DNA of 59,263 nt, filler included. It is 7 parts of 7 records of this genome, joined end to end, with 100 filler letters (N's around TTAATTAATTAA, not from the genome) between each part and the next. Parts side by side here need not be neighbours in the genome. Positions count along the whole stretch, not along the records: positions 44,309 to 52,603 come from SRR31156797_30663; 6 more parts are not named here. One strand, 5' to 3'. This document shows, piece by piece, positions 1 to 59,263 of the stretch. The notes beneath the pieces are model-generated. The model worked only from the letters and a program-made list of their open reading frames with translations. It ran no database searches and was not told the origin of the DNA. The position numbers were made by a program, and so were the translations under genes. How positions within the stretch are numbered: the first letter of the stretch is position 1; every line of letters starts with the position of its first letter.

Positions 1-47
1 ACAAGCAAGAATGCACAGAAACTTATGTAGGTTGGTATTATTCAAAA

Positions 48-1109
48 TTACTCTCTTAGATCTTCCCCTATCGTCACTGGAACAACGATCTCTTCACCTT
101 TACGCAGCAAAGTAAAGTTCGCCACTGTACCTGGACGTAGGTTAGTGACTATATCCATCACATTCTGGCGACCATTAATCTTATGGTCATCAATTTTTAA
201 AATAATATCGCGCGCTTCGAATCCAGCTTCAGCAGCAGGCCCATTCGGGTCAACGGCTAATATGACGATACCACCCACGTGCTCACTGCCGAGTAGACGA
301 GAAGTGACAGAGTTAATATCTTGCCCATCAACACCAATATAACCACGAATAACACGGCCATCGGCAATGATCTTCTCCATGATGGTATTGGCTAACGCAA
401 ACGGAATAGCGAAAGAAATTCCGTAGGTCTCTAAATCGGTTGCCTGTTGAAACGAAGCGGTATTAATACCAACCAGTTCACCTTGAGTATTGACTAAGGC
501 ACCGCCTGAATTACCTTCGTTAATCGCCGCATCGGTTTGAATAAATGCCTGACGACCATCAGCACTGATAGAAGAGCGTCCCGTGGCAGAGATAATGCCA
601 AAGGTGGTTGTTTGACCTAAATTATATGGGTTACCAATTGCGAGGACCACATCGCCTACTTTTGCTTGGTAGCTTGGGTTGAGTGGTATCACTGGCAGGT
701 TCGTTCCTTCCACACGTAATACCGCAATATCTGTTCTTCTATCTTTACCCACCAATTGTGCCGCGGCAGCCCGTCCATCTTGAAGTGCGACAATGATTTG
801 ATCGGCTTGTGCGATCACGTGGTAATTGGTGATGATATAGCCTTTTTCACTCACGATAACGCCGGAGCCAAGACCCTGAGTTGAGAGTTTATTGTGGTCA
901 TTCTCGGTGTATTTACGGCTATATATATTAACAACGGCCGGTGCTGCTTTGCCTACAGCCCCATTAAACGAAATTTGTAGAGAGGTAATATCAGCAGGTT
1001 TGGGGATATTTTTAGGTATTAGGTTATTACGCAGGGAAGGGACGGCTGCCACAATGATGATAGCGGTAACCAGACCTATGACAGCGGAACGAAGCAAGTT
1101 TTTTAGCAT
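48..1109 (-). CDS. degS: Outer-membrane-stress sensor serine protease DegS
   Basis: N-terminal TM anchor, trypsin triad motifs TNYHV / DIAVL / GNSGG, one PDZ domain; follows degQ as in gammaproteobacteria. Confidence 0.95.
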   Translation of the reverse strand: MLKNLLRSAVIGLVTAIIIVAAVPSLRNNLIPKNIPKPADITSLQISFNGAVGKAAPAVVNIYSRKYTENDHNKLSTQGLGSGVIVSEKGYIITNYHVIAQADQIIVALQDGRAAAAQLVGKDRRTDIAVLRVEGTNLPVIPLNPSYQAKVGDVVLAIGNPYNLGQTTTFGIISATGRSSISADGRQAFIQTDAAINEGNSGGALVNTQGELVGINTASFQQATDLETYGISFAIPFALANTIMEKIIADGRVIRGYIGVDGQDINSVTSRLLGSEHVGGIVILAVDPNGPAAEAGFEARDIILKIDDHKINGRQNVMDIVTNLRPGTVANFTLLRKGEEIVVPVTIGEDLRE

Positions 1110-1220
1110 ATACTCCCCAAACCAGTATGGCTATGAGTTATCTATTATTGTTATTTCCCAACTGGTTGGGTAAATGTGTTTATTAACTATCTTAGACGAA
1201 GAATAACATTACCCAGACAA

Positions 1221-1253
1221 ATAACAAAAGGGCCACAGTAATTTGTGGCCCTT
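1221..1253 (-). terminator. Intrinsic terminator after degQ
   Basis: Stem AAGGGCCACA / TGTGGCCCTT with a T-rich tail on the minus strand. Confidence 0.65.
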
Positions 1254-1300
1254 ACTCATTGTTTACGTGGAAAAATCCACACGGCTTAGGGGATTGTGAA

Positions 1301-2683
1301 TTATCTTACCACTAAGTAGATGGTGCGATCGCCACGTTGGATGTTCAACGCTAAGATACTTGGATTCGAATCCATAATTGCTCTTAAATCCGCAATGTTT
1401 TTCACTCGCTGTCTATTTACACCGATAATGATGTCATCTTTCTGTAGTTGATAACTTTCAGCCGGTGAGCCTTTTTCAACACGAGTCACTTTAACCCCTT
1501 TGATTGGATCACCATTAGTAGTGTTGCTCAGCTCAGCACCTTGTAAACCAGGGTGTAGCTTATCAGCTTTAGTCTTAGCATTACTTGCTTCACCTAGGGT
1601 TACGTCAAAGGACTTCTCTTTTCCGTCCCGAATAATACCGAGTTTAACGGTTTTACCTGCCCCTAATGTGGCCACTTTCGCTCTCAACTCGGAGAAGGTT
1701 TTGATTTTCTTACCGTTAACCGAAACAATGATATCACCCGCTTCAATACCGGCCTTTTCTGCTGCGCTGTCTGGTACCACTTGGCTGACAAACGCGCCTT
1801 TTGTTGAGTCATAGCCCAGAGCTTCAGCTAACTCAGAATTCACTTCACCACCCTGAACGCCAAGCATTCCGCGCTTAACTTCACCGAATTCTAAGATTTG
1901 GCTAGTCAGGTTTTTCATCATATTCGAGGGAATCGAGAATCCGATACCTACGTTGCCGCCGTTAGGGCCAAGAATGGCAGTGTTGATACCAATCAACTCA
2001 CCATTTAAGTTAACTAGGGCACCACCGGAGTTACCACTGTTAATCGCCGCGTCGGTCTGAATGAAGTTTTCAAAATTTTCGATATTCAGTCCACTTCGAC
2101 CCAATGCTGAAACGATACCGGAAGTGACGGTTTGCCCTAAACCAAATGGGTTACCAATAGCGACGGCAAAATCGCCGACACGAAGCTTGTCCGAATCTGC
2201 AATCTTAATTTGAGTGAGGTTTTTCGCTTCAGCAAGTTTTAGTAGCGCAACATCTGACATTTTGTCACCGCCAACTAACTCTGCGTCATATTCACGACCA
2301 TCGTGTAATTGAACGCGTATTTTTTCGGCGTTGTTTATAACGTGGTAGTTGGTAACGATATAGCCTTTATCCGCATCGATAATAACGCCAGAACCTAGGC
2401 CTCGAAATGGGCGTTCTTGCATTTGTTCAACGGGAAAATCTGGGCCAAAGAAGAATCGGAACTGCTCGGGAACTCTTTGCTTAGAGACTTGGGTGCCTTC
2501 AACGGCAATGCTGACGACAGCTGGGGTAACTTGTTCTAACATCGGTGCCAGACTTGGCATCTGCTCACCATTTACTGATAGGGGAAGTGCAGCAGTAGCG
2601 GTGATTGGTGTAATGATGGAACTTAAGCTTAAAGATAGAACTGTTAAAGCAAGCAAAGGTTTTTTCATCATAAAACTCCTCAT
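1301..2683 (-). CDS. degQ: Periplasmic Do/DegQ family serine endoprotease (true start probably at MMKKP)
   Basis: Signal peptide, TNYHV and GNSGG motifs, two PDZ domains; yhcB-degQ-degS synteny. Confidence 0.9.
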   Translation of the reverse strand: MRSFMMKKPLLALTVLSLSLSSIITPITATAALPLSVNGEQMPSLAPMLEQVTPAVVSIAVEGTQVSKQRVPEQFRFFFGPDFPVEQMQERPFRGLGSGVIIDADKGYIVTNYHVINNAEKIRVQLHDGREYDAELVGGDKMSDVALLKLAEAKNLTQIKIADSDKLRVGDFAVAIGNPFGLGQTVTSGIVSALGRSGLNIENFENFIQTDAAINSGNSGGALVNLNGELIGINTAILGPNGGNVGIGFSIPSNMMKNLTSQILEFGEVKRGMLGVQGGEVNSELAEALGYDSTKGAFVSQVVPDSAAEKAGIEAGDIIVSVNGKKIKTFSELRAKVATLGAGKTVKLGIIRDGKEKSFDVTLGEASNAKTKADKLHPGLQGAELSNTTNGDPIKGVKVTRVEKGSPAESYQLQKDDIIIGVNRQRVKNIADLRAIMDSNPSILALNIQRGDRTIYLVVR

Positions 2684-2810
2684 AGATAATAATCTGGTCT
2701 TGTTTAATATTTGTGCTGAATATTAAACTTCAACAGATCCAGTGAGATTTATGACTCAAAAACCTTTGCAAAGTTCATTTGAGATTTGCAGTTAAATACA
2801 AAATGGTCAA

Positions 2811-3254
2811 TTAACTTGCTTTAGCATCCAAGATTTCAGAAGAGCGTAAAATCGCTTTTTCTTCACCTTTTAAAAGACCAGTTGCACCTAGCGCATAGTC
2901 TTTTGGTGGTTGCTCTTCACCGTCATCTGCGACTTGCTCACTCTTCTGCTGTTGAGCAATTTGCTTGATAAACGGGTTATCTTGCTCAGGTACGTTCGGT
3001 AGAAGTTCTGAAGCTGTTTTAGACATATGCTGGTATAGCTTGGTGTAATCTTTACCTAAGGTATCAAGCATTTCAGCTGTCTGTGCAAAATGGTCGGCAA
3101 GCTCTTGGCGTTGCTGTTCTAGCGCATACTTAGCGCCGTCTAAATCTTTTTGTAAGGACTTTTGAGTCTTGTACTGAGGGGTTGTTAAACGAGAGATAAC
3201 GACTCCAACAATCAGTCCTACAAGTAACCCAACAATGGCATAAATCCAAGGCAT
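2811..3254 (-). CDS. zapG: YhcB/ZapG (DUF1043) inner-membrane protein
   Basis: N-terminal TM, coiled coil, HFAQTAE..YTKLYQHM and C-terminal PPKDYA motifs; lies between degQ and zapE. Confidence 0.9.
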   Translation of the reverse strand: MPWIYAIVGLLVGLIVGVVISRLTTPQYKTQKSLQKDLDGAKYALEQQRQELADHFAQTAEMLDTLGKDYTKLYQHMSKTASELLPNVPEQDNPFIKQIAQQQKSEQVADDGEEQPPKDYALGATGLLKGEEKAILRSSEILDAKAS

Positions 3255-3405
3255 AACAGCTCCTTATTGTTGTTATTTAACATGTTTTTTACTACTTGGT
3301 TACACATGCTTCTGACTCATGGTACTATGAGTCCACAAATGGATAAAGTAAAAAGCATGTGCTCTACATTGCAGTTTCGTTTCATCCTTCATTAAGCAGA
3401 TAGTC

Positions 3406-4509
3406 ATGACCCCGAAGCAAAGATACGAACAAGATTTAAAACGATCAGATTTTCAACGAGATGAAGCTCAAGCCATGGCTGTGAGCGCGTTAGATAATTT
3501 ATATCATCAGCTTACTGATTATATGAACACTCCGGTGGTTCGACCATCTCGTTGGCAAAAGTTATTAGGTAAAAAAGAGCAAAAGCCTGTTTTACCTAAA
3601 GGTTTGTATTTTTGGGGCGGTGTGGGACGCGGCAAAACTTATTTAATGGATACGTTCTTCGATTCATTGCCGACAGATAAAAAAATGCGTGTTCACTTCC
3701 ACCGCTTCATGCATCGAGTCCACGATGAGTTGAAACTGCTGGATGATGTCAGTGATCCGTTAGAGGTGATTGCTGATAAGTTTTGTCAGGAAGCGGTGAT
3801 TATCTGCTTTGATGAATTTTTTGTTTCAGATATTACCGACGCTATGATCTTGGGAACCTTGTTCCAAGCTCTGTTCCATCGTGGTGTTGTATTGGTTGCG
3901 ACTTCAAACATCCCTCCTCACGACTTGTATAAGAATGGTTTACAAAGAGCGCGTTTTTTACCAGCTATTGCTTTGATTGAAACTCACTGTGAAATCTTAA
4001 ATGTTGATAGCGGAGTAGATTACCGCCTGCGTACGCTCGAGCAAGCAGAGATCTATCATTATCCGCTAGATGCTAAAGCATCTGAAAACTTAGATATGTA
4101 TTACAATCAGTTAGTAGGTAACGAAAAGCCAAAACAAGACCAAGTAGAAGTCAATCATCGTAAGGTCGATGTGATTGAAGCGAGTGATGGCTTGCTTTAC
4201 GCGTCGTTTGAGCAACTGTGTCAAACCGCGCGTAGTCAGAATGATTATATTGAACTGTCTAAATTGTTTCACACGGTGCTGCTAGCCGATGTCAAACAGA
4301 TGGATAGAACGATAGATGATGCAGCGAGACGATTTATCGCTTTGGTCGATGAATTTTATGAGCGAAATGTAAAGCTGATTATCTCTGCAGAAGTGCCACT
4401 GGCTGAACTTTATACCCATGGTCAACTAGAGTTCGAATTTAAGCGTTGTCAGTCTCGCTTGATTGAAATGCAAAGCCATGACTACCTAGCTTTGGAACAC
4501 TTAGCCTAA
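3406..4509 (+). CDS. zapE: Cell division AFG1-family ATPase ZapE
   Basis: GLYFWGGVGRGKT Walker A, CFDEF Walker B, C-terminal RCQSRLIEM. Confidence 0.95.
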   Translation: MTPKQRYEQDLKRSDFQRDEAQAMAVSALDNLYHQLTDYMNTPVVRPSRWQKLLGKKEQKPVLPKGLYFWGGVGRGKTYLMDTFFDSLPTDKKMRVHFHRFMHRVHDELKLLDDVSDPLEVIADKFCQEAVIICFDEFFVSDITDAMILGTLFQALFHRGVVLVATSNIPPHDLYKNGLQRARFLPAIALIETHCEILNVDSGVDYRLRTLEQAEIYHYPLDAKASENLDMYYNQLVGNEKPKQDQVEVNHRKVDVIEASDGLLYASFEQLCQTARSQNDYIELSKLFHTVLLADVKQMDRTIDDAARRFIALVDEFYERNVKLIISAEVPLAELYTHGQLEFEFKRCQSRLIEMQSHDYLALEHLA

Positions 4510-4544
4510 TAGGTAGGAAAAATAACTTTTTTGTATAAAAAGAG

Positions 4545-4573
4545 GTGATTTTTCCTTCACTCTTCTCTATAAT
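4545..4573 (+). promoter_or_regulatory. Putative sigma-70 promoter of rplM-rpsI
   Basis: GTGATT-17 nt-TATAAT followed by a C-rich discriminator, about 135 nt before rplM. Confidence 0.5.
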
Positions 4574-4709
4574 CCTCCGACCCACCGTTACTGCAGGTCT
4601 TTTTAGGCCGGGAGTACCACCCACTCGAAGGGGTGTTGTCTGGGCTCTTAGACAGTGGGAGCATTGCGCTCCTTTAAGTGTAAATTTTAATTAACGGGTT
4701 ATTATTAGC

Positions 4710-5138
4710 ATGAAAACATTCGTTGCTAAACCAGAAACTGTAAAACGCGACTGGTATGTTGTAGACGCTGAAGGTAAAACTCTTGGCCGTCTAGCAAGTG
4801 AAATTGCATCTCGCCTACGTGGCAAACATAAAGCTGAATACACTCCACACGTAGACACTGGTGATTACATCATCGTTGTTAACGCGGAGAAAGTTGCTGT
4901 TACTGGTAACAAAGCTAAAGACAAAATGTACTACCGTCACACTGAGTTCCCAGGTGGCCTAAAATCTTTCAGCTTCGAGAAGTTGATCGAACGTAAGCCT
5001 GAAATGGTACTTGAGCTAGCGGTTAAAGGTATGCTTCCACGTGGTCCTCTTGGCCGAGCTATGTACCGTAAGCTTAAAGTTTACGCTGGCGCTGAGCACA
5101 ACCATGCTGCTCAACAACCAAAAGTACTAGACATCTAA
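4710..5138 (+). CDS. rplM: 50S ribosomal protein L13
   Basis: [33 protein letters not shown], canonical L13. Confidence 0.99.
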
Positions 5139-5153
5139 TTGGGGATTTCGGAA

Positions 5154-5546
5154 ATGGCAGAGAATCAATACTACGGCACTGGCCGTCGCAAAAGCTCAGC
5201 TGCACGCGTTTTTATTAAACCAGGCAGCGGCAACATCGTAATCAACAAGCGTAGCCTTGATGAATACTTCGGTCGTCCAACTTCTCGTATGGTTGTTAAA
5301 CAACCTCTTGAGCTAGTTGAGATGGTAGAGAAACTAGATCTATACATCACTGTTAAAGGTGGTGGTATTTCTGGTCAAGCAGGTGCTATCCGTCACGGTA
5401 TCACTCGCGCTCTTATGGAATACGATGAATCACTACGTCCTACTCTACGTGCAGCTGGCTACGTTACTCGCGACGCTCGTTGCGTTGAACGTAAGAAAGT
5501 TGGTCTACGTAAAGCACGTCGTCGTCCACAGTTCTCTAAACGTTAA
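5154..5546 (+). CDS. rpsI: 30S ribosomal protein S9
   Basis: [15 protein letters not shown]...RPQFSKR; start moved to the ATG at 5154. Confidence 0.99.
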
Positions 5547-5598
5547 TCTTTTCTTATCGGAAAGGTTCGTTGGCCCAGTTTCTACTGGGTTGGGAACG

Positions 5599-5635
5599 AA
5601 AAAAGCTCGGCTTATGCCGGGCTTTTTGTTTTTTT
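5599..5635 (+). terminator. Intrinsic terminator after rpsI
   Basis: AAAAAGCTCGGC-TTAT-GCCGGGCTTTTT stem followed by a T run. Confidence 0.8.
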
Positions 5636-5750
5636 ACACTTCTAATCGCTTCATTTCTCAATAATTCCCTTTCTCACATTCTCTATTCTGTGCCTTTTGT
5701 GACACAGCGTAGGATTTGCTTCACGAATGTTACAAAAAGGTAGCTTTATC

Positions 5751-5779
5751 TTGTCAAAAAGTAGGGTTTTATTTATCAT
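5751..5779 (+). promoter_or_regulatory. Putative sigma-70 promoter of petABC
   Basis: TTGTCA-17 nt-TATCAT, about 100 nt upstream of petA. Confidence 0.5.
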
Positions 5780-5878
5780 TTGCCGTCAAATAAATACAAC
5801 TAAATTAGTATTTTGTTAGCCATGCTCTTTAAGCGGAAATAACAGCAATCCACAAGGAGCAAATGGGAGAATGTCTGG

Positions 5879-6472
5879 ATGAGCAATGCGCCTTTGAACA
5901 ACAGTCGCAGACGTTTCCTAACTGCGACAACTGCGGTTGTCGGTGGGTTAGGGGCGGCGGCAGTTGCTGTACCTTTTATAAAATCTTGGAACCCAAGTGC
6001 GAAAGCGAAAGCTGCGGGTGCTCCTGTCGAGGTTGATGTAAGCAAACTCGAAGAGGGGCAAATGGTTCGTGTTGAGTGGCGAGGTAAGCCTGTATGGGTT
6101 GTACGTCGTTCTCAGTCAATTGTTGATGCCCTAAAAACGCATGATAATCAACTTCGTGACCCTGACTCTGGTGAAGAGCAGCAGCCGGGTTACGCTCAAA
6201 ACACATACCGATCAATTAAACCTGAATATTTTGTTGCCGTTGGTATCTGTACTCACTTAGGTTGTTCGCCAAGTTACTTGCCGGACTCATTTAGTGAGCA
6301 GGTGCAAGGTGTCAAATCGGGATTCTTCTGTCCATGTCATGGTTCTAAATTTGATATGGCCGGTCGTGTATTCCAAGGTGTACCTGCACCTCTGAACCTG
6401 GTAATTCCGAAACATATGTATTTAAGCGATACAAGAATTGTCATCGGTCTTGATGAAACAGGGGAGGCATAA
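5879..6472 (+). CDS. petA: Ubiquinol-cytochrome c reductase Rieske Fe-S subunit
   Basis: Tat motif SRRRFL, Rieske boxes CTHLGC and CPCHGS. Confidence 0.98.
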   Translation: MSNAPLNNSRRRFLTATTAVVGGLGAAAVAVPFIKSWNPSAKAKAAGAPVEVDVSKLEEGQMVRVEWRGKPVWVVRRSQSIVDALKTHDNQLRDPDSGEEQQPGYAQNTYRSIKPEYFVAVGICTHLGCSPSYLPDSFSEQVQGVKSGFFCPCHGSKFDMAGRVFQGVPAPLNLVIPKHMYLSDTRIVIGLDETGEA

Positions 6473-7737
6473 TGCAAGCTTTACTTGATTGGGTTGAAAA
6501 ACGTTTACCCGCGATGAATGCTTATAAAAAGCATTTATCTGAATACCCGATGCCAAAGAACTTCAACTTTTGGTACCTTTTTGGTTCTTTAGCAATGTTG
6601 GTATTGGTTAACCAGATCCTTACAGGTATTTGGTTGACGATGAACTACGTACCTTCTGGAGAAGGTGCGTTTGCTTCTGTTGAATACATCATGCGTGACG
6701 TAGAGTATGGTTGGTTGCTGCGTTACATGCACTCAACTGGCGCATCTGCGTTCTTTGTTGTGGTTTATCTGCATATGTTCCGTGGTTTAATCTACGGTTC
6801 TTACCAAAAGCCTCGTGAACTACTTTGGTTGTTCGGCATGCTGATTTTCTTAGTGCTGATGGCTGAAGCGTTTATGGGTTACTTGCTACCTTGGGGACAA
6901 ATGTCTTACTGGGGCGCACAGGTAATCATTTCTCTGTTTGGTGCAATCCCTGTTATCGGTGATGATCTTACGCTATGGATTCGTGGTGACTACGTAATCT
7001 CTGGTGCGACGTTAAACCGTTTCTTCGCACTACACGTGATTGCTCTTCCAATCGTACTTCTACTGTTAATCGTGCTGCACATTTTAGCGCTACACGAAGT
7101 GGGTTCTAACAACCCTGATGGTATCGAAACTAAACTGCCAAAAGGCACTATGGGCGACGATTACCAATCTCAGTTCAAGTTCCACGATTACTATTCGAAG
7201 AAATACGACATCATCGACTCGATTCCTTTCCACCCTTACGGAACGGTTAAAGATCTTGTTGGTGTTGCTGGCTTCTTGTTCCTGTTCTCATACGTGTTGT
7301 TCTTCAACCCAGAAATGGGTGGGTACTTCCTTGAGCCGCCTAACTTTGAAGCTGCAAACCCACTGAAAACACCTGAGCATATTGCTCCTGTTTGGTACTT
7401 CACTCCGTTCTACGCGATTCTGCGTGCGGTTCCAGACAAACTTATCGGTGTTATCGCAATGGGTGCATCAATTGTGGTGCTATTCCTACTACCTTGGTTA
7501 GACCGTTGTAAAGTTCGTTCTTACCGCTATCGTAGTAAGCTACACCTGATTAACATTATTCAGTTCACTATTTGCTTTATCGCTTTAGGTATTCTTGGTG
7601 CGTTACCAGCGACGCCAACCTATACCTTACTAGCGCGAATCTTTAGTTTGGGTTACTTCATGTTCTTTGTATTGCTGTTCTTCTACAGTAAAAATGAAGC
7701 AACCAAGCCATTACCAAAGAGGGTGACATTCAAATGA
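6472..7737 (+). CDS. petB: Cytochrome b of the bc1 complex
   Basis: GWLLRYMHSTGAS, FMGYLLPWGQMSYWG and PVWY (PEWY-equivalent) motifs. Confidence 0.98.
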   Translation: MQALLDWVEKRLPAMNAYKKHLSEYPMPKNFNFWYLFGSLAMLVLVNQILTGIWLTMNYVPSGEGAFASVEYIMRDVEYGWLLRYMHSTGASAFFVVVYLHMFRGLIYGSYQKPRELLWLFGMLIFLVLMAEAFMGYLLPWGQMSYWGAQVIISLFGAIPVIGDDLTLWIRGDYVISGATLNRFFALHVIALPIVLLLLIVLHILALHEVGSNNPDGIETKLPKGTMGDDYQSQFKFHDYYSKKYDIIDSIPFHPYGTVKDLVGVAGFLFLFSYVLFFNPEMGGYFLEPPNFEAANPLKTPEHIAPVWYFTPFYAILRAVPDKLIGVIAMGASIVVLFLLPWLDRCKVRSYRYRSKLHLINIIQFTICFIALGILGALPATPTYTLLARIFSLGYFMFFVLLFFYSKNEATKPLPKRVTFK

Positions 7738-8471
7738 AAAAGTGGATTGTAATTTTGTTTGCTATGTTGCCATCACTGGTGATGGCAGCAGGTGGAAACG
7801 TACATTTAGATAAAGCGGAAAATGACTTAACTGACACAGCTTCATTACAACGTGGTGCCAAGTTGTTCATGAACTACTGTTTCGGTTGTCACTCAACACA
7901 ATACCAACGCTATGGCCGTGTTGCTGATGATTTAGGTATTCCTGCTGACCTGATGAAAGAGAATCTGATTTTTGATCCTCAAACCAAAATTGGTTCTTTG
8001 ATGGAAAATGCGATTCCTGACAAATCAGCGGCGAAATGGTTTGGTGCTCCACCTCCAGATCTAACACTGGTGGCTCGTGTTCGTGGTACTGACTGGCTTT
8101 ATACTTATCTGCGTTCTTTCTATGCGGATCCAAGTCGTCCATTTGGTGTGAACAACATTGTTTTCCCAAGTGTTGGTATGCCACACGTGCTTGAAGAACT
8201 TCAAGGCATTCCTGAGCCAGTCTATGACACTCACATCGTGGATGGTAAAGAAGTTCAAGTGGTTGTTGGTGTTAAGTCTCAAGGTAACGGTGAGATGAGT
8301 ACTGGCGAGTATGACCAAGCGGTTTTAGATTTGGTTAACTTCCTAGAGTACTCTGGCGAACCTGTGAAACTTGAACGTCAAGCTATGGGCTGGTGGGTAT
8401 TCGCATTCTTAGTGCTATTAACGATTGTCGTCGTGGCACTGAAGAAAGAATATTGGCGTGATGTGCACTAA
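7734..8471 (+). CDS. petC: Cytochrome c1
   Basis: Signal peptide, CFGCH heme motif, PPDL motif, C-terminal TM. Confidence 0.97.
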   Translation: MKKWIVILFAMLPSLVMAAGGNVHLDKAENDLTDTASLQRGAKLFMNYCFGCHSTQYQRYGRVADDLGIPADLMKENLIFDPQTKIGSLMENAIPDKSAAKWFGAPPPDLTLVARVRGTDWLYTYLRSFYADPSRPFGVNNIVFPSVGMPHVLEELQGIPEPVYDTHIVDGKEVQVVVGVKSQGNGEMSTGEYDQAVLDLVNFLEYSGEPVKLERQAMGWWVFAFLVLLTIVVVALKKEYWRDVH

Positions 8472-8512
8472 TTGTGCTATTATGTCGTGCTAAATCCTAG
8501 TATTTAATTCTG

Positions 8513-8541
8513 CAATGGGGGCTTAGCCTCCATTGTTTTTT
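8513..8541 (+). terminator. Hairpin terminator after petC
   Basis: CAATGGGGGC-TTA-GCCTCCATTG followed by a T run. Confidence 0.7.
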
Positions 8542-8576
8542 GTGTCTGTGTAAGTGTAAGTGTGCTGGAGGGCTCC

Positions 8577-9212
8577 ATGGCTGTAGCTGCCAATAAACGT
8601 TCTGTGATGACTCTATTCTCAAGTGCATCTGATATGTATAGCCATCAGGTTCGTATTGTGCTGGCTGAAAAAGGTGTCAGTGTTGAAGTTGAGTTGGTTG
8701 ATGAAGAAAATCTACCGGCTGAACTTGTTGAGCTAAACCCATATAAATCAGTTCCAACTTTAGTTGATCGTGAGCTTGCGCTTTATGATTCAAAAATCAT
8801 CATGGAATACCTTGATGAGCGTTTTCCACATCCACCATTGATGCCAGTTTACCCAGTAGCTCGTGGTAATAGTCGTTTAATGATCTATCGTATTGAGACG
8901 AATTGGTATTCTCTTGCGAAAAAAATTGTAAACGGTAAAACTGAAGAAGCTGAGTCTGCGCGTAATAAACTGCGTAATGATTTGTTAACTCTAGCGCCTG
9001 TTTTTGCTGAGTACGAATACTTCATGAGCGAAGAGTTCAGCCTGATTGATTGCTACTTAGCACCACTATTATGGCGTTTACCTGTATTGGGTATTGAACT
9101 TGTAGGCCCTGGTTCAAAAGAGCTTAAAGTTTACATGAATCGTGTATTTGAGCGTGATTCATTCCTAGCTTCTTTAACTGAAGCAGAGCGCGAGATGCGT
9201 CTTGCTCGTTAA
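8577..9212 (+). CDS. sspA: Stringent starvation protein A
   Basis: MAVAANKRSVMTLFS, GST fold, FPHPPLMPVYP motif. Confidence 0.98.
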   Translation: MAVAANKRSVMTLFSSASDMYSHQVRIVLAEKGVSVEVELVDEENLPAELVELNPYKSVPTLVDRELALYDSKIIMEYLDERFPHPPLMPVYPVARGNSRLMIYRIETNWYSLAKKIVNGKTEEAESARNKLRNDLLTLAPVFAEYEYFMSEEFSLIDCYLAPLLWRLPVLGIELVGPGSKELKVYMNRVFERDSFLASLTEAEREMRLAR

Positions 9213-9224
9213 TGGTTGTTTTTG

Positions 9225-9692
9225 ATGGATATTGATCAAATGACACCTCGCCGACCATTTATGCTACGTGCATTTTATGATTGGTTGCTAGAAAATGATT
9301 TAACGCCTCATCTTGTCGTTGATGCAACTATGCCGAGTGTACGAGTTCCGATGGAATATGTACAAGACGGTCAAATTATTCTTAACGTGGCACCTCGTGC
9401 GGTAGGAAACCTAGAGCTGGGTAATGATGAAGTTACTTTTAATGCTCGTTTTGGTGGTCGCCCTCAGGTTGTGATTGTTCCTTTGTACGCGGTTCAAGCG
9501 ATCTATGCTCGAGAGAACGGCGCAGGGACAATGTTTGATCCAGAGCCTGCTTACGAGCAAGATTTCGAATCAGATATCGCGATCGAAGATATTGATACTA
9601 CAGATGTTGAACAACAGCCATCTTCTGTTGATACATCAGATGATGAGCCAGCACGACCTAAAGGTAAGCCAAGTTTACGAGTGGTTAAATAA
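9225..9692 (+). CDS. sspB: ClpXP specificity-enhancing factor SspB
   Basis: RAFYDWLLENDLTPHLVVDA and the C-terminal LRVVK ClpX-docking motif. Confidence 0.97.
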   Translation: MDIDQMTPRRPFMLRAFYDWLLENDLTPHLVVDATMPSVRVPMEYVQDGQIILNVAPRAVGNLELGNDEVTFNARFGGRPQVVIVPLYAVQAIYARENGAGTMFDPEPAYEQDFESDIAIEDIDTTDVEQQPSSVDTSDDEPARPKGKPSLRVVK

Positions 9693-9693
9693 C

Positions 9694-9721
9694 AAAAAGC
9701 AGCGGAAACGCTGCTTTTTTT
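9694..9721. terminator. Bidirectional terminator between sspB and dolP
   Basis: AAAAAGCAGCG-GAAA-CGCTGCTTTTT between convergent genes. Confidence 0.85.
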
Positions 9722-9771
9722 GTATCTGCGATAAGTGATTATCGCTTTAGCTCTCGGTGAGGAAAGGTCTA

Positions 9772-10341
9772 TCAATCGCCGTATTCAAATGCCCGAATAA
9801 CCTGTTTAACACCCGAAATATTACGAGCTATCTCTGTGGCCTTATCGGCATGCTCGCGTGAAACGTATCCAAACAGGAACACTTCTTTATTCTCGGTGAC
9901 GACTTTGATCTTAGTGCCGTTGAGGTCAGAGTTCGAAAGCAACGCAGATTTTACTTTGGTCGTTATCCAGCTGTCATTGCTAATCGCACTAACAGCAAGT
10001 GGCTCCATAATTTTGACTTGGTTATGAAACTCTTTAACGCCTTTAACCTTCTCTGCTTGGGCGATGAACTGATCGAGTAGCTGAGTATTTTTTGATTGCC
10101 CCATCAGAACCACTGTTCCATCATAGGAGCTGGCAACAAAGCGAGCAGAACCACGGTAAGGTGGTTTGTTACCGATCCCAGCAACTTCAAACTCTATCTG
10201 GTTGTCAGTCCAAATTTGCTGGGTTGTCCTTGGGTCAGTGACTAAGTTTGCGGTTGTTGCCGCACCTGCTATGAACAACCCAGCACAGCCAGATAAGCTC
10301 ATAGCCGCAGACAAAATTAAGCCGAGACGGAAAGACTTCAT
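9772..10341 (-). CDS. dolP: Dual BON-domain lipoprotein (DolP/YraP)
   Basis: Lipobox LSGC, BON motif DSWITTKVKSALL; yraM-P operon position; start moved to MKSFRLG. Confidence 0.88.
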   Translation of the reverse strand: MKSFRLGLILSAAMSLSGCAGLFIAGAATTANLVTDPRTTQQIWTDNQIEFEVAGIGNKPPYRGSARFVASSYDGTVVLMGQSKNTQLLDQFIAQAEKVKGVKEFHNQVKIMEPLAVSAISNDSWITTKVKSALLSNSDLNGTKIKVVTENKEVFLFGYVSREHADKATEIARNISGVKQVIRAFEYGD

Positions 10342-10357
10342 AACAAACCTTCTACTA

Positions 10358-10951
<594 letters not shown>

Positions 10952-11335
10952 TTATCCTTCGGTAATAGCGTTTTTTATCCACTCAATGTGATGGCCATCA
11001 TTGTGGATAGCAATCACATCAAATCTAAAATCAGTTGCGTCGGTATTTAAACCTCGCTTGAGCATCCACCAATTCGCAGCTTTGATCAAGCGCTGCTGCT
11101 TTTGCCGAGTGACCGTTTCTGCGGCATGGCCATAACTCTGAGTTTTACGGTATTTTACTTCGACAAAGACGATGCTGGAACCATCTCGCATGACTAAATC
11201 CAGTTCACCACCTTTGGCGATAAAGTTTTTTTCAATCAGTTTCAGTCCGCGGCATTGTAAATAGTCCGCCGCGGTTTGTTCATAAAACTGACCTTTACTC
11301 CGCTGACTGAGTTTGTTCAACTTGTTCAGTAGCAC
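10952..11335 (-). CDS. yraN: YraN family (UPF0102) putative endonuclease
   Basis: GELDLVM..FVEVKYR and RFDVIAI motifs; start uncertain (GTG at 11335 overlaps the lpoA end). Confidence 0.9.
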   Translation of the reverse strand: MLLNKLNKLSQRSKGQFYEQTAADYLQCRGLKLIEKNFIAKGGELDLVMRDGSSIVFVEVKYRKTQSYGHAAETVTRQKQQRLIKAANWWMLKRGLNTDATDFRFDVIAIHNDGHHIEWIKNAITEG

Positions 11336-13136
11336 CGTGTTCTGCCCAGCTAATCTCACGTTGTACAACACATTGGTCGTCAATACTTAAAACGCCAGTT
11401 TGACCTTCAACCGTATAACCTTCGACGACTTTCATTTGCGGAAGTTCCACCATTAGCTGATAAGCATCCATACCTAGAGCTTGCAGGCGGCGTTCACCGT
11501 TAGAATCTTTCGGCCATAAATGCTCCATTTGCTCGACAATTTCAGGTTGAGGATGGATAAGTAGTGGAATATCACTATAGGTTACGCCAGTTAAGTCTTC
11601 GTACTGACGACCACCACTATTGCTTTTCGAATTTGAGTAAAGCTTAGGTGGTGTTGTGTCTGGGTTAATCGCGACTTCAATAAACGGTTTGATCAGAGTC
11701 AGTTCAGCGCTGCTTGCCACAATATAGACCGAATCGATATCACGGCGGCTACGCGGTTGACTCTCTAAATTAATATTGAGCAGCGATTCCATTTGAGCGA
11801 TGTTCTGTTGGCTGTCTTGTAAGCCAAAGACATTGTTGATGTTACGTTGCAGTTGACGTTTGTCACCAAACAGATTCACAGCAACTTTATTGCTACTGTA
11901 CTTACGCCATTCTTCATTGAATGCATCAACAACACGCTCGCCGTAGTTACTTTGCGGAGCAAGGATTAATGGGTATTGGAAGCCTTGAGATGCAAGGTAT
12001 TTAGCCGCTTGAGCCACTTCTTGTTCTGGTGAAAGCGTTAAGTAGCAAACATCTGAACCTTCGATTAACTCATCAGGGATATTCAGCGCTAACATAGGAA
12101 TGCTTTGCCCTGCATCGCTCTGAATTTGTTGCAGTTGTTCGATTTGCTCTTTTACCAGCGGGCCAACAACGAAATCGATATTTTTCTCTGCAAGCTCTCT
12201 ATTGATCGCTTCTAATGAGTCGGCATTGGTATCAAGGATGGTTAGGCTCGCATTGGGATCGCGGTCCTCATCATTCATCATTGCCATAATGAAACCATCG
12301 CGAATCAGCTGTGCTTGCTTATCAAACTTACCACTTAGAGGCAGCAGTAGCGCCGTATCTTTGGGTTGGATAATGGTCATATCCAAAATGTCGCTGATCG
12401 CTTTTGGCGTGTACATGGCTGCAGGGTGACTTGGATTTTCAGCCAACCAATTTTCTAAACTGTTCTTCAACTGAGGAACGTCATTAGCCAACGTTTTTAC
12501 GTAGATAGCCAATTGCAACCAGCCATCAAGTATTTCTTCTTCTGGCGCCGTTGTCAGTTGAGTAATCGTTTGGCTGGAATATCGTTGTAAGTTGCTCCAG
12601 ATTTGATCAGAAAGCGCTTCGTGTTGCTGCTCTGGAGTAAATTTATAAAGTGCCGCTAGCTCTCTGCTTGATTCAAAAGGACGATCGAGAGCAGTGAAAA
12701 TATCTGCTCTTAGTTGGTGATAGTCATTCCACTGAGAATCAGCCAATACCCAAGCAGCATTAAAGTTCAGTTTGCTTAATGCTTGAGAGTATTGTTCAAC
12801 GTTAAACGCCAGTTGGGCTCTGGCAAGTTGCCATTCCGCTTGTTGCGACTCATTAAGGTTCTGCTTCGATAAGCGATAAATCAGAAGTTCAGCTTGGTCA
12901 GTGTTATTGCTCGCAATCGCGGCTTTCATGGCCATAATCAGCCAGTCGTTTTGCAAGCTGCCTTGGCTGCTGTCAGCTTTCATCAGATAAGTTTGAGTGG
13001 GCTGCTGTGGTTCGCCTGTAATATCAACATATTCCGGTGATGAAGGTTTAGACGAACAAGCTGCCAATGTGATTGCTAGTGCAACTGGAGCGAGTAAGCG
13101 TGGTACACTGCTTCTCTTATGGTTATTTTTAGCCAT
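11295..13136 (-). CDS. lpoA: Penicillin-binding protein activator LpoA
   Basis: Lipobox LAAC, ALLLPLSG, VVGPLVK, PRSRRDID and RLQALGMDAY motifs; divergent from rsmI. Confidence 0.95.
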   Translation of the reverse strand: MAKNNHKRSSVPRLLAPVALAITLAACSSKPSSPEYVDITGEPQQPTQTYLMKADSSQGSLQNDWLIMAMKAAIASNNTDQAELLIYRLSKQNLNESQQAEWQLARAQLAFNVEQYSQALSKLNFNAAWVLADSQWNDYHQLRADIFTALDRPFESSRELAALYKFTPEQQHEALSDQIWSNLQRYSSQTITQLTTAPEEEILDGWLQLAIYVKTLANDVPQLKNSLENWLAENPSHPAAMYTPKAISDILDMTIIQPKDTALLLPLSGKFDKQAQLIRDGFIMAMMNDEDRDPNASLTILDTNADSLEAINRELAEKNIDFVVGPLVKEQIEQLQQIQSDAGQSIPMLALNIPDELIEGSDVCYLTLSPEQEVAQAAKYLASQGFQYPLILAPQSNYGERVVDAFNEEWRKYSSNKVAVNLFGDKRQLQRNINNVFGLQDSQQNIAQMESLLNINLESQPRSRRDIDSVYIVASSAELTLIKPFIEVAINPDTTPPKLYSNSKSNSGGRQYEDLTGVTYSDIPLLIHPQPEIVEQMEHLWPKDSNGERRLQALGMDAYQLMVELPQMKVVEGYTVEGQTGVLSIDDQCVVQREISWAEHGATEQVEQTQSAE

Positions 13137-13200
13137 GCGTTCTTTTCATTATTCCGTGTGAAATTGATTCTATATTAATCGTTGAAGTGATGGTAAACAA

Positions 13201-14064
13201 ATGACAGATAACAAAACCTTGCCGGCAGAAGTCCCAACTTTATATATTGTCCCGACTCCGATCGGCAATTTAGGGGATATTACCCAGCGCGCCTTAGACG
13301 TGCTCTCAAGTGTTGATGTTATCGCAGCGGAAGATACTCGCCATACTGGCAAATTACTTTCTCACTTTAGTATTCAAACCAAAACCTTTGCTTTGCATGA
13401 TCACAACGAACAGCAAAAAGCTCAAGTATTAGTTGAAAAATTGTTAGCTGGTGAGTCGATAGCATTAGTTTCAGATGCTGGTACACCACTTATCAGTGAT
13501 CCAGGATACCATTTGGTTACTCAATGTCGTCAGGCTGGAGTTAAAGTTGTGCCACTTCCAGGTGCATGTGCAGTGATCACTGCATTAAGTGCCTCTGGTC
13601 TACCGTCAGATCGTTTCAGTTTCGAAGGTTTTCTGCCTGCCAAGAGCAAAGGCCGTAAAGACAAGTTTATGGAAATTGCGAAGGTTGAGCGTACTTGTAT
13701 CTTTTATGAGTCCCCGCACCGTATTACGGAATCTTTGCAGGACATGTTGTCAGTGCTTGGCCCGGAACGTGAAGTGGTTTTAGCCCGTGAACTGACCAAA
13801 ACCTACGAAACCATCCAAGGATTGCCATTGGGTGAATTGATTGAATGGATTGAAGAAGACGATAACCGTAAGCGTGGTGAAATGGTTCTGTTGGTTCATG
13901 GCCATCGCGAAGAAGCTAATGCCGACCTTCCTGAAGAGGCTTTGCGCACGTTAGGTATTTTAGTGAAAGAGCTACCACTGAAGAAAGCGGCTGCTTTGGC
14001 GGCAGAAATTTATAACCTTAAAAAGAATGCACTGTATAAGTGGGGATTGGATAACCTCGATTAA
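13201..14064 (+). CDS. rsmI: 16S rRNA C1402 2'-O-methyltransferase
   Basis: [33 protein letters not shown] and RELTK motifs. Confidence 0.98.
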
Positions 14065-14129
14065 TCGCTGGCTTTTTCATCATCTGAGGTTACTTAGGTA
14101 TATAATTAGTCCACGAAAGGGATTCTTCC

Positions 14130-14158
14130 TAGACAGTGGACATAGTTATCTATAGAAT
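14130..14158 (+). promoter_or_regulatory. Sigma-70 promoter of rnpB
   Basis: TAGACA-17 nt-TAGAAT with a GC-rich discriminator (TCGCGCTC) directly before the RNA. Confidence 0.7.
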
Positions 14159-14166
14159 TCGCGCTC

Positions 14167-14410
<244 letters not shown>

Positions 14411-14510
14411 NNNNNNNNNNNNNNNNNNNNNNNNNNNNNNNNNNNNNNNNNNNNTTAATTAATTAANNNNNNNNNNNNNNNNNNNNNNNNNNNNNNNNNN
14501 NNNNNNNNNN
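14411..14510. other. Artificial contig spacer
   Basis: N run with a central TTAATTAATTAA (stop in all six frames). Confidence 0.99.
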
Positions 14511-14511
14511 C

Positions 14512-15384
14512 ACCATCGCCCATACGGTGGGCGCCATCGGATCCGGTGCCAAGGCGACGGTGGTATTCGGCAGCGCCTGGTTCGGACTGTTCTCCGCGGT
14601 CATGACCCTGATGATCCTTTTCCTCTCCGAAATCATCCCCAAAACCATGGGCGCCGTCTACTGGCGGAATCTGGCCGGGCTCACGGCGCGGTTTACCATG
14701 GGATTGATATGGGTATTGTATCCCCTGATCTGGATCTCGGAAGCATTGACCCGCCTGGTGGCCCGTGGAAAAGACGCCCATGTGTTCAGCCGGGATGAAT
14801 TCGTGGCCATGGCCGGCATCGGGGAGCGCGCCGGAAAAATAGACCCGCGCGAATCACGAATCATCCGGAATCTGTTCCGGTTCGATTCCCTGACCGCCAG
14901 CGACATTATGACACCTCGAACGGTGATTGCGGGGCTTCCGGAGGAGATGAGCGTCACCGAAGCGCTGGATACCAAACCGACCGTAACCTTCTCACGGCTC
15001 CCCATCTATCAGGAAGATCTGGACCATATCACCGGATTCATTCTCAAGGACGACTTACTGAACACAAAGGCAACGGATGGCGGTGAGGTCAAAATCGAGA
15101 CATTGAAACGGGAAATCAAAACCGTACCCGGCAACATCTCCCTTTCGAACCTGTTCGGATTTCTATTGGACAAACGCCGGCACATGGCCCTGGTGGTAGA
15201 TGAGTACGGTGGGACAAAAGGTCTGGTGACCACCGAGGATGTGATCGAAACCCTTCTGGGCCTGGAAATCGTGGACGAAATGGATGAGGTTCAGGACATG
15301 CAGCTCCTGGCAAGAGAGCAGTGGGCCAAACGGGCCAAAACCCTCGGCTTGGACGTCAACGCGGAGCAAATCGCAGAGGGGTAA
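14512..15384 (+). CDS. CNNM/CorC family (DUF21 + CBS pair) membrane protein, 5'-truncated
   Basis: ILFLSEIIPKT, IMTPR, FSRLPIY and VVDEYGG motifs; frame open to the contig edge. Confidence 0.92.
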   Translation, partial: TIAHTVGAIGSGAKATVVFGSAWFGLFSAVMTLMILFLSEIIPKTMGAVYWRNLAGLTARFTMGLIWVLYPLIWISEALTRLVARGKDAHVFSRDEFVAMAGIGERAGKIDPRESRIIRNLFRFDSLTASDIMTPRTVIAGLPEEMSVTEALDTKPTVTFSRLPIYQEDLDHITGFILKDDLLNTKATDGGEVKIETLKREIKTVPGNISLSNLFGFLLDKRRHMALVVDEYGGTKGLVTTEDVIETLLGLEIVDEMDEVQDMQLLAREQWAKRAKTLGLDVNAEQIAEG

Positions 15385-15400
15385 ATCATCAACAGATTTG

Positions 15401-15470
15401 CGGATCCCGGATTCAGAGGTTCAACATCAGCACCCATTCCCTAACCCTGAACCACGGAATCCGCGAACCG
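15401..15470. repeat. Imperfect 23-bp inverted repeat between convergent genes
   Basis: CGGATCCCGGATTCAGAGGTTCA versus TGAACCACGGAATCCGCGAACCG, 19 of 23 positions complementary. Confidence 0.65.
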
Positions 15471-15495
15471 TCAGCCATGTTCAGCTGGAGGGATA

Positions 15496-16539
15496 TCAGC
15501 CGAAGAGAACTTCGTCCCCATTGCCGATATAGAGTTTACTTTTCGATCCGTAACGGGCCGTTCCCTTTTCCATGGGATATCCGAGCTTGACCATCTTCTC
15601 AACAGCGGCCAGACCCGTACAGTGATTGCAGGCCACTTTCTTGAAACCATATTTGGCCATGCCGTCAATCAGGTATTCACGTTCTGGCTTTACCGGCCCG
15701 AAAGGCGCAATATGGAGCCCCCCGTAAACGCCGTACATCTTATCACCCCCGACGATTTTCTCCTGTGCGAAATCAGCCAGGGTCAGGATACCCTGATGAC
15801 AGCAACCGGTAACGCAGACAATCCCCTTATCCTTCACATTGAAGTATAAGGACTGCTCACCCCGCACACGGATGACAATGGGCAGGTCAAAGGCCGCCAG
15901 GGCACAGCCGTCGTAAAGCTTATTGACTTCTTTGGGTTTGCACTGGACCAGTTCACCTCGATGTTTAATACGATTCCTGGCATTGGCCTCAAAATACTCG
16001 GTCCCCCTCAGATAAAACATCCCTTCAGGATAAAATGTGCTGGGAATAATGATCTTGATGTTGGGATTGTACTTAAGGGTTGTTTCCAAACCCCAATAAT
16101 GATCCAGATGCTCGTGGCTGATAACGAGGGTCTCTATCTCGCCGTTTTTCAGCATCTTATCAATACCTTCCCGTTTGAAGGCCTCGTCCATGTAATCCCG
16201 ACCCCATCCGGTATCCAGGAGGATTTTGTGATGGCGCCCATCCAGGGTTTCCATGTCGATCAACGTACAACTCCCTGCGGCATTCTTGGGATCCCAGGGG
16301 ATGGTCCACTGGTTCGTTTTCCCCCCACCGGCCGCCTTCATCTGGCCGATCAGTTTTTTGCTATCGAACCACCCCACTTCGGAAATACACTTGACCCTCA
16401 CATTCTTGCATTGACCGATGTCATGCCGTCCGCTTGCAAGGGCCTTTGAGGGCTTGCTCAAAACAGCGCTTCCGAGCCCCAATACCGCGCCGCCGATGGC
16501 CACGTTCTTAATGAAATCCCTTCTATTGATCCCTTTCAT
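15496..16539 (-). CDS. Tat-exported MBL-fold metallo-hydrolase (MJ0301/TM1681-like subgroup)
   Basis: NRRDFIK twin-arginine signal; LLDTG, SHEHLDH, TGCCH, GGLH and HCTG motifs. Confidence 0.85.
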   Translation of the reverse strand: MKGINRRDFIKNVAIGGAVLGLGSAVLSKPSKALASGRHDIGQCKNVRVKCISEVGWFDSKKLIGQMKAAGGGKTNQWTIPWDPKNAAGSCTLIDMETLDGRHHKILLDTGWGRDYMDEAFKREGIDKMLKNGEIETLVISHEHLDHYWGLETTLKYNPNIKIIIPSTFYPEGMFYLRGTEYFEANARNRIKHRGELVQCKPKEVNKLYDGCALAAFDLPIVIRVRGEQSLYFNVKDKGIVCVTGCCHQGILTLADFAQEKIVGGDKMYGVYGGLHIAPFGPVKPEREYLIDGMAKYGFKKVACNHCTGLAAVEKMVKLGYPMEKGTARYGSKSKLYIGNGDEVLFG

Positions 16540-16731
16540 ACCACCCTCCTTGATAAAACAATTGACCTTTATACGATGCCTTTACCAACCGCAAACCACC
16601 GATTCCTTAATCTCCTTATCTTGTAGGGTTAATATTTAATATCCCAGTCACTTTAAAGGATCTCCTTTCCGACAAACAGAGATCCCGATGGCCCGGTCCA
16701 GGGAAACGCTTTTTTGGCATGGAGCGCATTT

Positions 16732-17388
16732 TCATCCCTTCTCCATGGTGGCCAAAAAAGCGTCGAGGGCTGCAAGGATATGCAGTTTGACCGTTTTTTC
16801 AACATCATCGGGTGAAACCTTTTTTTCATTGAAAAGATCTGCTATTTCACGATGAACACTGAGTGGATCTCCAAAGTCCTCTTCATAAAATTGATAGGTA
16901 TTCCGATGCCACAATGTGCAGATACGCAAATTCAGGATGATGTTAATCAAGGTCTGATTTTGTGAAGCCATAATAAAAACATCATGAAAGGCAATATGGT
17001 GTCTGGAGTATTCGGGGAAATCGTTTTCATATATGGAGAGGCGCATATGCACGAGGCATTTTTCCATTTCATTCACAAGCCCCTTTGGACTGTTTTCATA
17101 GGCAAGACGGGCTGCAAGCCCTTCCAAATTAGCCCGTAAGGGAAAAATCTCTTTAATATCTTTTCCACTGATTTTTCTTACAAATGCGCCCTTCCAGGGG
17201 AGTATCTCAACAAGGCCTTCATTCTCCAAAATCCGGAAGGCCTCCCTCAGGGGTGTACGACTCACATCGAATTCCCGTTTCAGCTTCTCTTCCAGGAGCT
17301 GCTCGCCCCCTTTAAGCTTTCCGGTCAGTATGCCATCTTTCAACACATTGGCAATCTGTTGAACTAATGTGAGAGATTTGAAAACCAT
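16732..17388 (-). CDS. GntR/FadR (FCD) transcriptional regulator
   Basis: wHTH VSRTPLREAF..LENEGLV plus an FCD-like C-terminus; start moved to MVFKS. Confidence 0.92.
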   Translation of the reverse strand: MVFKSLTLVQQIANVLKDGILTGKLKGGEQLLEEKLKREFDVSRTPLREAFRILENEGLVEILPWKGAFVRKISGKDIKEIFPLRANLEGLAARLAYENSPKGLVNEMEKCLVHMRLSIYENDFPEYSRHHIAFHDVFIMASQNQTLINIILNLRICTLWHRNTYQFYEEDFGDPLSVHREIADLFNEKKVSPDDVEKTVKLHILAALDAFLATMEKG

Positions 17389-17458
17389 TGTGATCACTTC
17401 CCGGAAAGGAGGCCGGTTCATGAAAGTCTAATCGAAAAAAATATTACCGATAAACACT

Positions 17459-17468
17459 TTGTCGACAA
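17459..17468. promoter_or_regulatory. Candidate GntR-family operator
   Basis: Perfect palindrome TTGTCGACAA about 70 nt upstream of the GntR gene. Confidence 0.5.
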
Positions 17469-17585
17469 TATGCTGAATAAATTAACGCTGTCAAGAAAAA
17501 GCATCATTTTCTTTCCATATTCATGATTTCCCAACGGGCTTAATATAAAGGTGTAATTACCAGGAAATCCCGGGGGACATCTTGC

Positions 17586-19379
17586 TTAATCAAGGTGCTT
17601 GTTTTTCCAAGGCTCCATCTTGGCTATCTTGCGGTAAAGGGTGCTCAGGCTGATCCCGAGGTACCGGGCGGCCCGGCGTTTGCCCGCCGTGTGGCGGCCA
17701 TAGGTTTCCAGGGCCAATCGGACCTGTCTTTTTTCAAGCTCCTCCAGGGACACGAGGGGAACGGAAGGCTCTTCCGGTGAATTCGATTCCGGTTGGGGAG
17801 GCGGTTCCTGACAGCGCGGTGTCGATCGGGGTCCGGCGCCGACAGTATGGCCGTGAAAGTCTAGGTCTTCCATTTCCACTTTCCGGCCTCGAACCATATT
17901 CATGACGTATTCGATCAGGTTTTTCAGTTCCCGAACATTGCCCGGCCAGTAATATTGCGCAAAATGCGCCATGGCTTCATCTGAAAATCCATGAAAATCG
18001 CTTTCGGGTAAAAGCTCTTTTAAGATGCCCACAAAATGTTCCAGCAGCAAGGGGATGTCCCGGACGCGGTCTCTCAAGGGGGGTACGGTCAGGGGAACGA
18101 CGGCCAGGCGATAGTACAAATCCGGTAAAAAACGCCCCTCGGCCACGGCCCGCTTGAGATCCATATTGCTGGCGGACAGGATCCGGACGTCCACCTGCCG
18201 CCTTTGTTCATCGCCTAGCCGCTGCACCAGCCCGTCTTCTATGATCCGGAGGACCTTGGCCTGATTGGACAGGGACAAACGGCTGACTTCGTCGAGGAAG
18301 AGGGTGCCGCCGTGGGCCGCTGAAAAGAGGCCGGCTTTACCCTTATTAACGGCACCCGTAAAGGCGCCCGGCGCGTAACCGAAAAATTCGCTCTCAAATA
18401 GCGAATCGGGTATGGCCGCGCAATTGACGGTTTCAAAAGTCCCCGCCCAACGTGGGCTGCGCTGATGGATGTATCTGGCCACCAACTCCTTGCCCGCGCC
18501 CGTTTCCCCGACGATCAGAACCGTGGAACTGCTGCGCGCCACATTGGCCGCTTGTTCCCGCAGCCGCATGATCGCCCCGGAAGTCCCCACGATCATGGAA
18601 AGGGACGGGGAAGTCAGATGGGATCCCCGCCAGGTCCCACTGGGGGCGGTTCTATCCGAGACAACCACCACATGACCGGATACCCCATCTCCACCGGTCA
18701 AGGGATAGTCCCGCCGGCGATAGGCCTTGAGCATCCCGGAGCCGGAGTGCCCGGACCCACCGGTTTTCAACTCCTCCCGGATGATCCGGGACAGATCTTT
18801 TTTACCGCTCGCATCCGGTTTCACACGAAAAAGATGTTCGGCCCGCTGGTTAAGATTGACGACTTCGTAATCCGCAGTGGTCAGTATCAGACCTTCTTCA
18901 AAAAAATCGATAAATTCTCTGGTCCCGGGGTGGCGGAAAAAATGATGCTGGTCCAGCTCAGCCGTTTCCCAGAAATATCCGAGACGTTCGGAAATGTCGC
19001 ACAGAAACGACGACCGGGTAATCATATTCCGCCGCTGGTTTTCGGAAAAACTCAAAAAACCGATCAACCCCTTGATCCGGTCTTTATTGATCAGGGGTCT
19101 GCATATGACCATGGAGTAGGGACAAAGGCCCCGGTATTCGCACCGGTTGCACTGGCGGGTGTACCGGGGATTGACCACGGTCTGGCCGTCGCCCCGGTTA
19201 ATGGTCACGTCCACATAGGAATCGTGGGGCCGCCGGGTCCCGATATTGGCGCGGTAGGAACCGGTTCCGGCAACAGCCATCATGGCATCGTCCACCACGA
19301 ACACGTCCACGCCCAAAGTGAACTTGATGAGTTCAGTGACGGTCTGGAGGTTTTTCTGGTAGGTTAGAAGATCGCTCAT
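17586..19379 (-). CDS. Sigma-54-dependent enhancer-binding protein (sensory N-terminus, AAA+, Fis HTH)
   Basis: GETGAGKE, ESEFFGYAPGAFTGA, LFLDEV, WPGNVREL and LGISLSTLYRK motifs. Confidence 0.95.
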   Translation of the reverse strand: MSDLLTYQKNLQTVTELIKFTLGVDVFVVDDAMMAVAGTGSYRANIGTRRPHDSYVDVTINRGDGQTVVNPRYTRQCNRCEYRGLCPYSMVICRPLINKDRIKGLIGFLSFSENQRRNMITRSSFLCDISERLGYFWETAELDQHHFFRHPGTREFIDFFEEGLILTTADYEVVNLNQRAEHLFRVKPDASGKKDLSRIIREELKTGGSGHSGSGMLKAYRRRDYPLTGGDGVSGHVVVVSDRTAPSGTWRGSHLTSPSLSMIVGTSGAIMRLREQAANVARSSSTVLIVGETGAGKELVARYIHQRSPRWAGTFETVNCAAIPDSLFESEFFGYAPGAFTGAVNKGKAGLFSAAHGGTLFLDEVSRLSLSNQAKVLRIIEDGLVQRLGDEQRRQVDVRILSASNMDLKRAVAEGRFLPDLYYRLAVVPLTVPPLRDRVRDIPLLLEHFVGILKELLPESDFHGFSDEAMAHFAQYYWPGNVRELKNLIEYVMNMVRGRKVEMEDLDFHGHTVGAGPRSTPRCQEPPPQPESNSPEEPSVPLVSLEELEKRQVRLALETYGRHTAGKRRAARYLGISLSTLYRKIAKMEPWKNKHLD

Positions 19380-19440
19380 ACCGGTATCCTTTTTACCGAA
19401 ATTACGCGTTCACCGCCAGATTAGTATAAAGGAAACAGTT

Positions 19441-19495
19441 TTGTCAAAAAGAGAATCATTGTCAAAAACCAAAGATGGAATTCCCAAATTGAGAA
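19441..19495. promoter_or_regulatory. Candidate upstream activator sites for the sigma-54 activator
   Basis: TTGTCA-AAA-AGAGAA and TTCCCA-AAT-TGAGAA, 40 bp apart, approximating TTCTCA-N3-TGAGAA. Confidence 0.4.
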
Positions 19496-19601
19496 TTGCA
19501 ATGTCCAAAAGTCGGGCCAACCAAAACATGGAAGGGAGCGACAGCTGATAAATACCCGAGTACACATGAGAATTATACACCTCACCCTGTCTCATCGAAA
19601 G

Positions 19602-19617
19602 CGGCACGCTCCTTGCT
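19602..19617 (+). promoter_or_regulatory. Sigma-54 (-24/-12) promoter
   Basis: CGGCACGCTCCTTGCT has GG-N10-GC matching TGGCAC-N5-TTGC; divergent from a bEBP gene. Confidence 0.85.
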
Positions 19618-19724
19618 TTATTCCCGGCGACAACGGTTAAATCAATTTAAAAAGCGGGTCCCGGACCAAAACGGCCATGAAGCTGTTTTCGTCCGGCAGA
19701 CTGGCACTCATGGAGGTTGAGGAG

Positions 19725-21077
19725 ATGGTGCACGAAGAGTATTACAAGTTATTGGACCCCAAATTCAAATACACCAGGGCTTTCTGCACGGAGGATGAGG
19801 TCCAGATGGCCGAGACCATGCGTCAATTTGTCAACAAGGAGATAATGCCTCACCGGCACGATCTTGAAGGCGGCTGGCACCGGGATGAAAAACTGGCCGT
19901 TGAAACCCAGCATGAACTCTACGCCAAATTGGTGGATTTGGGCGTGACCAAATCGAACCTCCCGGAAGCCTACGGCGGCTTGGGACTTTCTCCGGTGGTC
20001 CGCCAAATGGTCAATGAAGAGCTTTCCCGCGGGGATATCGGTCTGGCGACCATGGTGGGTAAAATTCATTGGATCGTCTCCTTTATGCTGGCAGCCGGGC
20101 GTGATGATCTGCTCAAGGAATTCGCGCCGCGCATCGTGGGCGAAAAATCGTACACAGCCTGTGTGGCCATAACCGAACCGGCAGGGGGCGCCAATCTGGA
20201 AGATCCGGCCCAGGAATTTCGGACCATCCGGACCATTGCCAAAGAAGACGGCGGGGACTGGGTCATCAACGGTCACAAAATATGGCCCGGGCCATCCGGT
20301 CCCCTGGAACGCTTTCAGAGCCGCCACATGGAAGGGCACCTGGGATATTGGACGGTCTGCACCACGGATCCCTCCCTGGGCCCGGACGGCGTGGCCCTGA
20401 TTCATATCCCGCCGGATGCCAAAGGGATGGAATTCTCCAAACCGTATGAAAAAATGGGGTTTTGCTGGTCCGACGATAACGTGGACATTTACCTGGACAA
20501 CGTGCGCGTGCCCAAGCGCTTTCGCATCGACACCGAACCGGGCCAGGGCGCCCATATCGTTAAAGCCTATGTGATCGGGATGGGCCGCTTGGCCGGTGCG
20601 GCGCGTCTTACCGGTTTGTCCCAAGCGGCCCTGGAAATTGTTCTCAATTCAGCCAAACACCGGGAGATCGTGGGGCAGCCCATGCGGGAACGGTCCCTGT
20701 TCGCCAATCACCTGGCCGAGATGTTCCGCCATATGGAGTTGGCCCGTCAATATTACCTCTCGGTCACCTGGCAGGTCATGCACCCTGAAATTTACGGCAA
20801 GCACTGGACGGCGGAAATGATCGCCAAATATTCGGCGGCCCGCTCTTTTGCCGGCGATTGCGCCAAATTCATCTGCAACCTGGGCATGGAGATGATGGGT
20901 TCCTACGGATACGCCTACGAATTCAACCTGGAAAAATATATGCGGGATTACAAGATCACGCAGATGTGGCTCGGGGGGGCCCAACGGGACCGGCTGGATA
21001 TTGCCCAAGGGTTGTACGGACCTTTCAAATGGGGCGGTTCTGAAACATTTGAAAAAACGCAGGAACCGACAAACTGA
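19725..21077 (+). CDS. Acyl-CoA dehydrogenase family protein with non-canonical active site
   Basis: AITEPAGG, WVINGHKIW, LDNVRVP and GSYGY..E..LEKYMRDYKI motifs; start at the ATG after GAGGAG. Confidence 0.9.
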   Translation: MVHEEYYKLLDPKFKYTRAFCTEDEVQMAETMRQFVNKEIMPHRHDLEGGWHRDEKLAVETQHELYAKLVDLGVTKSNLPEAYGGLGLSPVVRQMVNEELSRGDIGLATMVGKIHWIVSFMLAAGRDDLLKEFAPRIVGEKSYTACVAITEPAGGANLEDPAQEFRTIRTIAKEDGGDWVINGHKIWPGPSGPLERFQSRHMEGHLGYWTVCTTDPSLGPDGVALIHIPPDAKGMEFSKPYEKMGFCWSDDNVDIYLDNVRVPKRFRIDTEPGQGAHIVKAYVIGMGRLAGAARLTGLSQAALEIVLNSAKHREIVGQPMRERSLFANHLAEMFRHMELARQYYLSVTWQVMHPEIYGKHWTAEMIAKYSAARSFAGDCAKFICNLGMEMMGSYGYAYEFNLEKYMRDYKITQMWLGGAQRDRLDIAQGLYGPFKWGGSETFEKTQEPTN

Positions 21078-21118
21078 TGGACATGATCGTTGCTGAAGGT
21101 TGAAAAGGGAGAAAAAGC

Positions 21119-22018
21119 ATGTGGAATCAAGTCAATGACCTCATGGCCGGGGCCTGTGATTTGCACATTCATTCAGGACCGGATGTTTCGCCGAGGCAGC
21201 AGGACATTATGGATGTGGCCCGTGATGCGGCTCAAGCCGGCATGCGGGTTCTGGGCATTAAGGATCATAACACCATTACCGCCGACCGGGCGGCCCTGGT
21301 TCATTCGGCTTTAGGCCGTCAGGTTTTGATGTTGGGAAGCGTTGTGTTGAATTACGCTGTGGGGGGGTTCAACATCGAGGCCGTGGAAAAAGCTTTAAAC
21401 ATGGGGGCCAGGCTGGTCTTCATGCCCAGCATGGATGCGGCCAAGACCATTGAAAAAGTTCATATTACCCATGAAACGCCGTGGCTTCTGCCGTTCACCA
21501 GGCTGAAAGATCCGGCTGCCGGCTTGACGGTTTTGGACCGCTACCCGGACGGGGACAAGATCATCCCTCAAGTAAGGGAGATCCTCCGCCTGATCGCCGA
21601 AAAAGATGCGGTTTTGGACACGTGCCATCTTTCGGCCCGCGAGTGCTGGTATTTGATCGACGCGGCCCGGGAAGCCGGCGTGCAACGGATTATCGTGACC
21701 CATCCCAATTGCAGTGTGAATCTCATGACCGTTGAGGAACAGAGGGAATTGGCCGCCAAAGGCGCTTACCTCAGCTATGCCTTTCTACCCTGCATGCCGC
21801 TCTTCGACCGGCAGCATCCCATCAAGATCGCCGAAATGATGAAGGCCGTGGGACTGGACCGCTGCCTTTTGTTTTCCGATTTCGGTCAGGTCTTTAATCC
21901 GCCGTCGGTGGAGGGGTACAAGATGTTTTTGGCCAACCTGCTGGCGGTTGGTCTGGAAGTTAAAGATCTCAGAAAAGCGGCTTCGGAGAACCCGGCCCGG
22001 CTCCTGGGATTGGAGTAA
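21119..22018 (+). CDS. Amidohydrolase-fold metalloprotein (DUF6282/phosphotriesterase-like)
   Basis: DLHIHSGPD, IKDH, CHLS, VTHP, SDFGQ and ENPARLLG motifs. Confidence 0.8.
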   Translation: MWNQVNDLMAGACDLHIHSGPDVSPRQQDIMDVARDAAQAGMRVLGIKDHNTITADRAALVHSALGRQVLMLGSVVLNYAVGGFNIEAVEKALNMGARLVFMPSMDAAKTIEKVHITHETPWLLPFTRLKDPAAGLTVLDRYPDGDKIIPQVREILRLIAEKDAVLDTCHLSARECWYLIDAAREAGVQRIIVTHPNCSVNLMTVEEQRELAAKGAYLSYAFLPCMPLFDRQHPIKIAEMMKAVGLDRCLLFSDFGQVFNPPSVEGYKMFLANLLAVGLEVKDLRKAASENPARLLGLE

Positions 22019-22120
22019 TCCTGACCGCATTTTTGGATAGGCCCTTCGGCCGAACCGGGTCTTGGGTCGAAACTCTTTAATGATTGCAAATAATGAAAAA
22101 CCAAATGGGGAGGAAAAAAG

Positions 22121-22918
22121 ATGAAACTGAGACTTATGGATTTTGGGGCTCTGACTGCGGATGAAGGTTGGACTTTCGAAGCCGGCGGCGTATCCACTCA
22201 CAGTGATGCAAACCCGAAGGCGCCCAGGCGGAACTTTCATATGGCGGGCGCCATGATCGAACATCCCGAATACGGTCTTATCCTGTATGAAATCGGTCCG
22301 GCGCCCAATTGGGATGAGCTCTGGCCGCCGCCGGTTAAGGAGGTTTTCGGCATCACCCGATACGCGGATGAAAACCGATTGGACAACATACTCAAGCAGG
22401 CGGGATACTCGGTCAACGACGTCAAAGGCATTATCATCGGTCACATGCACCTGGACCACGCCGGCGGATTGGAATTTTTCCGGGGCCTGGATGTGCCGGT
22501 TTATGTCCATGAGGATGAAATCAAATACAGCTTCTACGCCATTGCCACCAAACAGGATTTCGGCGCCTATTTGCCGCACTATATCGACAGCGCCTTTAAC
22601 TTCAAACCGGTCCATGGAGATGAGTGCGAACTTTTTGAGGGCATCACCCTGTACAAGACGCCGGGTCACACACCCGGGACCATGTCCATGAGGGTGGAAC
22701 TGGGCAGCGGGGAAAACTTTCTGTTTACTTCGGACACCATGTTCTTCAAAGAAAACTATTTTGACGGACAGCCCACGGGCTGGTTGACCCGGGATATGGG
22801 CGAGTGGTGGAAGAGTCTGGCGAAATTAAGATTAATCGCCGACCGTCACAATTGCCATGTGATCTTTGGGCACGACGGCGACATTTTCAAGGAACACTTG
22901 GGCAAGGTTTATGCTTGA
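22121..22918 (+). CDS. N-acyl-homoserine lactonase family MBL hydrolase (AiiA/AttM-like)
   Basis: HMHLDHAGG, TPGHTPG, FTSD and FGHD metal-ligand motifs. Confidence 0.88.
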   Translation: MKLRLMDFGALTADEGWTFEAGGVSTHSDANPKAPRRNFHMAGAMIEHPEYGLILYEIGPAPNWDELWPPPVKEVFGITRYADENRLDNILKQAGYSVNDVKGIIIGHMHLDHAGGLEFFRGLDVPVYVHEDEIKYSFYAIATKQDFGAYLPHYIDSAFNFKPVHGDECELFEGITLYKTPGHTPGTMSMRVELGSGENFLFTSDTMFFKENYFDGQPTGWLTRDMGEWWKSLAKLRLIADRHNCHVIFGHDGDIFKEHLGKVYA

Positions 22919-22964
22919 CCATATCCGTACAGGCTCTCCGCTCCGGGGAGCCTGTATTTGTGAT

Positions 22965-25187
22965 TCATGAGGCCGGAAAGACCGGGAAACGGCTTCGGGC
23001 ATCGGCCAGTGCCCGAAGGCGGTATAGAAGGCGTTTAAAGATGATCAGGGTATGGGCGAAGCGTTGTTTAAAGGCCATTGATTTGGATATGATGATCCCC
23101 CCACGCAGATCATCCATGATTTTCTGAAATTCCCGGTCCCCGTCATCGAGACGCAAGGAAAAGGTATGAAAATCCTCTTTGGACCGGACCAGGGATGTCA
23201 AAGAAACGGTTTCCACCAGATGGGGCATGAAATCCGGGTTGAGTTGGATCAGAACCCGGGCCGTTTCCTCATCCACCGCGCCCATGCCCGCGCTCTCCTC
23301 GGCCAGAAGGCGCAACTGTTCCAGCCAGAACCGGACCGGAACCCCGTCATCGGACGTCAGCTCCACCTGGTTCAGCAGGGTCTGGAGTGTGGATTGAAGT
23401 GCCGTCACATCCAGGGCCACCGTTCCGGGAACCCTGGTGCCATGGAACCGGGCAGCCAGCTCTTCCCCGATGGCGGAAAGCTTCGTTTCAGAAACCCTGA
23501 TGCTTTCCTTAAATTTTGCCAGCAGATCTTCGGGCCACACCAGGAGGTTGATGGTAAAGGTGAACAGAACACCCAGGAAAATGCCCACCAGCCGCTCCGT
23601 TGGGGGCGCCAGGCTGGTCATGGCGGCCAAATCGTGCACCGTGGCCAGGATATAACAGAGCCCCGCCTGACATCCCAGGTAAGCGGCACCCGGACGTCCC
23701 CCCCAGATAAAGGCGAAAAAAAACACCACCAAAAACAAGGAAATAGAGAGCACAAGGGTGGATTCCACCTGAAACCCTAAAAATAGATAGCCGGAGACCG
23801 CCCCCACCAGGCATCCCGTAAACCGCAACAACCCCTTGTGGGTCGTGCTCATGAGATCCTGCTGCAAGACGGTAATCACCGCCACCGACATGTTGAGGGC
23901 CCCTCCCGGAATTTCAGCCCAGAACCAGAACCAGAAAACAGAGACAATACCCAAGGCCCCTTTGACGGCGTATTTCAGGGAAGGGATGTGCAGGGTTCGA
24001 GTACGGCCGAGAAATAAAAACCGGTACAGGTCGGAAGGTTCCCCATGGGCGCTCTTCTCCGGAACAGCAGCCACCTCGTTGACGGAGTCTTCCCGGGTTT
24101 TAAAAGTGAGATCGTTGACAATGCGCCGCAGCAGGAAAATCAGTTCCAGAAAAGTCAGAAAATCAATGACCCCATACGCCTCTTTTGTTCCATCACCAAG
24201 GGTTTTTCCATAATCCGACTCCAGGCGCGCCAGGGTTTGCTGCATATTTTCAAGTGACGGATCTTTCTCATCCAGTGACCAGCCTTCGGTTTTTGCCAGC
24301 AAAGCCAGGTTTTCCAGTAATTCTCCCATACCCTTCCGATGGCGGCTCTGGTATGTGCTTTCCGGAACCTGCCGGGATACTTCCTGATAAAAGGCATGGA
24401 AATCCTCAATACGCCTGCTGAGTCGATTGATAAGCGCATCCAGGATATCCGGATCTCCCTTGAGCAGCTTCATTTCGAAAGCGGCATCTGTCAACAGAGC
24501 CATGATTTTGCGCGATCCCTGCATCAATTTCCGGTATGACCCTTCCACCTCTTCCGGACGGTAATCACATGTCATATATTGACGCACAATCTCCCGGATC
24601 CATTCAAGGGTCCCGGCCCGATAACGTTCAAAATCCTGTTTCAGTGTTTCATGGGCGTAGTCGGGGAAGAGCGCCACATTCACCACCAGGGAAACCAGCA
24701 CGCCGATGGTGATGGCGGCGCCCCGGTGAACCGTGATATGGACGGTAATATCCGGTTGGGTCATCCCGATCATGGATATGAGCACGCCGTTCATGAGGAA
24801 ATAGCTCCAGAAATAGCCGATGCGTGCGGTTACTCCCAGATAAAAACCGAGAACCGAAAGAGAGAAAAAGACAAGGGTATAGGTGATGTGCAACTGAAGA
24901 AAAAGACCGGTCAGTACCACCGCCAGAAAACAGCCGCAACAGGCGCCGCCTGCCCGCATCCATCCTTTCCGGATGGATGCCGCCACATTGGGCTGCATCA
25001 TGATCATGGTGGTGATGCCGGCCCAGTAAGCCTCCTTTAAATCGAGGAGGTAAACGAGCATCACCGACATGACGCAGGCCAGGGCTGTTTTTAGGGCCTG
25101 GCGGGTCTGCCGGGTACCCCAGGCGAAATGGCGAAAGGTTTCGGATAGATCGGTATGGATGAGCCTGAAATGATCCCGGAGGGTCAT
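22965..25187 (-). CDS. FUSC family inner-membrane efflux subunit
   Basis: Two TM blocks (ALKTALA..AYWAGIT..R..G and LKYAVKG..LRFTG..ERL..I..G) separated by helical regions. Confidence 0.88.
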   Translation of the reverse strand: MTLRDHFRLIHTDLSETFRHFAWGTRQTRQALKTALACVMSVMLVYLLDLKEAYWAGITTMIMMQPNVAASIRKGWMRAGGACCGCFLAVVLTGLFLQLHITYTLVFFSLSVLGFYLGVTARIGYFWSYFLMNGVLISMIGMTQPDITVHITVHRGAAITIGVLVSLVVNVALFPDYAHETLKQDFERYRAGTLEWIREIVRQYMTCDYRPEEVEGSYRKLMQGSRKIMALLTDAAFEMKLLKGDPDILDALINRLSRRIEDFHAFYQEVSRQVPESTYQSRHRKGMGELLENLALLAKTEGWSLDEKDPSLENMQQTLARLESDYGKTLGDGTKEAYGVIDFLTFLELIFLLRRIVNDLTFKTREDSVNEVAAVPEKSAHGEPSDLYRFLFLGRTRTLHIPSLKYAVKGALGIVSVFWFWFWAEIPGGALNMSVAVITVLQQDLMSTTHKGLLRFTGCLVGAVSGYLFLGFQVESTLVLSISLFLVVFFFAFIWGGRPGAAYLGCQAGLCYILATVHDLAAMTSLAPPTERLVGIFLGVLFTFTINLLVWPEDLLAKFKESIRVSETKLSAIGEELAARFHGTRVPGTVALDVTALQSTLQTLLNQVELTSDDGVPVRFWLEQLRLLAEESAGMGAVDEETARVLIQLNPDFMPHLVETVSLTSLVRSKEDFHTFSLRLDDGDREFQKIMDDLRGGIIISKSMAFKQRFAHTLIIFKRLLYRLRALADARSRFPVFPAS

Positions 25188-26182
25188 GGCGCAACACTGG
25201 GTTCCGAACCCAGGAAAATCAAGGTGCGGACATCGGCCCCCATGCGGAACTGAACATCCGGGGGAGGATCCACAATTTTGATACGAACCGGAAAGCGGTA
25301 TTGAAGTCTGATCCAGTCGATGGTGGGGGATATGTAGGGAAGCGCTCCCTGGGGCTTGTCACTGCGGCTGACGCCGGTCCCGAGGCTGACCACCCTCCCC
25401 TCGAAAATACGGGATGGGTACAGATCGCATTGTATCCATACCTTTTGACCCTGCTTGATTTTACCACAATGGCTTTCCTTGTAATTGGCCTCCACCCAGA
25501 TTTCGGTGGTTTCCACGATGCCGAACATGGGCTCCCCCACCACCGCGTAATCCCCGGGCCGGATGTACATATTGTTCACGTACCCGGGGTTGGGAGCACA
25601 GAGCCGGCACATGGACAAATCATATTCCGCCAGGGCCACCCGGGCCCGGCTGGCATCGATGACGGTGGCCTGTTCGGCCACGGCCGCCATCCAGTATTTG
25701 ACGTTCTCCTTGGCCTGGGTAAGCCTTATGGTCACATTATCCAGTTCCGTTTCCACATCTTCATATGCCTGCTTGCTCACCGCATTCTCCCGCACCAGTT
25801 CCTTAAACCGGTCCCGCTTTTTCACGGCCAGCTTGAATTCAGCGGTAACGCTCTTGAGGGTTTCACAGGCCATTTCATATTTGACCTGGGTAACCTTGAG
25901 CTGTGCACGGTCCTGGGCCAGGGTGGCCTTGTGAACGTTCAACACAAGTTGATAAGGGTATTCTTCCAGTTCGATCATCAACTCCCCCTGTTTGACCAGC
26001 TGGTTATTCTGAACATGAACAGCCTTCACATGCCCCTTGACCCGGGGGCTGACGGCGGCCCAGTTGGCCCGGATGTAGGCATTGGATGTATAGACCACCA
26101 CCTCATGAAAAATAACGGCAACGGCGATGCAGAGCGCAACAAAGAGGAGAAAAAAGATGAGAAATTTTCGGGGTTTTTTCAT
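25184..26182 (-). CDS. HlyD family membrane fusion protein
   Basis: NAYI, VSPRVKG, VEANYKE and WIRLQYRFPVRI motifs; overlaps the FUSC gene start. Confidence 0.93.
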   Translation of the reverse strand: MKKPRKFLIFFLLFVALCIAVAVIFHEVVVYTSNAYIRANWAAVSPRVKGHVKAVHVQNNQLVKQGELMIELEEYPYQLVLNVHKATLAQDRAQLKVTQVKYEMACETLKSVTAEFKLAVKKRDRFKELVRENAVSKQAYEDVETELDNVTIRLTQAKENVKYWMAAVAEQATVIDASRARVALAEYDLSMCRLCAPNPGYVNNMYIRPGDYAVVGEPMFGIVETTEIWVEANYKESHCGKIKQGQKVWIQCDLYPSRIFEGRVVSLGTGVSRSDKPQGALPYISPTIDWIRLQYRFPVRIKIVDPPPDVQFRMGADVRTLIFLGSEPSVAP

Positions 26183-26265
26183 TTACATGATTTCTTGGAA
26201 GTTATGATGTACTGAAAAATACGGAATTGGTAACCGGTGGTCAAGGAAAAGCGGCTGTCCAACAC

Positions 26266-26799
26266 CTATCCGGCCAGCCGCCGCATGATACGGGAAAAGC
26301 GCTGACCGGCCATATGGACGTTGTCCAGCACGTCCAGGCCGAGGAGGTCCTCGTCTTTTTCCAGCTCGGGAATCGGCGGCGCGCCTTCGCCGGCGATCAG
26401 GGCCGTGTTATCCCGCATTCGGTAGGAGAGCATCCGGGCCACGGCGTGATAGAATCGTGCCGCAAACCCGACGTCTATTTCCAGCTGTCTCATAAGCGCC
26501 GTGCGGGGAACGGTCAGTACATGGACGTCCCGCACCACCGTGACGGTCGCGGATGCGGGCCGGTCGTCCACAAAGGAGATTTCCCCCACCATGTCGCCCA
26601 CGGACATCCTACCCAACTCACGGGGACCCTTATGGGTTTTGATGGAAGCCGCCAACTCCCCCTCCAGCAGAATATAGAGGGCGTCAATCATCTCCCCCTC
26701 GGCGATGAGCACTTCACCCACGGGAAACCGCCGGCGCTCCCCGCAAGCGATCAGCCACTCCACGTCATTGTCGTCCAATCCACCCAGGATATAGAGCAC
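26266..26799 (-). CDS. Cyclic-nucleotide-binding domain protein, 5'-truncated
   Basis: LIAEGE..LYILLEG, GDMVGEISF and RPASATV motifs. Confidence 0.88.
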   Translation of the reverse strand: MLYILGGLDDNDVEWLIACGERRRFPVGEVLIAEGEMIDALYILLEGELAASIKTHKGPRELGRMSVGDMVGEISFVDDRPASATVTVVRDVHVLTVPRTALMRQLEIDVGFAARFYHAVARMLSYRMRDNTALIAGEGAPPIPELEKDEDLLGLDVLDNVHMAGQRFSRIMRRLAG

Positions 26800-26800
26800 T

Positions 26801-26900
26801 NNNNNNNNNNNNNNNNNNNNNNNNNNNNNNNNNNNNNNNNNNNNTTAATTAATTAANNNNNNNNNNNNNNNNNNNNNNNNNNNNNNNNNNNNNNNNNNNN
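26801..26900. other. Artificial contig spacer
   Basis: N run with a central TTAATTAATTAA. Confidence 0.99.
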
Positions 26901-27655
26901 TTTCTGGCCAGTTCGTACTCTTCCAGCAAAACGGCCCCGGCCCCTTCCCCCACCACCAAACCGTCCCGCTTTGCATCAAATGGGCGGGGGGTGAGATGGG
27001 GGGTGTGGTTGTATTCCGTTGAACAGGCCAACAGGTTATCGAATACGGCCACGGTGGTGGTGTCGTACTCGTCCGCTCCACCGCAGACCATGGCATCCTG
27101 CATGCCGTATTTGATCGCCTCATAGCCGTATCCGATGGACTGGCTGCTGGTGGTGCAGGCTGTTGAAGAAGAGATCACACGGCCGGTGATTTCAAACATC
27201 TTGGTAATGTTGACCGCTGTGGTATGGACCATGCTCTTGAGGTAATCCACTGCGCCGATGGCGGAGAAACGCTCTTCCGAACCGCTGAAGAAATGTTCAT
27301 AGATATGTCTCTGAACCGTGGGGCTGCCATGGGTGGAGCCAAAAGCCACGCCAAGCCTTCCCGAAGATATGAAGTTCTGCTCCAAACCGGCGGATTCAAG
27401 CACTTCTTTCACAACCTGGCAGGCGTAGTAGGCAACAGGACCCATGGTTTTGCGATATTTTCTTTTAAACCTGAAATCGATGGGATAGCTGACGGTACCG
27501 AAAACTTTGGATTCCACACGATCGGTCAGGAGATCGTCTTCTCTGATTTTCTTTACGCCTGATTTCCCATTGATGAGGCTGTCGATCAGTTCATCTTTGG
27601 CGTGGCCGATGGGTGTGATGGCCGAAGCGGCTGTAATAACGACTCTTCTTTCCAT
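26901..27655 (-). CDS. Beta-ketoacyl-ACP synthase (FabF-like), 3'-truncated
   Basis: RRVVIT, active-site STACTTS, RPFDAKRDGLVVGEGAG motifs. Confidence 0.93.
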
Positions 27656-27676
27656 GTTGTACCCGTTCTCAAAAAC

Positions 27677-27937
27677 CTACATCAAGTCCCTTGTTACGGC
27701 AAGGGATACCACGTAATCGCAGATCTGATTGACGGTGCGGATCTCCATTGAGTCCTTTTTTTCCTGTCGGGTCAATTCCGAACCCAGCATTTTTTCAATT
27801 TCACCCAAAAGTTCCAGCGCATCAATGCTGTCAAAATCATGATCTTCCGTCAGGTTATCATCCAACCCGGGGTTGACGATTTCAAATTCCTCTTCAAAAA
27901 TCAGTAATATGTTGGTTTTTATGTCATCTCGTGTCAT
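27677..27937 (-). CDS. Acyl carrier protein
   Basis: 86-aa acidic protein with the FDSIDALE phosphopantetheine site and IRTV. Confidence 0.9.
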   Translation of the reverse strand: MTRDDIKTNILLIFEEEFEIVNPGLDDNLTEDHDFDSIDALELLGEIEKMLGSELTRQEKKDSMEIRTVNQICDYVVSLAVTRDLM

Positions 27938-28049
27938 TGAGACCGCCTCATTATTTATGCATGCATGTCGTCGAAATGCTGACGGATAATGGTATTGGAT
28001 TGCACCAGAGATGTCAATGTGGAATGGAAATCCGGTTATATATTAGAAA

Positions 28050-28955
28050 TTAAAGAATCTTTTTGCCCAGAAAGGGCTCGAAATGATACCACTGGAAAGG
28101 GTGTTGACGGATATTTTCCGCCAGATGATCGGCATATTTCTGCGCTGTTTCATCAATGACGTTGCGCCTGTGGGCACGTGAAACACCAGTTTCAATTTCA
28201 CTGGCAATTTCAATGGGCCCGCTGATGGAAACATGATAGTGCGCCCGGCCCGTGCGCCAGGCGAAAAAGACATACAAAGGGACGTTTGAAAGAAGCGCAA
28301 GGAGGTAAGGGGTCTCGGGAAGAACCGCTTCGTATCCCAGAAAAGCCACCCGAACACTTCGCTGATCCCGGTGCCAGAGGACATCGCCCGTCATGGACAC
28401 CATGCCGCCGCCTCTGAGCTGTTTGACCCCTTCCACGATGTCAAAGGGGGAACCGCCGTCCTTGTTAACGGCAATAACCTTGATGCCTGCATTCAGCAAA
28501 TCCTCTTTTTGGAAACTTTCAATCTGTTCTTTTTGGTTTTTTCCCATGTAGAGCAGTAAGCTGAGTTCCGGCAGTTCCCGCTTCAGATGATGGGCGGCTG
28601 CATCCCAGCTTCCCGCATGGGACATAATCATCACGCCCCCTGTGCGATTTTTCATGGCGCGTTTGACATGTTCCAGGCCCGTTGAGGTGAAGGTGGCGTT
28701 TGCTGAAGTGTTTGCAATCATGGCCCTTTCAAGAAAAACATCCGTAAAAGCATGGAATTGTTTCCAGGTACACCAGATATGGTATGGTATGCGCCGGTTC
28801 GGGAAAAGCGCTTTGTAGAAGTTGATCCCCGTTCTGACGCGATGGGGGCAGAAAACAAAATAACCCGCGGCAACAAACCGGGCAAATAGCTTGAAAAACC
28901 ATCCGCCGAATTTTCCGGAGCCTCTGATGAGCGTTTTGTAGAACCATCCCTTCAT
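28050..28955 (-). CDS. LpxL/LPLAT family acyltransferase
   Basis: HAGSWD (HX4D) motif, GD, FLG..P and HPFQWYHF C-terminus. Confidence 0.87.
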   Translation of the reverse strand: MKGWFYKTLIRGSGKFGGWFFKLFARFVAAGYFVFCPHRVRTGINFYKALFPNRRIPYHIWCTWKQFHAFTDVFLERAMIANTSANATFTSTGLEHVKRAMKNRTGGVMIMSHAGSWDAAAHHLKRELPELSLLLYMGKNQKEQIESFQKEDLLNAGIKVIAVNKDGGSPFDIVEGVKQLRGGGMVSMTGDVLWHRDQRSVRVAFLGYEAVLPETPYLLALLSNVPLYVFFAWRTGRAHYHVSISGPIEIASEIETGVSRAHRRNVIDETAQKYADHLAENIRQHPFQWYHFEPFLGKKIL

Positions 28956-28961
28956 GATTTG

Positions 28962-29375
28962 TTAAAATCCCAGGGGTTTTCGAATATCTTCGGGGATTTC
29001 AAACATCATTTCCATTTGTGGGTACACCACCGCAACCTGCTCGCTCCTTCCCCTGGCGCAAATCTGGTTGTGCCCTTGACGCCTGATTTCAAAATCCATG
29101 ACGATTTTGACTTTGGCTTCCAGAACCGTGACTTTGCACAGGAGTTCGTCGCGGTTTCGAAGGGCGACGATGTGTTTGGTGGAGGTTTTAATGATGGGGA
29201 ACAGATAACTTGTTTTTTCAAAATAATCTTGAAGATCAATGCCGCATTGATCGAGGAGGGCGAACCTGGCCACATCAAAATATTTCATTAGATTTCCATG
29301 CCAGACAATATTCATGGGGTCCAGATGGTGGAAGGGGACCGTTATTCCCACTTGGCAGCTTTTTCGATTTTCCAT
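28962..29375 (-). CDS. Hot-dog fold acyl-CoA/ACP thioesterase (4-HBT family)
   Basis: VPFHHLDPMNIVWHGNLMKYFDVAR motif; start moved to MENRK. Confidence 0.9.
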   Translation of the reverse strand: MENRKSCQVGITVPFHHLDPMNIVWHGNLMKYFDVARFALLDQCGIDLQDYFEKTSYLFPIIKTSTKHIVALRNRDELLCKVTVLEAKVKIVMDFEIRRQGHNQICARGRSEQVAVVYPQMEMMFEIPEDIRKPLGF

Positions 29376-29573
29376 AAGCGTCAGTTGAGATGGTTGACTG
29401 AATTTTCGTTCCCAAGCTCTTTGCGGGACCGTGCTACACCCTATTTGGCACCACCTTCCCATGTCAAGAAATTATTGACGGCATCCATGGTGTATTGATA
29501 CAATGATCACCAGAATTAATTCAGTATAACCGACCCTTTGAACTGAACTTTACCCCGGCCCCAAGGTGAAACC

Positions 29574-31148
29574 ATGAAAATAAGCAATGTCAATGAAATG
29601 AGAGAACTGGACAGGACCGCCATTGAAACATATGGCATTCAAGAAGAACTGCTCATGGAGAATGCCGGTGATGCGGTATATTTTGTTATTCTGAACAACT
29701 TGGACATAGAGAAGAAGCGATTCGTTGTTTTTTGCGGATTGGGCAACAATGGCGGAGACGGTTTTGTCATCGCAAGGAAACTTCATTCCAACGGCGCCCT
29801 TGTCAAGGTCTTCATCCTTGGGGACCAGGAAAAATACAGAGGGGCCGCAAAGCTGAACCTGGATATCCTGAAACGTCTCTCCGTTGAGATTCGTGAAGTT
29901 CAGGACGAACCATCTGTTCATCTGGATATCATGCACTCCCATGCCGTGGTGGATGCAATCCTGGGAACCGGGCTTATGCGGGATGTTAAAGGCCTTTACC
30001 GCCATATCATCGACAGTATTAACAGGAGCGGAAAGATCGTATTCAGTGCCGATATCCCCTCCGGTGTGGCAGGGAATACGGGAGAAGTGATGGGGATTGC
30101 TGTAAAGGCGGATTACACGGTGACTTTCGGGCTTCCCAAACTGGGAAATCTCATGTTTCCGGGTTATGATTTATGCGGTGAATTGTATGTAACCCATATC
30201 TCTTTTCCGCCCGAATTGTACGATTCAGACCATCTGAAGGTGGGCGTTATGCCGCACATAACGCTTCCCCCAAGGGATGTCCGTGCCCACAAGGGGAGTA
30301 TGGGTCAGGTCCTTTTTATCTCCGGTGCAGCGGGGTATTTTGGCGCGCCTTATTTTGCGGCCTTCTCTTTTCTGAAAGCCGGAGGTGGGTATTCCCGTCT
30401 GGCGGCCCCTGAATCCATAACCCCGTTTATCGCCAGTAAAGGGAGCGAAATTGTTTTATTGCCTCAAAAGGAGACGGTATCCGGGAGTATTGCCGTTGAA
30501 AACAAGGATTTCCTGCTTGATCTGGGCAATAAAATGGACATGGTTGTTATGGGTCCAGGCTTATCCCTTGAAGCGGAAACCTTAGCTCTGGTGAGGGAAC
30601 TTGTTAAAGACCTGGAAGTTCCCCTTCTGCTGGATGGTGACGGGATCACCGCCATCTGCAGCGACCTGCAAATATTGAAAGCGCGAAAGGCGGCAACGGT
30701 CCTGACACCCCATTTGGGTGAAATGGCCAGGATTACGGGGATGGATGCTCGGAAGATTGACCATGATAGCATCGATATTCTGCAACGAACTTCCCAACAG
30801 TTACAGTCGATTGTTGTATTGAAAGGTGCCCACAGTCTCGTTGGATTGCCCGACGCCAGGGTTTTTATGAACATGTCGGGAAATTCGGGTATGGCCACGG
30901 CCGGTTCAGGCGACGTTTTAACCGGGGTTATTGCCGCCATGTTCGGGCTTGGCCTGGATATTCAGGATGCGGTATTGAAAGGCGTCTTTCTCCATGGTTT
31001 TGCCGGGGATCTTGCAGCGGAAGAAAAAGGGTTGGACGGCATGACGGCCCGGGATATCCTTGACCATTTGCCTTTGGCCCTCAAAAAGGATAGGCGGGGA
31101 CTCAGCGGAGAATCGGTACGGCGTTACAATGGTGCCGGAGTCATATGA
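29574..31148 (+). CDS. nnr: Bifunctional NAD(P)HX epimerase/dehydratase
   Basis: LMENAG, GNNGGDG, DAILGTG, DIPSG, HKG, LTPHLGE and MATAGSGDVLTG motifs. Confidence 0.96.
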   Translation: MKISNVNEMRELDRTAIETYGIQEELLMENAGDAVYFVILNNLDIEKKRFVVFCGLGNNGGDGFVIARKLHSNGALVKVFILGDQEKYRGAAKLNLDILKRLSVEIREVQDEPSVHLDIMHSHAVVDAILGTGLMRDVKGLYRHIIDSINRSGKIVFSADIPSGVAGNTGEVMGIAVKADYTVTFGLPKLGNLMFPGYDLCGELYVTHISFPPELYDSDHLKVGVMPHITLPPRDVRAHKGSMGQVLFISGAAGYFGAPYFAAFSFLKAGGGYSRLAAPESITPFIASKGSEIVLLPQKETVSGSIAVENKDFLLDLGNKMDMVVMGPGLSLEAETLALVRELVKDLEVPLLLDGDGITAICSDLQILKARKAATVLTPHLGEMARITGMDARKIDHDSIDILQRTSQQLQSIVVLKGAHSLVGLPDARVFMNMSGNSGMATAGSGDVLTGVIAAMFGLGLDIQDAVLKGVFLHGFAGDLAAEEKGLDGMTARDILDHLPLALKKDRRGLSGESVRRYNGAGVI

Positions 31149-31483
31149 AGATTGCTGTTTCCGCGTGGTGTTTTTACCGCCATATCTGTGGTCTTTTCGA
31201 TACAGTTGATATCTCTTATTTGATTGCACCTACGTAAATATATGCCAAATCAGGCAGTTTCAAGGTAATGTTTTAATGGCAAGGATTTTGCAACATTTGC
31301 AAAGCCAACGTTGTGTTTTTAAGTGTCATCCAGCTCCAAAATCAGGGAAGCAGATGGTGATGCTTAAACTATGGCTTCTCGGGTGTGCGTGCATCTGTTC
31401 TTCCAAGATCTTAAAACCCTTAGGAGGGAAGATTAATCTGGAGGAAAATAACGGCATCCAGGGAAGCCTTTTTATTTTATAAA

Positions 31484-32215
31484 ATGCCAAAATCCTATCA
31501 GAAACGCACCTACAGACATAGCGTTCATGCCAAAGACCTAAAATCCTTCCAAGTGGTTGTGGGCGAAACCGACCTGTGGGTTAGTGCGGAATCAGACCTT
31601 ACAAAACAAGTCCGAGATCTGGTTTTAATGTTTCGTTATCAACTGGAAAGACATATTAAACACCATCCTGAATTTTTGACCTCACTCCAGCCGCTGGATG
31701 ACGACCCCTATGCAGCGCCCATTGTCAGGGACATGATCCGGTCCACCCAAAAAGCAAGTGTAGGCCCAATGGCCGCGGTGGCCGGGGCAATGGCGCAATG
31801 GGTGGGAGAATCACTGCTTGAACTGAGCAACCAGGTGATTATTGAAAATGGCGGGGATATTTATCTGACGGCCAAACGTCCCGTCACCGTCTCGATTTTT
31901 GCCGGAGGTTCCCCTTTGAGCGGAAAATTCGGACTGCGCATTCCGGAACGGCAAATGCCCCTCGGCATATGTTCGTCTTCGGCAACCGTGGGTCACTCCC
32001 TGAGCCGTGGAAGCACGGACGTGGTTTGTCTTCTTTCCAAATCAAGCGCCTTGGCCGATGCCGGCGCCACAGCCCTGGGAAACCGGGTCATGGGCAGTGC
32101 CGATCTGGAACATGCGGCCCGTTGGGCGGACCGGATCGGCGGTATTTTGGGCGGGACCGTGATTGTAAAAGATACCATGGCCACATGGGGCGATGTGGAA
32201 CTGGTGGAGATTTGA
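31484..32215 (+). CDS. UPF0280 family (ApbE-like) protein
   Basis: ETDL, VGPMAAVAGA, ENGGDI, GHSLS and ADAGATALGN motifs. Confidence 0.9.
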   Translation: MPKSYQKRTYRHSVHAKDLKSFQVVVGETDLWVSAESDLTKQVRDLVLMFRYQLERHIKHHPEFLTSLQPLDDDPYAAPIVRDMIRSTQKASVGPMAAVAGAMAQWVGESLLELSNQVIIENGGDIYLTAKRPVTVSIFAGGSPLSGKFGLRIPERQMPLGICSSSATVGHSLSRGSTDVVCLLSKSSALADAGATALGNRVMGSADLEHAARWADRIGGILGGTVIVKDTMATWGDVELVEI

Positions 32216-32232
32216 TTGCTCCTACCCTTAAC

Positions 32233-32262
32233 CCATGAGCCATGAGCCATGAGCCATGAGCC
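32233..32262. repeat. Heptamer tandem repeat (CCATGAG)x4+, runs into the contig end
   Basis: Four perfect copies plus CC directly visible. Confidence 0.9.
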
Positions 32263-32362
32263 NNNNNNNNNNNNNNNNNNNNNNNNNNNNNNNNNNNNNN
32301 NNNNNNTTAATTAATTAANNNNNNNNNNNNNNNNNNNNNNNNNNNNNNNNNNNNNNNNNNNN
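32263..32362. other. Artificial contig spacer
   Basis: N run with a central TTAATTAATTAA. Confidence 0.99.
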
Positions 32363-32363
32363 A

Positions 32364-32780
32364 GACCAGAAGAATATCTGTATAACAGTAAATGATAATT
32401 CTGAAACAAGAACATGTGAGGTGGGAAGAAACCAGATCTCTCAGGTTCTTTATAATATCATCGGAAATGCCATAAAGTTTACTCCGGTTGATGGGTCTAT
32501 CAGTGTATATGTTACAGATGATAATGATGCTTTCATAATATCAGTAATTGATACTGGTATTGGAATTCCTTCAGAACGCATAAATGATATATTCCTGCCT
32601 TTCAAACAACTTGAGTCTAATGCAAGCAGACGTTTTGGTGGTACTGGACTGGGTCTTGCGCTTGTAAAAGAATTCATTGAGATGCATGGGGGTAATATCA
32701 CGGTTGAAAGTGAGCCGGAAAAGGGAAGCACTTTCACTTTTACAATTCCTAAAGGTATTAATGGGAATAATGCCGAATAA
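32364..32780 (+). CDS. Histidine kinase HATPase domain, 5'-truncated
   Basis: N box NIIGNAIKFT, G1 DTGIGI, G2 GTGLGL; frame open to the contig edge. Confidence 0.93.
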   Translation, partial: DQKNICITVNDNSETRTCEVGRNQISQVLYNIIGNAIKFTPVDGSISVYVTDDNDAFIISVIDTGIGIPSERINDIFLPFKQLESNASRRFGGTGLGLALVKEFIEMHGGNITVESEPEKGSTFTFTIPKGINGNNAE

Positions 32781-32881
32781 GTAATGAACTCCATAAAATG
32801 GGAAAACATATAGGGTTTTTAGTTTTGGATCAACACCCAAAAGCCTATAAGCTTAAGATTAAATGTATGAGTGGTGAAGAT

Positions 32882-33118
32882 ATGCAGGAATTCACAATGG
32901 ATGAAGTTGCGAAGTACAATGGCAGAGATGAAGAAAAGGTATATGTTGTCTATGCCGGAAATGTTTATGATGTGACAGATAGCGAGTTCTGGGATGGTGG
33001 AGAGCACATGGGATTACATGAGGCAGGTACTGACCTTACTGAGTCCCTTGATATGGAAGCACCGCATGAGGTGGATGCTCTGGAAAACTATCCTGTGGTA
33101 GGCACGATTAAAAAATAG
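32882..33118 (+). CDS. Cytochrome b5-like heme/steroid-binding domain protein
   Basis: FTMDEVAKYNG, GNVYDVT, HEAGTDLT and APH motifs; start uncertain. Confidence 0.85.
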   Translation: MQEFTMDEVAKYNGRDEEKVYVVYAGNVYDVTDSEFWDGGEHMGLHEAGTDLTESLDMEAPHEVDALENYPVVGTIKK

Positions 33119-33148
33119 ATAAAAAACATCTTTTTTATTTTCGGTGCA

Positions 33149-36082
33149 TTACTGATGCAGCGGAATTTCGAATATAAATGATGAACCTTTTTCAGGTTCA
33201 CTTTCAACGTGTATTTTTCCTCTGTGCATCTCAACATACTTTTTAACAATAGTAAGTCCAAGACCGGACCCCTCATAATTCCTGTTAAGTGCTGAGTCCA
33301 CCTGTCTGAAAGGCTGGAACAGATTTATAAGTTCATCAGGATGGATACCTATTCCTGAATCCTTTACTTCTATCTCTACATTGTTTAATGTTTTTCTTAC
33401 TATTATACGGATGCTTCCGTTGTCCATTGTGAACTTGATTGCATTGCCTGCCAGATTGTAGAGTATCTGTTTTATCTTTAGGCGATCAGCTTCTATTATA
33501 TTGATACCGTCATCAACAGTATATTCAAATGATATGTCCTTCCTTGATGCAAGGGGCAGAAGTGTTCTTTTTACTTCATCCAGTAGATCTTGAATGCTGA
33601 ATTCTTCGATATCAAGTACCATCTTTCCAGCTTCTATCTTTGACAGGTCAAGAATATCATTTATAACTTCTAACAGATGTTTGCCACTGTTGGAGATATT
33701 TGAGAGATATTTTTGTTGTTTATCGCTGGAAGTGTTAATTCCATTGTGCAGTAACATATCTGAAAAACCAATTATGGAATTCAGAGGTGTACGGAGTTCA
33801 TGGCTCATGTTGGTCAAAAACTCGCTCTTTGCCCTGTCAGAGGCTTCGGCAGCAAGTTTTGCATCGATGAGTGCTTCTTCCACCTTTTTCCTGTCGGATA
33901 TGTCATAGAAGCTTTCTATAAGGTATTCCTTACCTTTCAATTCCACGGTCACTACAGTTTTTACGACAGGTATCTCTTTTCCATCCTTGTTCAGGAGCAT
34001 TCTTTCAGAATGGTCAACTGTCTGATGCAGGTCTATGATAGGACAGTGTTCTTCTTCTGCAAGACAGACGAATCTATGGCAGGTGTTCCCTACTATTTTT
34101 TCTTTAGGAAGTCCTATCATTTCTGCTGCTACGGGATTAATATCTACAATAGTCTTGCTCTTACTGTCAATGAGCATTATTCCGGTATTGATATTGTTGA
34201 TAATGGTAAGTAGTCTTTCCAGAAGCTCATGCTCCATTTCATCGAGTCTTTTTCTTTCGCTCACATCACGAATGATTGATACTGCATTCCATGTTCCATC
34301 TGATAATTGCATAGAGGACAGGGAAAGTTCTAGCGGGAACTCATTTCCGTCCTTTCTTTTTCCTTCAAGTTCAATGGTTTTACCCAGAACAGGGCCTGTA
34401 CCTGTCTCTGTGAATTTCAGGAAGCCTATCTTATATGCCTTAAGATACCTCTCAGGTGAAATATAATCATGTAGCATCTCTCCTCTGACTTCATCTTCGG
34501 TATATCCGAACATGCCTGTTGCAGCGTTGTTCCAGAAAGTGGTCCTGCCTTCATTGTTGACCATTATTATAGCATCGTTGGCATATGTAGCGATTTTTGA
34601 GAATTTCTCCTCACTGAGCTTTAATTTCTCTTCTGTATTCTTTCTTTTATCGATCTCATTTCTGAGTTTATTTTCATTAGAAAGGATATCAGTAATATCA
34701 TTGTGGACAAAAAGTCTTCCATGTATCTCGTTATTAACTATCAGTGGTAACGAAATAGTTTCTATGGTCCTTCCATCTTTCAATTCTGCAATTGATCTTT
34801 TTGTATCAAATGAATATTTTCTTTCATCAGTCCTGTTCACTATCTCTTCCGGATCCCTGGCTTTTTGAATTATATAATTTAATAATTTCTGAGCATCATT
34901 TCCAAAATCCATTTCAGGTGGTATTTCAAACATTTTCCTGTATGCAGGATTCATAAAAATTATCTTTTTTTCTTTAGTGACTGCTACAAGCCCATAGTTA
35001 ATTGATTCGATAGTTGATTGGAATATGGCACTTGTTCTTTGTAATGAATCCAGCATTGAATTAATGTTTTCTGCAAGGTCTGATAGTTCATCTTCTCCTC
35101 TAATGTTAATTCGGGACTTGATATCTGCCGTCATATCAATAGACTGGATTCCATCACGTAGTAATGTGATTCTTGAAAGAAGGTCTTTTTTCAGTATGAA
35201 CAATAATAAAAGGGCAAAAATTGTTAATATGAAGAGTGTCAGGTAAAAGGTTGTGGATATTGTTGTAAGACCTTCTTTGTAGATTGTTCTTGACATCTCT
35301 GTCTTTACAATGAGCGAAGTCTCTCCATAAATGTCTTCAATTACAAAGTAAGCTGAGATGATATCTCCATTATCATTTATTTGAGTTGCATATTTTTCAT
35401 TTAGTACCTGTTCTTTTATTGATCCAAAATCCGAGGGCAGTTTGGGATCATCGATGTAACGGATATCGATTGGAAGTAATGTCTGTTCCTCCATTGGTTC
35501 TACGAATGATTCTTCAAGGAATCTTCCCATAATAATAGTGCCTGCAATAGGCCCTTCATAGTTACTTTGTACTATTGGTCTTGATACAACTATGACCGGG
35601 AGGTCAGAGAGCATAATAATTCCTGAAGGTGAGGATGAAACAGAAGTATGTCCTAAGATTATACTATTTCCACTTAGTTCTTCAAGAAGAGCAACTGGAA
35701 TCGGTATCTCCTCCTCTTTTGTAAGGTCACATGCCCTGCCATATACAAGTTTTCCGTCCATGTCATAGAACAGCATGAAATTCACATCAAGTGTAAGCAG
35801 AGTTTCAATAGAATCCAGATTTGAAGCTATATATTCAGAGTTTCCATTCTGGACAAATTCATATGTATCATCCCATGCAGACCAGTCATAAGTGTTCTTA
35901 TCAATGTGACGTATTTCGTTGCTGAATGCACGCTGTACTCTGAGGCTATTATCTTCCAGAACTTCATTCTCTATCTGCTGGGCGTGGGTCATGAAGACAT
36001 AATGTGTGACTGAAGCTGTGAGCATGAATAGAAAAATGAACATTATTCCCAGTGTAAGGACCGTTTTGTTGTATATTCTCAT
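33149..36082 (-). CDS. CHASE4-HAMP-multi-PAS sensor histidine kinase
   Basis: DWSAWDDTYEF (CHASE4), HAMP DELSDLA, three PAS-like repeats, MSHELRTPLN and HATPase boxes. Confidence 0.93.
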   Translation of the reverse strand: MRIYNKTVLTLGIMFIFLFMLTASVTHYVFMTHAQQIENEVLEDNSLRVQRAFSNEIRHIDKNTYDWSAWDDTYEFVQNGNSEYIASNLDSIETLLTLDVNFMLFYDMDGKLVYGRACDLTKEEEIPIPVALLEELSGNSIILGHTSVSSSPSGIIMLSDLPVIVVSRPIVQSNYEGPIAGTIIMGRFLEESFVEPMEEQTLLPIDIRYIDDPKLPSDFGSIKEQVLNEKYATQINDNGDIISAYFVIEDIYGETSLIVKTEMSRTIYKEGLTTISTTFYLTLFILTIFALLLLFILKKDLLSRITLLRDGIQSIDMTADIKSRINIRGEDELSDLAENINSMLDSLQRTSAIFQSTIESINYGLVAVTKEKKIIFMNPAYRKMFEIPPEMDFGNDAQKLLNYIIQKARDPEEIVNRTDERKYSFDTKRSIAELKDGRTIETISLPLIVNNEIHGRLFVHNDITDILSNENKLRNEIDKRKNTEEKLKLSEEKFSKIATYANDAIIMVNNEGRTTFWNNAATGMFGYTEDEVRGEMLHDYISPERYLKAYKIGFLKFTETGTGPVLGKTIELEGKRKDGNEFPLELSLSSMQLSDGTWNAVSIIRDVSERKRLDEMEHELLERLLTIINNINTGIMLIDSKSKTIVDINPVAAEMIGLPKEKIVGNTCHRFVCLAEEEHCPIIDLHQTVDHSERMLLNKDGKEIPVVKTVVTVELKGKEYLIESFYDISDRKKVEEALIDAKLAAEASDRAKSEFLTNMSHELRTPLNSIIGFSDMLLHNGINTSSDKQQKYLSNISNSGKHLLEVINDILDLSKIEAGKMVLDIEEFSIQDLLDEVKRTLLPLASRKDISFEYTVDDGINIIEADRLKIKQILYNLAGNAIKFTMDNGSIRIIVRKTLNNVEIEVKDSGIGIHPDELINLFQPFRQVDSALNRNYEGSGLGLTIVKKYVEMHRGKIHVESEPEKGSSFIFEIPLHQ

Positions 36083-36313
36083 GCAGTCTCCATAATATAT
36101 AATAGCAAGCCACTTCAGGGCCAACAGAACATTTTTTCATAGTTCGTTGACCAATAATATAATATTAGTTTAATATCTATATATGTTTTCATATAAAAAT
36201 TGTGCAGATTCTACTCAAAAAACCTGATCAAATGTGTTGTTTTTGAAATCTGCAATATGGAGCTATATTTATAAGAGATGCCTGTTTATAGGGTGCGACA
36301 CACAGGTGATTTT

Positions 36314-36739
36314 TTGATTAAAGTACTGGCAACGGGAACATTTGACCTACTTCATCCGGGACACATACTCTATCTTAGCGAAGCCAGGAAGATGGGCGAT
36401 GAACTATATGTGATAGTTGCCAGGAAGTCCATGATAAAGCATAAACCAAAACCAATAATTCCTGATGAACAAAGACTTGATATGGTAAGTTCTTTAGAAG
36501 TGGTGGATAAAGCACTTCTTGGAAGTGAATCTGATATCTTTGAGCCAATTATGGAGATAAGGCCTGACATCATTGCGCTTGGTTATGATCAGGGGTTCGA
36601 TATTGACAGACTCCAGGAAGACCTGCATGACAGAGGGTTTGATTGTAAGGTCATAAGGGTTGGTCAATCACTTACATGTCCTCTCTGTAGTAGCGGAAAA
36701 ATCATAAAAAAGGTGCTTGAACGCTATAATCACGAGTAG
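36314..36739 (+). CDS. ribL: Archaeal FAD synthase (cytidylyltransferase family)
   Basis: ATGTFDLLHPGH, RPDIIALGYDQ and C-terminal CPLCSS motifs; TTG start after AGGTGA. Confidence 0.85.
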   Translation: MIKVLATGTFDLLHPGHILYLSEARKMGDELYVIVARKSMIKHKPKPIIPDEQRLDMVSSLEVVDKALLGSESDIFEPIMEIRPDIIALGYDQGFDIDRLQEDLHDRGFDCKVIRVGQSLTCPLCSSGKIIKKVLERYNHE

Positions 36740-36807
36740 TTAAAAATGCTTTTTCGATCAGATACGATCAATAAAAGATAGTAGTAAAGATAATTGAAAA
36801 AGGAATA

Positions 36808-37770
36808 TCAGACAAGTGCTGTCCTTATCCTTTCCAATCCTTCCTGTATCCTTTCAATTGATGTGGCGTAGGATATCCTGATGAAGTTTTCACCACTTTC
36901 TCCGAAAGCCGACCCAGGGGTAACTGCAACATGTGCATCCTTGAGAAGTTTCTCTGATACCATATTGCCATTCCCATATTCGCTGACATCTGCAAATGCA
37001 TAGAAAGCTCCGCCGGGTTTCTGGCACTTTATATCCATATCATTGAGACCATCAACCAGTAGATCACGTCTCATCCTGAATCTGTCAACCATTTCTGTGA
37101 CTGGTTCCTGCGGACCTTCAATTGCTGCAATACCACCATACTGGACAAAACTTGTTGCGCTGCTTACTGAGTGGGATTGTATCTTTAACATACCCTTGAT
37201 AATGTCAGGTCTTGCATGGACGTATCCAAGCCTCCAGCCTGTCATTGCGTATGCTTTGGAAAAACCGTTAACAGTTATGGTCCTGTCCTGCATGCCGTCA
37301 AAAGAACCTATACTGACATGCTCCTGATCATAGATTATCTTCTCGTATATCTCGTCAGAGAGTACGAGGATATCATTATCAATGGCTATATCAGCTATAT
37401 TCTTAAGTGTCTGCTTGTCATAAACAGCACCGGTAGGATTTCCGGGACTGTTGACTACAATGAGTTTAGTCTTTGCAGTGATATATTCCTCAATATCCTG
37501 CGGGCTGAAGCCGTCTTCCGGATCAGTAGGGACCCATGTTGTATTGGCACCTGCAAATTTGATGGCGGGGTCATATGATACCCATGCAGGGTTAAAAAGC
37601 ACTGCTTCATCATTATCGTCAAGTACTGACATCATTATCTCAAAAATTGCCTGTTTTGCACCAGGTGTTACGAGTATGTCTGAAGCCTTTGCCTCAAGTT
37701 TGTTCTCTGTACAGAGCTTTTCAGCAATAGTACTTTTGAGTTCGGGGATTCCTGCACCAGGTGCGTAGTG
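36808..37770 (-). CDS. PLP-dependent class I (aspartate) aminotransferase, 5'-truncated
   Basis: NSPGNPTG, SDEIY and NGFSKAYAMTGWRLG motifs; frame open to the contig edge (HYAPGAGIPELK...). Confidence 0.95.
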   Translation of the reverse strand, partial: HYAPGAGIPELKSTIAEKLCTENKLEAKASDILVTPGAKQAIFEIMMSVLDDNDEAVLFNPAWVSYDPAIKFAGANTTWVPTDPEDGFSPQDIEEYITAKTKLIVVNSPGNPTGAVYDKQTLKNIADIAIDNDILVLSDEIYEKIIYDQEHVSIGSFDGMQDRTITVNGFSKAYAMTGWRLGYVHARPDIIKGMLKIQSHSVSSATSFVQYGGIAAIEGPQEPVTEMVDRFRMRRDLLVDGLNDMDIKCQKPGGAFYAFADVSEYGNGNMVSEKLLKDAHVAVTPGSAFGESGENFIRISYATSIERIQEGLERIRTALV

Positions 37771-37771
37771 T

Positions 37772-37871
37772 NNNNNNNNNNNNNNNNNNNNNNNNNNNNN
37801 NNNNNNNNNNNNNNNTTAATTAATTAANNNNNNNNNNNNNNNNNNNNNNNNNNNNNNNNNNNNNNNNNNNN
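37772..37871. other. Artificial contig spacer
   Basis: N run with a central TTAATTAATTAA. Confidence 0.99.
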
Positions 37872-38114
37872 GATTATTTCCCACAAGGATATTGTTGATA
37901 TGCCTTCATACAGGGTTCCAAACCTTCTGTCACAGCCTGCACATACATTAATTATCACAGATCCATTGTCGATTTGCGGAGCATGGCGACAACATATTTT
38001 GTGCATAGCAGTTCTTTTATAATTCTTATTCAAGAATCGTAGAATTTCACTCTCCATTTCAGGTTTATAAATGCTTAAAGCACAACCAGGATTAAAATAT
38101 GTTTTGATTGTCAT
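37872..38114 (-). CDS. Cysteine-rich (Fe-S)-binding protein, 3'-truncated
   Basis: YFNPGC, ICCRH and VCAGC motifs resembling a CCG-type domain. Confidence 0.7.
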
Positions 38115-38593
38115 TATTTTTGATCTCAATTGATTATTGCTTAGGAACGCAGGCATAATTTCGATCTCTTATCGAGATATAAGTGATGATATTACATCAG
38201 ATAGACAGTGCAAGCGGATTTCGGAGATGGCATTGAATTCCTGAAAAATGATCAGCAATAGAAACCTCGCAGAATACATTATTGCATGATGCAGCAGGCT
38301 GTCATGGTGGTAAAAGATCGTTGAGTGAAGCCATCTAAGATCTATAAACCGGGTATATTTTGCTTACCAGTGTTAGACAGAGACAGGGACAAAGTGACTG
38401 TTGAGCAGACTTAGAGTGTCAAGTTGACGAAAGAAATGTTTCGTGTTTGATCTGACAATATCAATCACTTTCCATCGGTATATTTTGTTTAGTTTTTATT
38501 AAAGGATAACATATACTACTTTGTAGTAAGTTTATGCTTGCTTGAATATGGAAAGACCAGCCAGGCTACACACAATAAACACATGAGGTAGGA

Positions 38594-41107
38594 ATGGGAA
38601 AGATTGCTACTAAACTTCTTGTTTCAATAGGTTTCGTTGGTGCCATTTATTCCTGTTTCCTGCTCTATGAAACATATGCCCTGACTCAAATGAGGGTGAA
38701 TGAAGTTGTAGAACAAGAGGCCAAGATAGCTTTACAGTTCAACCTTTCAATCAGAAATTATGTAGCCTCGAATATCCGTCCAATGATGTATGACCTTGTT
38801 GGTGAAGAAGAATTTATTCCTGAAACGATGTCCACTTCCTATGTCTCTCGTGCAATATTTGAGGAAGTCCGTGAAGCGTTCCCTGAATTTATTATCAAAT
38901 TCTCATCTGATAACCCCCGTAATCCAGTCAATCTGGCGGGACCTGAAGAGCTCGATTTGATCAAGAAGTTTAACCGCACCCCAGACATGCAGGAATGGCA
39001 GGGTAGTATCAATATAGACGGGAAACCATACTTTGCACTATTTAGTGCGCGCAGAATGCGGGGATCTTGCCTTAATTGCCATGGAAAACCTCAAAATGCT
39101 CCAAAAGCAATTCTAGAAAGATACGGCGATGTCGCAGGGTTTCATCGAACATTGGGTGATGTTGTCGGTCTTGACATGATCGCAATACCCTCCAATCGTA
39201 TAAGTCAAATGTTCATGGATGAATTCAAGATCAAAGCAGCCGTTGCCGGGTTGACCCTGGCTCTCTTCTTGTTTTCGATAATGTTAATCATTAGAAATAT
39301 TTTGACTGCCCGATTGACCCACATCGCAAATCATTTGAAAAATGAGGCGAATAAAACCGATCCAAGTTTACTGGAGCCACTCGTTGTTAGAGGGAAAGAT
39401 GAGATTGGTGAGATCGTTTTAGGGTTCAATGTTTTGAGAGACAAACTCAAAAGAATGTATGCCTCCCTGGAGGCTCAAGTATCAGAGAGAACAGTTGAGT
39501 TGGAAGCACGAAATGCAGAACTCAGCAAAGAAATAAATTTCAGAACCAAGACCCAAGAGCTACTCGGACAACGAGAAGCTACTATGAGTGCTGTTTTTCG
39601 TGCTGCACCTACCGGTATCGGAGTTGTTGTTGATCGGATATTTACCCAGGTGAATAAAAAATTGTGTTTGATGGTCGGTTACACCGAGAAGGAACTGTTG
39701 GGGAAGAGCTCCATACTGATCTATCCATCGCTAGAAGAATATGAGAGGGTAGGAAAAGAAAAGTATAAACAGATTGACGAGACCGGAGCTGGAACCATCG
39801 AGACCTTATGGAAAAAGAAGGGCGGAGAAATCATTAATGTTCTTTTGAGTTCTTCTCCCATAGATCAGGATGACTATTCTATAGGCGTAACTTTTACAGC
39901 CCTTGATATCACGGCACAGAAAACTGCTGCAAAGGACAAAAAATATCTGAAAGAACGGTTGGCTCGGTCCCAGAAGATGGAAGCACTAGGGCTTCTTGCC
40001 GGTGGAGTGGCACACGACCTTAATAACGTACTCTCAGGTATAGTCAGTTATCCGGACTTATTACTTCTGAAGACAAATACTGACTCCCCTTTTTATAAGC
40101 CTTTAAAACTCATACAGGAATCAGGGAAAAGGGCCAGTGCGATAGTGGAAGATCTCCTTACTATGGCGCGAAGAGGTGTCGCCCATACTAAAACATTAAA
40201 TTTGAATAGCATTATCAAAAATTATATGAAATCACCTGAATACCAGGTCATTTCCCGACTTAACCCCAATTTGGTTATATCAACTCATCTTGAACCGGAC
40301 CTGCTAAATATTCGAGGTTCAGTAATTCATTTAAAAAAAACCATCATGAATCTAGTGAATAACGCAGCAGAATCAATAGAGGATCATGGTATCATTAAGA
40401 TTTCAACCGACAACCGATATGTTGATAAACCGATCAAAGGGTATGACGAGATTAATGCTGGGGATTTCGTGGTACTTACCGTTGTTGACAGCGGGTCAGG
40501 AATTGAAGGGGAAGACCTTCAGCATATTTTCGAACCGTTCTATACTAAGAAAGTAATGGGACGCAGTGGCACTGGTTTGGGCATGTCAGTTGTTTGGGGA
40601 ACCGTTCAAGATCATTCCGGATATATAAACATTGATAGCGAGATAGGAAAAGGAACTACGTTTAAACTCTTTTTTCCCGTAACACGAAAGCCTCTCAGGG
40701 TACAATGCAAGGAAATCGAATTTGAGGAATACCTCGGAACCGGCGAAACGATTTTGCTTGTTGATGATGATAAGAATCAGCGGTTAATTGTCGGGGATAT
40801 GCTTACCACTCTTGGTTATAATGTGGAGGCGGTACCTAGTGGTGAAGAGGCGCTTGAACATCTACAGAAAAAGACCTTTGACCTCGTATTGTTGGACATG
40901 ATCATGGATCACGGGATTGATGGCCTGGAAACGTATATGCGCATCCGCCAGATTATCCCAACTCAAAAAACTATTATAGCCAGTGGATTTTCTGAAACGA
41001 AAAGGGTCAAAAAAGCACAAGAACTAGGAGCTGGTCAATACGTGAAGAAACCATACACGCTTGAACGTATTGGTTTGGCTGTTAAACAAGAACTCTCCGA
41101 TGTATAA
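38594..41107 (+). CDS. Hybrid sensor kinase: periplasmic c-type heme (DUF3365/Tll0287-like), HAMP, PAS, HisKA, HATPase, REC
   Basis: NPRNPVN and CLNCHG between two TMs; AGGVAHDLNN, FEPFYTKK, GTGLG and LVLLDMIM receiver motifs. Confidence 0.92.
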   Translation: MGKIATKLLVSIGFVGAIYSCFLLYETYALTQMRVNEVVEQEAKIALQFNLSIRNYVASNIRPMMYDLVGEEEFIPETMSTSYVSRAIFEEVREAFPEFIIKFSSDNPRNPVNLAGPEELDLIKKFNRTPDMQEWQGSINIDGKPYFALFSARRMRGSCLNCHGKPQNAPKAILERYGDVAGFHRTLGDVVGLDMIAIPSNRISQMFMDEFKIKAAVAGLTLALFLFSIMLIIRNILTARLTHIANHLKNEANKTDPSLLEPLVVRGKDEIGEIVLGFNVLRDKLKRMYASLEAQVSERTVELEARNAELSKEINFRTKTQELLGQREATMSAVFRAAPTGIGVVVDRIFTQVNKKLCLMVGYTEKELLGKSSILIYPSLEEYERVGKEKYKQIDETGAGTIETLWKKKGGEIINVLLSSSPIDQDDYSIGVTFTALDITAQKTAAKDKKYLKERLARSQKMEALGLLAGGVAHDLNNVLSGIVSYPDLLLLKTNTDSPFYKPLKLIQESGKRASAIVEDLLTMARRGVAHTKTLNLNSIIKNYMKSPEYQVISRLNPNLVISTHLEPDLLNIRGSVIHLKKTIMNLVNNAAESIEDHGIIKISTDNRYVDKPIKGYDEINAGDFVVLTVVDSGSGIEGEDLQHIFEPFYTKKVMGRSGTGLGMSVVWGTVQDHSGYINIDSEIGKGTTFKLFFPVTRKPLRVQCKEIEFEEYLGTGETILLVDDDKNQRLIVGDMLTTLGYNVEAVPSGEEALEHLQKKTFDLVLLDMIMDHGIDGLETYMRIRQIIPTQKTIIASGFSETKRVKKAQELGAGQYVKKPYTLERIGLAVKQELSDV

Positions 41108-41141
41108 TTTCTGAATTATAATATTTATGTGTGCTGTTAAT

Positions 41142-41870
41142 TCAATTTCTTAGGCACTCCTGTTGGCCTTGCTTCAATACTTGCTCCGTAATTTCTTTTA
41201 GTCGGCCACTTGTATGCATTTCAGATAAAGCCTTGGACAATTTAGGTGCAATATCCGTATGTTCAGAACTAAGATATGTATATAATGCTACTTTTTCCAA
41301 AGGTGGTTCAAGCATCCTTATAGCTGGATAATCTGTAATAAACTGGCAACCGATCAGGCGAGGGAGAATGACAATATCAAATCTATCTCTCTCCAGCATC
41401 TTGAAAGCTTGAACTGGACTGTGAGCCCCGTATGTCTGCATACCTTTAACTCCAGCTTCCACCACGTCCATTCCGTGCATGAAGCCAATTGAATAAGATC
41501 GTATGCTGTTCCAACCATTGACTGTAAAATCAGATGACTTGCTAAAAACCATAATCTCGTCGTAACCTAGGGTAGGCTCAACTTTTATAGCTGAAGGATA
41601 ATAATTCAAAAAAACATCTGAAGCAAATAGATAGCAATCTGCTTTTAACTTCTCAAACATCGAAACAGCACGCAACGGAGGCACATCTTTGAAGTTTGCC
41701 TGGTACCCAATTTTCTTTAAAGCCTCTGAAAGTACTCTGGTTGCAATAGAATACATCGGGTGTCCAGGCCCTGGAGAAACTATCGTCAATGTTGTTGCTT
41801 GTAGATAACCTATATTTGCGAATAAAATAGATCCGAAAAGCGATACTGTCAGAAACGTTTGTCTAATCAT
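41142..41870 (-). CDS. Periplasmic solute-binding protein (family 3-like)
   Basis: Signal peptide; PPLRA, AFKMLERDRFD and ALSEMHTSG motifs. Confidence 0.75.
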   Translation of the reverse strand: MIRQTFLTVSLFGSILFANIGYLQATTLTIVSPGPGHPMYSIATRVLSEALKKIGYQANFKDVPPLRAVSMFEKLKADCYLFASDVFLNYYPSAIKVEPTLGYDEIMVFSKSSDFTVNGWNSIRSYSIGFMHGMDVVEAGVKGMQTYGAHSPVQAFKMLERDRFDIVILPRLIGCQFITDYPAIRMLEPPLEKVALYTYLSSEHTDIAPKLSKALSEMHTSGRLKEITEQVLKQGQQECLRN

Positions 41871-42262
41871 CCACTCGTGATGCTGTTGCTTGTTACAGAC
41901 GATTTATTAATCTGACATCACGTCCTGAATACTTCTAAAGCACGCAATAAAAAGTCTTCGGGTGGCGTATTGTCAGCGTAGGAAATAGAATTGATACATT
42001 ATAGGTCATCACGACAGATTATGCAAAACGCTCAATCCGAGAAGATCGGTAGTGGATCCTGATTTATTGAGCACTATTGGGAAACGGTTAAGGTTGGTCT
42101 GGCAATAGATGATTATTCTCTGTGTAGCGTGTTAAAGGTGTTTTCTGGGTCTACTAAGTCACCAAGATGCAGAGTACATTTTCACATAAAGGTCAGCAAA
42201 CTGCCAGGTCATTATAGGTATTTCCTGGCAGTATTAATCAGTTGTTGAACTAAAATATTAGT

Positions 42263-42886
42263 TTAAAACCAGTTGTTCAGATCATCCTGAGTCCGGTAGT
42301 TATCAGTTTGGTTGTAATGTAACGTGTCAGAGAGTTCTCGCATTTTTTTCTTACCTGCTTTCATCGCTGGGTAGCCTATGGCCAACATTTCATAAACACG
42401 CAAGTGGGCCGGAATGTTCAGGAGTTCCCGGGTGGGGCCATCGACAGCTGGGGTTCTATATGCGGAAACCCACATTGTAGCTAACCCAAGGCTGGCAGCT
42501 GCCAACTGCATGGACATAAAGGAGCTGCTCATGGAGGCATTGAGAGTGAATTCCCACCAGGCATCATTATCAACCCGTGCTGTCGGTCCGTATTTGCGAA
42601 CCCGTTCATCAGCGTACATAAGCAGATATATCGGCGCGCTGGCAAAACCCCTTGAGGTTTTTCCTAACCCGGCAAGCAGAAGATCGGTAATTTGATTTCG
42701 CAATTCACTATCATCGACCACGACCATTTCCCACATCTGAGCGTTAAATCCGGAAGGAGCCATCATGCCGATAGTAACAATTTTTTCTATATCTTCTCTT
42801 GATACAGGTTTATTGCTAAATTTTCTGATAGATCGTCTGTTTTTGGTTATTTCCAGAAGTGTTTCGTAGCTCATTGTATTTTCCAT
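42263..42886 (-). CDS. Nitroreductase family protein
   Basis: NRRSIRKF, APSGFNAQMW, LAAASLGLAT and IGYP motifs. Confidence 0.93.
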   Translation of the reverse strand: MENTMSYETLLEITKNRRSIRKFSNKPVSREDIEKIVTIGMMAPSGFNAQMWEMVVVDDSELRNQITDLLLAGLGKTSRGFASAPIYLLMYADERVRKYGPTARVDNDAWWEFTLNASMSSSFMSMQLAAASLGLATMWVSAYRTPAVDGPTRELLNIPAHLRVYEMLAIGYPAMKAGKKKMRELSDTLHYNQTDNYRTQDDLNNWF

Positions 42887-42969
42887 ATCTGTTATTGAGT
42901 TGGCAAACGTTTTGTTCAGTTATGAACAAAGAATAGCCACAAACGATATATAAGAGAAATACTGTTATT

Positions 42970-43947
42970 TGATCACAGCTATACAAATATGCTATAAAAG
43001 GCTCATGGAAATAAAAACACTCAAAAGTTTTATTGCTGTGGCCAGTATGAAGAATTTTTCTGCTGCAGCCCGTGCACTGAATACAGTGCAACCTGCGATT
43101 AGCAGACACGTCACGGATCTGGAAGAGGAACTAGGCGTGAAATTGTTCTGGCGAAACACCCGCGAAGTCAGGATTACTCCTGCAGGACTGAGCCTGCTTC
43201 AGGACGCCAAAAATATTCTGGCAAGTGAAGCTGCAGCGTTGAAACGTGCACAGCTTGCGGATCAGGGGAAAACGGGGCGTTTGCGGATAGGCTACCTGGG
43301 ACCGGCCTGTTTCACTTTTATACCTGGGCTCGTACACACCTATGCTGAACGCTATCCCGAGGTAGAAATCCAGTTAAAAGAAATGACTGTACGCCAGCAA
43401 CTTGAAGCTTTTGAAAGGGAAGAACTCGATGTGGGCTTTTCCCGTACACTGCCAAGTTCTTATCACAAAGGTTTTGCGGTAGAAGATATTTATATAGATA
43501 CCCTGATGGTAGTTCTTCCGGACAGTCATCCACTTGCTGATTCAAAAAATACCCACCCTTTGGGATTGAAACAGTTGGAGGCGGAATCGTTTATTTTCTT
43601 CAGTCGTAATGAGGCGCCGGGCTTATTTGATCAAATTATAGGAACTTTCCAGAAGAAAGGAATAGTGCCGATGATCGGCATACAACCCAAATATATGCAG
43701 GTTGTACTGACGAACGTTGCCGCTGGTCTTGGGGTTTCTGTACTGCCTGCATGTATAGAGAATATGTATACCAAGGGATGCGCTTTTATCCCAATCCACG
43801 GCCAAAAACCATCTATTGTCACACAACTGCATTATAGACCTGACCCGATATTGCCGACCGTGGCATCTTTTGTAGAAATAGTACTGGAAAACAGGCCGAA
43901 TATAAAAAAGAAGATGGAAAGGAGATAAGAGAGTATAGCTGTGATCA
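42970..43947. repeat. Perfect 15-bp inverted repeat pair bracketing the LysR gene
   Basis: TGATCACAGCTATAC at 42970-42984 and GTATAGCTGTGATCA at 43933-43947. Confidence 0.85.
43005..43928 (+). CDS. LysR family transcriptional regulator
   Basis: NFSAAARALNTVQPAISRHVTDLEEELGVKLF HTH; divergent from the nitroreductase; start moved to MEIKT. Confidence 0.96.
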   Translation: MEIKTLKSFIAVASMKNFSAAARALNTVQPAISRHVTDLEEELGVKLFWRNTREVRITPAGLSLLQDAKNILASEAAALKRAQLADQGKTGRLRIGYLGPACFTFIPGLVHTYAERYPEVEIQLKEMTVRQQLEAFEREELDVGFSRTLPSSYHKGFAVEDIYIDTLMVVLPDSHPLADSKNTHPLGLKQLEAESFIFFSRNEAPGLFDQIIGTFQKKGIVPMIGIQPKYMQVVLTNVAAGLGVSVLPACIENMYTKGCAFIPIHGQKPSIVTQLHYRPDPILPTVASFVEIVLENRPNIKKKMERR

Positions 43948-44208
43948 TCGGCTTTTTAACCTGACTCTTGGTCCTGCTAATCAAGCTGTGTAAAAAAATA
44001 ACTGTAGCTTGCCCTCTTGCACGTGTCGTTTTAAAGTTCTTTGTTTAAAAACTACCAGATTTTATTTTTTCGCATCAATGAATTTTGGTGCGGTACATTT
44101 GCTAATCGAAAAGATCGTACTGGCAGCTAGAGCGGCCGCAGGCTTTGCTGATATTCTCCTGGGGTAAGTGTGGTCATTGCCTTGAAATGGCGGTGGAAGT
44201 GGCTCTGG

Positions 44209-44308
44209 NNNNNNNNNNNNNNNNNNNNNNNNNNNNNNNNNNNNNNNNNNNNTTAATTAATTAANNNNNNNNNNNNNNNNNNNNNNNNNNNNNNNNNNNN
44301 NNNNNNNN
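44209..44308. other. Artificial contig spacer
   Basis: N run with a central TTAATTAATTAA. Confidence 0.99.
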
Positions 44309-44309
44309 C

Positions 44310-44390
44310 GGCGGGCACCACAAAACGACGCCAGATTGTAGGTTCGATATCAAGCAGCTTAATTTTCAGTAGATAAAATCGTTCATTCAT
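44310..44390 (-). CDS. N-terminus of a plasmid pRiA4b ORF-3-like protein (cut by the contig edge; absent from the ORF track)
   Basis: Manual translation MNERFYLLKIKLLDIEPTIWRRFVVPA; GAGG Shine-Dalgarno upstream. Confidence 0.75.
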
Positions 44391-44469
44391 TTTTATACCT
44401 CATATGATTCTTTGAGTCTGTCGGTCTTCAGAATATTCTCCACCTCATTGGCTAAGACTTCATCAAAAG

Positions 44470-45567
44470 TCATAGCGTCGATTTTTCGGTTGAGACAGGA
44501 TGAAACAGACCTGCACGGTGACAGCCCTCAAGAAAGGCTTTTTTAAGGAAACGCTTTTCAATATAGGGATCTTTTTTGCAGTGAAGTTCAAGCCTGCTCA
44601 GATAGCAGCCGGGGTCACCACCCAGATGTTTCCACTCATCGAACACTTCGGTCAACCATGCTTTCCCTGCGCCTTTAGAGCTGCATTCAACCCTGTACCG
44701 TTCATCTATGCCGTACAGGTCGTTCCATGTGTCGATTTCCTGGGCCACCGTCTCAGGTCCGTATTCAATGGCAATATGATCTGGGACAAGGTCTTCCCAA
44801 TCCATTGTATTCAAGGTGACAGACAACTCTATAGCATTGTTTTTTCCTGCAAAAGGGAAAAACACTTTTCTCGGCGTTTTCAGCGGATCTTTCGCCAGTT
44901 TATAGCTGCTGTTGCAATGAGGACAGGCAGGCACCAGGTTTAAAAAGTTGATACTGTTAAACGGGTATTTGTCCTTTGGGAAATAGTGGTCGTAGGCGTC
45001 CCGTTTGCTGTGATACCGATTGAGGATTCCTGAAAGACCGCAAAACGGACAGACATCCCTGTCGTTTTTTTGTGTGAATTTGTCATTGTGCTCATCAATG
45101 GCGCCAATACGTTCCTGAACAGATTTTAAGGTTAAAAAACTGTGTGAGTAGAGGTTTTTATAAAATCGCTTCAACGCTTTGATCAGGCCTGGAAACTGCT
45201 CTTCCGGGAAGGTGGTTTCAATACAATCATAGGTGGCTGGCCGGCATTGATCCCCGTGTTCACACAGTTGCCGGATATCGTTGTTCAGGGCAAACCAGTC
45301 TTTAAACTGCTGTTTTTGTCCAGCATCAAGCATTTTGAACGATTCAAACAACACCTGCAAGGGTTCCATAAAATTATCAGCGGATTTATTTTCCTGATAA
45401 TGAAGTTCCCGGATCATCTCTTTGAGTTCCGGCATACCCGAAAACAGGGTCTCTATATCGTAAGGTTTTCCCGGTACCGCTTTGCACCATACCTCTTCAA
45501 AAATATAACCCACATAGTGGTGCATGATCTCCATGGGGTGCGGGGTATAGCGGTAGGGAAACAGCAT
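44470..45567 (-). CDS. HNH endonuclease (PtuB-like), coupled to the upstream ATPase
   Basis: CPFCG..DHYFPKDKYP..NLVPACPHCN zinc-binding HNH motif; start overlaps the ATPase stop (TGATG). Confidence 0.88.
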   Translation of the reverse strand: MLFPYRYTPHPMEIMHHYVGYIFEEVWCKAVPGKPYDIETLFSGMPELKEMIRELHYQENKSADNFMEPLQVLFESFKMLDAGQKQQFKDWFALNNDIRQLCEHGDQCRPATYDCIETTFPEEQFPGLIKALKRFYKNLYSHSFLTLKSVQERIGAIDEHNDKFTQKNDRDVCPFCGLSGILNRYHSKRDAYDHYFPKDKYPFNSINFLNLVPACPHCNSSYKLAKDPLKTPRKVFFPFAGKNNAIELSVTLNTMDWEDLVPDHIAIEYGPETVAQEIDTWNDLYGIDERYRVECSSKGAGKAWLTEVFDEWKHLGGDPGCYLSRLELHCKKDPYIEKRFLKKAFLEGCHRAGLFHPVSTEKSTL

Positions 45568-47381
45568 CAGTCCGTCTCTTTGCCTGAGTCTTCGATCGTC
45601 TTCATCAGCAACATTTTTTCCACCGAATCACCGAGCCTGCGGTCAATCCGCCGGAGTAGATCATCTGTATCCACTCCGCCTTTTTTGAACTCCTCACGGA
45701 AACCGTTTAACAGGTGTTGTGCATAACCGCCGATGGTTTCGCGTTTATCAAAGGTTTCAATGGTGATCCGGTTAATGGAAGCCCCAAGGGTATTGTAGTC
45801 GGGATGGGAGATCGAAATACCTCCTGTCTCTCGGTTTTTATCAAAGACCAGTACCTTATGACGTTCGCTGTCGGATACCAGGAACGGTGCATGGGTCGTT
45901 ATCAGCATTTCCCGGTCTTTGTCCTTGCCTTCATGGAAACAGTCTCTGAGCCGGCTGATGAAGTTGGCCCGCCAGGCCGGGTTGAAGTGAGTTTCCGGTT
46001 CATCCAGAAGAAAGAGGCTGTTGGTATCTTTAAACAGCAGGCACAGCCCCAGGCTGTGCAATAGCTGGTGTTCACCGTCAGACAGATCCTTGAGCATCAC
46101 AGACGAGTTGATCCCGTTTTTTTCAAACCGGACAAACTTGAACCGCATGATGCGTTCATCACTGGCAAGAACCGGAACCGTTTCACTCACATAGTGGCTG
46201 TTGGACTGGTAGAGGTCGGCTTTGAGGCTTTCGCTTACCGAATAGAGGTTGAGGGTAAGCAACACCTGAAATGCATGAAACAGATCAATGGACGAATCGA
46301 AATTCTGTTTGAAGGCTTGTTTTGTATGCGCGTTGACGCAGTAATCCAGATAGAGCGTATCTGTGGATTCATCGGTAAAATAGCAGGTGGCACAGCGTTT
46401 CAGACGTGTGACCGGCGGATCAAAGCCTTTTGCAGAATCCTGATCCGCCTCCAGCAGATCCACCAGATTTAAGGTATAGGTGCCTGCGTCGCTGTCGATG
46501 AACACTGCCGGGTGATCATTGCCAAACCCCTCAGCCTGTTCGGCACTGATGTGAATGGACCGCTTGATGATAATGCGGAACTCCTGGAGATCCCCAAGCC
46601 CCATATCCGTCTGAAACGGTTTCAGGGTATCTCCATCATGGTACAGCAGGTTGCACAGCAAAATCGCCTGACTGAACGATGCATCCATATACGCCATGCG
46701 GGTTTCCGGCTTGCCGGGATAGGGGAGCTGCCCGGCCAGGCTGTGCCGGTATTCATCAAACTGAATAAAGCGCATTTTAAAAAAGGGCAGGCTCAGGATT
46801 TCATTTTCACCCGAGGAATAGCCCAGCACATACTCCGGGAGCAGATCATTTCTCTCATTGGCCCCAACCAGGCCTTTGTTTAATTCCAGACGTCCCAGGG
46901 TATCATCATCAAGGTTAAATTCACTGAAATTGGACCAGACGATTTTCGGGGATTGATCCGGCAGTTTTTGGATTTCAACCTCTGCAAACAGCGGGCTGTT
47001 CGCGTGGCGGGAATACTTTGGTACCGGGATCAGGTAATCCAGCTCAAACCCGTTGGGAAAACCATCCCCCTCCCTGAACCCTTCCGGGTTCTCTTCCTCA
47101 TCATAGATAAAGGCAGAAGGCAGGAAACTGCGGCGGACACGCAGCACTTCCAGTTGAAAAAAAATCGCAGCCAGTGCTTCCAGCAGGTTTGATTTTCCGC
47201 TGCCGTTGGGACCTGCGCAGACAAAGGGGGCAAACCCTTGACCGGGCTTGAAACCGTCCGAAAATTGAGTTTCGCCAAGCTCATCCTGCAGGGTCCACTC
47301 ACTTCGAAAGCGATACTCAAACCCCGGCTGCAAACTTCGAAAACCCCTGGGATCCGTAATTTTTAAACGTATCAGTTTCAT
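45567..47381 (-). CDS. Restriction-system-associated ABC/AAA_21-type ATPase (PtuA-like)
   Basis: Walker A GPNGSGKS, signature LSDGEHQ, Walker B LLDEPETHFNP, H-loop ITTHAP; no TM segments. Confidence 0.9.
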   Translation of the reverse strand: MKLIRLKITDPRGFRSLQPGFEYRFRSEWTLQDELGETQFSDGFKPGQGFAPFVCAGPNGSGKSNLLEALAAIFFQLEVLRVRRSFLPSAFIYDEEENPEGFREGDGFPNGFELDYLIPVPKYSRHANSPLFAEVEIQKLPDQSPKIVWSNFSEFNLDDDTLGRLELNKGLVGANERNDLLPEYVLGYSSGENEILSLPFFKMRFIQFDEYRHSLAGQLPYPGKPETRMAYMDASFSQAILLCNLLYHDGDTLKPFQTDMGLGDLQEFRIIIKRSIHISAEQAEGFGNDHPAVFIDSDAGTYTLNLVDLLEADQDSAKGFDPPVTRLKRCATCYFTDESTDTLYLDYCVNAHTKQAFKQNFDSSIDLFHAFQVLLTLNLYSVSESLKADLYQSNSHYVSETVPVLASDERIMRFKFVRFEKNGINSSVMLKDLSDGEHQLLHSLGLCLLFKDTNSLFLLDEPETHFNPAWRANFISRLRDCFHEGKDKDREMLITTHAPFLVSDSERHKVLVFDKNRETGGISISHPDYNTLGASINRITIETFDKRETIGGYAQHLLNGFREEFKKGGVDTDDLLRRIDRRLGDSVEKMLLMKTIEDSGKETD

Positions 47382-47392
47382 CCGTACCCGGC

Positions 47393-49051
47393 CTATGCGT
47401 TTTTCAGTATAATGGTATTGCCCAGCTCTTGCTTATCACCCATGTCTATGGAATTTCGGTTCTGCTCAATTCTGCCGCTGCGGATCTGATCAAAGACCCA
47501 CGCTTTGAGATGGTCATAGTCGTTGATGCCAAGCACCGGTTCTGCTCCTTCCTCGCCTTGTTCACTCAGCATCGCCTCACGGTCCAGTTCATCCAGTTTT
47601 TGCTGTGCTTCTTTCATGAATGAATCGACTGAAAAGGCGGCATCCCTACCTGACCACTGAAGGTATTCTTCCAGCCATTTCCGCAGGATCGGCTTGCGAC
47701 CTTCGGCGCTGGATAAGGCCATTCTCTGTTTCTGATCCGGTGCGGAGAACTCGAATCGCTTTTTATGTTTCGGTAAAACACTTTCAGGCTCTGTTTTGAC
47801 AGGTTCTTTATCGGCCTCGTCCGGTTCAACTGGCATCGGTACCCGCGATAGATCCAGTTCGCCTTTGAAGGCTTTTTGGCTGAGGGTTCCGTAGAGATTT
47901 TCCAGATCGGTAAGACTCTGTTGGTATTGGGTTTTGATGCCTTCGACTTTTCCGACGATGGTTGCGAATTTATTCTGGAATTCTATTGGGGGAATAATTG
48001 CCGGAAAATTCTTAAGCTGTGTTGAATTTATTGAGGCTATTCCGGTTGTTTGCTTTGCAGATTTTAAAAAATATCTTTTTCCATACTGTGAAGCAACTAA
48101 TGCGCTGAGATAATATGGATTTATTATCTTTCTATTTTTTATCCGTACACGAAATATATGGTTTTGGTGTATGCATTTTTTTACTTGATTTTCCCAAACT
48201 GATCCGCGTCCAAGCTTATCTGGGTCTCCCCCCTCTGTAAGCAATAAATCACCTTTTTCCAATTGATATCGATTAATATCTTGTTTGCTTACGGCAATAG
48301 TTTTAATTTCATCTAAATCAAAGTACCCATCCTGCACATTTGCAACTCGCATATAAGGAACCTCAATTAATTCTTTGTCTTTGTATTTTTTGCCTTTAGT
48401 AACCCCTGATATTATATCTGTTTGTATTGATAATTTCTCACTTACCCATTTGTTATAAGTACCATCAATAAATCCAAACATCTCCAAAAACACACTTTTA
48501 AGCAGTTCATCCAGTTGTTGCAGGTGGTGTTTGCGCCGGGCGATCAGGGCTCCTACTTTGCTCAGCAAATGGGCGATGCGGATTTGGTCGTTGAGGGGTG
48601 GGAGGGGGATTATCACCCTTTTTACCAAACTACTGTTAAGATTGTTAACTACACCGCCAACGGCGAATTTCTTAAACTGGGCATAGATGTTTGGCGAACC
48701 AAGCATGTAGCAAAGAAATGTTTTGTCAAAATTATTCTTTAGGTCGCGAATCAATAACCATCCGTCATGAATGCAACCTTCAATTTTAAGAATGTAAGGA
48801 CGTCCAAAACTCATCGAATTTGACAATATCAAATCTCCAGCATATACCTGCCGTGATTTATTTCTCCCCTCGGGCTTAATTTTCTCTTTGGTTTTGGTTA
48901 TATAGATTGAATCGTTATTTGCGTCTCCAATTTTAATCCAGTTTATTCCAGATTTCTCTTCCGTTATATAATTCTTAATTGGTCGAGGAGAACCTCCACG
49001 GGCAATTTCACAAACATCACCAAGTTTTACAGTTTTCCATCCTTGTTTCAC
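47393..49051 (-). CDS. hsdS: Type I R-M specificity subunit with a C-terminal extension of about 150 aa
   Basis: Two TRDs each followed by conserved helices (PLPPLNDQIRIA, PPIEFQNKF..AFKGEL); overlaps the hsdM stop. Confidence 0.95.
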   Translation of the reverse strand: MKQGWKTVKLGDVCEIARGGSPRPIKNYITEEKSGINWIKIGDANNDSIYITKTKEKIKPEGRNKSRQVYAGDLILSNSMSFGRPYILKIEGCIHDGWLLIRDLKNNFDKTFLCYMLGSPNIYAQFKKFAVGGVVNNLNSSLVKRVIIPLPPLNDQIRIAHLLSKVGALIARRKHHLQQLDELLKSVFLEMFGFIDGTYNKWVSEKLSIQTDIISGVTKGKKYKDKELIEVPYMRVANVQDGYFDLDEIKTIAVSKQDINRYQLEKGDLLLTEGGDPDKLGRGSVWENQVKKCIHQNHIFRVRIKNRKIINPYYLSALVASQYGKRYFLKSAKQTTGIASINSTQLKNFPAIIPPIEFQNKFATIVGKVEGIKTQYQQSLTDLENLYGTLSQKAFKGELDLSRVPMPVEPDEADKEPVKTEPESVLPKHKKRFEFSAPDQKQRMALSSAEGRKPILRKWLEEYLQWSGRDAAFSVDSFMKEAQQKLDELDREAMLSEQGEEGAEPVLGINDYDHLKAWVFDQIRSGRIEQNRNSIDMGDKQELGNTIILKNA

Positions 49052-50736
49052 CCTATCATCCCCCGCAACGCCAGCAACTCCTTAACAATCCCACCGTCAA
49101 CCTTCGTCAGTACATCTACATCCGCAGCCCCCACTTCTGCTTTGATCAGGCGATCCAGAATCACGGACGGCGCATCGTATTCAATCTCTTCAAACACCTC
49201 CTCTTTGTATCGGCTGAAGCTTAAGTCATAGCCTTCCTTTTGGATCTCTTCACGGGGTACGGCAAACCAGTTCTGTGTTCTGTCCCATTTGGCGGTGTTG
49301 TCACGGGCATGGAATTTTTCCACAATATCTTGAAGATCCCCGAAGCCCTCTTTTTTGGTGCGCTTGTCATCCAGGGAATAGCCGTCGTCGGTCATGTTGT
49401 AAAACCAGACCTGTTTTGTGGCGGGTTTGGTGACCTTGTCTTTTGGCCCCCAGACTTTGGTAAAAACAAGAATGGCCGTGGCAACACCGGCATAGGGTTT
49501 AAACACCCCGCTGGGCATGGCGATCACGGCTTTGAGGTCGCAGCGGTCGAGTAGGATCTGCCGGACCGTTTTAAAGGCCTTGCCGCTGCCGAAGAGCACG
49601 CCCTGGGGGATGATCACACCGGCGGTGCCGCCTTTTTTCAGGAGGTGATAGATATTTTCCAGAAACAAGAGTTCCGATTTGGTGGTGCCTGCCTGGAACC
49701 GCTCGTTGATGTCCCCCTTGTCCACACTGCCGGTAAAGGGCGGGTTGGCCATCACAATGTCGTAACAGGCTTCCTCATCAAAACTTTTGCTGAGGGTGTC
49801 CTTATAGTCGAGTTGGGGTTCATCAATGCCGTGCATCATCAGGTTCATCAGACCCAGGCGGACCATGGTGCCGTCAATATCAAAACCGAACAGGGAGGTG
49901 TCGAGAACGGCCTGGGCTTCTGCGCTCAGGGCGGCGGCAACTGAGGTTCGGACAAAACCGTCGTCGTCCGGTTGTAGCTCTTGTAACCTATCTTTTGACT
50001 CCATGTGGGTCACCACATATTGATAGGCACCCAGCAAAAAACCGGCAGTTCCGCAGGCCGGATCGCAGATTCTGTGTCCAAGCTTTGGCTGTACCAGTTC
50101 AGCCATGAGCTTGATGATATGGCGGGGTGTTCGGAACTGGCCGTTTTTACCGGCACTGGCGATTTCCGACAGCAGATGTTCGTATACATCCCCTTGGATG
50201 TCCTGAAACTTATCCTCATCTTTCTCCATGATGGTGTAAATCTCATCAATGGTTTTGACCGCTTCCACCAGAAGCGAGGGTTTGGGGATAATAAAGACGG
50301 CATTTTTCATATGGTGGGTGAATTTGGATTCGGTGCCGTTCATGTCCTTTAAAAACGGAAACACCTTGCCCTGCACATGGGAGAGCATATCCTCCGCCTG
50401 CATGTGCTTGAATTCCTTCCAGCGAAGGGTATTTCGGTCTATTGCGTATTTATCTGACACTTCAATTTTTTTCTTTTGTTCGGCCTCGGAATCGGTATCG
50501 AGTATTTTCGGGCGATATTCAGGAGGTATCCATGTGCCCTCAAACTTGGATGTGTAGGGTTCGTCTGTCCATTCGGCATCAGACTGCTTTTTGAGATCCT
50601 GCTCATCCAGCCGTTTCATGAACAGCAGATAGGTGATCTGTTCAATGGCTGTGAGGGGGTTTGATATGCCGCCTGCCCAGAATTTGTTCCAGAGCTGGCC
50701 GATCTTGCTTTTCAGTTCTGCATTGTGTTGCAGCAT
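49048..50736 (-). CDS. hsdM: Type I R-M N6-adenine methyltransferase
   Basis: GQFRTP, motif I DPACGTAGFL, motif IV NPPF, VFKPYAGV; start moved to MLQHN. Confidence 0.97.
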   Translation of the reverse strand: MLQHNAELKSKIGQLWNKFWAGGISNPLTAIEQITYLLFMKRLDEQDLKKQSDAEWTDEPYTSKFEGTWIPPEYRPKILDTDSEAEQKKKIEVSDKYAIDRNTLRWKEFKHMQAEDMLSHVQGKVFPFLKDMNGTESKFTHHMKNAVFIIPKPSLLVEAVKTIDEIYTIMEKDEDKFQDIQGDVYEHLLSEIASAGKNGQFRTPRHIIKLMAELVQPKLGHRICDPACGTAGFLLGAYQYVVTHMESKDRLQELQPDDDGFVRTSVAAALSAEAQAVLDTSLFGFDIDGTMVRLGLMNLMMHGIDEPQLDYKDTLSKSFDEEACYDIVMANPPFTGSVDKGDINERFQAGTTKSELLFLENIYHLLKKGGTAGVIIPQGVLFGSGKAFKTVRQILLDRCDLKAVIAMPSGVFKPYAGVATAILVFTKVWGPKDKVTKPATKQVWFYNMTDDGYSLDDKRTKKEGFGDLQDIVEKFHARDNTAKWDRTQNWFAVPREEIQKEGYDLSFSRYKEEVFEEIEYDAPSVILDRLIKAEVGAADVDVLTKVDGGIVKELLALRGMIG

Positions 50737-50743
50737 TGCTTTG

Positions 50744-50835
50744 TCCTTTTTCAACCACGGAAAACACGGAATTCACGGAAGGGTTAAAAAGTTATAAATT
50801 AACATTCCGTGCCATCCGTGTTTTCCGTGGTTTAT
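50744..50835. repeat. Palindromic repeat unit 1 (28-bp arms built from CACGGA subunits)
   Basis: AACCACGGAAAACACGGAATTCACGGAA (50753-50780) pairs with TTCCGTGCCATCCGTGTTTTCCGTGGTT (50805-50832), 25 of 28. Confidence 0.92.
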
Positions 50836-51215
50836 AAAATTAGCCTGTCAATCTGTACTTTCGGGTGGCTGCCGAAGTTGATCAGCAGGCCCAGCCTCAG
50901 ACCGGTCGCCTTCAAATAATTCAATACCTGTGCTTTATGCTCCGGGGCAACGGCTTTCACCGCTTTCAGTTCGACAATAATCGTTTCATAACAAATCAGG
51001 TCCGGCTTATATGTCTGCCGTAGCTGTTTGCCCTTATAATTCAATGTCAATTCCGGTTGAGATACAAAGGGAATGCCCTTTGAGGAAAGCTCGTTTTCAA
51101 GGCACTCCTGGTACACGGGTTCTAAAAAGCCTGAACCCATCTCTCTGTATACCTCGAAGACAGCACCTCTTATGGCAAAGCTCTCTTGCTCAAACAGCAA
51201 TTGACCCATTTCCAT
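50832..51215 (-). CDS. GxxExxY family protein (PD-(D/E)xK nuclease fold)
   Basis: GFLEPVY motif, PDL..IIVELKAV catalytic motif, QVLNYLK and GLLINFG. Confidence 0.95.
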   Translation of the reverse strand: MEMGQLLFEQESFAIRGAVFEVYREMGSGFLEPVYQECLENELSSKGIPFVSQPELTLNYKGKQLRQTYKPDLICYETIIVELKAVKAVAPEHKAQVLNYLKATGLRLGLLINFGSHPKVQIDRLIL

Positions 51216-51219
51216 TTTT

Positions 51220-51297
51220 TCCTTTTTTCAACCACGGAAGACACGGAAGATGTTTCAATAAAATAATTCCGTGTTTTCCGTGTCTTCCGTGGTTTAT
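51220..51297. repeat. Palindromic repeat unit 2 (perfect 19-bp arms)
   Basis: AACCACGGAAGACACGGAA (51230-51248) pairs with TTCCGTGTCTTCCGTGGTT (51276-51294), plus an extra TTCCGTG subunit. Confidence 0.92.
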
Positions 51298-51333
51298 TAT
51301 TTTAACGGCACCGGCCTCCAGTCCGTTGTTCAA

Positions 51334-52602
51334 TTATGCAACAAGCCTTTGGGTCAGCGACAGGATTTCATTGATCTCAGCCGGGCTGAATACGCCCCGG
51401 ATGCCCTGGGGATGTATCACGGTAAACGGTGCATGGATCAGATCTTTCTTTTCAATGGCTTCCCGTTCAATCATCACCTCTTTCAACAGATTTAAAAATG
51501 CCAGTTGCCGGCTGCTGAGGGTGGTGTGCTGCTGAATGAACTGTTCAAACGCCTCACTGACGGTTTCAGGAAAACTTTTCAGCACTTCAAGGCCCAAAAT
51601 ATGACGAATGAACTGGATAAAGCGTGCCTTTTTGTTCTTATATACCTGCCGCAACAATCCTTCAGTGATATGCGGATGCTCTGAATGAAGTTGCTCCGCC
51701 AGCGCTTGGGCTTCTTGTGCAGTGACCTCCTTGCCGTTTTGTAATTTCTGAAGTATTGGATGGCTGACCGTAAGTTCCATAATCAGTGCTTCCACCATGT
51801 CACGATAACGGGAAATGCTCACCGCTTCATGCTGTGGGCCGAATTCCACCATCTCCTTGTTGTGCAGTTTATCAGCAAGATTGAGGTGGACTTGGTTTGC
51901 GCCGGGGTTTTCCCGTTCACGAAATTTCATTAAAGGGCCGAGCTTGTCACACAGGGAATCCAGATCATGGTCACTGATACTGCTCCAGTAATGATTGCCC
52001 TGGGCAGATCGTATCAGGCTTTCCTCCAGTTTGACAAAGGGAACACTAAGCGGAAGTTCACGGATCTGTTCGACGATACCTGTTTTTAAGGTTTCTGCCT
52101 TTATCGTTTCTTCATTCAGCACAGCCAGTGAGTATTCCAGCAGATCGCGTTCAAAGCGCATGGCTTTAAAATCCGCATCTGAAAAGGTTTTGAACAAGGG
52201 TTTGATATGGGTTCTCAACCAGTGGAGTTTCTCATGGGTCAGGGTGTCCCAGAAAGAGGCTTTTCCAACGTCTGAGAGAAGGGCTGCAGCCTCTTTGACC
52301 ACCACGGAGGTTTGCGGCAACGCACGGATCTGCTCTTTTAGCTTTCCGGCTTCCCTAAGAACGATATCGGGTCTGTTTTGGGTTAATGCGGTTTCAATTT
52401 TATCGATTCTGAATCCAACCAGTTTTACAGGCAACGGCTCTTGGGGTGTAAGCGCTTTGCCCTTTGGGTTCAGTTTGAAGTATTCAAAATTGTCCCAGCA
52501 ATCAATGATCAGAAACAGATCCTTTTGTGTACACCAGGGTTTTAATTTTTTAGGCTCCAGCAAGCGGGTACCGCGACCGATCATCTGCCAGAACTTGGTG
52601 TA
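51334..52602 (-). CDS. hsdR: Type I R-M restriction subunit, C-terminal part (5'-truncated)
   Basis: Helicase motif VI KFWQMIGRGTRL, FLIIDCWDNF and an EcoEI-R-like C-terminus; upstream of hsdM-hsdS. Confidence 0.92.
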   Translation of the reverse strand, partial: YTKFWQMIGRGTRLLEPKKLKPWCTQKDLFLIIDCWDNFEYFKLNPKGKALTPQEPLPVKLVGFRIDKIETALTQNRPDIVLREAGKLKEQIRALPQTSVVVKEAAALLSDVGKASFWDTLTHEKLHWLRTHIKPLFKTFSDADFKAMRFERDLLEYSLAVLNEETIKAETLKTGIVEQIRELPLSVPFVKLEESLIRSAQGNHYWSSISDHDLDSLCDKLGPLMKFRERENPGANQVHLNLADKLHNKEMVEFGPQHEAVSISRYRDMVEALIMELTVSHPILQKLQNGKEVTAQEAQALAEQLHSEHPHITEGLLRQVYKNKKARFIQFIRHILGLEVLKSFPETVSEAFEQFIQQHTTLSSRQLAFLNLLKEVMIEREAIEKKDLIHAPFTVIHPQGIRGVFSPAEINEILSLTQRLVA

Positions 52603-52603
52603 G

Positions 52604-52703
52604 NNNNNNNNNNNNNNNNNNNNNNNNNNNNNNNNNNNNNNNNNNNNTTAATTAATTAANNNNNNNNNNNNNNNNNNNNNNNNNNNNNNNNNNNNNNNNN
52701 NNN
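52604..52703. other. Artificial contig spacer
   Basis: N run with a central TTAATTAATTAA. Confidence 0.99.
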
Positions 52704-53429
52704 CTTCACATCCACCTGTTCTGTAAAGCCTTCCATGCGAAAATTGCTCTGGTGAACCTTCAAAAGCAGGGCCGTGTTGTCGGTTATGGCATTCTCGTAA
52801 TCAGACAGGTGAGTTTTATTGGTGGTTCCGACTTCAACCAGAATGGCGCCGCTTTGGGACATTACATCCGGTATTCTGAACGCCCCGCCGATTTCCACAA
52901 GTTCTCCCCTGGAAACCGGAACCTCAAATCCCCGGGCCAAAGTCCCCAGGGCGATTAGAACCGCTGCCGCGTTATTATTAACGACAAGGGCGGCTTCCGC
53001 TCCGGTAATGTCGCATAACAGGCCTTCCACGTGGCTGTACCTTTCGCCCCGGCGGCCCAGGGCCAGGTCGAATTCAAGATTGCTGTATAAGCGGCCGGCC
53101 GCGTTCACGGCTTCCATGGCCTGGTCGGCCATGAGAGACCGCCCCATATTGGTATGAATCACTACTCCGGCCGCATTGATCACGCGCCTGAAATGAGGCT
53201 GGTTAAGTTCTTGAGCCTTTTTCGCAACCGCCGCGATCAGGTTCGGGTTTTCGAGTTCCGTCTCATTAAAATCTTCCGCCTGTTGAAGAATCCTATGGCG
53301 AACATTGTCGATTGTTTCACGTACGGCCTTAAGCAAAAGCGTCCGGGGAATATTCTCGCCAAGAGAAATAATTTGGGGGGCTTCCAACAATTGATCTACT
53401 TTTGGTAATCGTCGAAGGAGCGACTGCAT
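52704..53429 (-). CDS. selA: L-seryl-tRNA(Sec) selenium transferase, 3'-truncated
   Basis: LPKVDQLL, VINAAGVVIHTNMGR, VVNNNAAAV, SRGELVEIGGAFRIP and EVGTTNKT motifs. Confidence 0.97.
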
Positions 53430-53633
53430 AAAAATCCTCAACCAGGCGCGGGCTTGGTGCAATATCGTTGTATTCTTAAAATATTCAAGATATCCCAATA
53501 CCTAATACTACAGAAACCTGCGGCTTGGCAACTGATTATAAGTTAAGTGCGGCTGTTTGGGCAATTGATGCAACTGTTTGTCTGTTCCGCCCGGGCAAAA
53601 GCCGGGAAGCGGATCGGCTTTAGCCGCCGCAAT

Positions 53634-53659
53634 AAAAAAAGGCCCCCGGACGGGGGCCT
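53634..53659 (-). terminator. Intrinsic terminator after dsrC
   Basis: AGGCCCCCG / CGGGGGCCT stem with a T7 tail on the minus strand. Confidence 0.85.
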
Positions 53660-53682
53660 AAAATACTAAGAACTCGACAGAC

Positions 53683-54000
53683 CTAGACGCAGCCGGTCGG
53701 TTTGGCCAGGCCGGCCATCTTACAGGCGCCTTTACCCGGGCCTGAGGGGAACAATTCATAGATGTATTTCAGTTTGAAGCCGGTAACCTTGGACAGGATA
53801 CGGACCATCGGGGCGATACCGTTCTTTTTGTAGTAATCCTGCAGCATGTTGATTACTTTCCAGTGTTCGTCGGTTATGTCCGAAATACCTTCGGATTCCT
53901 TTACGTAATCGACCCAATCATTGTTCCAGGCATCAAGACTTGTCAGGAAGCCATCTTCATCTACTTCAAAGACATTGCCTTTATACTCGACTGTCGGCAT
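53683..54000 (-). CDS. dsrC: Dissimilatory sulfite reduction protein DsrC
   Basis: VDEDGFL, YYKKNGIAPMVRILSK and LFPSGPGKGACKMAGLAKPTGCV with both C-terminal cysteines (CX10C). Confidence 0.95.
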   Translation of the reverse strand: MPTVEYKGNVFEVDEDGFLTSLDAWNNDWVDYVKESEGISDITDEHWKVINMLQDYYKKNGIAPMVRILSKVTGFKLKYIYELFPSGPGKGACKMAGLAKPTGCV

Positions 54001-54356
54001 GTTTAAATCCTCCTAAATAATTATTTTCTTTCCTATAAATTCCTGCTTGGCAGGTAATGTTCATATCATTGCGTCACCCAATTTAATTAGCCGAACCTCA
54101 AGTGTCAAGAATTTTGTGAAAAAAATCTTCATTAACCCCGTTTTTTATACTTTATTCGATAAGAAAGACCCATCGATCGGTAAAAAGACCCCGCCGCAGG
54201 GCCTTGCTTTTTTTGATTATCTTGGCCCACATCTTGAACCAGCCTGTGTTGGAGTCCTATTATGTGTTATTATGGAACAGTTTACGGATGTTAAATAACG
54301 CATCATGTAACGGAAGCGGCCTGACGCATGCTCGCGGCCGGCGGAAAGGGATATGA

Positions 54357-55319
54357 ATGTTTGAAGAAAAGAAAATCGGCGTAGTGGTGCCGGCCTTTAA
54401 CGAAGAAATGTTGATCGGCCGCGTAATAGAGACCATGCCCGAATTCGTGGACAGAATATTTATTGTGGACGACTGCAGCACGGATTCCACGTGCGAAATC
54501 GTCAAAGGATACCTGGGGCCGTCGGATGAAGAAGACAAGGTGGTCCTGATAGAGCAGCCGGCCAACGCGGGAGTGGGCCAGGCCATTGTTACGGGATATT
54601 TACGCGCAGTTGAAGACGGCATGGACGTCGTGGCCGTAATGGCCGGGGATGCCCAAATGGATCCCCATGAGCTGCCCACGGTTATCGGACCGGTGGTCAG
54701 AGGCAAGGCGGATTACGTAAAAGGCAACCGGCTTATCAGCGGGGAAGCCTGGAAAGTCATTCCACGCTACCGTTTTTTCGGTAATTCCGTGCTGTCCCTG
54801 CTGACGAAAATCGCATCAGGGTACTGGCATGTCGCTGATTCCCAAACCGGGTACACGGCTATATCCGCGGAAGCCATAAAACTGCTGCCGCTTGAAAAAA
54901 TGTACCCCAGGTACGGGTACCCCAATCATATTCTGGTCATGCTTAATGTTTTCAACATGCGGGTCAAGGACGTGACCATACGCCCGGTCTACAATGTCGG
55001 AGAACAATCGGGAATACGGCTTAAAAAAGTAATCCCCACAATTTCCTGGCTGCTTTTTCGATGTTTCTGGTGGCGCATGATGGAAAAATACGTGATCCGG
55101 GACTTTCATCCCCTGGTCTTTTTTTATATTCTGGGATGCATCCTCCTGCCCCCGGGGCTTATTATCGGATTTTACCTGCTGTTGTACAGGATGATTATCG
55201 GCCCGGTCGCTGTAACCAGCGCGCTTTTCGCAGTCTTCTTAACAGTTTCCGGGCTACAGTGCGCTCTTTTCGCCATGATGTTCGACATGGAAAGCAACCG
55301 GGAACTAAAGGGCGACTGA
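54357..55319 (+). CDS. Family 2 glycosyltransferase (polyprenol-phosphate type) with C-terminal TMs
   Basis: VVPAFNEE, VDDCSTD, AGDAQMDP and DSQTGY motifs. Confidence 0.92.
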   Translation: MFEEKKIGVVVPAFNEEMLIGRVIETMPEFVDRIFIVDDCSTDSTCEIVKGYLGPSDEEDKVVLIEQPANAGVGQAIVTGYLRAVEDGMDVVAVMAGDAQMDPHELPTVIGPVVRGKADYVKGNRLISGEAWKVIPRYRFFGNSVLSLLTKIASGYWHVADSQTGYTAISAEAIKLLPLEKMYPRYGYPNHILVMLNVFNMRVKDVTIRPVYNVGEQSGIRLKKVIPTISWLLFRCFWWRMMEKYVIRDFHPLVFFYILGCILLPPGLIIGFYLLLYRMIIGPVAVTSALFAVFLTVSGLQCALFAMMFDMESNRELKGD

Positions 55320-55347
55320 CCCTACAGAGCTGGTTTTCTCCCGGGCT

Positions 55348-56514
55348 TTAATATTTTAGTATCATTTTTACGGCCTGGATGACGTCGTCGGCGTCCCTAT
55401 CCGTCAGTTTTGGCGAAAGGGGCAGACTGACCGTTTCCCGGCCTATTTTCATGGCGTTGGGGTAATCCTCGGGCTGCCAGCCGTAGTTATCCCTGTAAAA
55501 CGGGTGTTCGGGAATGCTCAGGTAGTGCACGCCCACGCCGATATTATGGGTGAGTATCTTTTCCAGGAACTCGTCCCGGCCGACGCCGCATGCCTCTTTA
55601 TTAAGTAGTATTGTATAGAGGTGACAGGCGTGCCGCTGGTCATCGGGAACCGGCCCCGGCGTGACGACCGGGACGTCTACAAAGGCTTTTTGGTATCTAT
55701 TCCATATTTCCTGCCGCCGGCCCAGATTTATTTCGACTTTTTCAAGCTGGTGTATACCGATGGCGGCCTGTAAATCCATCATGTTATATTTGAAACCGCA
55801 TTCCACCACGTAATAATGCTTGTACCCGTCGTCGCTGAATCTTCGCCAGGCGTCTCTGCTCATGCCGTGCAAGGCCAGCATCTTGGCCCGGGCGATGTGG
55901 TCGTCGTCCCGGGCCGCAATCATCCCGCCCTCCCCTGTGACCACATTTTTGGTAACGTAAAAGCTGAAACATCCGAAATCTCCGAAAGTTCCAGCTTTTT
56001 TGCCCTTGTATTCCGTCTCGATCGCATGGGCGCAATCTTCAATGACCTTCAGGTTATGCTTTTCGGCCGCATCAAGAATACGATCCATTTCACAGGGCCG
56101 ACCGGCAAAGTGAACCGGGACCACGGCCCTGGTTTTTTCCGTTACCGCCTCTTCAATCCTGTCGGGATCTATATTCATCGTATCAGGATCTACATCCGCC
56201 AGTACCGGCCGGGCGCCGCTGTGAATTATGGCGTTTATTGTCGCGCAGAATGTTAGCGGAGTTGTAATCACCTCGTCGCCGGGCTGGATGCCGGCCGCGA
56301 TCATGGACACGTGCAAGGCCGCAGTGCATGAATTAACCGCCGCGACCTGGCTTTGCTTGATTCCTTTTAAGTCGGCGAACATGGCTTCGAAACGCGCTGT
56401 TTTTGGTCCGGTGCCCAACCAGCCCGATTCCATGCTGTCCACGACCTCGTTGATTTCTTCATCGCCGATCAACGGCGATCCAAAAACCAAAAAATCATCC
56501 CTGACCGGTTTCAT
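55348..56514 (-). CDS. DegT/DnrJ/EryC1/StrS sugar aminotransferase
   Basis: NSCTAALH, IEDCAHA and FSFYVTKNVVTGEGG motifs. Confidence 0.95.
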   Translation of the reverse strand: MKPVRDDFLVFGSPLIGDEEINEVVDSMESGWLGTGPKTARFEAMFADLKGIKQSQVAAVNSCTAALHVSMIAAGIQPGDEVITTPLTFCATINAIIHSGARPVLADVDPDTMNIDPDRIEEAVTEKTRAVVPVHFAGRPCEMDRILDAAEKHNLKVIEDCAHAIETEYKGKKAGTFGDFGCFSFYVTKNVVTGEGGMIAARDDDHIARAKMLALHGMSRDAWRRFSDDGYKHYYVVECGFKYNMMDLQAAIGIHQLEKVEINLGRRQEIWNRYQKAFVDVPVVTPGPVPDDQRHACHLYTILLNKEACGVGRDEFLEKILTHNIGVGVHYLSIPEHPFYRDNYGWQPEDYPNAMKIGRETVSLPLSPKLTDRDADDVIQAVKMILKY

Positions 56515-56573
56515 GACGCCTCCTTGTCCATCGACCGCGCCTCAATTATCCCGCACACGGGTAGTTCTTTCGT

Positions 56574-58193
56574 TCACCTGATCCTGTACACGGAATACCC
56601 GCGGGCATTATATAGCCCCTTGATGCCTCGGCTGGTAAATTCCCGCCAATGCTTCAACTCATTCTCGGAATACTGGTTGTTTAAAAATTCTATCAAAAGC
56701 GCATCCCGGGTCATAATATGGGTGGCGCCGAGCTTCTTGAGTTTGAGGGCGATTTCTTTTCCTGAAACCGCCGAATTGATTACGGGCTTCAGAATCTCCC
56801 CGGAATAATATGTATGGTAAAAGTAATCCCTGTCGCAGTAATAGCCTCTACTGCCTACGAAAAGAAAAAGGACCCGGGCCTTGGGATTCAGATTCTTGTT
56901 TATATAATCCATGACCGGGTATTGAGCCAGGTTTTTATATAAATATCCTTCCCGCGACATTTTTCCGGCCAGATACGGCATGGGATCCCGCAACGACCAG
57001 AAATTCGCGGCATATAAAAAATTCGGAATCAAAAAGCCCAAAACAATAACCGCGACTATGACAGTTGAAGGAAACACGGGCAGCCGGGCCCTGAGCAGCC
57101 GCAAAATTTCCCGAAGCCCGAAAACCGTCAGGATGGCCAGCACCGGGATAATCGGAACTATGTACCTGGCTCGCAAATTATATTTAAAAAATACCATCAG
57201 AATCCAGATCAGGGCAAAAAGGGCCAAGGGCCGAACATCTTTTTCACGGGTCGTGATGACGGCGAAAAAAGGAATAATAAGCAAAATGGGATTTAAGACG
57301 CCGTCAAAGTATTGGGCCGAGTTATCCTGACCCTGAAAAAAAACCCTTATCGGTATCAGTAAAATTTCCCAAAGGGATTCCCCATACAAAAAATGGCGCT
57401 GATTGAAAATGCTGATTTTTTGTCCCGCCGGCGCCGTTCCCGGCAAATCAAAAAGCGAATTGAAAAGCGGATAAACCGGGTTTCCGGTCAGCATTGCATT
57501 TTTAACGGCCCAGGGAGAAAAGATCAGCAAGGCGATGCCGATATAAACGCAGGCCCATAGTATCGGTTTAATTGTTCCGCCCTTGGTCCTGCCCCTTATA
57601 ACGGCGACCGCTGCGCCTAAAAGAGGCAGCCCCAGTAAGCCGTTATATTTTGTTCCCATGGCTAATCCCAGGGCCAGGGCGGATAGGAGGAAAAATCGAA
57701 AACTACCCGTATCCCGCCAATAGATCAGGCTAATGACCGCTGACGTGACAAAAAACATCAGCCCCAGGTCCACATACGCGGACACGGAAAGGCGCATGAT
57801 CAAGGGCGTGGTTATAAGTACTATTACCCCGGCCAGGGCCCAGTCCGTTCCCAGGCGGGAGCGCAGGTAGATGAAAATCAATAAGGCCGTTGCCAGGCCG
57901 AAAGCATAATGAATGAAGTTGGCGCCCCAGTCCGCTCCAACGGCCAGGGGAATGAGGTATAAAAGATCCAGGTTCATGGGATAGTAGGAGAAAGCAGCCC
58001 AGGGCGTCTCCATAAAGCCGCCCGCGTTTAGCCATATCTTGGGTATCGCCAGGTGATGAATAAGAGCATCCTTGGCCGTGGGCGGCAGAAAACACAGGGA
58101 AATGCTCCAAATAATCGCGGCCGTTATGACTAGCGCCATGATAATTCGAACAGTATACAAGGCCGGATTATTTCGTTTCTCTTCAATAATCAT
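56574..58193 (-). CDS. Polytopic GT-C (ArnT/PMT-like) membrane glycosyltransferase
   Basis: Many TMs; DALIHHL..PK, AYVD, GTKY and TGNPVYP motifs; start inferred from a TGATG overlap. Confidence 0.75.
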   Translation of the reverse strand: MIIEEKRNNPALYTVRIIMALVITAAIIWSISLCFLPPTAKDALIHHLAIPKIWLNAGGFMETPWAAFSYYPMNLDLLYLIPLAVGADWGANFIHYAFGLATALLIFIYLRSRLGTDWALAGVIVLITTPLIMRLSVSAYVDLGLMFFVTSAVISLIYWRDTGSFRFFLLSALALGLAMGTKYNGLLGLPLLGAAVAVIRGRTKGGTIKPILWACVYIGIALLIFSPWAVKNAMLTGNPVYPLFNSLFDLPGTAPAGQKISIFNQRHFLYGESLWEILLIPIRVFFQGQDNSAQYFDGVLNPILLIIPFFAVITTREKDVRPLALFALIWILMVFFKYNLRARYIVPIIPVLAILTVFGLREILRLLRARLPVFPSTVIVAVIVLGFLIPNFLYAANFWSLRDPMPYLAGKMSREGYLYKNLAQYPVMDYINKNLNPKARVLFLFVGSRGYYCDRDYFYHTYYSGEILKPVINSAVSGKEIALKLKKLGATHIMTRDALLIEFLNNQYSENELKHWREFTSRGIKGLYNARGYSVYRIR

Positions 58194-58831
58194 CAGGCCC
58201 ATACCAATCCACACAGCCAAAGGGCGAAGCCGGCGGCCCAGGCCAGGATAAATGGCGCTGAACGCCGCCATCTATTTGAAGCGGATGAAAAAAAACTGAA
58301 AATAAACCCCAAAACCGCGCATATCCAGAAAACAAAGCCAAAGGCCGCGGCCGCGGCCGGGACAGGACCGGGCCTGGAAGGCCTTTGCATCAATTCTAGA
58401 TATTGCCTGGTTTTTTTATCAAGTTCGCTTTTCGTCGCCCCGGATCCCAGGGCGCTTGCCGCCCTTAACGAGGCCAGCAGGGGTTCGGCTTCCTCAATCA
58501 GGTCTTTTCTCGGTATGTAAAAGCTTGATGCGCCGTAAAGTCCGGAGCGCATTCTCGCCAGCACGATTACCGCGTCGGCGTTGCGTCCCGCCTCGAACAG
58601 GGCTTTACCTAAAATCAACATCTCTTCGGCCGCGGTTTCCGCGCTGCCGCCGGGCACGTACCAATTAAGACAACGGGCGTAATGCTTAACCGTGTCTTTC
58701 AGTTGTTTTTCTTGAGCGGCTTTCCGGGCCAGCGCAAGTTCATTGCCGGCCCTGTAGTTAAGCATAATAGCCAGGACGACGATTAAAACGATAAAACAGA
58801 CGCCCATCCGCACCAACACCCGTTTGCTCAT
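58193..58831 (-). CDS. Hypothetical membrane protein with a TPR-like soluble part
   Basis: One N-terminal and two C-terminal TMs; overlaps both neighbours, consistent with an operon. Confidence 0.7.
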   Translation of the reverse strand: MSKRVLVRMGVCFIVLIVVLAIMLNYRAGNELALARKAAQEKQLKDTVKHYARCLNWYVPGGSAETAAEEMLILGKALFEAGRNADAVIVLARMRSGLYGASSFYIPRKDLIEEAEPLLASLRAASALGSGATKSELDKKTRQYLELMQRPSRPGPVPAAAAAFGFVFWICAVLGFIFSFFSSASNRWRRSAPFILAWAAGFALWLCGLVWA

Positions 58832-59262
58832 GGGTTACGCTCCTTGACGCCTTTTATGGATTTAATCCTGTTTTTTATCGCGTCTGCCGTTGCCTGGTTT
58901 TCCGCTTTGGCCAGGGCTCGTTCATAGTAATCCAGGGCGTTAACCTTTTTACCGGCATAATAATAGCTTTCCGCCATCAGATACAGCGCCCTGGGGTAGT
59001 CTGGATAATACTCCAGAACTTTTTCCAGTTTTATGACGGCTTCGTCATACCGGCCGGCCTTGATGTAAAAAAGAGCCATGTTGCTCAAAAGGACAACGTC
59101 GCCGGGCTTTCTCGACAAAGCCTGTTCCATGCGCTTGAGAGCATCGTCGACCCGTCCCAAATCAAACAAGGCCGCGGCCATCTCATTGTCGATAAACAAC
59201 TGTTCTCTTGGGGAAAACACGTCCTTGCCCCTAGGACCGAAAAATTCTTCAACAAATGTGAG
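58828..59262 (-). CDS. Tetratricopeptide repeat protein, 5'-truncated
   Basis: Three TPR-like repeats; frame open to the window end. Confidence 0.85.
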   Translation of the reverse strand, partial: LTFVEEFFGPRGKDVFSPREQLFIDNEMAAALFDLGRVDDALKRMEQALSRKPGDVVLLSNMALFYIKAGRYDEAVIKLEKVLEYYPDYPRALYLMAESYYYAGKKVNALDYYERALAKAENQATADAIKNRIKSIKGVKERNP

Positions 59263-59263
59263 C

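Follow-up and report, generated by a model that had tools for sequence, protein, structure and literature searches.

The window, a stretch of 59,263 nucleotides, consists of unrelated contigs chained via six N...TTAATTAATTAA...N linkers, and the whole element described here lies on a single 8.3-kb contig (44309–52603). A LysR gene and a selA fragment were rejected as genomic neighbours because contig linkers separate them from the element. All genes are on the minus strand, in the order hsdR fragment, GxxExxY gene, hsdM, hsdS, ATPase, HNH, as follows (PADLOC figures here and below are profile scores, taken without the PADLOC system rules):

44209..44308, no strand: artificial linker (N runs around TTAATTAATTAA), left end of the contig
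44470..45567, minus: HNH nuclease (365 aa), PtuB-like fold with extra helical elements; PADLOC PDC-M62B 3.1e-17, PDC-M01B 1.6e-13, PtuB 2.9e-7
45567..47381, minus: ABC-type ATPase (604 aa), TIGR04435 family, 788.5 bits (cut-off 300); AAA_21 5.5e-16
47393..49051, minus: hsdS, specificity subunit (552 aa); Methylase_S in two stretches, PADLOC Specificity_I 2.4e-100
47393..47854, minus: C-terminal tail of HsdS, residues 400–552, a disordered acidic/proline-rich linker of about 30 residues, then a winged-helix-like domain
49048..50754, minus: hsdM, type I N6-adenine methyltransferase subunit; N6_Mtase 1.9e-60, HsdM_N 1.4e-17, PADLOC MTase_I 5.7e-166
50832..51215, minus: GxxExxY / PDDEXK_3 small protein; TIGR04256 6e-43, PF13366 1e-42
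51334..52603, minus: hsdR, C-terminal fragment only (416-aa ORF from 52584; frame open to 52603)
52604..52703, no strand: artificial linker (N/TTAATTAATTAA), right end of the contig, starting directly after 52603

Gene content of the operon

The operon is a type I restriction-modification (R-M) system with an HsdR of the family that has the EcoEI-type C-terminal domain. Of the hsdR gene named in the initial annotation, only the C-terminal 416 aa are present (Pfam EcoEI_R_C, 5.6e-31; PADLOC REase_I, 6.9e-34, profile positions 696–1092 of 1107), because the contig stops within the gene and not because a mutation has shortened it. In relatives, full-length HsdR comprises 932–936 aa with the domains HSDR_N, ResIII, Helicase_C and EcoEI_R_C, and its nuclease motif D...EAK is invariant (23 relatives). 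The GxxExxY gene, inserted between hsdR and hsdM, is optional, tblastn finding it in only 3 of 42 relatives (L003, L025, L030); hsdM is 64–77% identical to its relatives. The coordinates bear out the gene order and the tight coupling noted initially, namely a 4-nt overlap of hsdM and hsdS, 11 nt from the hsdS stop to the ATPase start, and the TGATG junction, where the stop codon of the ATPase gene has one base in common with the start codon of the HNH gene. The genes listed for an operon running from hsdR to HNH are all there, but the operon extends beyond the HNH gene, with a 26-codon ORF overlapping the HNH stop (ATGA) and, 3 nt after it, a pRiA4b-ORF3-like gene that continues past the contig end.

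The ATPase is a full-length member of TIGR04435, “restriction system-associated AAA family ATPase”, in agreement with the catalogued family named in the initial annotation, and RefSeq gives this name to relatives adjoining hsdS. TIGR04435 is an annotation name only, for which no mechanism was found in publications; a literature search by family name and accession returned nothing. The ABC motif set, read directly (Walker A GPNGSGKS, signature LSDGE, Walker B LLDEPE, H-loop TTH), is invariant in relatives. A full-length match to the PADLOC PtuA profile (2.5e-49, residues 1–560) identifies the protein, by sequence comparison, as a distant relative of PtuA. Its best PDB sequence matches are to PtuA of retron Ec78 (E 9.5e-7, about 1e-6), over residues 454–562 only; the NCBIfam PtuA model (NF041760) gives 38 bits, below its cut-off of 500, and AriA profiles match the C-terminal part only (5.9e-16).

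The HNH protein matches no NCBIfam or Pfam family. Its motifs CPFCG, DH, N..N and CPHCN are present as initially read, and the catalytic and zinc residues are invariant across 59 sequences. With the AF2 model (pLDDT 85.8), the best four VIA-align matches are all PtuB chains (Z 7.8, 7.6, 7.5 and 5.9; next 4.2), so that the proposed likeness of the pair to Septu/PtuAB is upheld for both proteins. Given that the HsdR motif and the active sites of the ATPase and the HNH nuclease are invariant, both layers are kept.

Linkage to hsdS and the HsdS tail

The initial annotation would be contradicted if ATPase and HNH homologues occurred mostly away from hsd genes; instead, the pair lies directly after hsdS in 54 of the 55 relatives with context, across at least nine phyla and with ATPase identity down to 26%. 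Of 42 close-relative genome loci, which span at least nine phyla, 41 have hsdS immediately before the ATPase gene, and the 40 that no contig end interrupts all have an HNH homologue immediately after it. The hsdS–ATPase–HNH order is kept in 13 further, distant loci, in the most distant of which the ATPases are 26–32% identical and HsdM identity falls to 27–36%; the hsdS linkage outlasts a change of HsdM clade. Of 38 loci, 19 have overlapping hsdS and ATPase genes and 32 have the two at most 14 nt apart; in 31 of 39, a single base belongs to both the ATPase and the HNH gene. One locus, L042, has the pair but no hsd gene closer to it than 10 kb. The linkage is near-obligate.

Conservation profiles show that HsdS has the order TRD1, CR1, TRD2, CR2, followed by an extra C-terminal tail. 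The tail has no matches in Pfam, and no description of it was found in the literature search; the combination of linker and winged-helix domain in the HsdS of ATPase-bearing cassettes is a new finding of this work. The AF2 model of the tail has a pLDDT of 82 (below 50 in the linker), and its structural matches are to generic winged-helix proteins (Z 5–6.2). In a survey of one HsdM clade (68–77% identity; 56 informative metagenome loci), the tail occurs at 34 of the 36 ATPase-bearing loci and at 4 of 20 loci without the ATPase (Fisher p 1.5e-8, phylogeny not corrected for). At the other 2 ATPase-bearing loci, HsdS ends in a tail that is longer and divergent and adjoins the ATPase gene; counting these, all 36 have a tail. 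A search of 401 Pseudomonadota genomes with the tail profile gives 2 matches, both just upstream of an ATPase of the close clade, and in G034, a sister cassette that lacks the ATPase (HsdM 74–76% identical), HsdS has 410 aa and no tail. The profile misses the tails of the most divergent loci, for which hhalign finds weak matches only (E 3e-4, 1.2e-3 and 0.034; two not significant).

Tail distances correlate with ATPase distances (Mantel r 0.73; 0.67 controlling for HsdM), compared with 0.33 for the HsdS core and the ATPase and 0.35 for the ATPase and the equally adjacent HNH protein. This signal is evenly spread along the ATPase and could reflect block co-inheritance, not co-evolution. The tail is proposed to be a docking domain for the ATPase; judging from the model, its winged helix might bind DNA instead of protein. 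Because the ATPase-HNH pair nearly always follows hsdS and the tail accompanies the ATPase, these observations suggest that the R-M and ATPase-HNH defences are physically joined, and the tail adds an argument for the real integration of the two modules envisaged in the initial annotation.

Cargo and forms without hsdR

Sister cassettes of the same HsdM clade carry unrelated defence cargo in the slot after hsdS, namely OLD-TOPRIM plus UvrD (Gabija-like, also with a 4-nt overlap), a set containing a reverse transcriptase, and HepT/AbiEii, and these cassettes lack the HsdS tail. The slot can, therefore, be regarded as a site for cargo in general. Other inserts in the operon are RhuM, Fic, Bro-N, YhcG, XisHI, Schlafen/AlbA_2 and Abi_2 genes. 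The setting is of the defence-island type, mobile and patchily distributed with defence genes around, and in Escherichia coli the cassette is carried on integrative conjugative elements.

Within the clade of the window, 68 of 69 informative metagenome loci have hsdR, as does every one of the 31 genome loci that extend far enough upstream. An adjacent hsdR is absent in five independent contexts. The hsdR-less element of E. coli occurs at 99% identity or higher in 85 of 5426 complete genomes, whereas only 10 of the 5426 contain a same-clade hsdR at 80% coverage or more; the 85 copies are nearly identical and thus go back to a single recent event, from which little can be learned about selection. 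Priestia and Hymenobacter plasmids with the hsdR-less form contain no ResIII gene anywhere on the plasmid, and L181 and L055 are further such loci. The ATPase and HNH frames are intact in all hsdR-less forms except L055, where the ATPase is split. The hsdR of these forms may be elsewhere in the genome; the hsdR-less G084 has 11 ResIII matches.

Known systems and possible roles of the pair

The arrangement of an ABC ATPase gene followed by an overlapping HNH nuclease gene resembles Septu, as well as the PADLOC candidates PDC-M62 and PDC-M01. It differs from Septu in that the sequence relation to solved PtuA is weak and confined to the C-terminal lobe, the HNH protein has 365 aa compared with roughly 210–234 aa in PtuB chains, and the pair is tied to hsdS rather than standing alone. 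Type I-A retrons (Ec78/Eco7, Ec83) likewise combine a Septu-type pair with a second machine; retron Ec78 is reported to sequester its co-opted PtuAB physically, and retron PtuA to have gained extra elements for partner binding. Here, in contrast, reverse transcriptase and ncRNA are absent, the type I R-M complex would take the partner's role, and it is this partner that carries the extra element (the HsdS tail). With PrrC, too, type I R-M is linked to an effector of the ABC-type ATPase kind, described as embedded in a type IC locus and firing upon Stp inhibition of EcoprrI, but PrrC is a single polypeptide that includes the anticodon nuclease domain. PARIS, named together with PrrC as an R-M guardian in a 2025 review, works with a TOPRIM partner and has no fixed link to hsdS. 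MADS, described as methylation-based with ABC ATPase-nuclease modules as effectors, similarly joins these modules to HsdM-like and HsdS-like proteins in one operon; it differs in having eight genes and a TOPRIM nuclease (MAD4), and HsdR is not listed among its predicted components. That embedded ABC-ATPase systems may in general act as R-M back-ups has been proposed before (Payne et al. 2024 preprint).

The reading preferred here, at a probability of about 0.42, is that of a dedicated Septu-type pair, co-translated with HsdS, docked through the tail and regulated by R-M as a second defence layer. The winged-helix domain on the flexible HsdS linker would dock the ATPase and nuclease onto the methyltransferase/restriction complex, which, by analogy with the reverse transcriptase-msDNA of type I-A retrons, would hold, regulate and presumably silence them. 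The pair would fire once restriction is blocked or overrun, on DNA or, as with retron PtuAB, on tRNA. The anti-restriction trigger and the R-M silencer of the initial annotation are hypothetical parts of this reading. The general cargo use of the slot, L042, the four tail-only loci, possible block co-inheritance, the weak tail matches at the most divergent loci and a possible DNA-binding role of the winged helix count against it.

Guided cleavage is a serious alternative, if an unlikely one, because hsdR-less forms recur and MADS sets a precedent with HsdM-like and HsdS-like proteins: the M2S core would read methylation, and the HsdS tail, which suits this reading as well as a guard, would bring ATPase-HNH to unmodified DNA as an auxiliary or alternative restriction module, and, where hsdR is missing, the M-S-ATPase-HNH set would make up a self-contained R-M system. 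However, the clade of the window keeps hsdR with an invariant nuclease motif, which makes the pair an addition, not a replacement; the E. coli copies count as one event, hsdR might be encoded elsewhere in hsdR-less genomes, and MAD2, MAD3 and MAD5 score 119, 25 and 59 bits, far under the cut-offs of 720, 420 and 400. An equally doubtful reading is that of an independent Septu-like system riding in the 3' cargo slot of a mobile R-M operon for co-transfer and co-expression. It stays alive because sister cassettes hold other known defence modules in that slot, and is favoured by the inserts elsewhere, the conjugative elements, the stand-alone pair and the Septu-like PDC-M01/SthRAP-11, reported to defend alone in Streptococcus thermophilus. 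By contrast, only 1 of 55 loci has a stand-alone pair, compared with the 0.7% of Septu systems embedded in Hma that Payne et al. give as an example of independent working; the hsdS linkage persists at 26–31% ATPase identity and with a changed HsdM clade, and the tail comes and goes with the ATPase.

DNA repair likewise employs ABC/SMC-type ATPases together with nucleases, and hsdS linkage by itself does not specify defence; the pair might thus serve R-M itself, in addiction or post-segregational killing, restriction alleviation or damage repair. This is very improbable, given the defence-island setting and that the closest proteins by profile and fold are PtuA, PtuB and PADLOC candidates from defence-embedded genes.

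Contig and gene layout

The element is confined to a single contig (positions 44309-52603 of the window). The window is composed of at least seven contigs, with six joints (N runs around TTAATTAATTAA) at 14455, 26845, 32307, 37816, 44253 and 52648; given that these joints are artificial, neighbours across them are not real, and the LysR gene to the left of the element and the selA fragment to the right belong to other contigs. The latter encodes the N-terminal part of SelA (52704-53498, minus strand; 340 bits with TIGR00474, profile positions 1-235 of 455) and ends with its own contig. Shortening of hsdR by a mutation or deletion beside selA is ruled out because its end coincides with one of the artificial joints. 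The genes of the element, starting from hsdR, are as follows.

51334-52603, minus strand: C-terminal part of hsdR (416 aa ORF; profile positions 696-1092 of 1107), truncated at the contig end
50832-51215, minus strand: GxxExxY/PDDEXK_3 gene, 127 aa
49048-50754, minus strand: hsdM, 568 aa, with Pfam and PADLOC matches
47393-49051, minus strand: hsdS, 552 aa, with Pfam and PADLOC matches
45567-47381, minus strand: ABC-type ATPase gene, 604 aa
44470-45567, minus strand: HNH protein gene, 365 aa
44309-44473, minus strand: 26-codon ORF followed by a pRiA4b-ORF3-like gene, downstream of the HNH gene

Both HsdM and HsdS of a type I restriction-modification (R-M) system are identified in the window by Pfam and PADLOC, and HsdR is represented on the contig by its C-terminal 416 aa only; the HsdR proteins of the relatives are complete in their domains, and their D...EAK motif is invariant. 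The tight junctions described in the initial annotation are borne out: hsdM and hsdS overlap by 4 nt, hsdS is separated from the ATPase gene by 11 nt, and the ATPase and HNH genes have one base in common. The ATPase and HNH motifs reported there are likewise found in the window proteins and are invariant among the relatives. The 26-codon ORF overlaps the HNH stop codon (ATGA), and the pRiA4b-ORF3-like gene starts three bases further on; its first 27 residues match Pfam PRiA4_ORF3 with an E-value of 1.1e-4 (22.4 bits, below the cut-off), and the contig then ends within the gene, so that a seventh operon gene may follow the HNH gene.

Identity of the ATPase and the HNH protein

The ATPase matches the NCBIfam profile TIGR04435 (restrict_AAA_1) with 788.5 bits, the curated NCBI cut-off being 300 bits, over profile positions 1-566 of 568 and, judged by its sequence, is a full-length member of this family of "restriction system-associated AAA family ATPases". 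The family name rests on the position beside type I restriction genes, which in the window are represented by the hsdS gene immediately upstream; both the family and its genomic association with restriction genes are already catalogued. Residues 1-560 also match the PADLOC PtuA model PDLC00293 (2.5e-49), and a search of PDB sequences retrieves PtuA chains with E-values from about 1e-6 to 1.6e-3. The top ones come from the retron Ec78/Eco7 PtuA, a weak similarity limited to residues 454-562 (E 9.5e-7), and the ATPase does not reach the retron-type PtuA equivalog NF041760 (38 bits vs 500). The closest public relative, with 92% identity, is encoded in a contig of a Desulfobacterales MAG.

For the HNH protein, a profile search identifies no Pfam or NCBIfam family above the cut-off (Pfam HNH, 16.7 vs 21.4). 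The protein has 1626 relatives at E-values of 1e-5 or lower in a large protein collection, named no more finely than "HNH endonuclease", and none of the best 120 of these 1626 has a precomputed Pfam domain. Among the PADLOC models, the best matches are PDC-M62B (3.1e-17) and PDC-M01B, and PtuB is detected at 2.9e-7. A search of PDB sequences with this protein gives no match at E-values up to 1, and a Foldseek search of PDB with its AlphaFold2 model (pLDDT 85.8) gives none at 0.001 or better. The top four chains in an all-against-all structural search of the same model with VIA-align are all PtuB, and the fifth match has a Z-score of only 4.2; the relation to PtuB is thus visible by VIA-align only, not by Foldseek.

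Best VIA-align matches to the HNH model (chain; source; Z-score; rmsd; aligned residues)
9n6b_F; PtuB of retron I-A; 7.8; 5.7; 198
8ee7_C; PtuB of Septu; 7.6; 4.9; 198
9kjx_F; PtuB of Retron-Eco7; 7.5; 5.3; 187
9e8z_E; PtuB of retron Ec83; 5.9; 4.2; 184

Given the PADLOC match of the ATPase to PtuA and the structural matches of the HNH protein to PtuB, the two proteins are a distant, enlarged Septu-type pair. The window contains two features of Septu, a PtuA-type ABC ATPase and an adjacent gene for a PtuB-type HNH nuclease; however, Septu is a self-contained two-gene system, whereas here the pair stands alone in one of 55 loci and is otherwise found within an hsd operon. The pair may also belong to the PADLOC candidate PDC-M62, judged by single-model scores (PDC-M62A, 3.6e-14; PDC-M62B, 3.1e-17). 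The accessible text of the preprint behind these candidates describes mining of BREX, DISARM and type I R-M loci for embedded genes and lists 145 candidates, all untested. PrrC and RloC are single proteins in which an ABC ATPase is joined to an anticodon nuclease domain at the C-terminus, whereas the nuclease here is a separate HNH protein; no PrrC model is present among the best 25 of 108 PADLOC matches. In PARIS, the AriA ATPase is partnered with the TOPRIM protein AriB, in contrast to the HNH partner here, and the PADLOC AriA models match only residues 406-514 of the ATPase. The MADS equivalogs all score below their cut-offs (MAD2, 119 vs 720; MAD3, 24.8 vs 420; MAD5, 58.6 vs 400 bits).

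Linkage to the restriction genes and the HsdS tail

A scan of one genome per species yielded 42 loci from at least nine phyla that encode close relatives of the ATPase (42-92% identity), the neighbourhoods of which were delineated by tblastn with the window proteins. The hsdS gene is located directly upstream of the ATPase gene in 41 of the 42, and an HNH homologue directly downstream in all 40 that are not cut by a contig end; hsdM was found in 39, and the C-terminus of hsdR in 31; in 10 of the remaining 11, the contig extends no further than about 950 nt beyond hsdM or hsdS on the upstream side. In L042, the exception, no hsd gene lies within 10 kb of the pair. The hsdS and ATPase genes overlap in 19 of 38 loci and are no more than 14 nt apart in 32, the ATPase and HNH genes share one base in 31 of 39, and the DNA flanking the cassette varies from locus to locus. 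The order is retained in divergent loci, namely in the genomes G157, G084, G812 and G808, on three plasmids (from Bacillota, Alphaproteobacteria and Bacteroidota) and in others, at identities of 26-32% for the ATPase and 27-59% for HsdM (up to 73% in one piece of the frameshifted hsdM of G808). Overall, hsdS is directly upstream of the ATPase gene in 54 of 55 loci with context. The ATPase family is widespread yet rare: among the sampled species genomes, each sample including its centre genome, the TIGR04435 cut-off is exceeded in 3 of 401 from Pseudomonadota, 5 of 351 from Cyanobacteria and 1 of 351 from the phylum of a Maridesulfovibrio (the centre genome itself).

Some cassettes are nearly identical although they come from different orders of Pseudomonadota, which points to transfer of the cassette as a unit; the E. 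coli cassettes reside on integrative conjugative elements (ICEs). Across 23 complete cassettes, HsdR and HsdM have a mean pairwise identity of 0.81, compared to 0.63 for the ATPase and 0.52 for the HNH protein. The latter diverges much faster than the ATPase or HsdR/HsdM, and its distances correlate more strongly with those of HsdM (r 0.59) than with those of the ATPase (r 0.35). The ATPase and HsdM trees are broadly alike; strict co-phylogeny is not claimed given that the HsdM tree is poorly resolved, with 4 of 20 branches starred.

In the cassettes with the ATPase, HsdS extends about 150 residues past the second conserved region. This tail has no Pfam family; when modelled alone, it consists of about 30 disordered, acidic, proline-rich residues followed by a confidently predicted helical domain with a terminal beta hairpin (pLDDT 82), the structural matches of which are generic winged-helix domains (Z 5-6.2), and the best values in an ESM Atlas look-up, 0.81 and 0.79, are below the meaningful level. 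A metagenome sample of the same HsdM clade (68-77% identity) comprises 80 loci, 56 of them informative, in which the tail was scored by an alignment criterion: it is present in 34 of 36 loci with the ATPase and in 4 of 20 without it (Fisher p 1.5e-8, without phylogenetic correction). The two ATPase loci scored as tail-less encode even longer HsdS proteins (663 and 692 aa) with weak matches to the tail profile, and their hsdS genes abut the ATPase gene. The four tail-bearing cassettes without the ATPase apparently stop directly after hsdS. Of 401 Pseudomonadota genomes, the tail profile matches exactly two, namely the two that encode a close-clade ATPase, and in both the match is immediately upstream of the ATPase; the genome G034, with same-clade hsdR and hsdM (HsdM 74-76% identical) and no ATPase, encodes a tail-less HsdS of 410 aa.

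Pairwise distances of the tail and the ATPase correlate with r 0.73 (partial r 0.67 when HsdM is controlled for), compared to 0.33 for the HsdS core and the ATPase and 0.31 for the tail and the HNH protein; for the ATPase and the HNH protein, the gene of which adjoins the ATPase gene as closely as the tail does, r is 0.35. The tail signal is even along the ATPase, so that shared history, not contact, may be behind it. All HsdS proteins in the divergent ATPase-linked loci are long (497-635 aa), and hhalign aligns three of five of their tails to the tail, weakly, in register and at the extreme C-terminus (E 3e-4, 1.2e-3 and 0.034); the other two give no match. Complex prediction for the ATPase with HsdS residues 400-552 gives 0.79, 0.79 and 0.77 but is not specific, with one unrelated control scoring 0.64, and speaks neither for nor against binding.

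Other cargo, hsdR-less forms and possible roles of the pair

Tail-less sister cassettes, with hsdR and hsdM of the same clade and a short hsdS, carry other defence modules directly after hsdS.

L098, 10888-15426: OLD-type ATPase-TOPRIM protein and UvrD helicase (Gabija-like), sharing 4 nt with hsdS, followed by a PIN protein
L089, 11678-17505: 1012-aa reverse-transcriptase protein with DUF5655/NucS and PIN proteins
L159, 11240-14423: HepT-like and AbiEii proteins
G034: reverse-transcriptase set

Variable single-gene inserts (RhuM, RhuM-Fic, Bro-N, YhcG/DUF1016 nuclease, XisH+XisI, Schlafen AlbA_2-HTH, Abi_2) occur between hsdR and hsdM or between hsdM and hsdS in eight related loci (L005, L009, L012, L015, L018, L023, L030 and L034), and the GxxExxY gene of the window fills one such slot. 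The operon is therefore a cargo carrier, and linkage to hsdS by itself is no proof of coupling.

In several relatives, no hsdR adjoins the cassette. In E. coli JS316, hsdM, hsdS with the tail, the ATPase and HNH genes have no hsdR within 9 kb; in this strain, the cassette is flanked by a broken yeeJ and by conjugation genes, and an ArdC gene is close by. Copies of the 6.1-kb JS316 cassette with at least 99% identity occur in 85 of 5426 complete E. coli genomes, and same-clade hsdR, at a coverage of 80% or more, is present in only 10 of the 5426; an ICE of E. coli A36 carries the full five-gene form. No ResIII gene was found on the Priestia or Hymenobacter plasmids, and neither L181 nor L055 has an hsdR beside the cassette. 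In the clade of the window, 68 of 69 informative metagenome loci contain hsdR, and its D...EAK nuclease motif is invariant in 23 relatives; by this sequence evidence, the pair is normally an addition to what appears to be a working restriction enzyme. The same invariance rules out the HNH protein as a substitute for a dead HsdR nuclease.

The hsdS-ATPase-HNH order is near-obligate even between deeply divergent relatives, and the presence of the tail follows that of the ATPase; jointly, these two features favour physical integration of the pair with the R-M system over co-transport alone. The pair would then be a tethered second-layer effector under control of the R-M complex, to which we assign a probability of roughly 0.4. 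The closest mechanistic model, by analogy, would be the type I-A retron, which, according to the accessible text of its description, sequesters and regulates PtuAB; published accounts, as far as their accessible text goes, also present guarding of restriction as a real strategy (PrrC with EcoprrI, and PARIS) and indicate that ABC ATPase-nuclease modules can be coupled to readers of methylation (MADS). That the pair is independent cargo is rather unlikely: the modules in the slot after hsdS of the sister cassettes speak for it, but co-transport alone explains the conserved gene order and the tail pattern less well. A guided or alternative restriction module appears about equally unlikely, and a role outside defence is improbable. 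In a more elaborate and quite tentative scheme, the tail would be a dock for the Septu-type ATPase-HNH pair on the type I methyltransferase core, and the R-M complex, reading sequence and methylation, would act as sensor or antitoxin for a nuclease of the abortive or second-strike kind, a counterpart of the type I-A retron; the hsdR-less M-S-ATPase-HNH form (the 85 E. coli genomes, two plasmids and a cyanobacterium) might then be an unrecognised R-M class in which the ABC ATPase and HNH protein replace the HsdR motor-nuclease.

Many defence genes are embedded within R-M operons, and PrrC is, to our knowledge, almost the sole case of known physical and functional coupling to R-M. The ATPase family offers a second candidate, the tail on HsdS that accompanies it is a concrete handle on the coupling, and the native E. 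coli copies, with and without hsdR, open the question to ordinary laboratory tests. The central question is whether the restriction complex serves as the sensor, tether or guide of a Septu-type nuclease; Septu-type modules would appear to be co-opted by different partners, retrons elsewhere and R-M here. A literature search found no paper for the TIGR04435 name or accession, nor one on the cassette, the HNH partner or the HsdS tail (a published classification of ABC ATPases might cover the clade); a paper on a Marinomonas type I system does not mention the ATPase or HNH protein. The idea of a back-up is in print in general form, as far as the accessible text of that source goes.

Some divergent cassettes show further peculiarities. 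A gene for a DUF4357/RAMA-like protein (L054, 6471-7379) and genes for an 8xMP membrane protein and a GIY-YIG nuclease (L057, 4710-6427) are located between hsdM and hsdS. In L055 (G084, 7353-12986), the order is hsdS-ATPase-HNH-hsdM, with the ATPase gene in two frames and a short hsdM (405 aa); this locus, beside guaB/guaA, is probably a decaying copy.

Follow-up and report, generated by a model that had tools for sequence, protein, structure and literature searches.

The window, i.e., the whole stretch of DNA analysed (59 kb), consists of seven contigs with linkers N44-TTAATTAATTAA-N44 between them. At the GxxExxY locus, on a contig of 8.3 kb, every gene lies on the minus strand, and hsdR, hsdM and hsdS are neighbours on that strand, as in a type I restriction-modification operon. 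The order in the direction of transcription is: 3' part of hsdR (51334..52603; ORF 51334–52584, 416 aa; Pfam EcoEI_R_C, E 5.6e-31); upstream hairpin, unit 2 (51230..51294; arms 51230–51248 and 51267–51294); A-rich spacer with an AAGGA ribosome-binding site before the GxxExxY start (51216..51229; read from the sequence); GxxExxY/PDDEXK_3 gene (50832..51215; 384 bp, 127 aa, intact; PF13366, E 1e-42); downstream hairpin, unit 1 (50753..50832; arms 50753–50780 and 50805–50832); spacer containing AAGGA as ribosome-binding site of hsdM (50737..50752; read in the same way, present in genome G090 too); hsdM (49048..50736; N6_Mtase, E 1.9e-60; HsdM_N, E 1.4e-17); hsdS (47393..49051; Methylase_S, E 1.2e-28); restriction-system-associated AAA ATPase (45567..47381; TIGR04435, E 3.9e-237). 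The 416-aa ORF represents the C-terminal part of hsdR, which is truncated where the contig ends, at 52603 (N/linker run from 52604); its homologue in G090 is 96% identical and lies within a 940-aa open frame. The start of hsdM, set by comparison with homologues, is most likely the ATG at 50736 rather than the TTG at 50754. The original prediction of a 384-bp GxxExxY gene inside the hsd operon, flanked by two related palindromes in direct orientation, was confirmed, as was the contact of the TAA with the arm of unit 1, of which it shares one end base. Profile searches gave no integrase or recombinase among the six ORFs of the 8.3-kb contig. An Rfam scan of 50600–51450 gave no rRNA or other family at gathering level; the sub-threshold matches were microRNA-like hairpins only.

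The GxxExxY protein matched PF13366 with 145.6 bits (cut-off 22; profile positions 2–116 of 117) and TIGR04256 with 145.9 bits (cut-off 35; E 6e-43); PDDEXK_3 was the sole Pfam match of the ORF, PF05635 (S23p/four-helix bundle) was not matched, and a PDB sequence search gave no match. In the available part of the source, PF13366/TIGR04256 is listed with unknown function, as a large and widely scattered family (PMC3424549). Across 34 sequences G27, G29, E32, D72, K84, Q96, Y100 and N113 were invariant and E82 nearly so; the GxxExxY motif (G29-F-L-E32-P-V-Y35) and E82-x-K84 are intact and consist of invariant or nearly invariant residues. The second ATG of the gene (51209) is the start conserved in G090, and dN/dS between the window and G090 was 0.24. 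The AF2 model (pLDDT 95.2) gave as top Foldseek matches Cas4 SSO0001 (E 7e-5, TMq ~0.6) and the lambda and RecE exonucleases; Hjc was matched more weakly. As modelled, the protein is a minimal RecB/Cas4-like PD-(D/E)xK nuclease of restriction-endonuclease-like alpha/beta fold, and the PD-(D/E)xK assignment made beforehand agrees with both fold and residues.

The arms of both hairpins are made up of tandem 9-nt CACGGAA units (2-nt spacers in unit 2): three in each arm of unit 1; 3 in one arm and 2 in the other of unit 2. Arms of 34 nt, 85% complementary (unit 1), and of 19 nt, 100% complementary (unit 2), gave RNA folds of −45.6 kcal/mol (z −8.0) and −33.9 kcal/mol (z −8.2), respectively. The stems of the local hairpins are of 19 bp and of 18+7 bp; the arms of unit 1 are complementary also to those of unit 2 across the gene (25–28 nt, 88–89%). 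The two units are direct repeats of each other (32 nt at 88%; 39 nt at 82%), the 32-nt repeat (D1) extending 13 nt past the palindrome and the spacer 51216..51229 being a near-copy of the spacer that precedes hsdM. On the coding strand both units finish with CCGTGGTTGAAAAA(A)GGA, followed 5–8 nt later by ATG. With one mismatch allowed, CACGGAANNCACGGAA had 7 matches in the window (expected 0.03), all of them inside unit 1 and unit 2; the two other AACCACGGAA matches of the window, at 6778 and 15450, form no hairpin. In G090 the cassette occupies the same position with 94% DNA identity; unit 2 of the window has exactly one 9-nt unit more, and the remaining arm differences are spacer substitutions. 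A terminator scan flagged the inner sub-stem of unit 2 alone, on the plus strand and at background frequency; on the coding strand, where A-runs come after them, the hairpins are therefore no intrinsic terminators. Through recombination between the direct repeats, the gene could be lost together with one hairpin; no excision joints were seen in the contigs of four sequencing runs. Contigs of runs X2 and X3 part at 50835, i.e., at the hairpin edge, which may simply be an assembly break at repeats.

Arms around GxxExxY genes of other genomes were assessed by the best inverted match between the 200-nt flanks, set against the 99th percentile of control placements; above threshold: 21/26 loci of one class (443 controls, threshold 24) and 21/28 loci of another phylum (207 controls, threshold 27.8). 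Both sets are unbiased samples and together represent two phyla; arms are present also in Bacteroides and Methanosarcina. Each arm comprises about three tandem units of 7–10 nt, C-R-C-R-R-A-N plus a spacer of 2–3 nt; a third CACGGA unit, absent from the query, was present in 100 of 153 pattern occurrences in other genomes. The two-hairpin form of the window is the minority architecture, most relatives having a simple arm-gene-arm order. In the simple cassettes the ATG comes directly after the last arm unit and the polarity is fixed, the purine-rich arm lying upstream on the coding strand in 18/18. Complete hairpins on one or both sides were found in about one third of the cassettes (WIN, L077, L130, L159, L160, L158, L132, L125, L134 and L162). 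On the protein tree, unit type required 17 changes for 17 unit groups (minimum 16), compared with a mean of 23.4 for shuffled unit types, none of 200 shuffles being as low as 17; CACGGAA-type proteins of four lineages form one clade, apart from paralogues of the same genomes. Gene and arm type move together across phyla and into archaea. Relatives of the gene were carried by 8 of 72,556 plasmid records and one virus, few enough to indicate that plasmids and phages are not the usual vehicles. The literature searched, which left aside subscription journals and database family notes, gave no description of GxxExxY cassettes with such arms.

Cassettes occupy intercistronic spacers of operons in the orientation of the host genes: 54 of the 58 flanking genes with Pfam support are on the strand of the cassette. 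Many unrelated co-directional gene pairs host the same cassette type, among them gatA/mutL-operon genes, gltB/gltD, exbD/tonB, rmlB/rmlA and radA/FAD protein genes. The possibility that the hairpins are operon-specific sites setting the HsdR:HsdM ratio, with the nuclease as an accessory subunit of the type I system, was weighed against these data. Retention of the cassette at the same place in G090, with 94% DNA identity, and the recurrence of GxxExxY genes in hsd operons (L150, L163, L133 and L126) would suit it; the diversity of host pairs, the related hsd operons L170 and L171, in which the hsdR|hsdM junction is empty, and the occurrence of hairpins genome-wide beside housekeeping genes all oppose it. 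The element being generic, such a function, advanced originally as an alternative, is very improbable. The same data speak for another part of the original prediction, that gene plus repeats form a non-disruptive unit, formerly or currently mobile: flanking arms are found family-wide and at many host pairs, and the search for empty hsdR-hsdM junctions that it called for yielded L170 and L171.

Within one genus, the same sites were found with the full cassette, with an internally deleted one, and empty. At the gatA|orfX site the full gene is present in 3 genomes, internal deletions with both arms in 2, and the left arm alone in 1; more distant genomes are empty. A thiG-like junction is filled in 4 genomes and empty in G041; no target-site duplication was seen at the single clean filled/empty pair (G206 vs G041). 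Three hairpins of G206 at different loci (L295–L297) retain the first and last codons of the gene between intact arms; the L297 site had no downstream match in relatives. Cassettes thus lose the gene by internal deletion with the arms kept, giving gene-less hairpins; after insertion they are inherited vertically, and GxxExxY remnants and pseudogenes are numerous. The claim that each repeat supplies the ribosome-binding site of the next gene needs changing, as this site does not belong to the repeat as such: at an empty site the downstream gene already has its own, and that of the GxxExxY gene lies within the innermost arm unit in most cassettes. The window and G090 alone have a flank bearing that site duplicated with the hairpin.

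Genome-wide hairpin counts were made on both strands of other genomes (G001–G005). CACGGAA pattern matches numbered 5, 129, 19, 67 and 53 in G001–G005, respectively (reversed-pattern controls, 0–2). For the remaining types: CACAGAG – 62 in G003 (0–3 elsewhere); CACAGAT – 79 in G004 (0–5 elsewhere); CGCAGAT – 15 in G005 (0–2 elsewhere); CGCAAAG – 36 in G004 (0–1 elsewhere). All four non-CACGGAA types tested were abundant only in genomes that possess a gene flanked by arms of that type, and in genomes with a cognate gene the gene-less hairpins of the matching type reached 15–129 pattern matches. G004 has 67 CACGGAA matches, yet no CACGGAA-flanked gene was found in it; G002 has CGCGAAT and CGCAGAG arms without cognate genes. 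Hairpin families of tens to more than 100 copies are found in Planctomycetota, Desulfobacteria, Gammaproteobacteria and other groups. In 20 gene-less elements of G002 and G004, the interiors had no trace of the resident gene and were mostly unique, so not all gene-less elements are recent deletion products; one gene-less element was present at two loci with interiors 80% identical. In G005 a solo CACGGAA arm lies at a variable junction, occupied in relatives by other genes (1.2–7.3 kb); comparison with these relatives gave no clear-cut boundary of insertion.

A GxxExxY gene adjoins only 7 of 124 CACGGAA loci, most of these hairpins lying elsewhere. Taken literally, this is an outcome that the original prediction had named as counting against itself; it fits cassette decay rather than independence of hairpin and gene. 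Independence would mean that the hairpins are REP-like host repeats serving GxxExxY genes as landing pads, much like attC or att sites, with the two direct hairpins of the window as the integration junctions. Besides the 7/124 loci, the complete hairpins flanking about one third of the cassettes, the elements found nested within the arms of other elements and the duplication of the window hairpin with its flank can be cited for it. The deletion series at fixed sites show instead that hairpins are derived from cassettes; the polarity of gene versus arms is fixed in the 18 simple cassettes, every protein clade comes with a unit type of its own, and the 8.3-kb contig shows no integrase or recombinase gene. 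Landing pads are accordingly rated as quite improbable. A REP/RAYT-like relation of the gene to dispersed hairpins, as proposed at the outset, is supported in the sense that the gene-less hairpins include deletion derivatives of cassettes.

It is fairly probable, on balance, that the gene and the two hairpins of the window are one copy of a selfish cassette, similar to the intervening sequences (IVS) of rRNA, that inserts between cistrons. In the transcript, its arms would form stems of 19–28 bp, in the window either locally, one within each hairpin, or over long range, as two stems enclosing the gene. RNase III may cut these stems as it does those of rRNA intervening sequences, in which case insertion would not break the host operon; RNA processing of this kind is plausible by analogy with the available account of those sequences (PMC4990558). 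At the DNA level, the RecB/Cas4-like nuclease may recognise its own unit type and cause the element to spread or persist, through homing or through cleavage of hairpins or cruciforms. In its widest form, the proposal is that GxxExxY proteins supply the enzymes of mobility or maintenance so far missing for a pan-prokaryotic class of IVS-type cassettes, each clade reading its own 7-nt unit, three per arm, and cutting or homing there; this is put forward tentatively, as a possibility with the odds rather against it. Co-variation of protein and unit could reflect co-inheritance plus slippage-driven homogenisation without contact between protein and arms.

A different view of the arms is that they are RNA insulation (stems for processing, stability or translation control), with the gene as passive cargo that is moved by recombination of the host or by factors whose genes lie elsewhere, and with a nuclease that serves the cell or its defence independently of the arms. 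Several observations agree with it. PF05635 four-helix-bundle genes outside rRNA (G001–G005) have comparable arms, 11 of 14 being above the threshold borrowed from the second-phylum GxxExxY test, and encode no nuclease; the architecture thus does not require the element to encode a nuclease. rRNA intervening sequences are excised by host RNase III and their ORF appears dispensable, according to the available part of PMC4990558. The stems of the window are strong (z −8.0 and −8.2), the ribosome-binding site and ATG of the cassettes are inside or beside a stem, arm families without a cognate gene exist, and at least 6 of 36 cassettes are located in R-M or BREX-type loci. The insulation view nevertheless appears unlikely: the 7-nt cores are identical over ~50% protein divergence while spacers vary, and pairing alone would permit compensatory drift; large numbers of gene-less hairpins are nearly confined to genomes with a gene of the same type (4/4 non-CACGGAA types tested); and the catalytic residues of the nuclease are invariant across phyla. 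Spacer complementarity between arms was only 0.58 (shuffled, 0.38); the sample (n=15) is too small to tell RNA pairing from DNA binding.

The reading as an IVS-like cassette provides the PF13366/TIGR04256 family with a definite genomic anatomy and with a role open to testing, and links operon cassettes, rRNA intervening sequences and intergenic hairpin families of tens to more than 100 copies. Cassettes account for small 'hypothetical' ORFs and orphan stems inside operons, and their hairpins break assemblies. Should the nuclease read its own units, the clade/unit pairs would be a natural specificity series. Should GxxExxY proteins be mobility or maintenance enzymes, they would represent a new PD-(D/E)xK-based mobile-element system with a simple, evolvable protein-DNA recognition code, and would explain the origin of rRNA intervening sequences and of many orphan intergenic hairpin families.

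Compared with integron cassettes and their attC sites, the window cassette is likewise a promoterless single-gene unit with imperfect palindromes, co-oriented with host transcription. The resemblance, suggested originally, fails because no integrase or attI is found near the window cassette and the arms are different in kind: palindromes built of tandem units stand on both sides of the gene, whereas attC is single, at the 3' end, and GxxExxY cassettes occur one by one in scattered operons instead of in arrays. Homing endonuclease genes are similar in that a small nuclease gene lies between conserved host genes, occurs sporadically in different lineages and frequently becomes a pseudogene once fixed, as in the homing cycle of invasion, decay and loss; tandem-unit inverted arms are not known around homing endonuclease genes, and the many different host sites of the cassettes argue against a single fixed target sequence. 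With MITEs and TIR transposons the cassettes have in common terminal inverted repeats, internally deleted gene-less derivatives at many loci (L295–L297 in G206) and the one gene-less element found at two loci, the interiors of which are 80% identical; unlike them, the cassettes have no DDE transposase, the single filled/empty pair (G206 vs G041) has no target-site duplication, and gene-less interiors are mostly unique, not copies of a master element.

REP/REPIN-RAYT systems resemble the cassettes as found in other genomes: one or a few gene copies are flanked by a short palindromic repeat of which tens to more than 100 copies are spread over intergenic regions, with a repeat type matching the gene lineage; the window itself has two units only in 59 kb, and other genomes have 5–129 matches (controls, 0–2). 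RAYTs are relatives of HUH Y1 transposases (IS200/IS605-like), whereas the cassette gene is a RecB/Cas4-like nuclease (Pfam PDDEXK_3 only) and no HUH tyrosine transposase; further differences are the tandem-unit arrays of the arms, the many gene-less copies that are decayed cassettes, not replicated doublets, and a unit type common to several phyla.

As to rRNA intervening sequences (e.g., Coxiella, Leptospira), the available part of PMC4990558 describes a small S23p/four-helix-bundle ORF (PF05635) in the loop of an inverted-repeat stem of ~28 bp; tandem heptamers (GACAGAT; Coxiella) directly before the start codon, their number differing between strains; removal from the transcript by RNase III, owing to which insertion is tolerated; and a decay-prone ORF; origin and mobility were still called unclear in 2016. 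The cassettes differ in cargo (PD-(D/E)xK nuclease instead of a four-helix bundle), in unit length (9–10 nt) and, in the window, in location (mRNA-intercistronic, between hsdR and hsdM, instead of helix 25/45 of 23S rRNA). RNase III cutting, known for the rRNA elements, is predicted for the cassettes by analogy; dispersed gene-less copies and clade-matched unit types are features of the cassettes that the available part of PMC4990558 does not mention. The likeness extends to the terminal inverted repeats enclosing the small ORF of the window, able to form a stem of ~20–28 bp, to the tandem short repeats of its arm, with one 9-nt unit more than in G090, and to the proneness of the GxxExxY ORF to decay.

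Seen from the gene side, the association of GxxExxY genes (PDDEXK_3, PF13366) with arms is near-universal. In five genomes (G001–G005) reached via loci of an arm query, 11 of the 12 PF13366 places have inverted arms, each of about three tandem units, on both sides; the exception (L133) has arms upstream only. The unit varies from copy to copy (7-nt cores CACGGAA, CACAGAG, CACAGAT, CGCAGAT, CGCAAAG, TCAGGAT and CGCGAAG among the types). In an unbiased sample of one class, a PF13366 match was obtained in 34/61 genomes; 30 loci were returned, two duplicates of earlier loci and two partial ones were left out, and the best inverted flank match exceeded the 99th percentile of controls (443 placements, same loci) in 21 of the 26 analysed. 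In a second phylum, 21/28 GxxExxY loci were above the control threshold (207 controls).

Arm-gene-arm is the commonest form (about 18 loci); in all 18, on the coding strand, the purine-rich arm precedes the gene, ATG follows directly after the last unit (e.g., ...CACGGAAAATG), and the stop codon is placed 7–25 nt ahead of the downstream arm. About a third of the cassettes, including those of the window, L077, L130, L159 and L160, are flanked by a complete hairpin on at least one side. Cassettes insert between cistrons in one orientation: 54 of 58 Pfam-supported flanking genes lie on the cassette's own strand (candidate ORFs examined, 66/100). Hosts include gatA|mutL-operon, gatB|FG-GAP, gltB|gltD, exbD|tonB, rmlB|rmlA, tgt, argS, coaBC|UDG; restriction-modification or BREX-type systems are hosts in at least 6 of 36 loci (hsdS|hsdM, hsdR|hsdM, BrxC|PglX, Eco57I-type methylase, hsdS|HNH, DUF499 neighbour).

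The seven contigs of the window are joined via linkers N44-TTAATTAATTAA-N44 (14411–14510, 26801–26900, 32263–32362, 37772–37871, 44209–44308 and 52604–52703), and genes on either side of a linker are no true neighbours, e.g., the truncated selA (52704–53498) beside hsdR. On the contig with the cassette (44309–52603) every gene is on the minus strand; order of transcription: 3' part of hsdR (EcoEI_R_C), cut at the contig end; hairpin of unit 2; GxxExxY gene (127 aa, 50832–51215); hairpin of unit 1; hsdM; hsdS. The hsd operon continues (44470–47381, minus strand) with a TIGR04435 AAA ATPase gene ("restriction system-associated") and an ORF of 365 aa, for which no Pfam or NCBIfam match was obtained. 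Units 1 and 2 are mutual direct repeats, their arms being tandem CACGGAA units at a spacing of 9 nt; pattern CACGGAANNCACGGAA gave 7 matches in the window (expected 0.03), all inside the two units; RNA folding: −45.6 (unit 1) and −33.9 kcal/mol (unit 2), z about −8. The overlap of the stop codon with unit 1 and the RBS-like tails of both hairpins are present in the sequence as described in the original prediction. Record 6 of sequencing run X1 (sample probably the source of the window DNA) is a 5-kb contig of higher depth that carries a CACGGAA arm (compare window 51260–51295) in another context.

The CACGGAA hairpin is not private to the hsd locus of the window. An arm query with 17 specified bases, scanned over one-genome-per-species contigs, gave at least 124 loci in Planctomycetota, Verrucomicrobiota, Acidobacteriota, Desulfobacterota, Gamma- and Alphaproteobacteria, Chloroflexota, Bacteroidia and Methanosarcina. 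Tens of matches would be expected by chance in a collection of such size (our own estimate); the matches are nevertheless real: a third CACGGA unit, absent from the query, was found in 100 of 153 occurrences among the matches listed, and a strict inverted partner arm stands within 420 nt in 31 of the 124 listed loci (44 loci with 300-nt flanks only). Most of the listed hairpins are between ordinary genes (folP, der/bamB, lolD/lolE-like, amiC/mutL, gatA/gatB, lutB/lutC; Pfam, first 150 of 250 flanking ORFs), and a GxxExxY gene directly adjoins in only 7 of the 124 loci among the matches listed. Hairpins or cassettes occur repeatedly beside gatA, gatB, mutL and amiC in unrelated phyla (L010, L020, L034, L039, L127, L136–L138, L156); this recurrence may be site preference or chance.

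Pattern hits (both strands; reversed-pattern controls, 0–2) in G001, G002, G003, G004 and G005, respectively: CACGGAA – 5, 129, 19, 67, 53; CACAGAG – 0, 3, 62, 0, 0; CACAGAT – 0, 0, 0, 79, 5; CGCAGAT – 1, 0, 0, 2, 15; CGCAAAG – 0, 1, 0, 36, 0. For each of the four types other than CACGGAA, abundance is confined to the one genome in which a GxxExxY gene bears those arms. There are two exceptions to the matching of hairpins with a resident gene: no CACGGAA-flanked gene was found in G004 despite its 67 hits, and G002, with a single GxxExxY gene (CACGGAA type), has arms of other types without cognate genes, nested within CACGGAA elements (CGCGAAT-type in L179, L181, L186 and L188; also CGCAGAG-type in L188). 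Near the cognate gene, over tens of kb, hairpins of its unit type occur in clusters (G003, contig C1, 5.14–5.19 Mb; G005, contigs C215 and C28); this could mean that the hairpins spread locally or that the region is a permissive genomic island.

Comparison of single sites gave the course of events: cassettes are inherited vertically and then decay to hairpins. At gatA|orfX(|mutL) of Desulfobacter and relatives, the full gene is present in G003, G041 and G203; internal deletions retaining both arms in G005 and G126; the left arm alone in G206; the site is empty in more distant genomes (e.g., L204–L211), and a hairpin of different unit type is found in L212. The gatA|orfX|mutL spacers of L205, L212, L213 and L222 contain other short tandem or hairpin repeats (e.g., GGGACTTGG-type units, 15-nt tandem repeats). 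G206 has three gene-less CACGGAA hairpins at separate loci, in which both arms are intact and still enclose the gene's first codons and its last 50 nt or so. A thiG-like junction holds a short element in G206, G203, G005 and G003, and a different 110-nt sequence in G126; in G041 the element is absent and the flanks are only 9 nt apart. Comparison of filled and empty sites placed the right boundary exactly after ...GGTT; the empty site already has the RBS of the downstream gene, and no target-site duplication was visible there.

The hsdR|hsdM junction of the window gave 12 hits among 301 genomes: it is filled in G090, holds a single arm remnant (CACGAAA type) in L168 and L169, and in L170 and L171 (73% and 60% HsdR identity) hsdR runs directly into hsdM. 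Empty forms of this junction do exist in related operons. The gene had further been proposed to be removable together with one repeat; recombination between the two direct hairpins would indeed allow such a loss, leaving hsdR-hairpin-hsdM, but no allele of this form was seen. Twenty gene-less elements of G002 and G004 do not fit recent decay; their interiors are mostly unique and showed no similarity to the resident gene (blastn-short, profile search). An exception is a pair of gene-less CACAGAT elements of G004 (L190 and L191, contig C3, about 15 kb apart, opposite orientation, different flanks) with interiors 80% identical over 142 nt, which shows that movement or copying of a gene-less element has occurred at least once. 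In G005, a solitary CACGGAA arm (L283, about 5100–5190, contig C198) is at the exact spot where five relatives (L290–L294) hold 1.2–7.3 kb of other genes, and may mark the end-point of a deletion or rearrangement.

Gene and arm type are shared together across phyla. A Bacteroides finegoldii record reads radA – arm – GxxExxY – arm – FAD protein (CACAGAG-type arms); a Methanosarcina copy has CACGGAT/CACAGAT arms, and its protein resembles a copy from Desulfobacter whose units are CACGGAT. The tree, built from 34 proteins, required 17 changes for 17 unit-type groups (minimum 16; shuffled unit types, mean 23.4, 0/200 as low as 17), a clustering that kinship alone can yield. CACGGAA-flanked proteins of Desulfobacteria, Planctomycetota, Verrucomicrobiota and Brocadiaceae group in a single clade (SH-aLRT 96), and same-genome paralogues with other unit types are outside it. 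The 7-nt cores are unchanged at 48–56% protein identity while the spacers vary, which argues for constraint on the cores. Gene and arms make up one evolutionary unit. G090 carries the hsd cassette of the window at 94% DNA identity, with a difference of exactly one 9-nt unit and spacer substitutions; unit number changes by slippage. GxxExxY dN/dS between the two is 0.24 (7 synonymous, 6 non-synonymous changes; hsdR 0.14); purifying selection acts on the gene.

The AlphaFold model of the protein is confident (pLDDT 95.2); nearest solved folds: Cas4 SSO0001 (E 7e-5, TMq about 0.6), lambda and RecE-type exonucleases; Hjc resolvases are weaker. Invariant residues are G27, G29, E32, D72, K84, Q96, Y100 and N113 (E82 nearly so); they make up a PD-(D/E)xK site with a QxxxY motif, which is typical of RecB-family nucleases. 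Since these fold relatives act on DNA, a DNA substrate is favoured, short of proof. The nuclease might recognise its own units and, acting on DNA, help the element to spread or to be retained, a proposal to which we give slightly less than an even chance. Processing of the stems in the transcript would keep the host cistrons expressed, and in the window the RBS of each downstream cistron, placed immediately 3' of a hairpin, would be retained; we put the odds of this reading at about even.

The literature search, with database family notes and subscription journals outside it, gave nothing that describes GxxExxY genes as cassettes bounded by arms, matches unit types to protein clades or ties these genes to IVS-type elements. 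There, PF13366 stands only in a superfamily table as "unknown, multiple transfers" (PMC3424549) and, a single time, as the label of a domain (PMC8934634). The anatomy of the GxxExxY cassettes is shared by the 23S rRNA intervening sequence (IVS) of Coxiella: three tandem GACAGAT heptamers, their number strain-dependent, precede the start codon of a decaying S23p ORF, and RNase III cleaves inside the stem; its authors call the origin unclear and leave both the transposon-remnant and the ORF-as-mobility-factor ideas unsettled (PMC4990558). PF05635 genes (S23p; four-helix-bundle "23S rRNA IVS protein") outside rRNA in G001–G005 have tandem-unit inverted arms above threshold in 11/14 cases, the threshold being borrowed from the second-phylum GxxExxY loci, with no control placements of their own; units of 6–8 nt, e.g., GTTGAGT, GACAGGA and CTCGTG (L259–L275; G001, G002, G004, G005). 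Elements with several types of cargo may thus belong to one class. Three things count against a simple self-encoded transposase: the PF05635 cassettes, the existence of orphan arm families and the lack of a target duplication. REP/RAYT, repeats with a partner gene, is the best analogy for the pattern of gene and dispersed repeats, and MITEs for the deletion derivatives.
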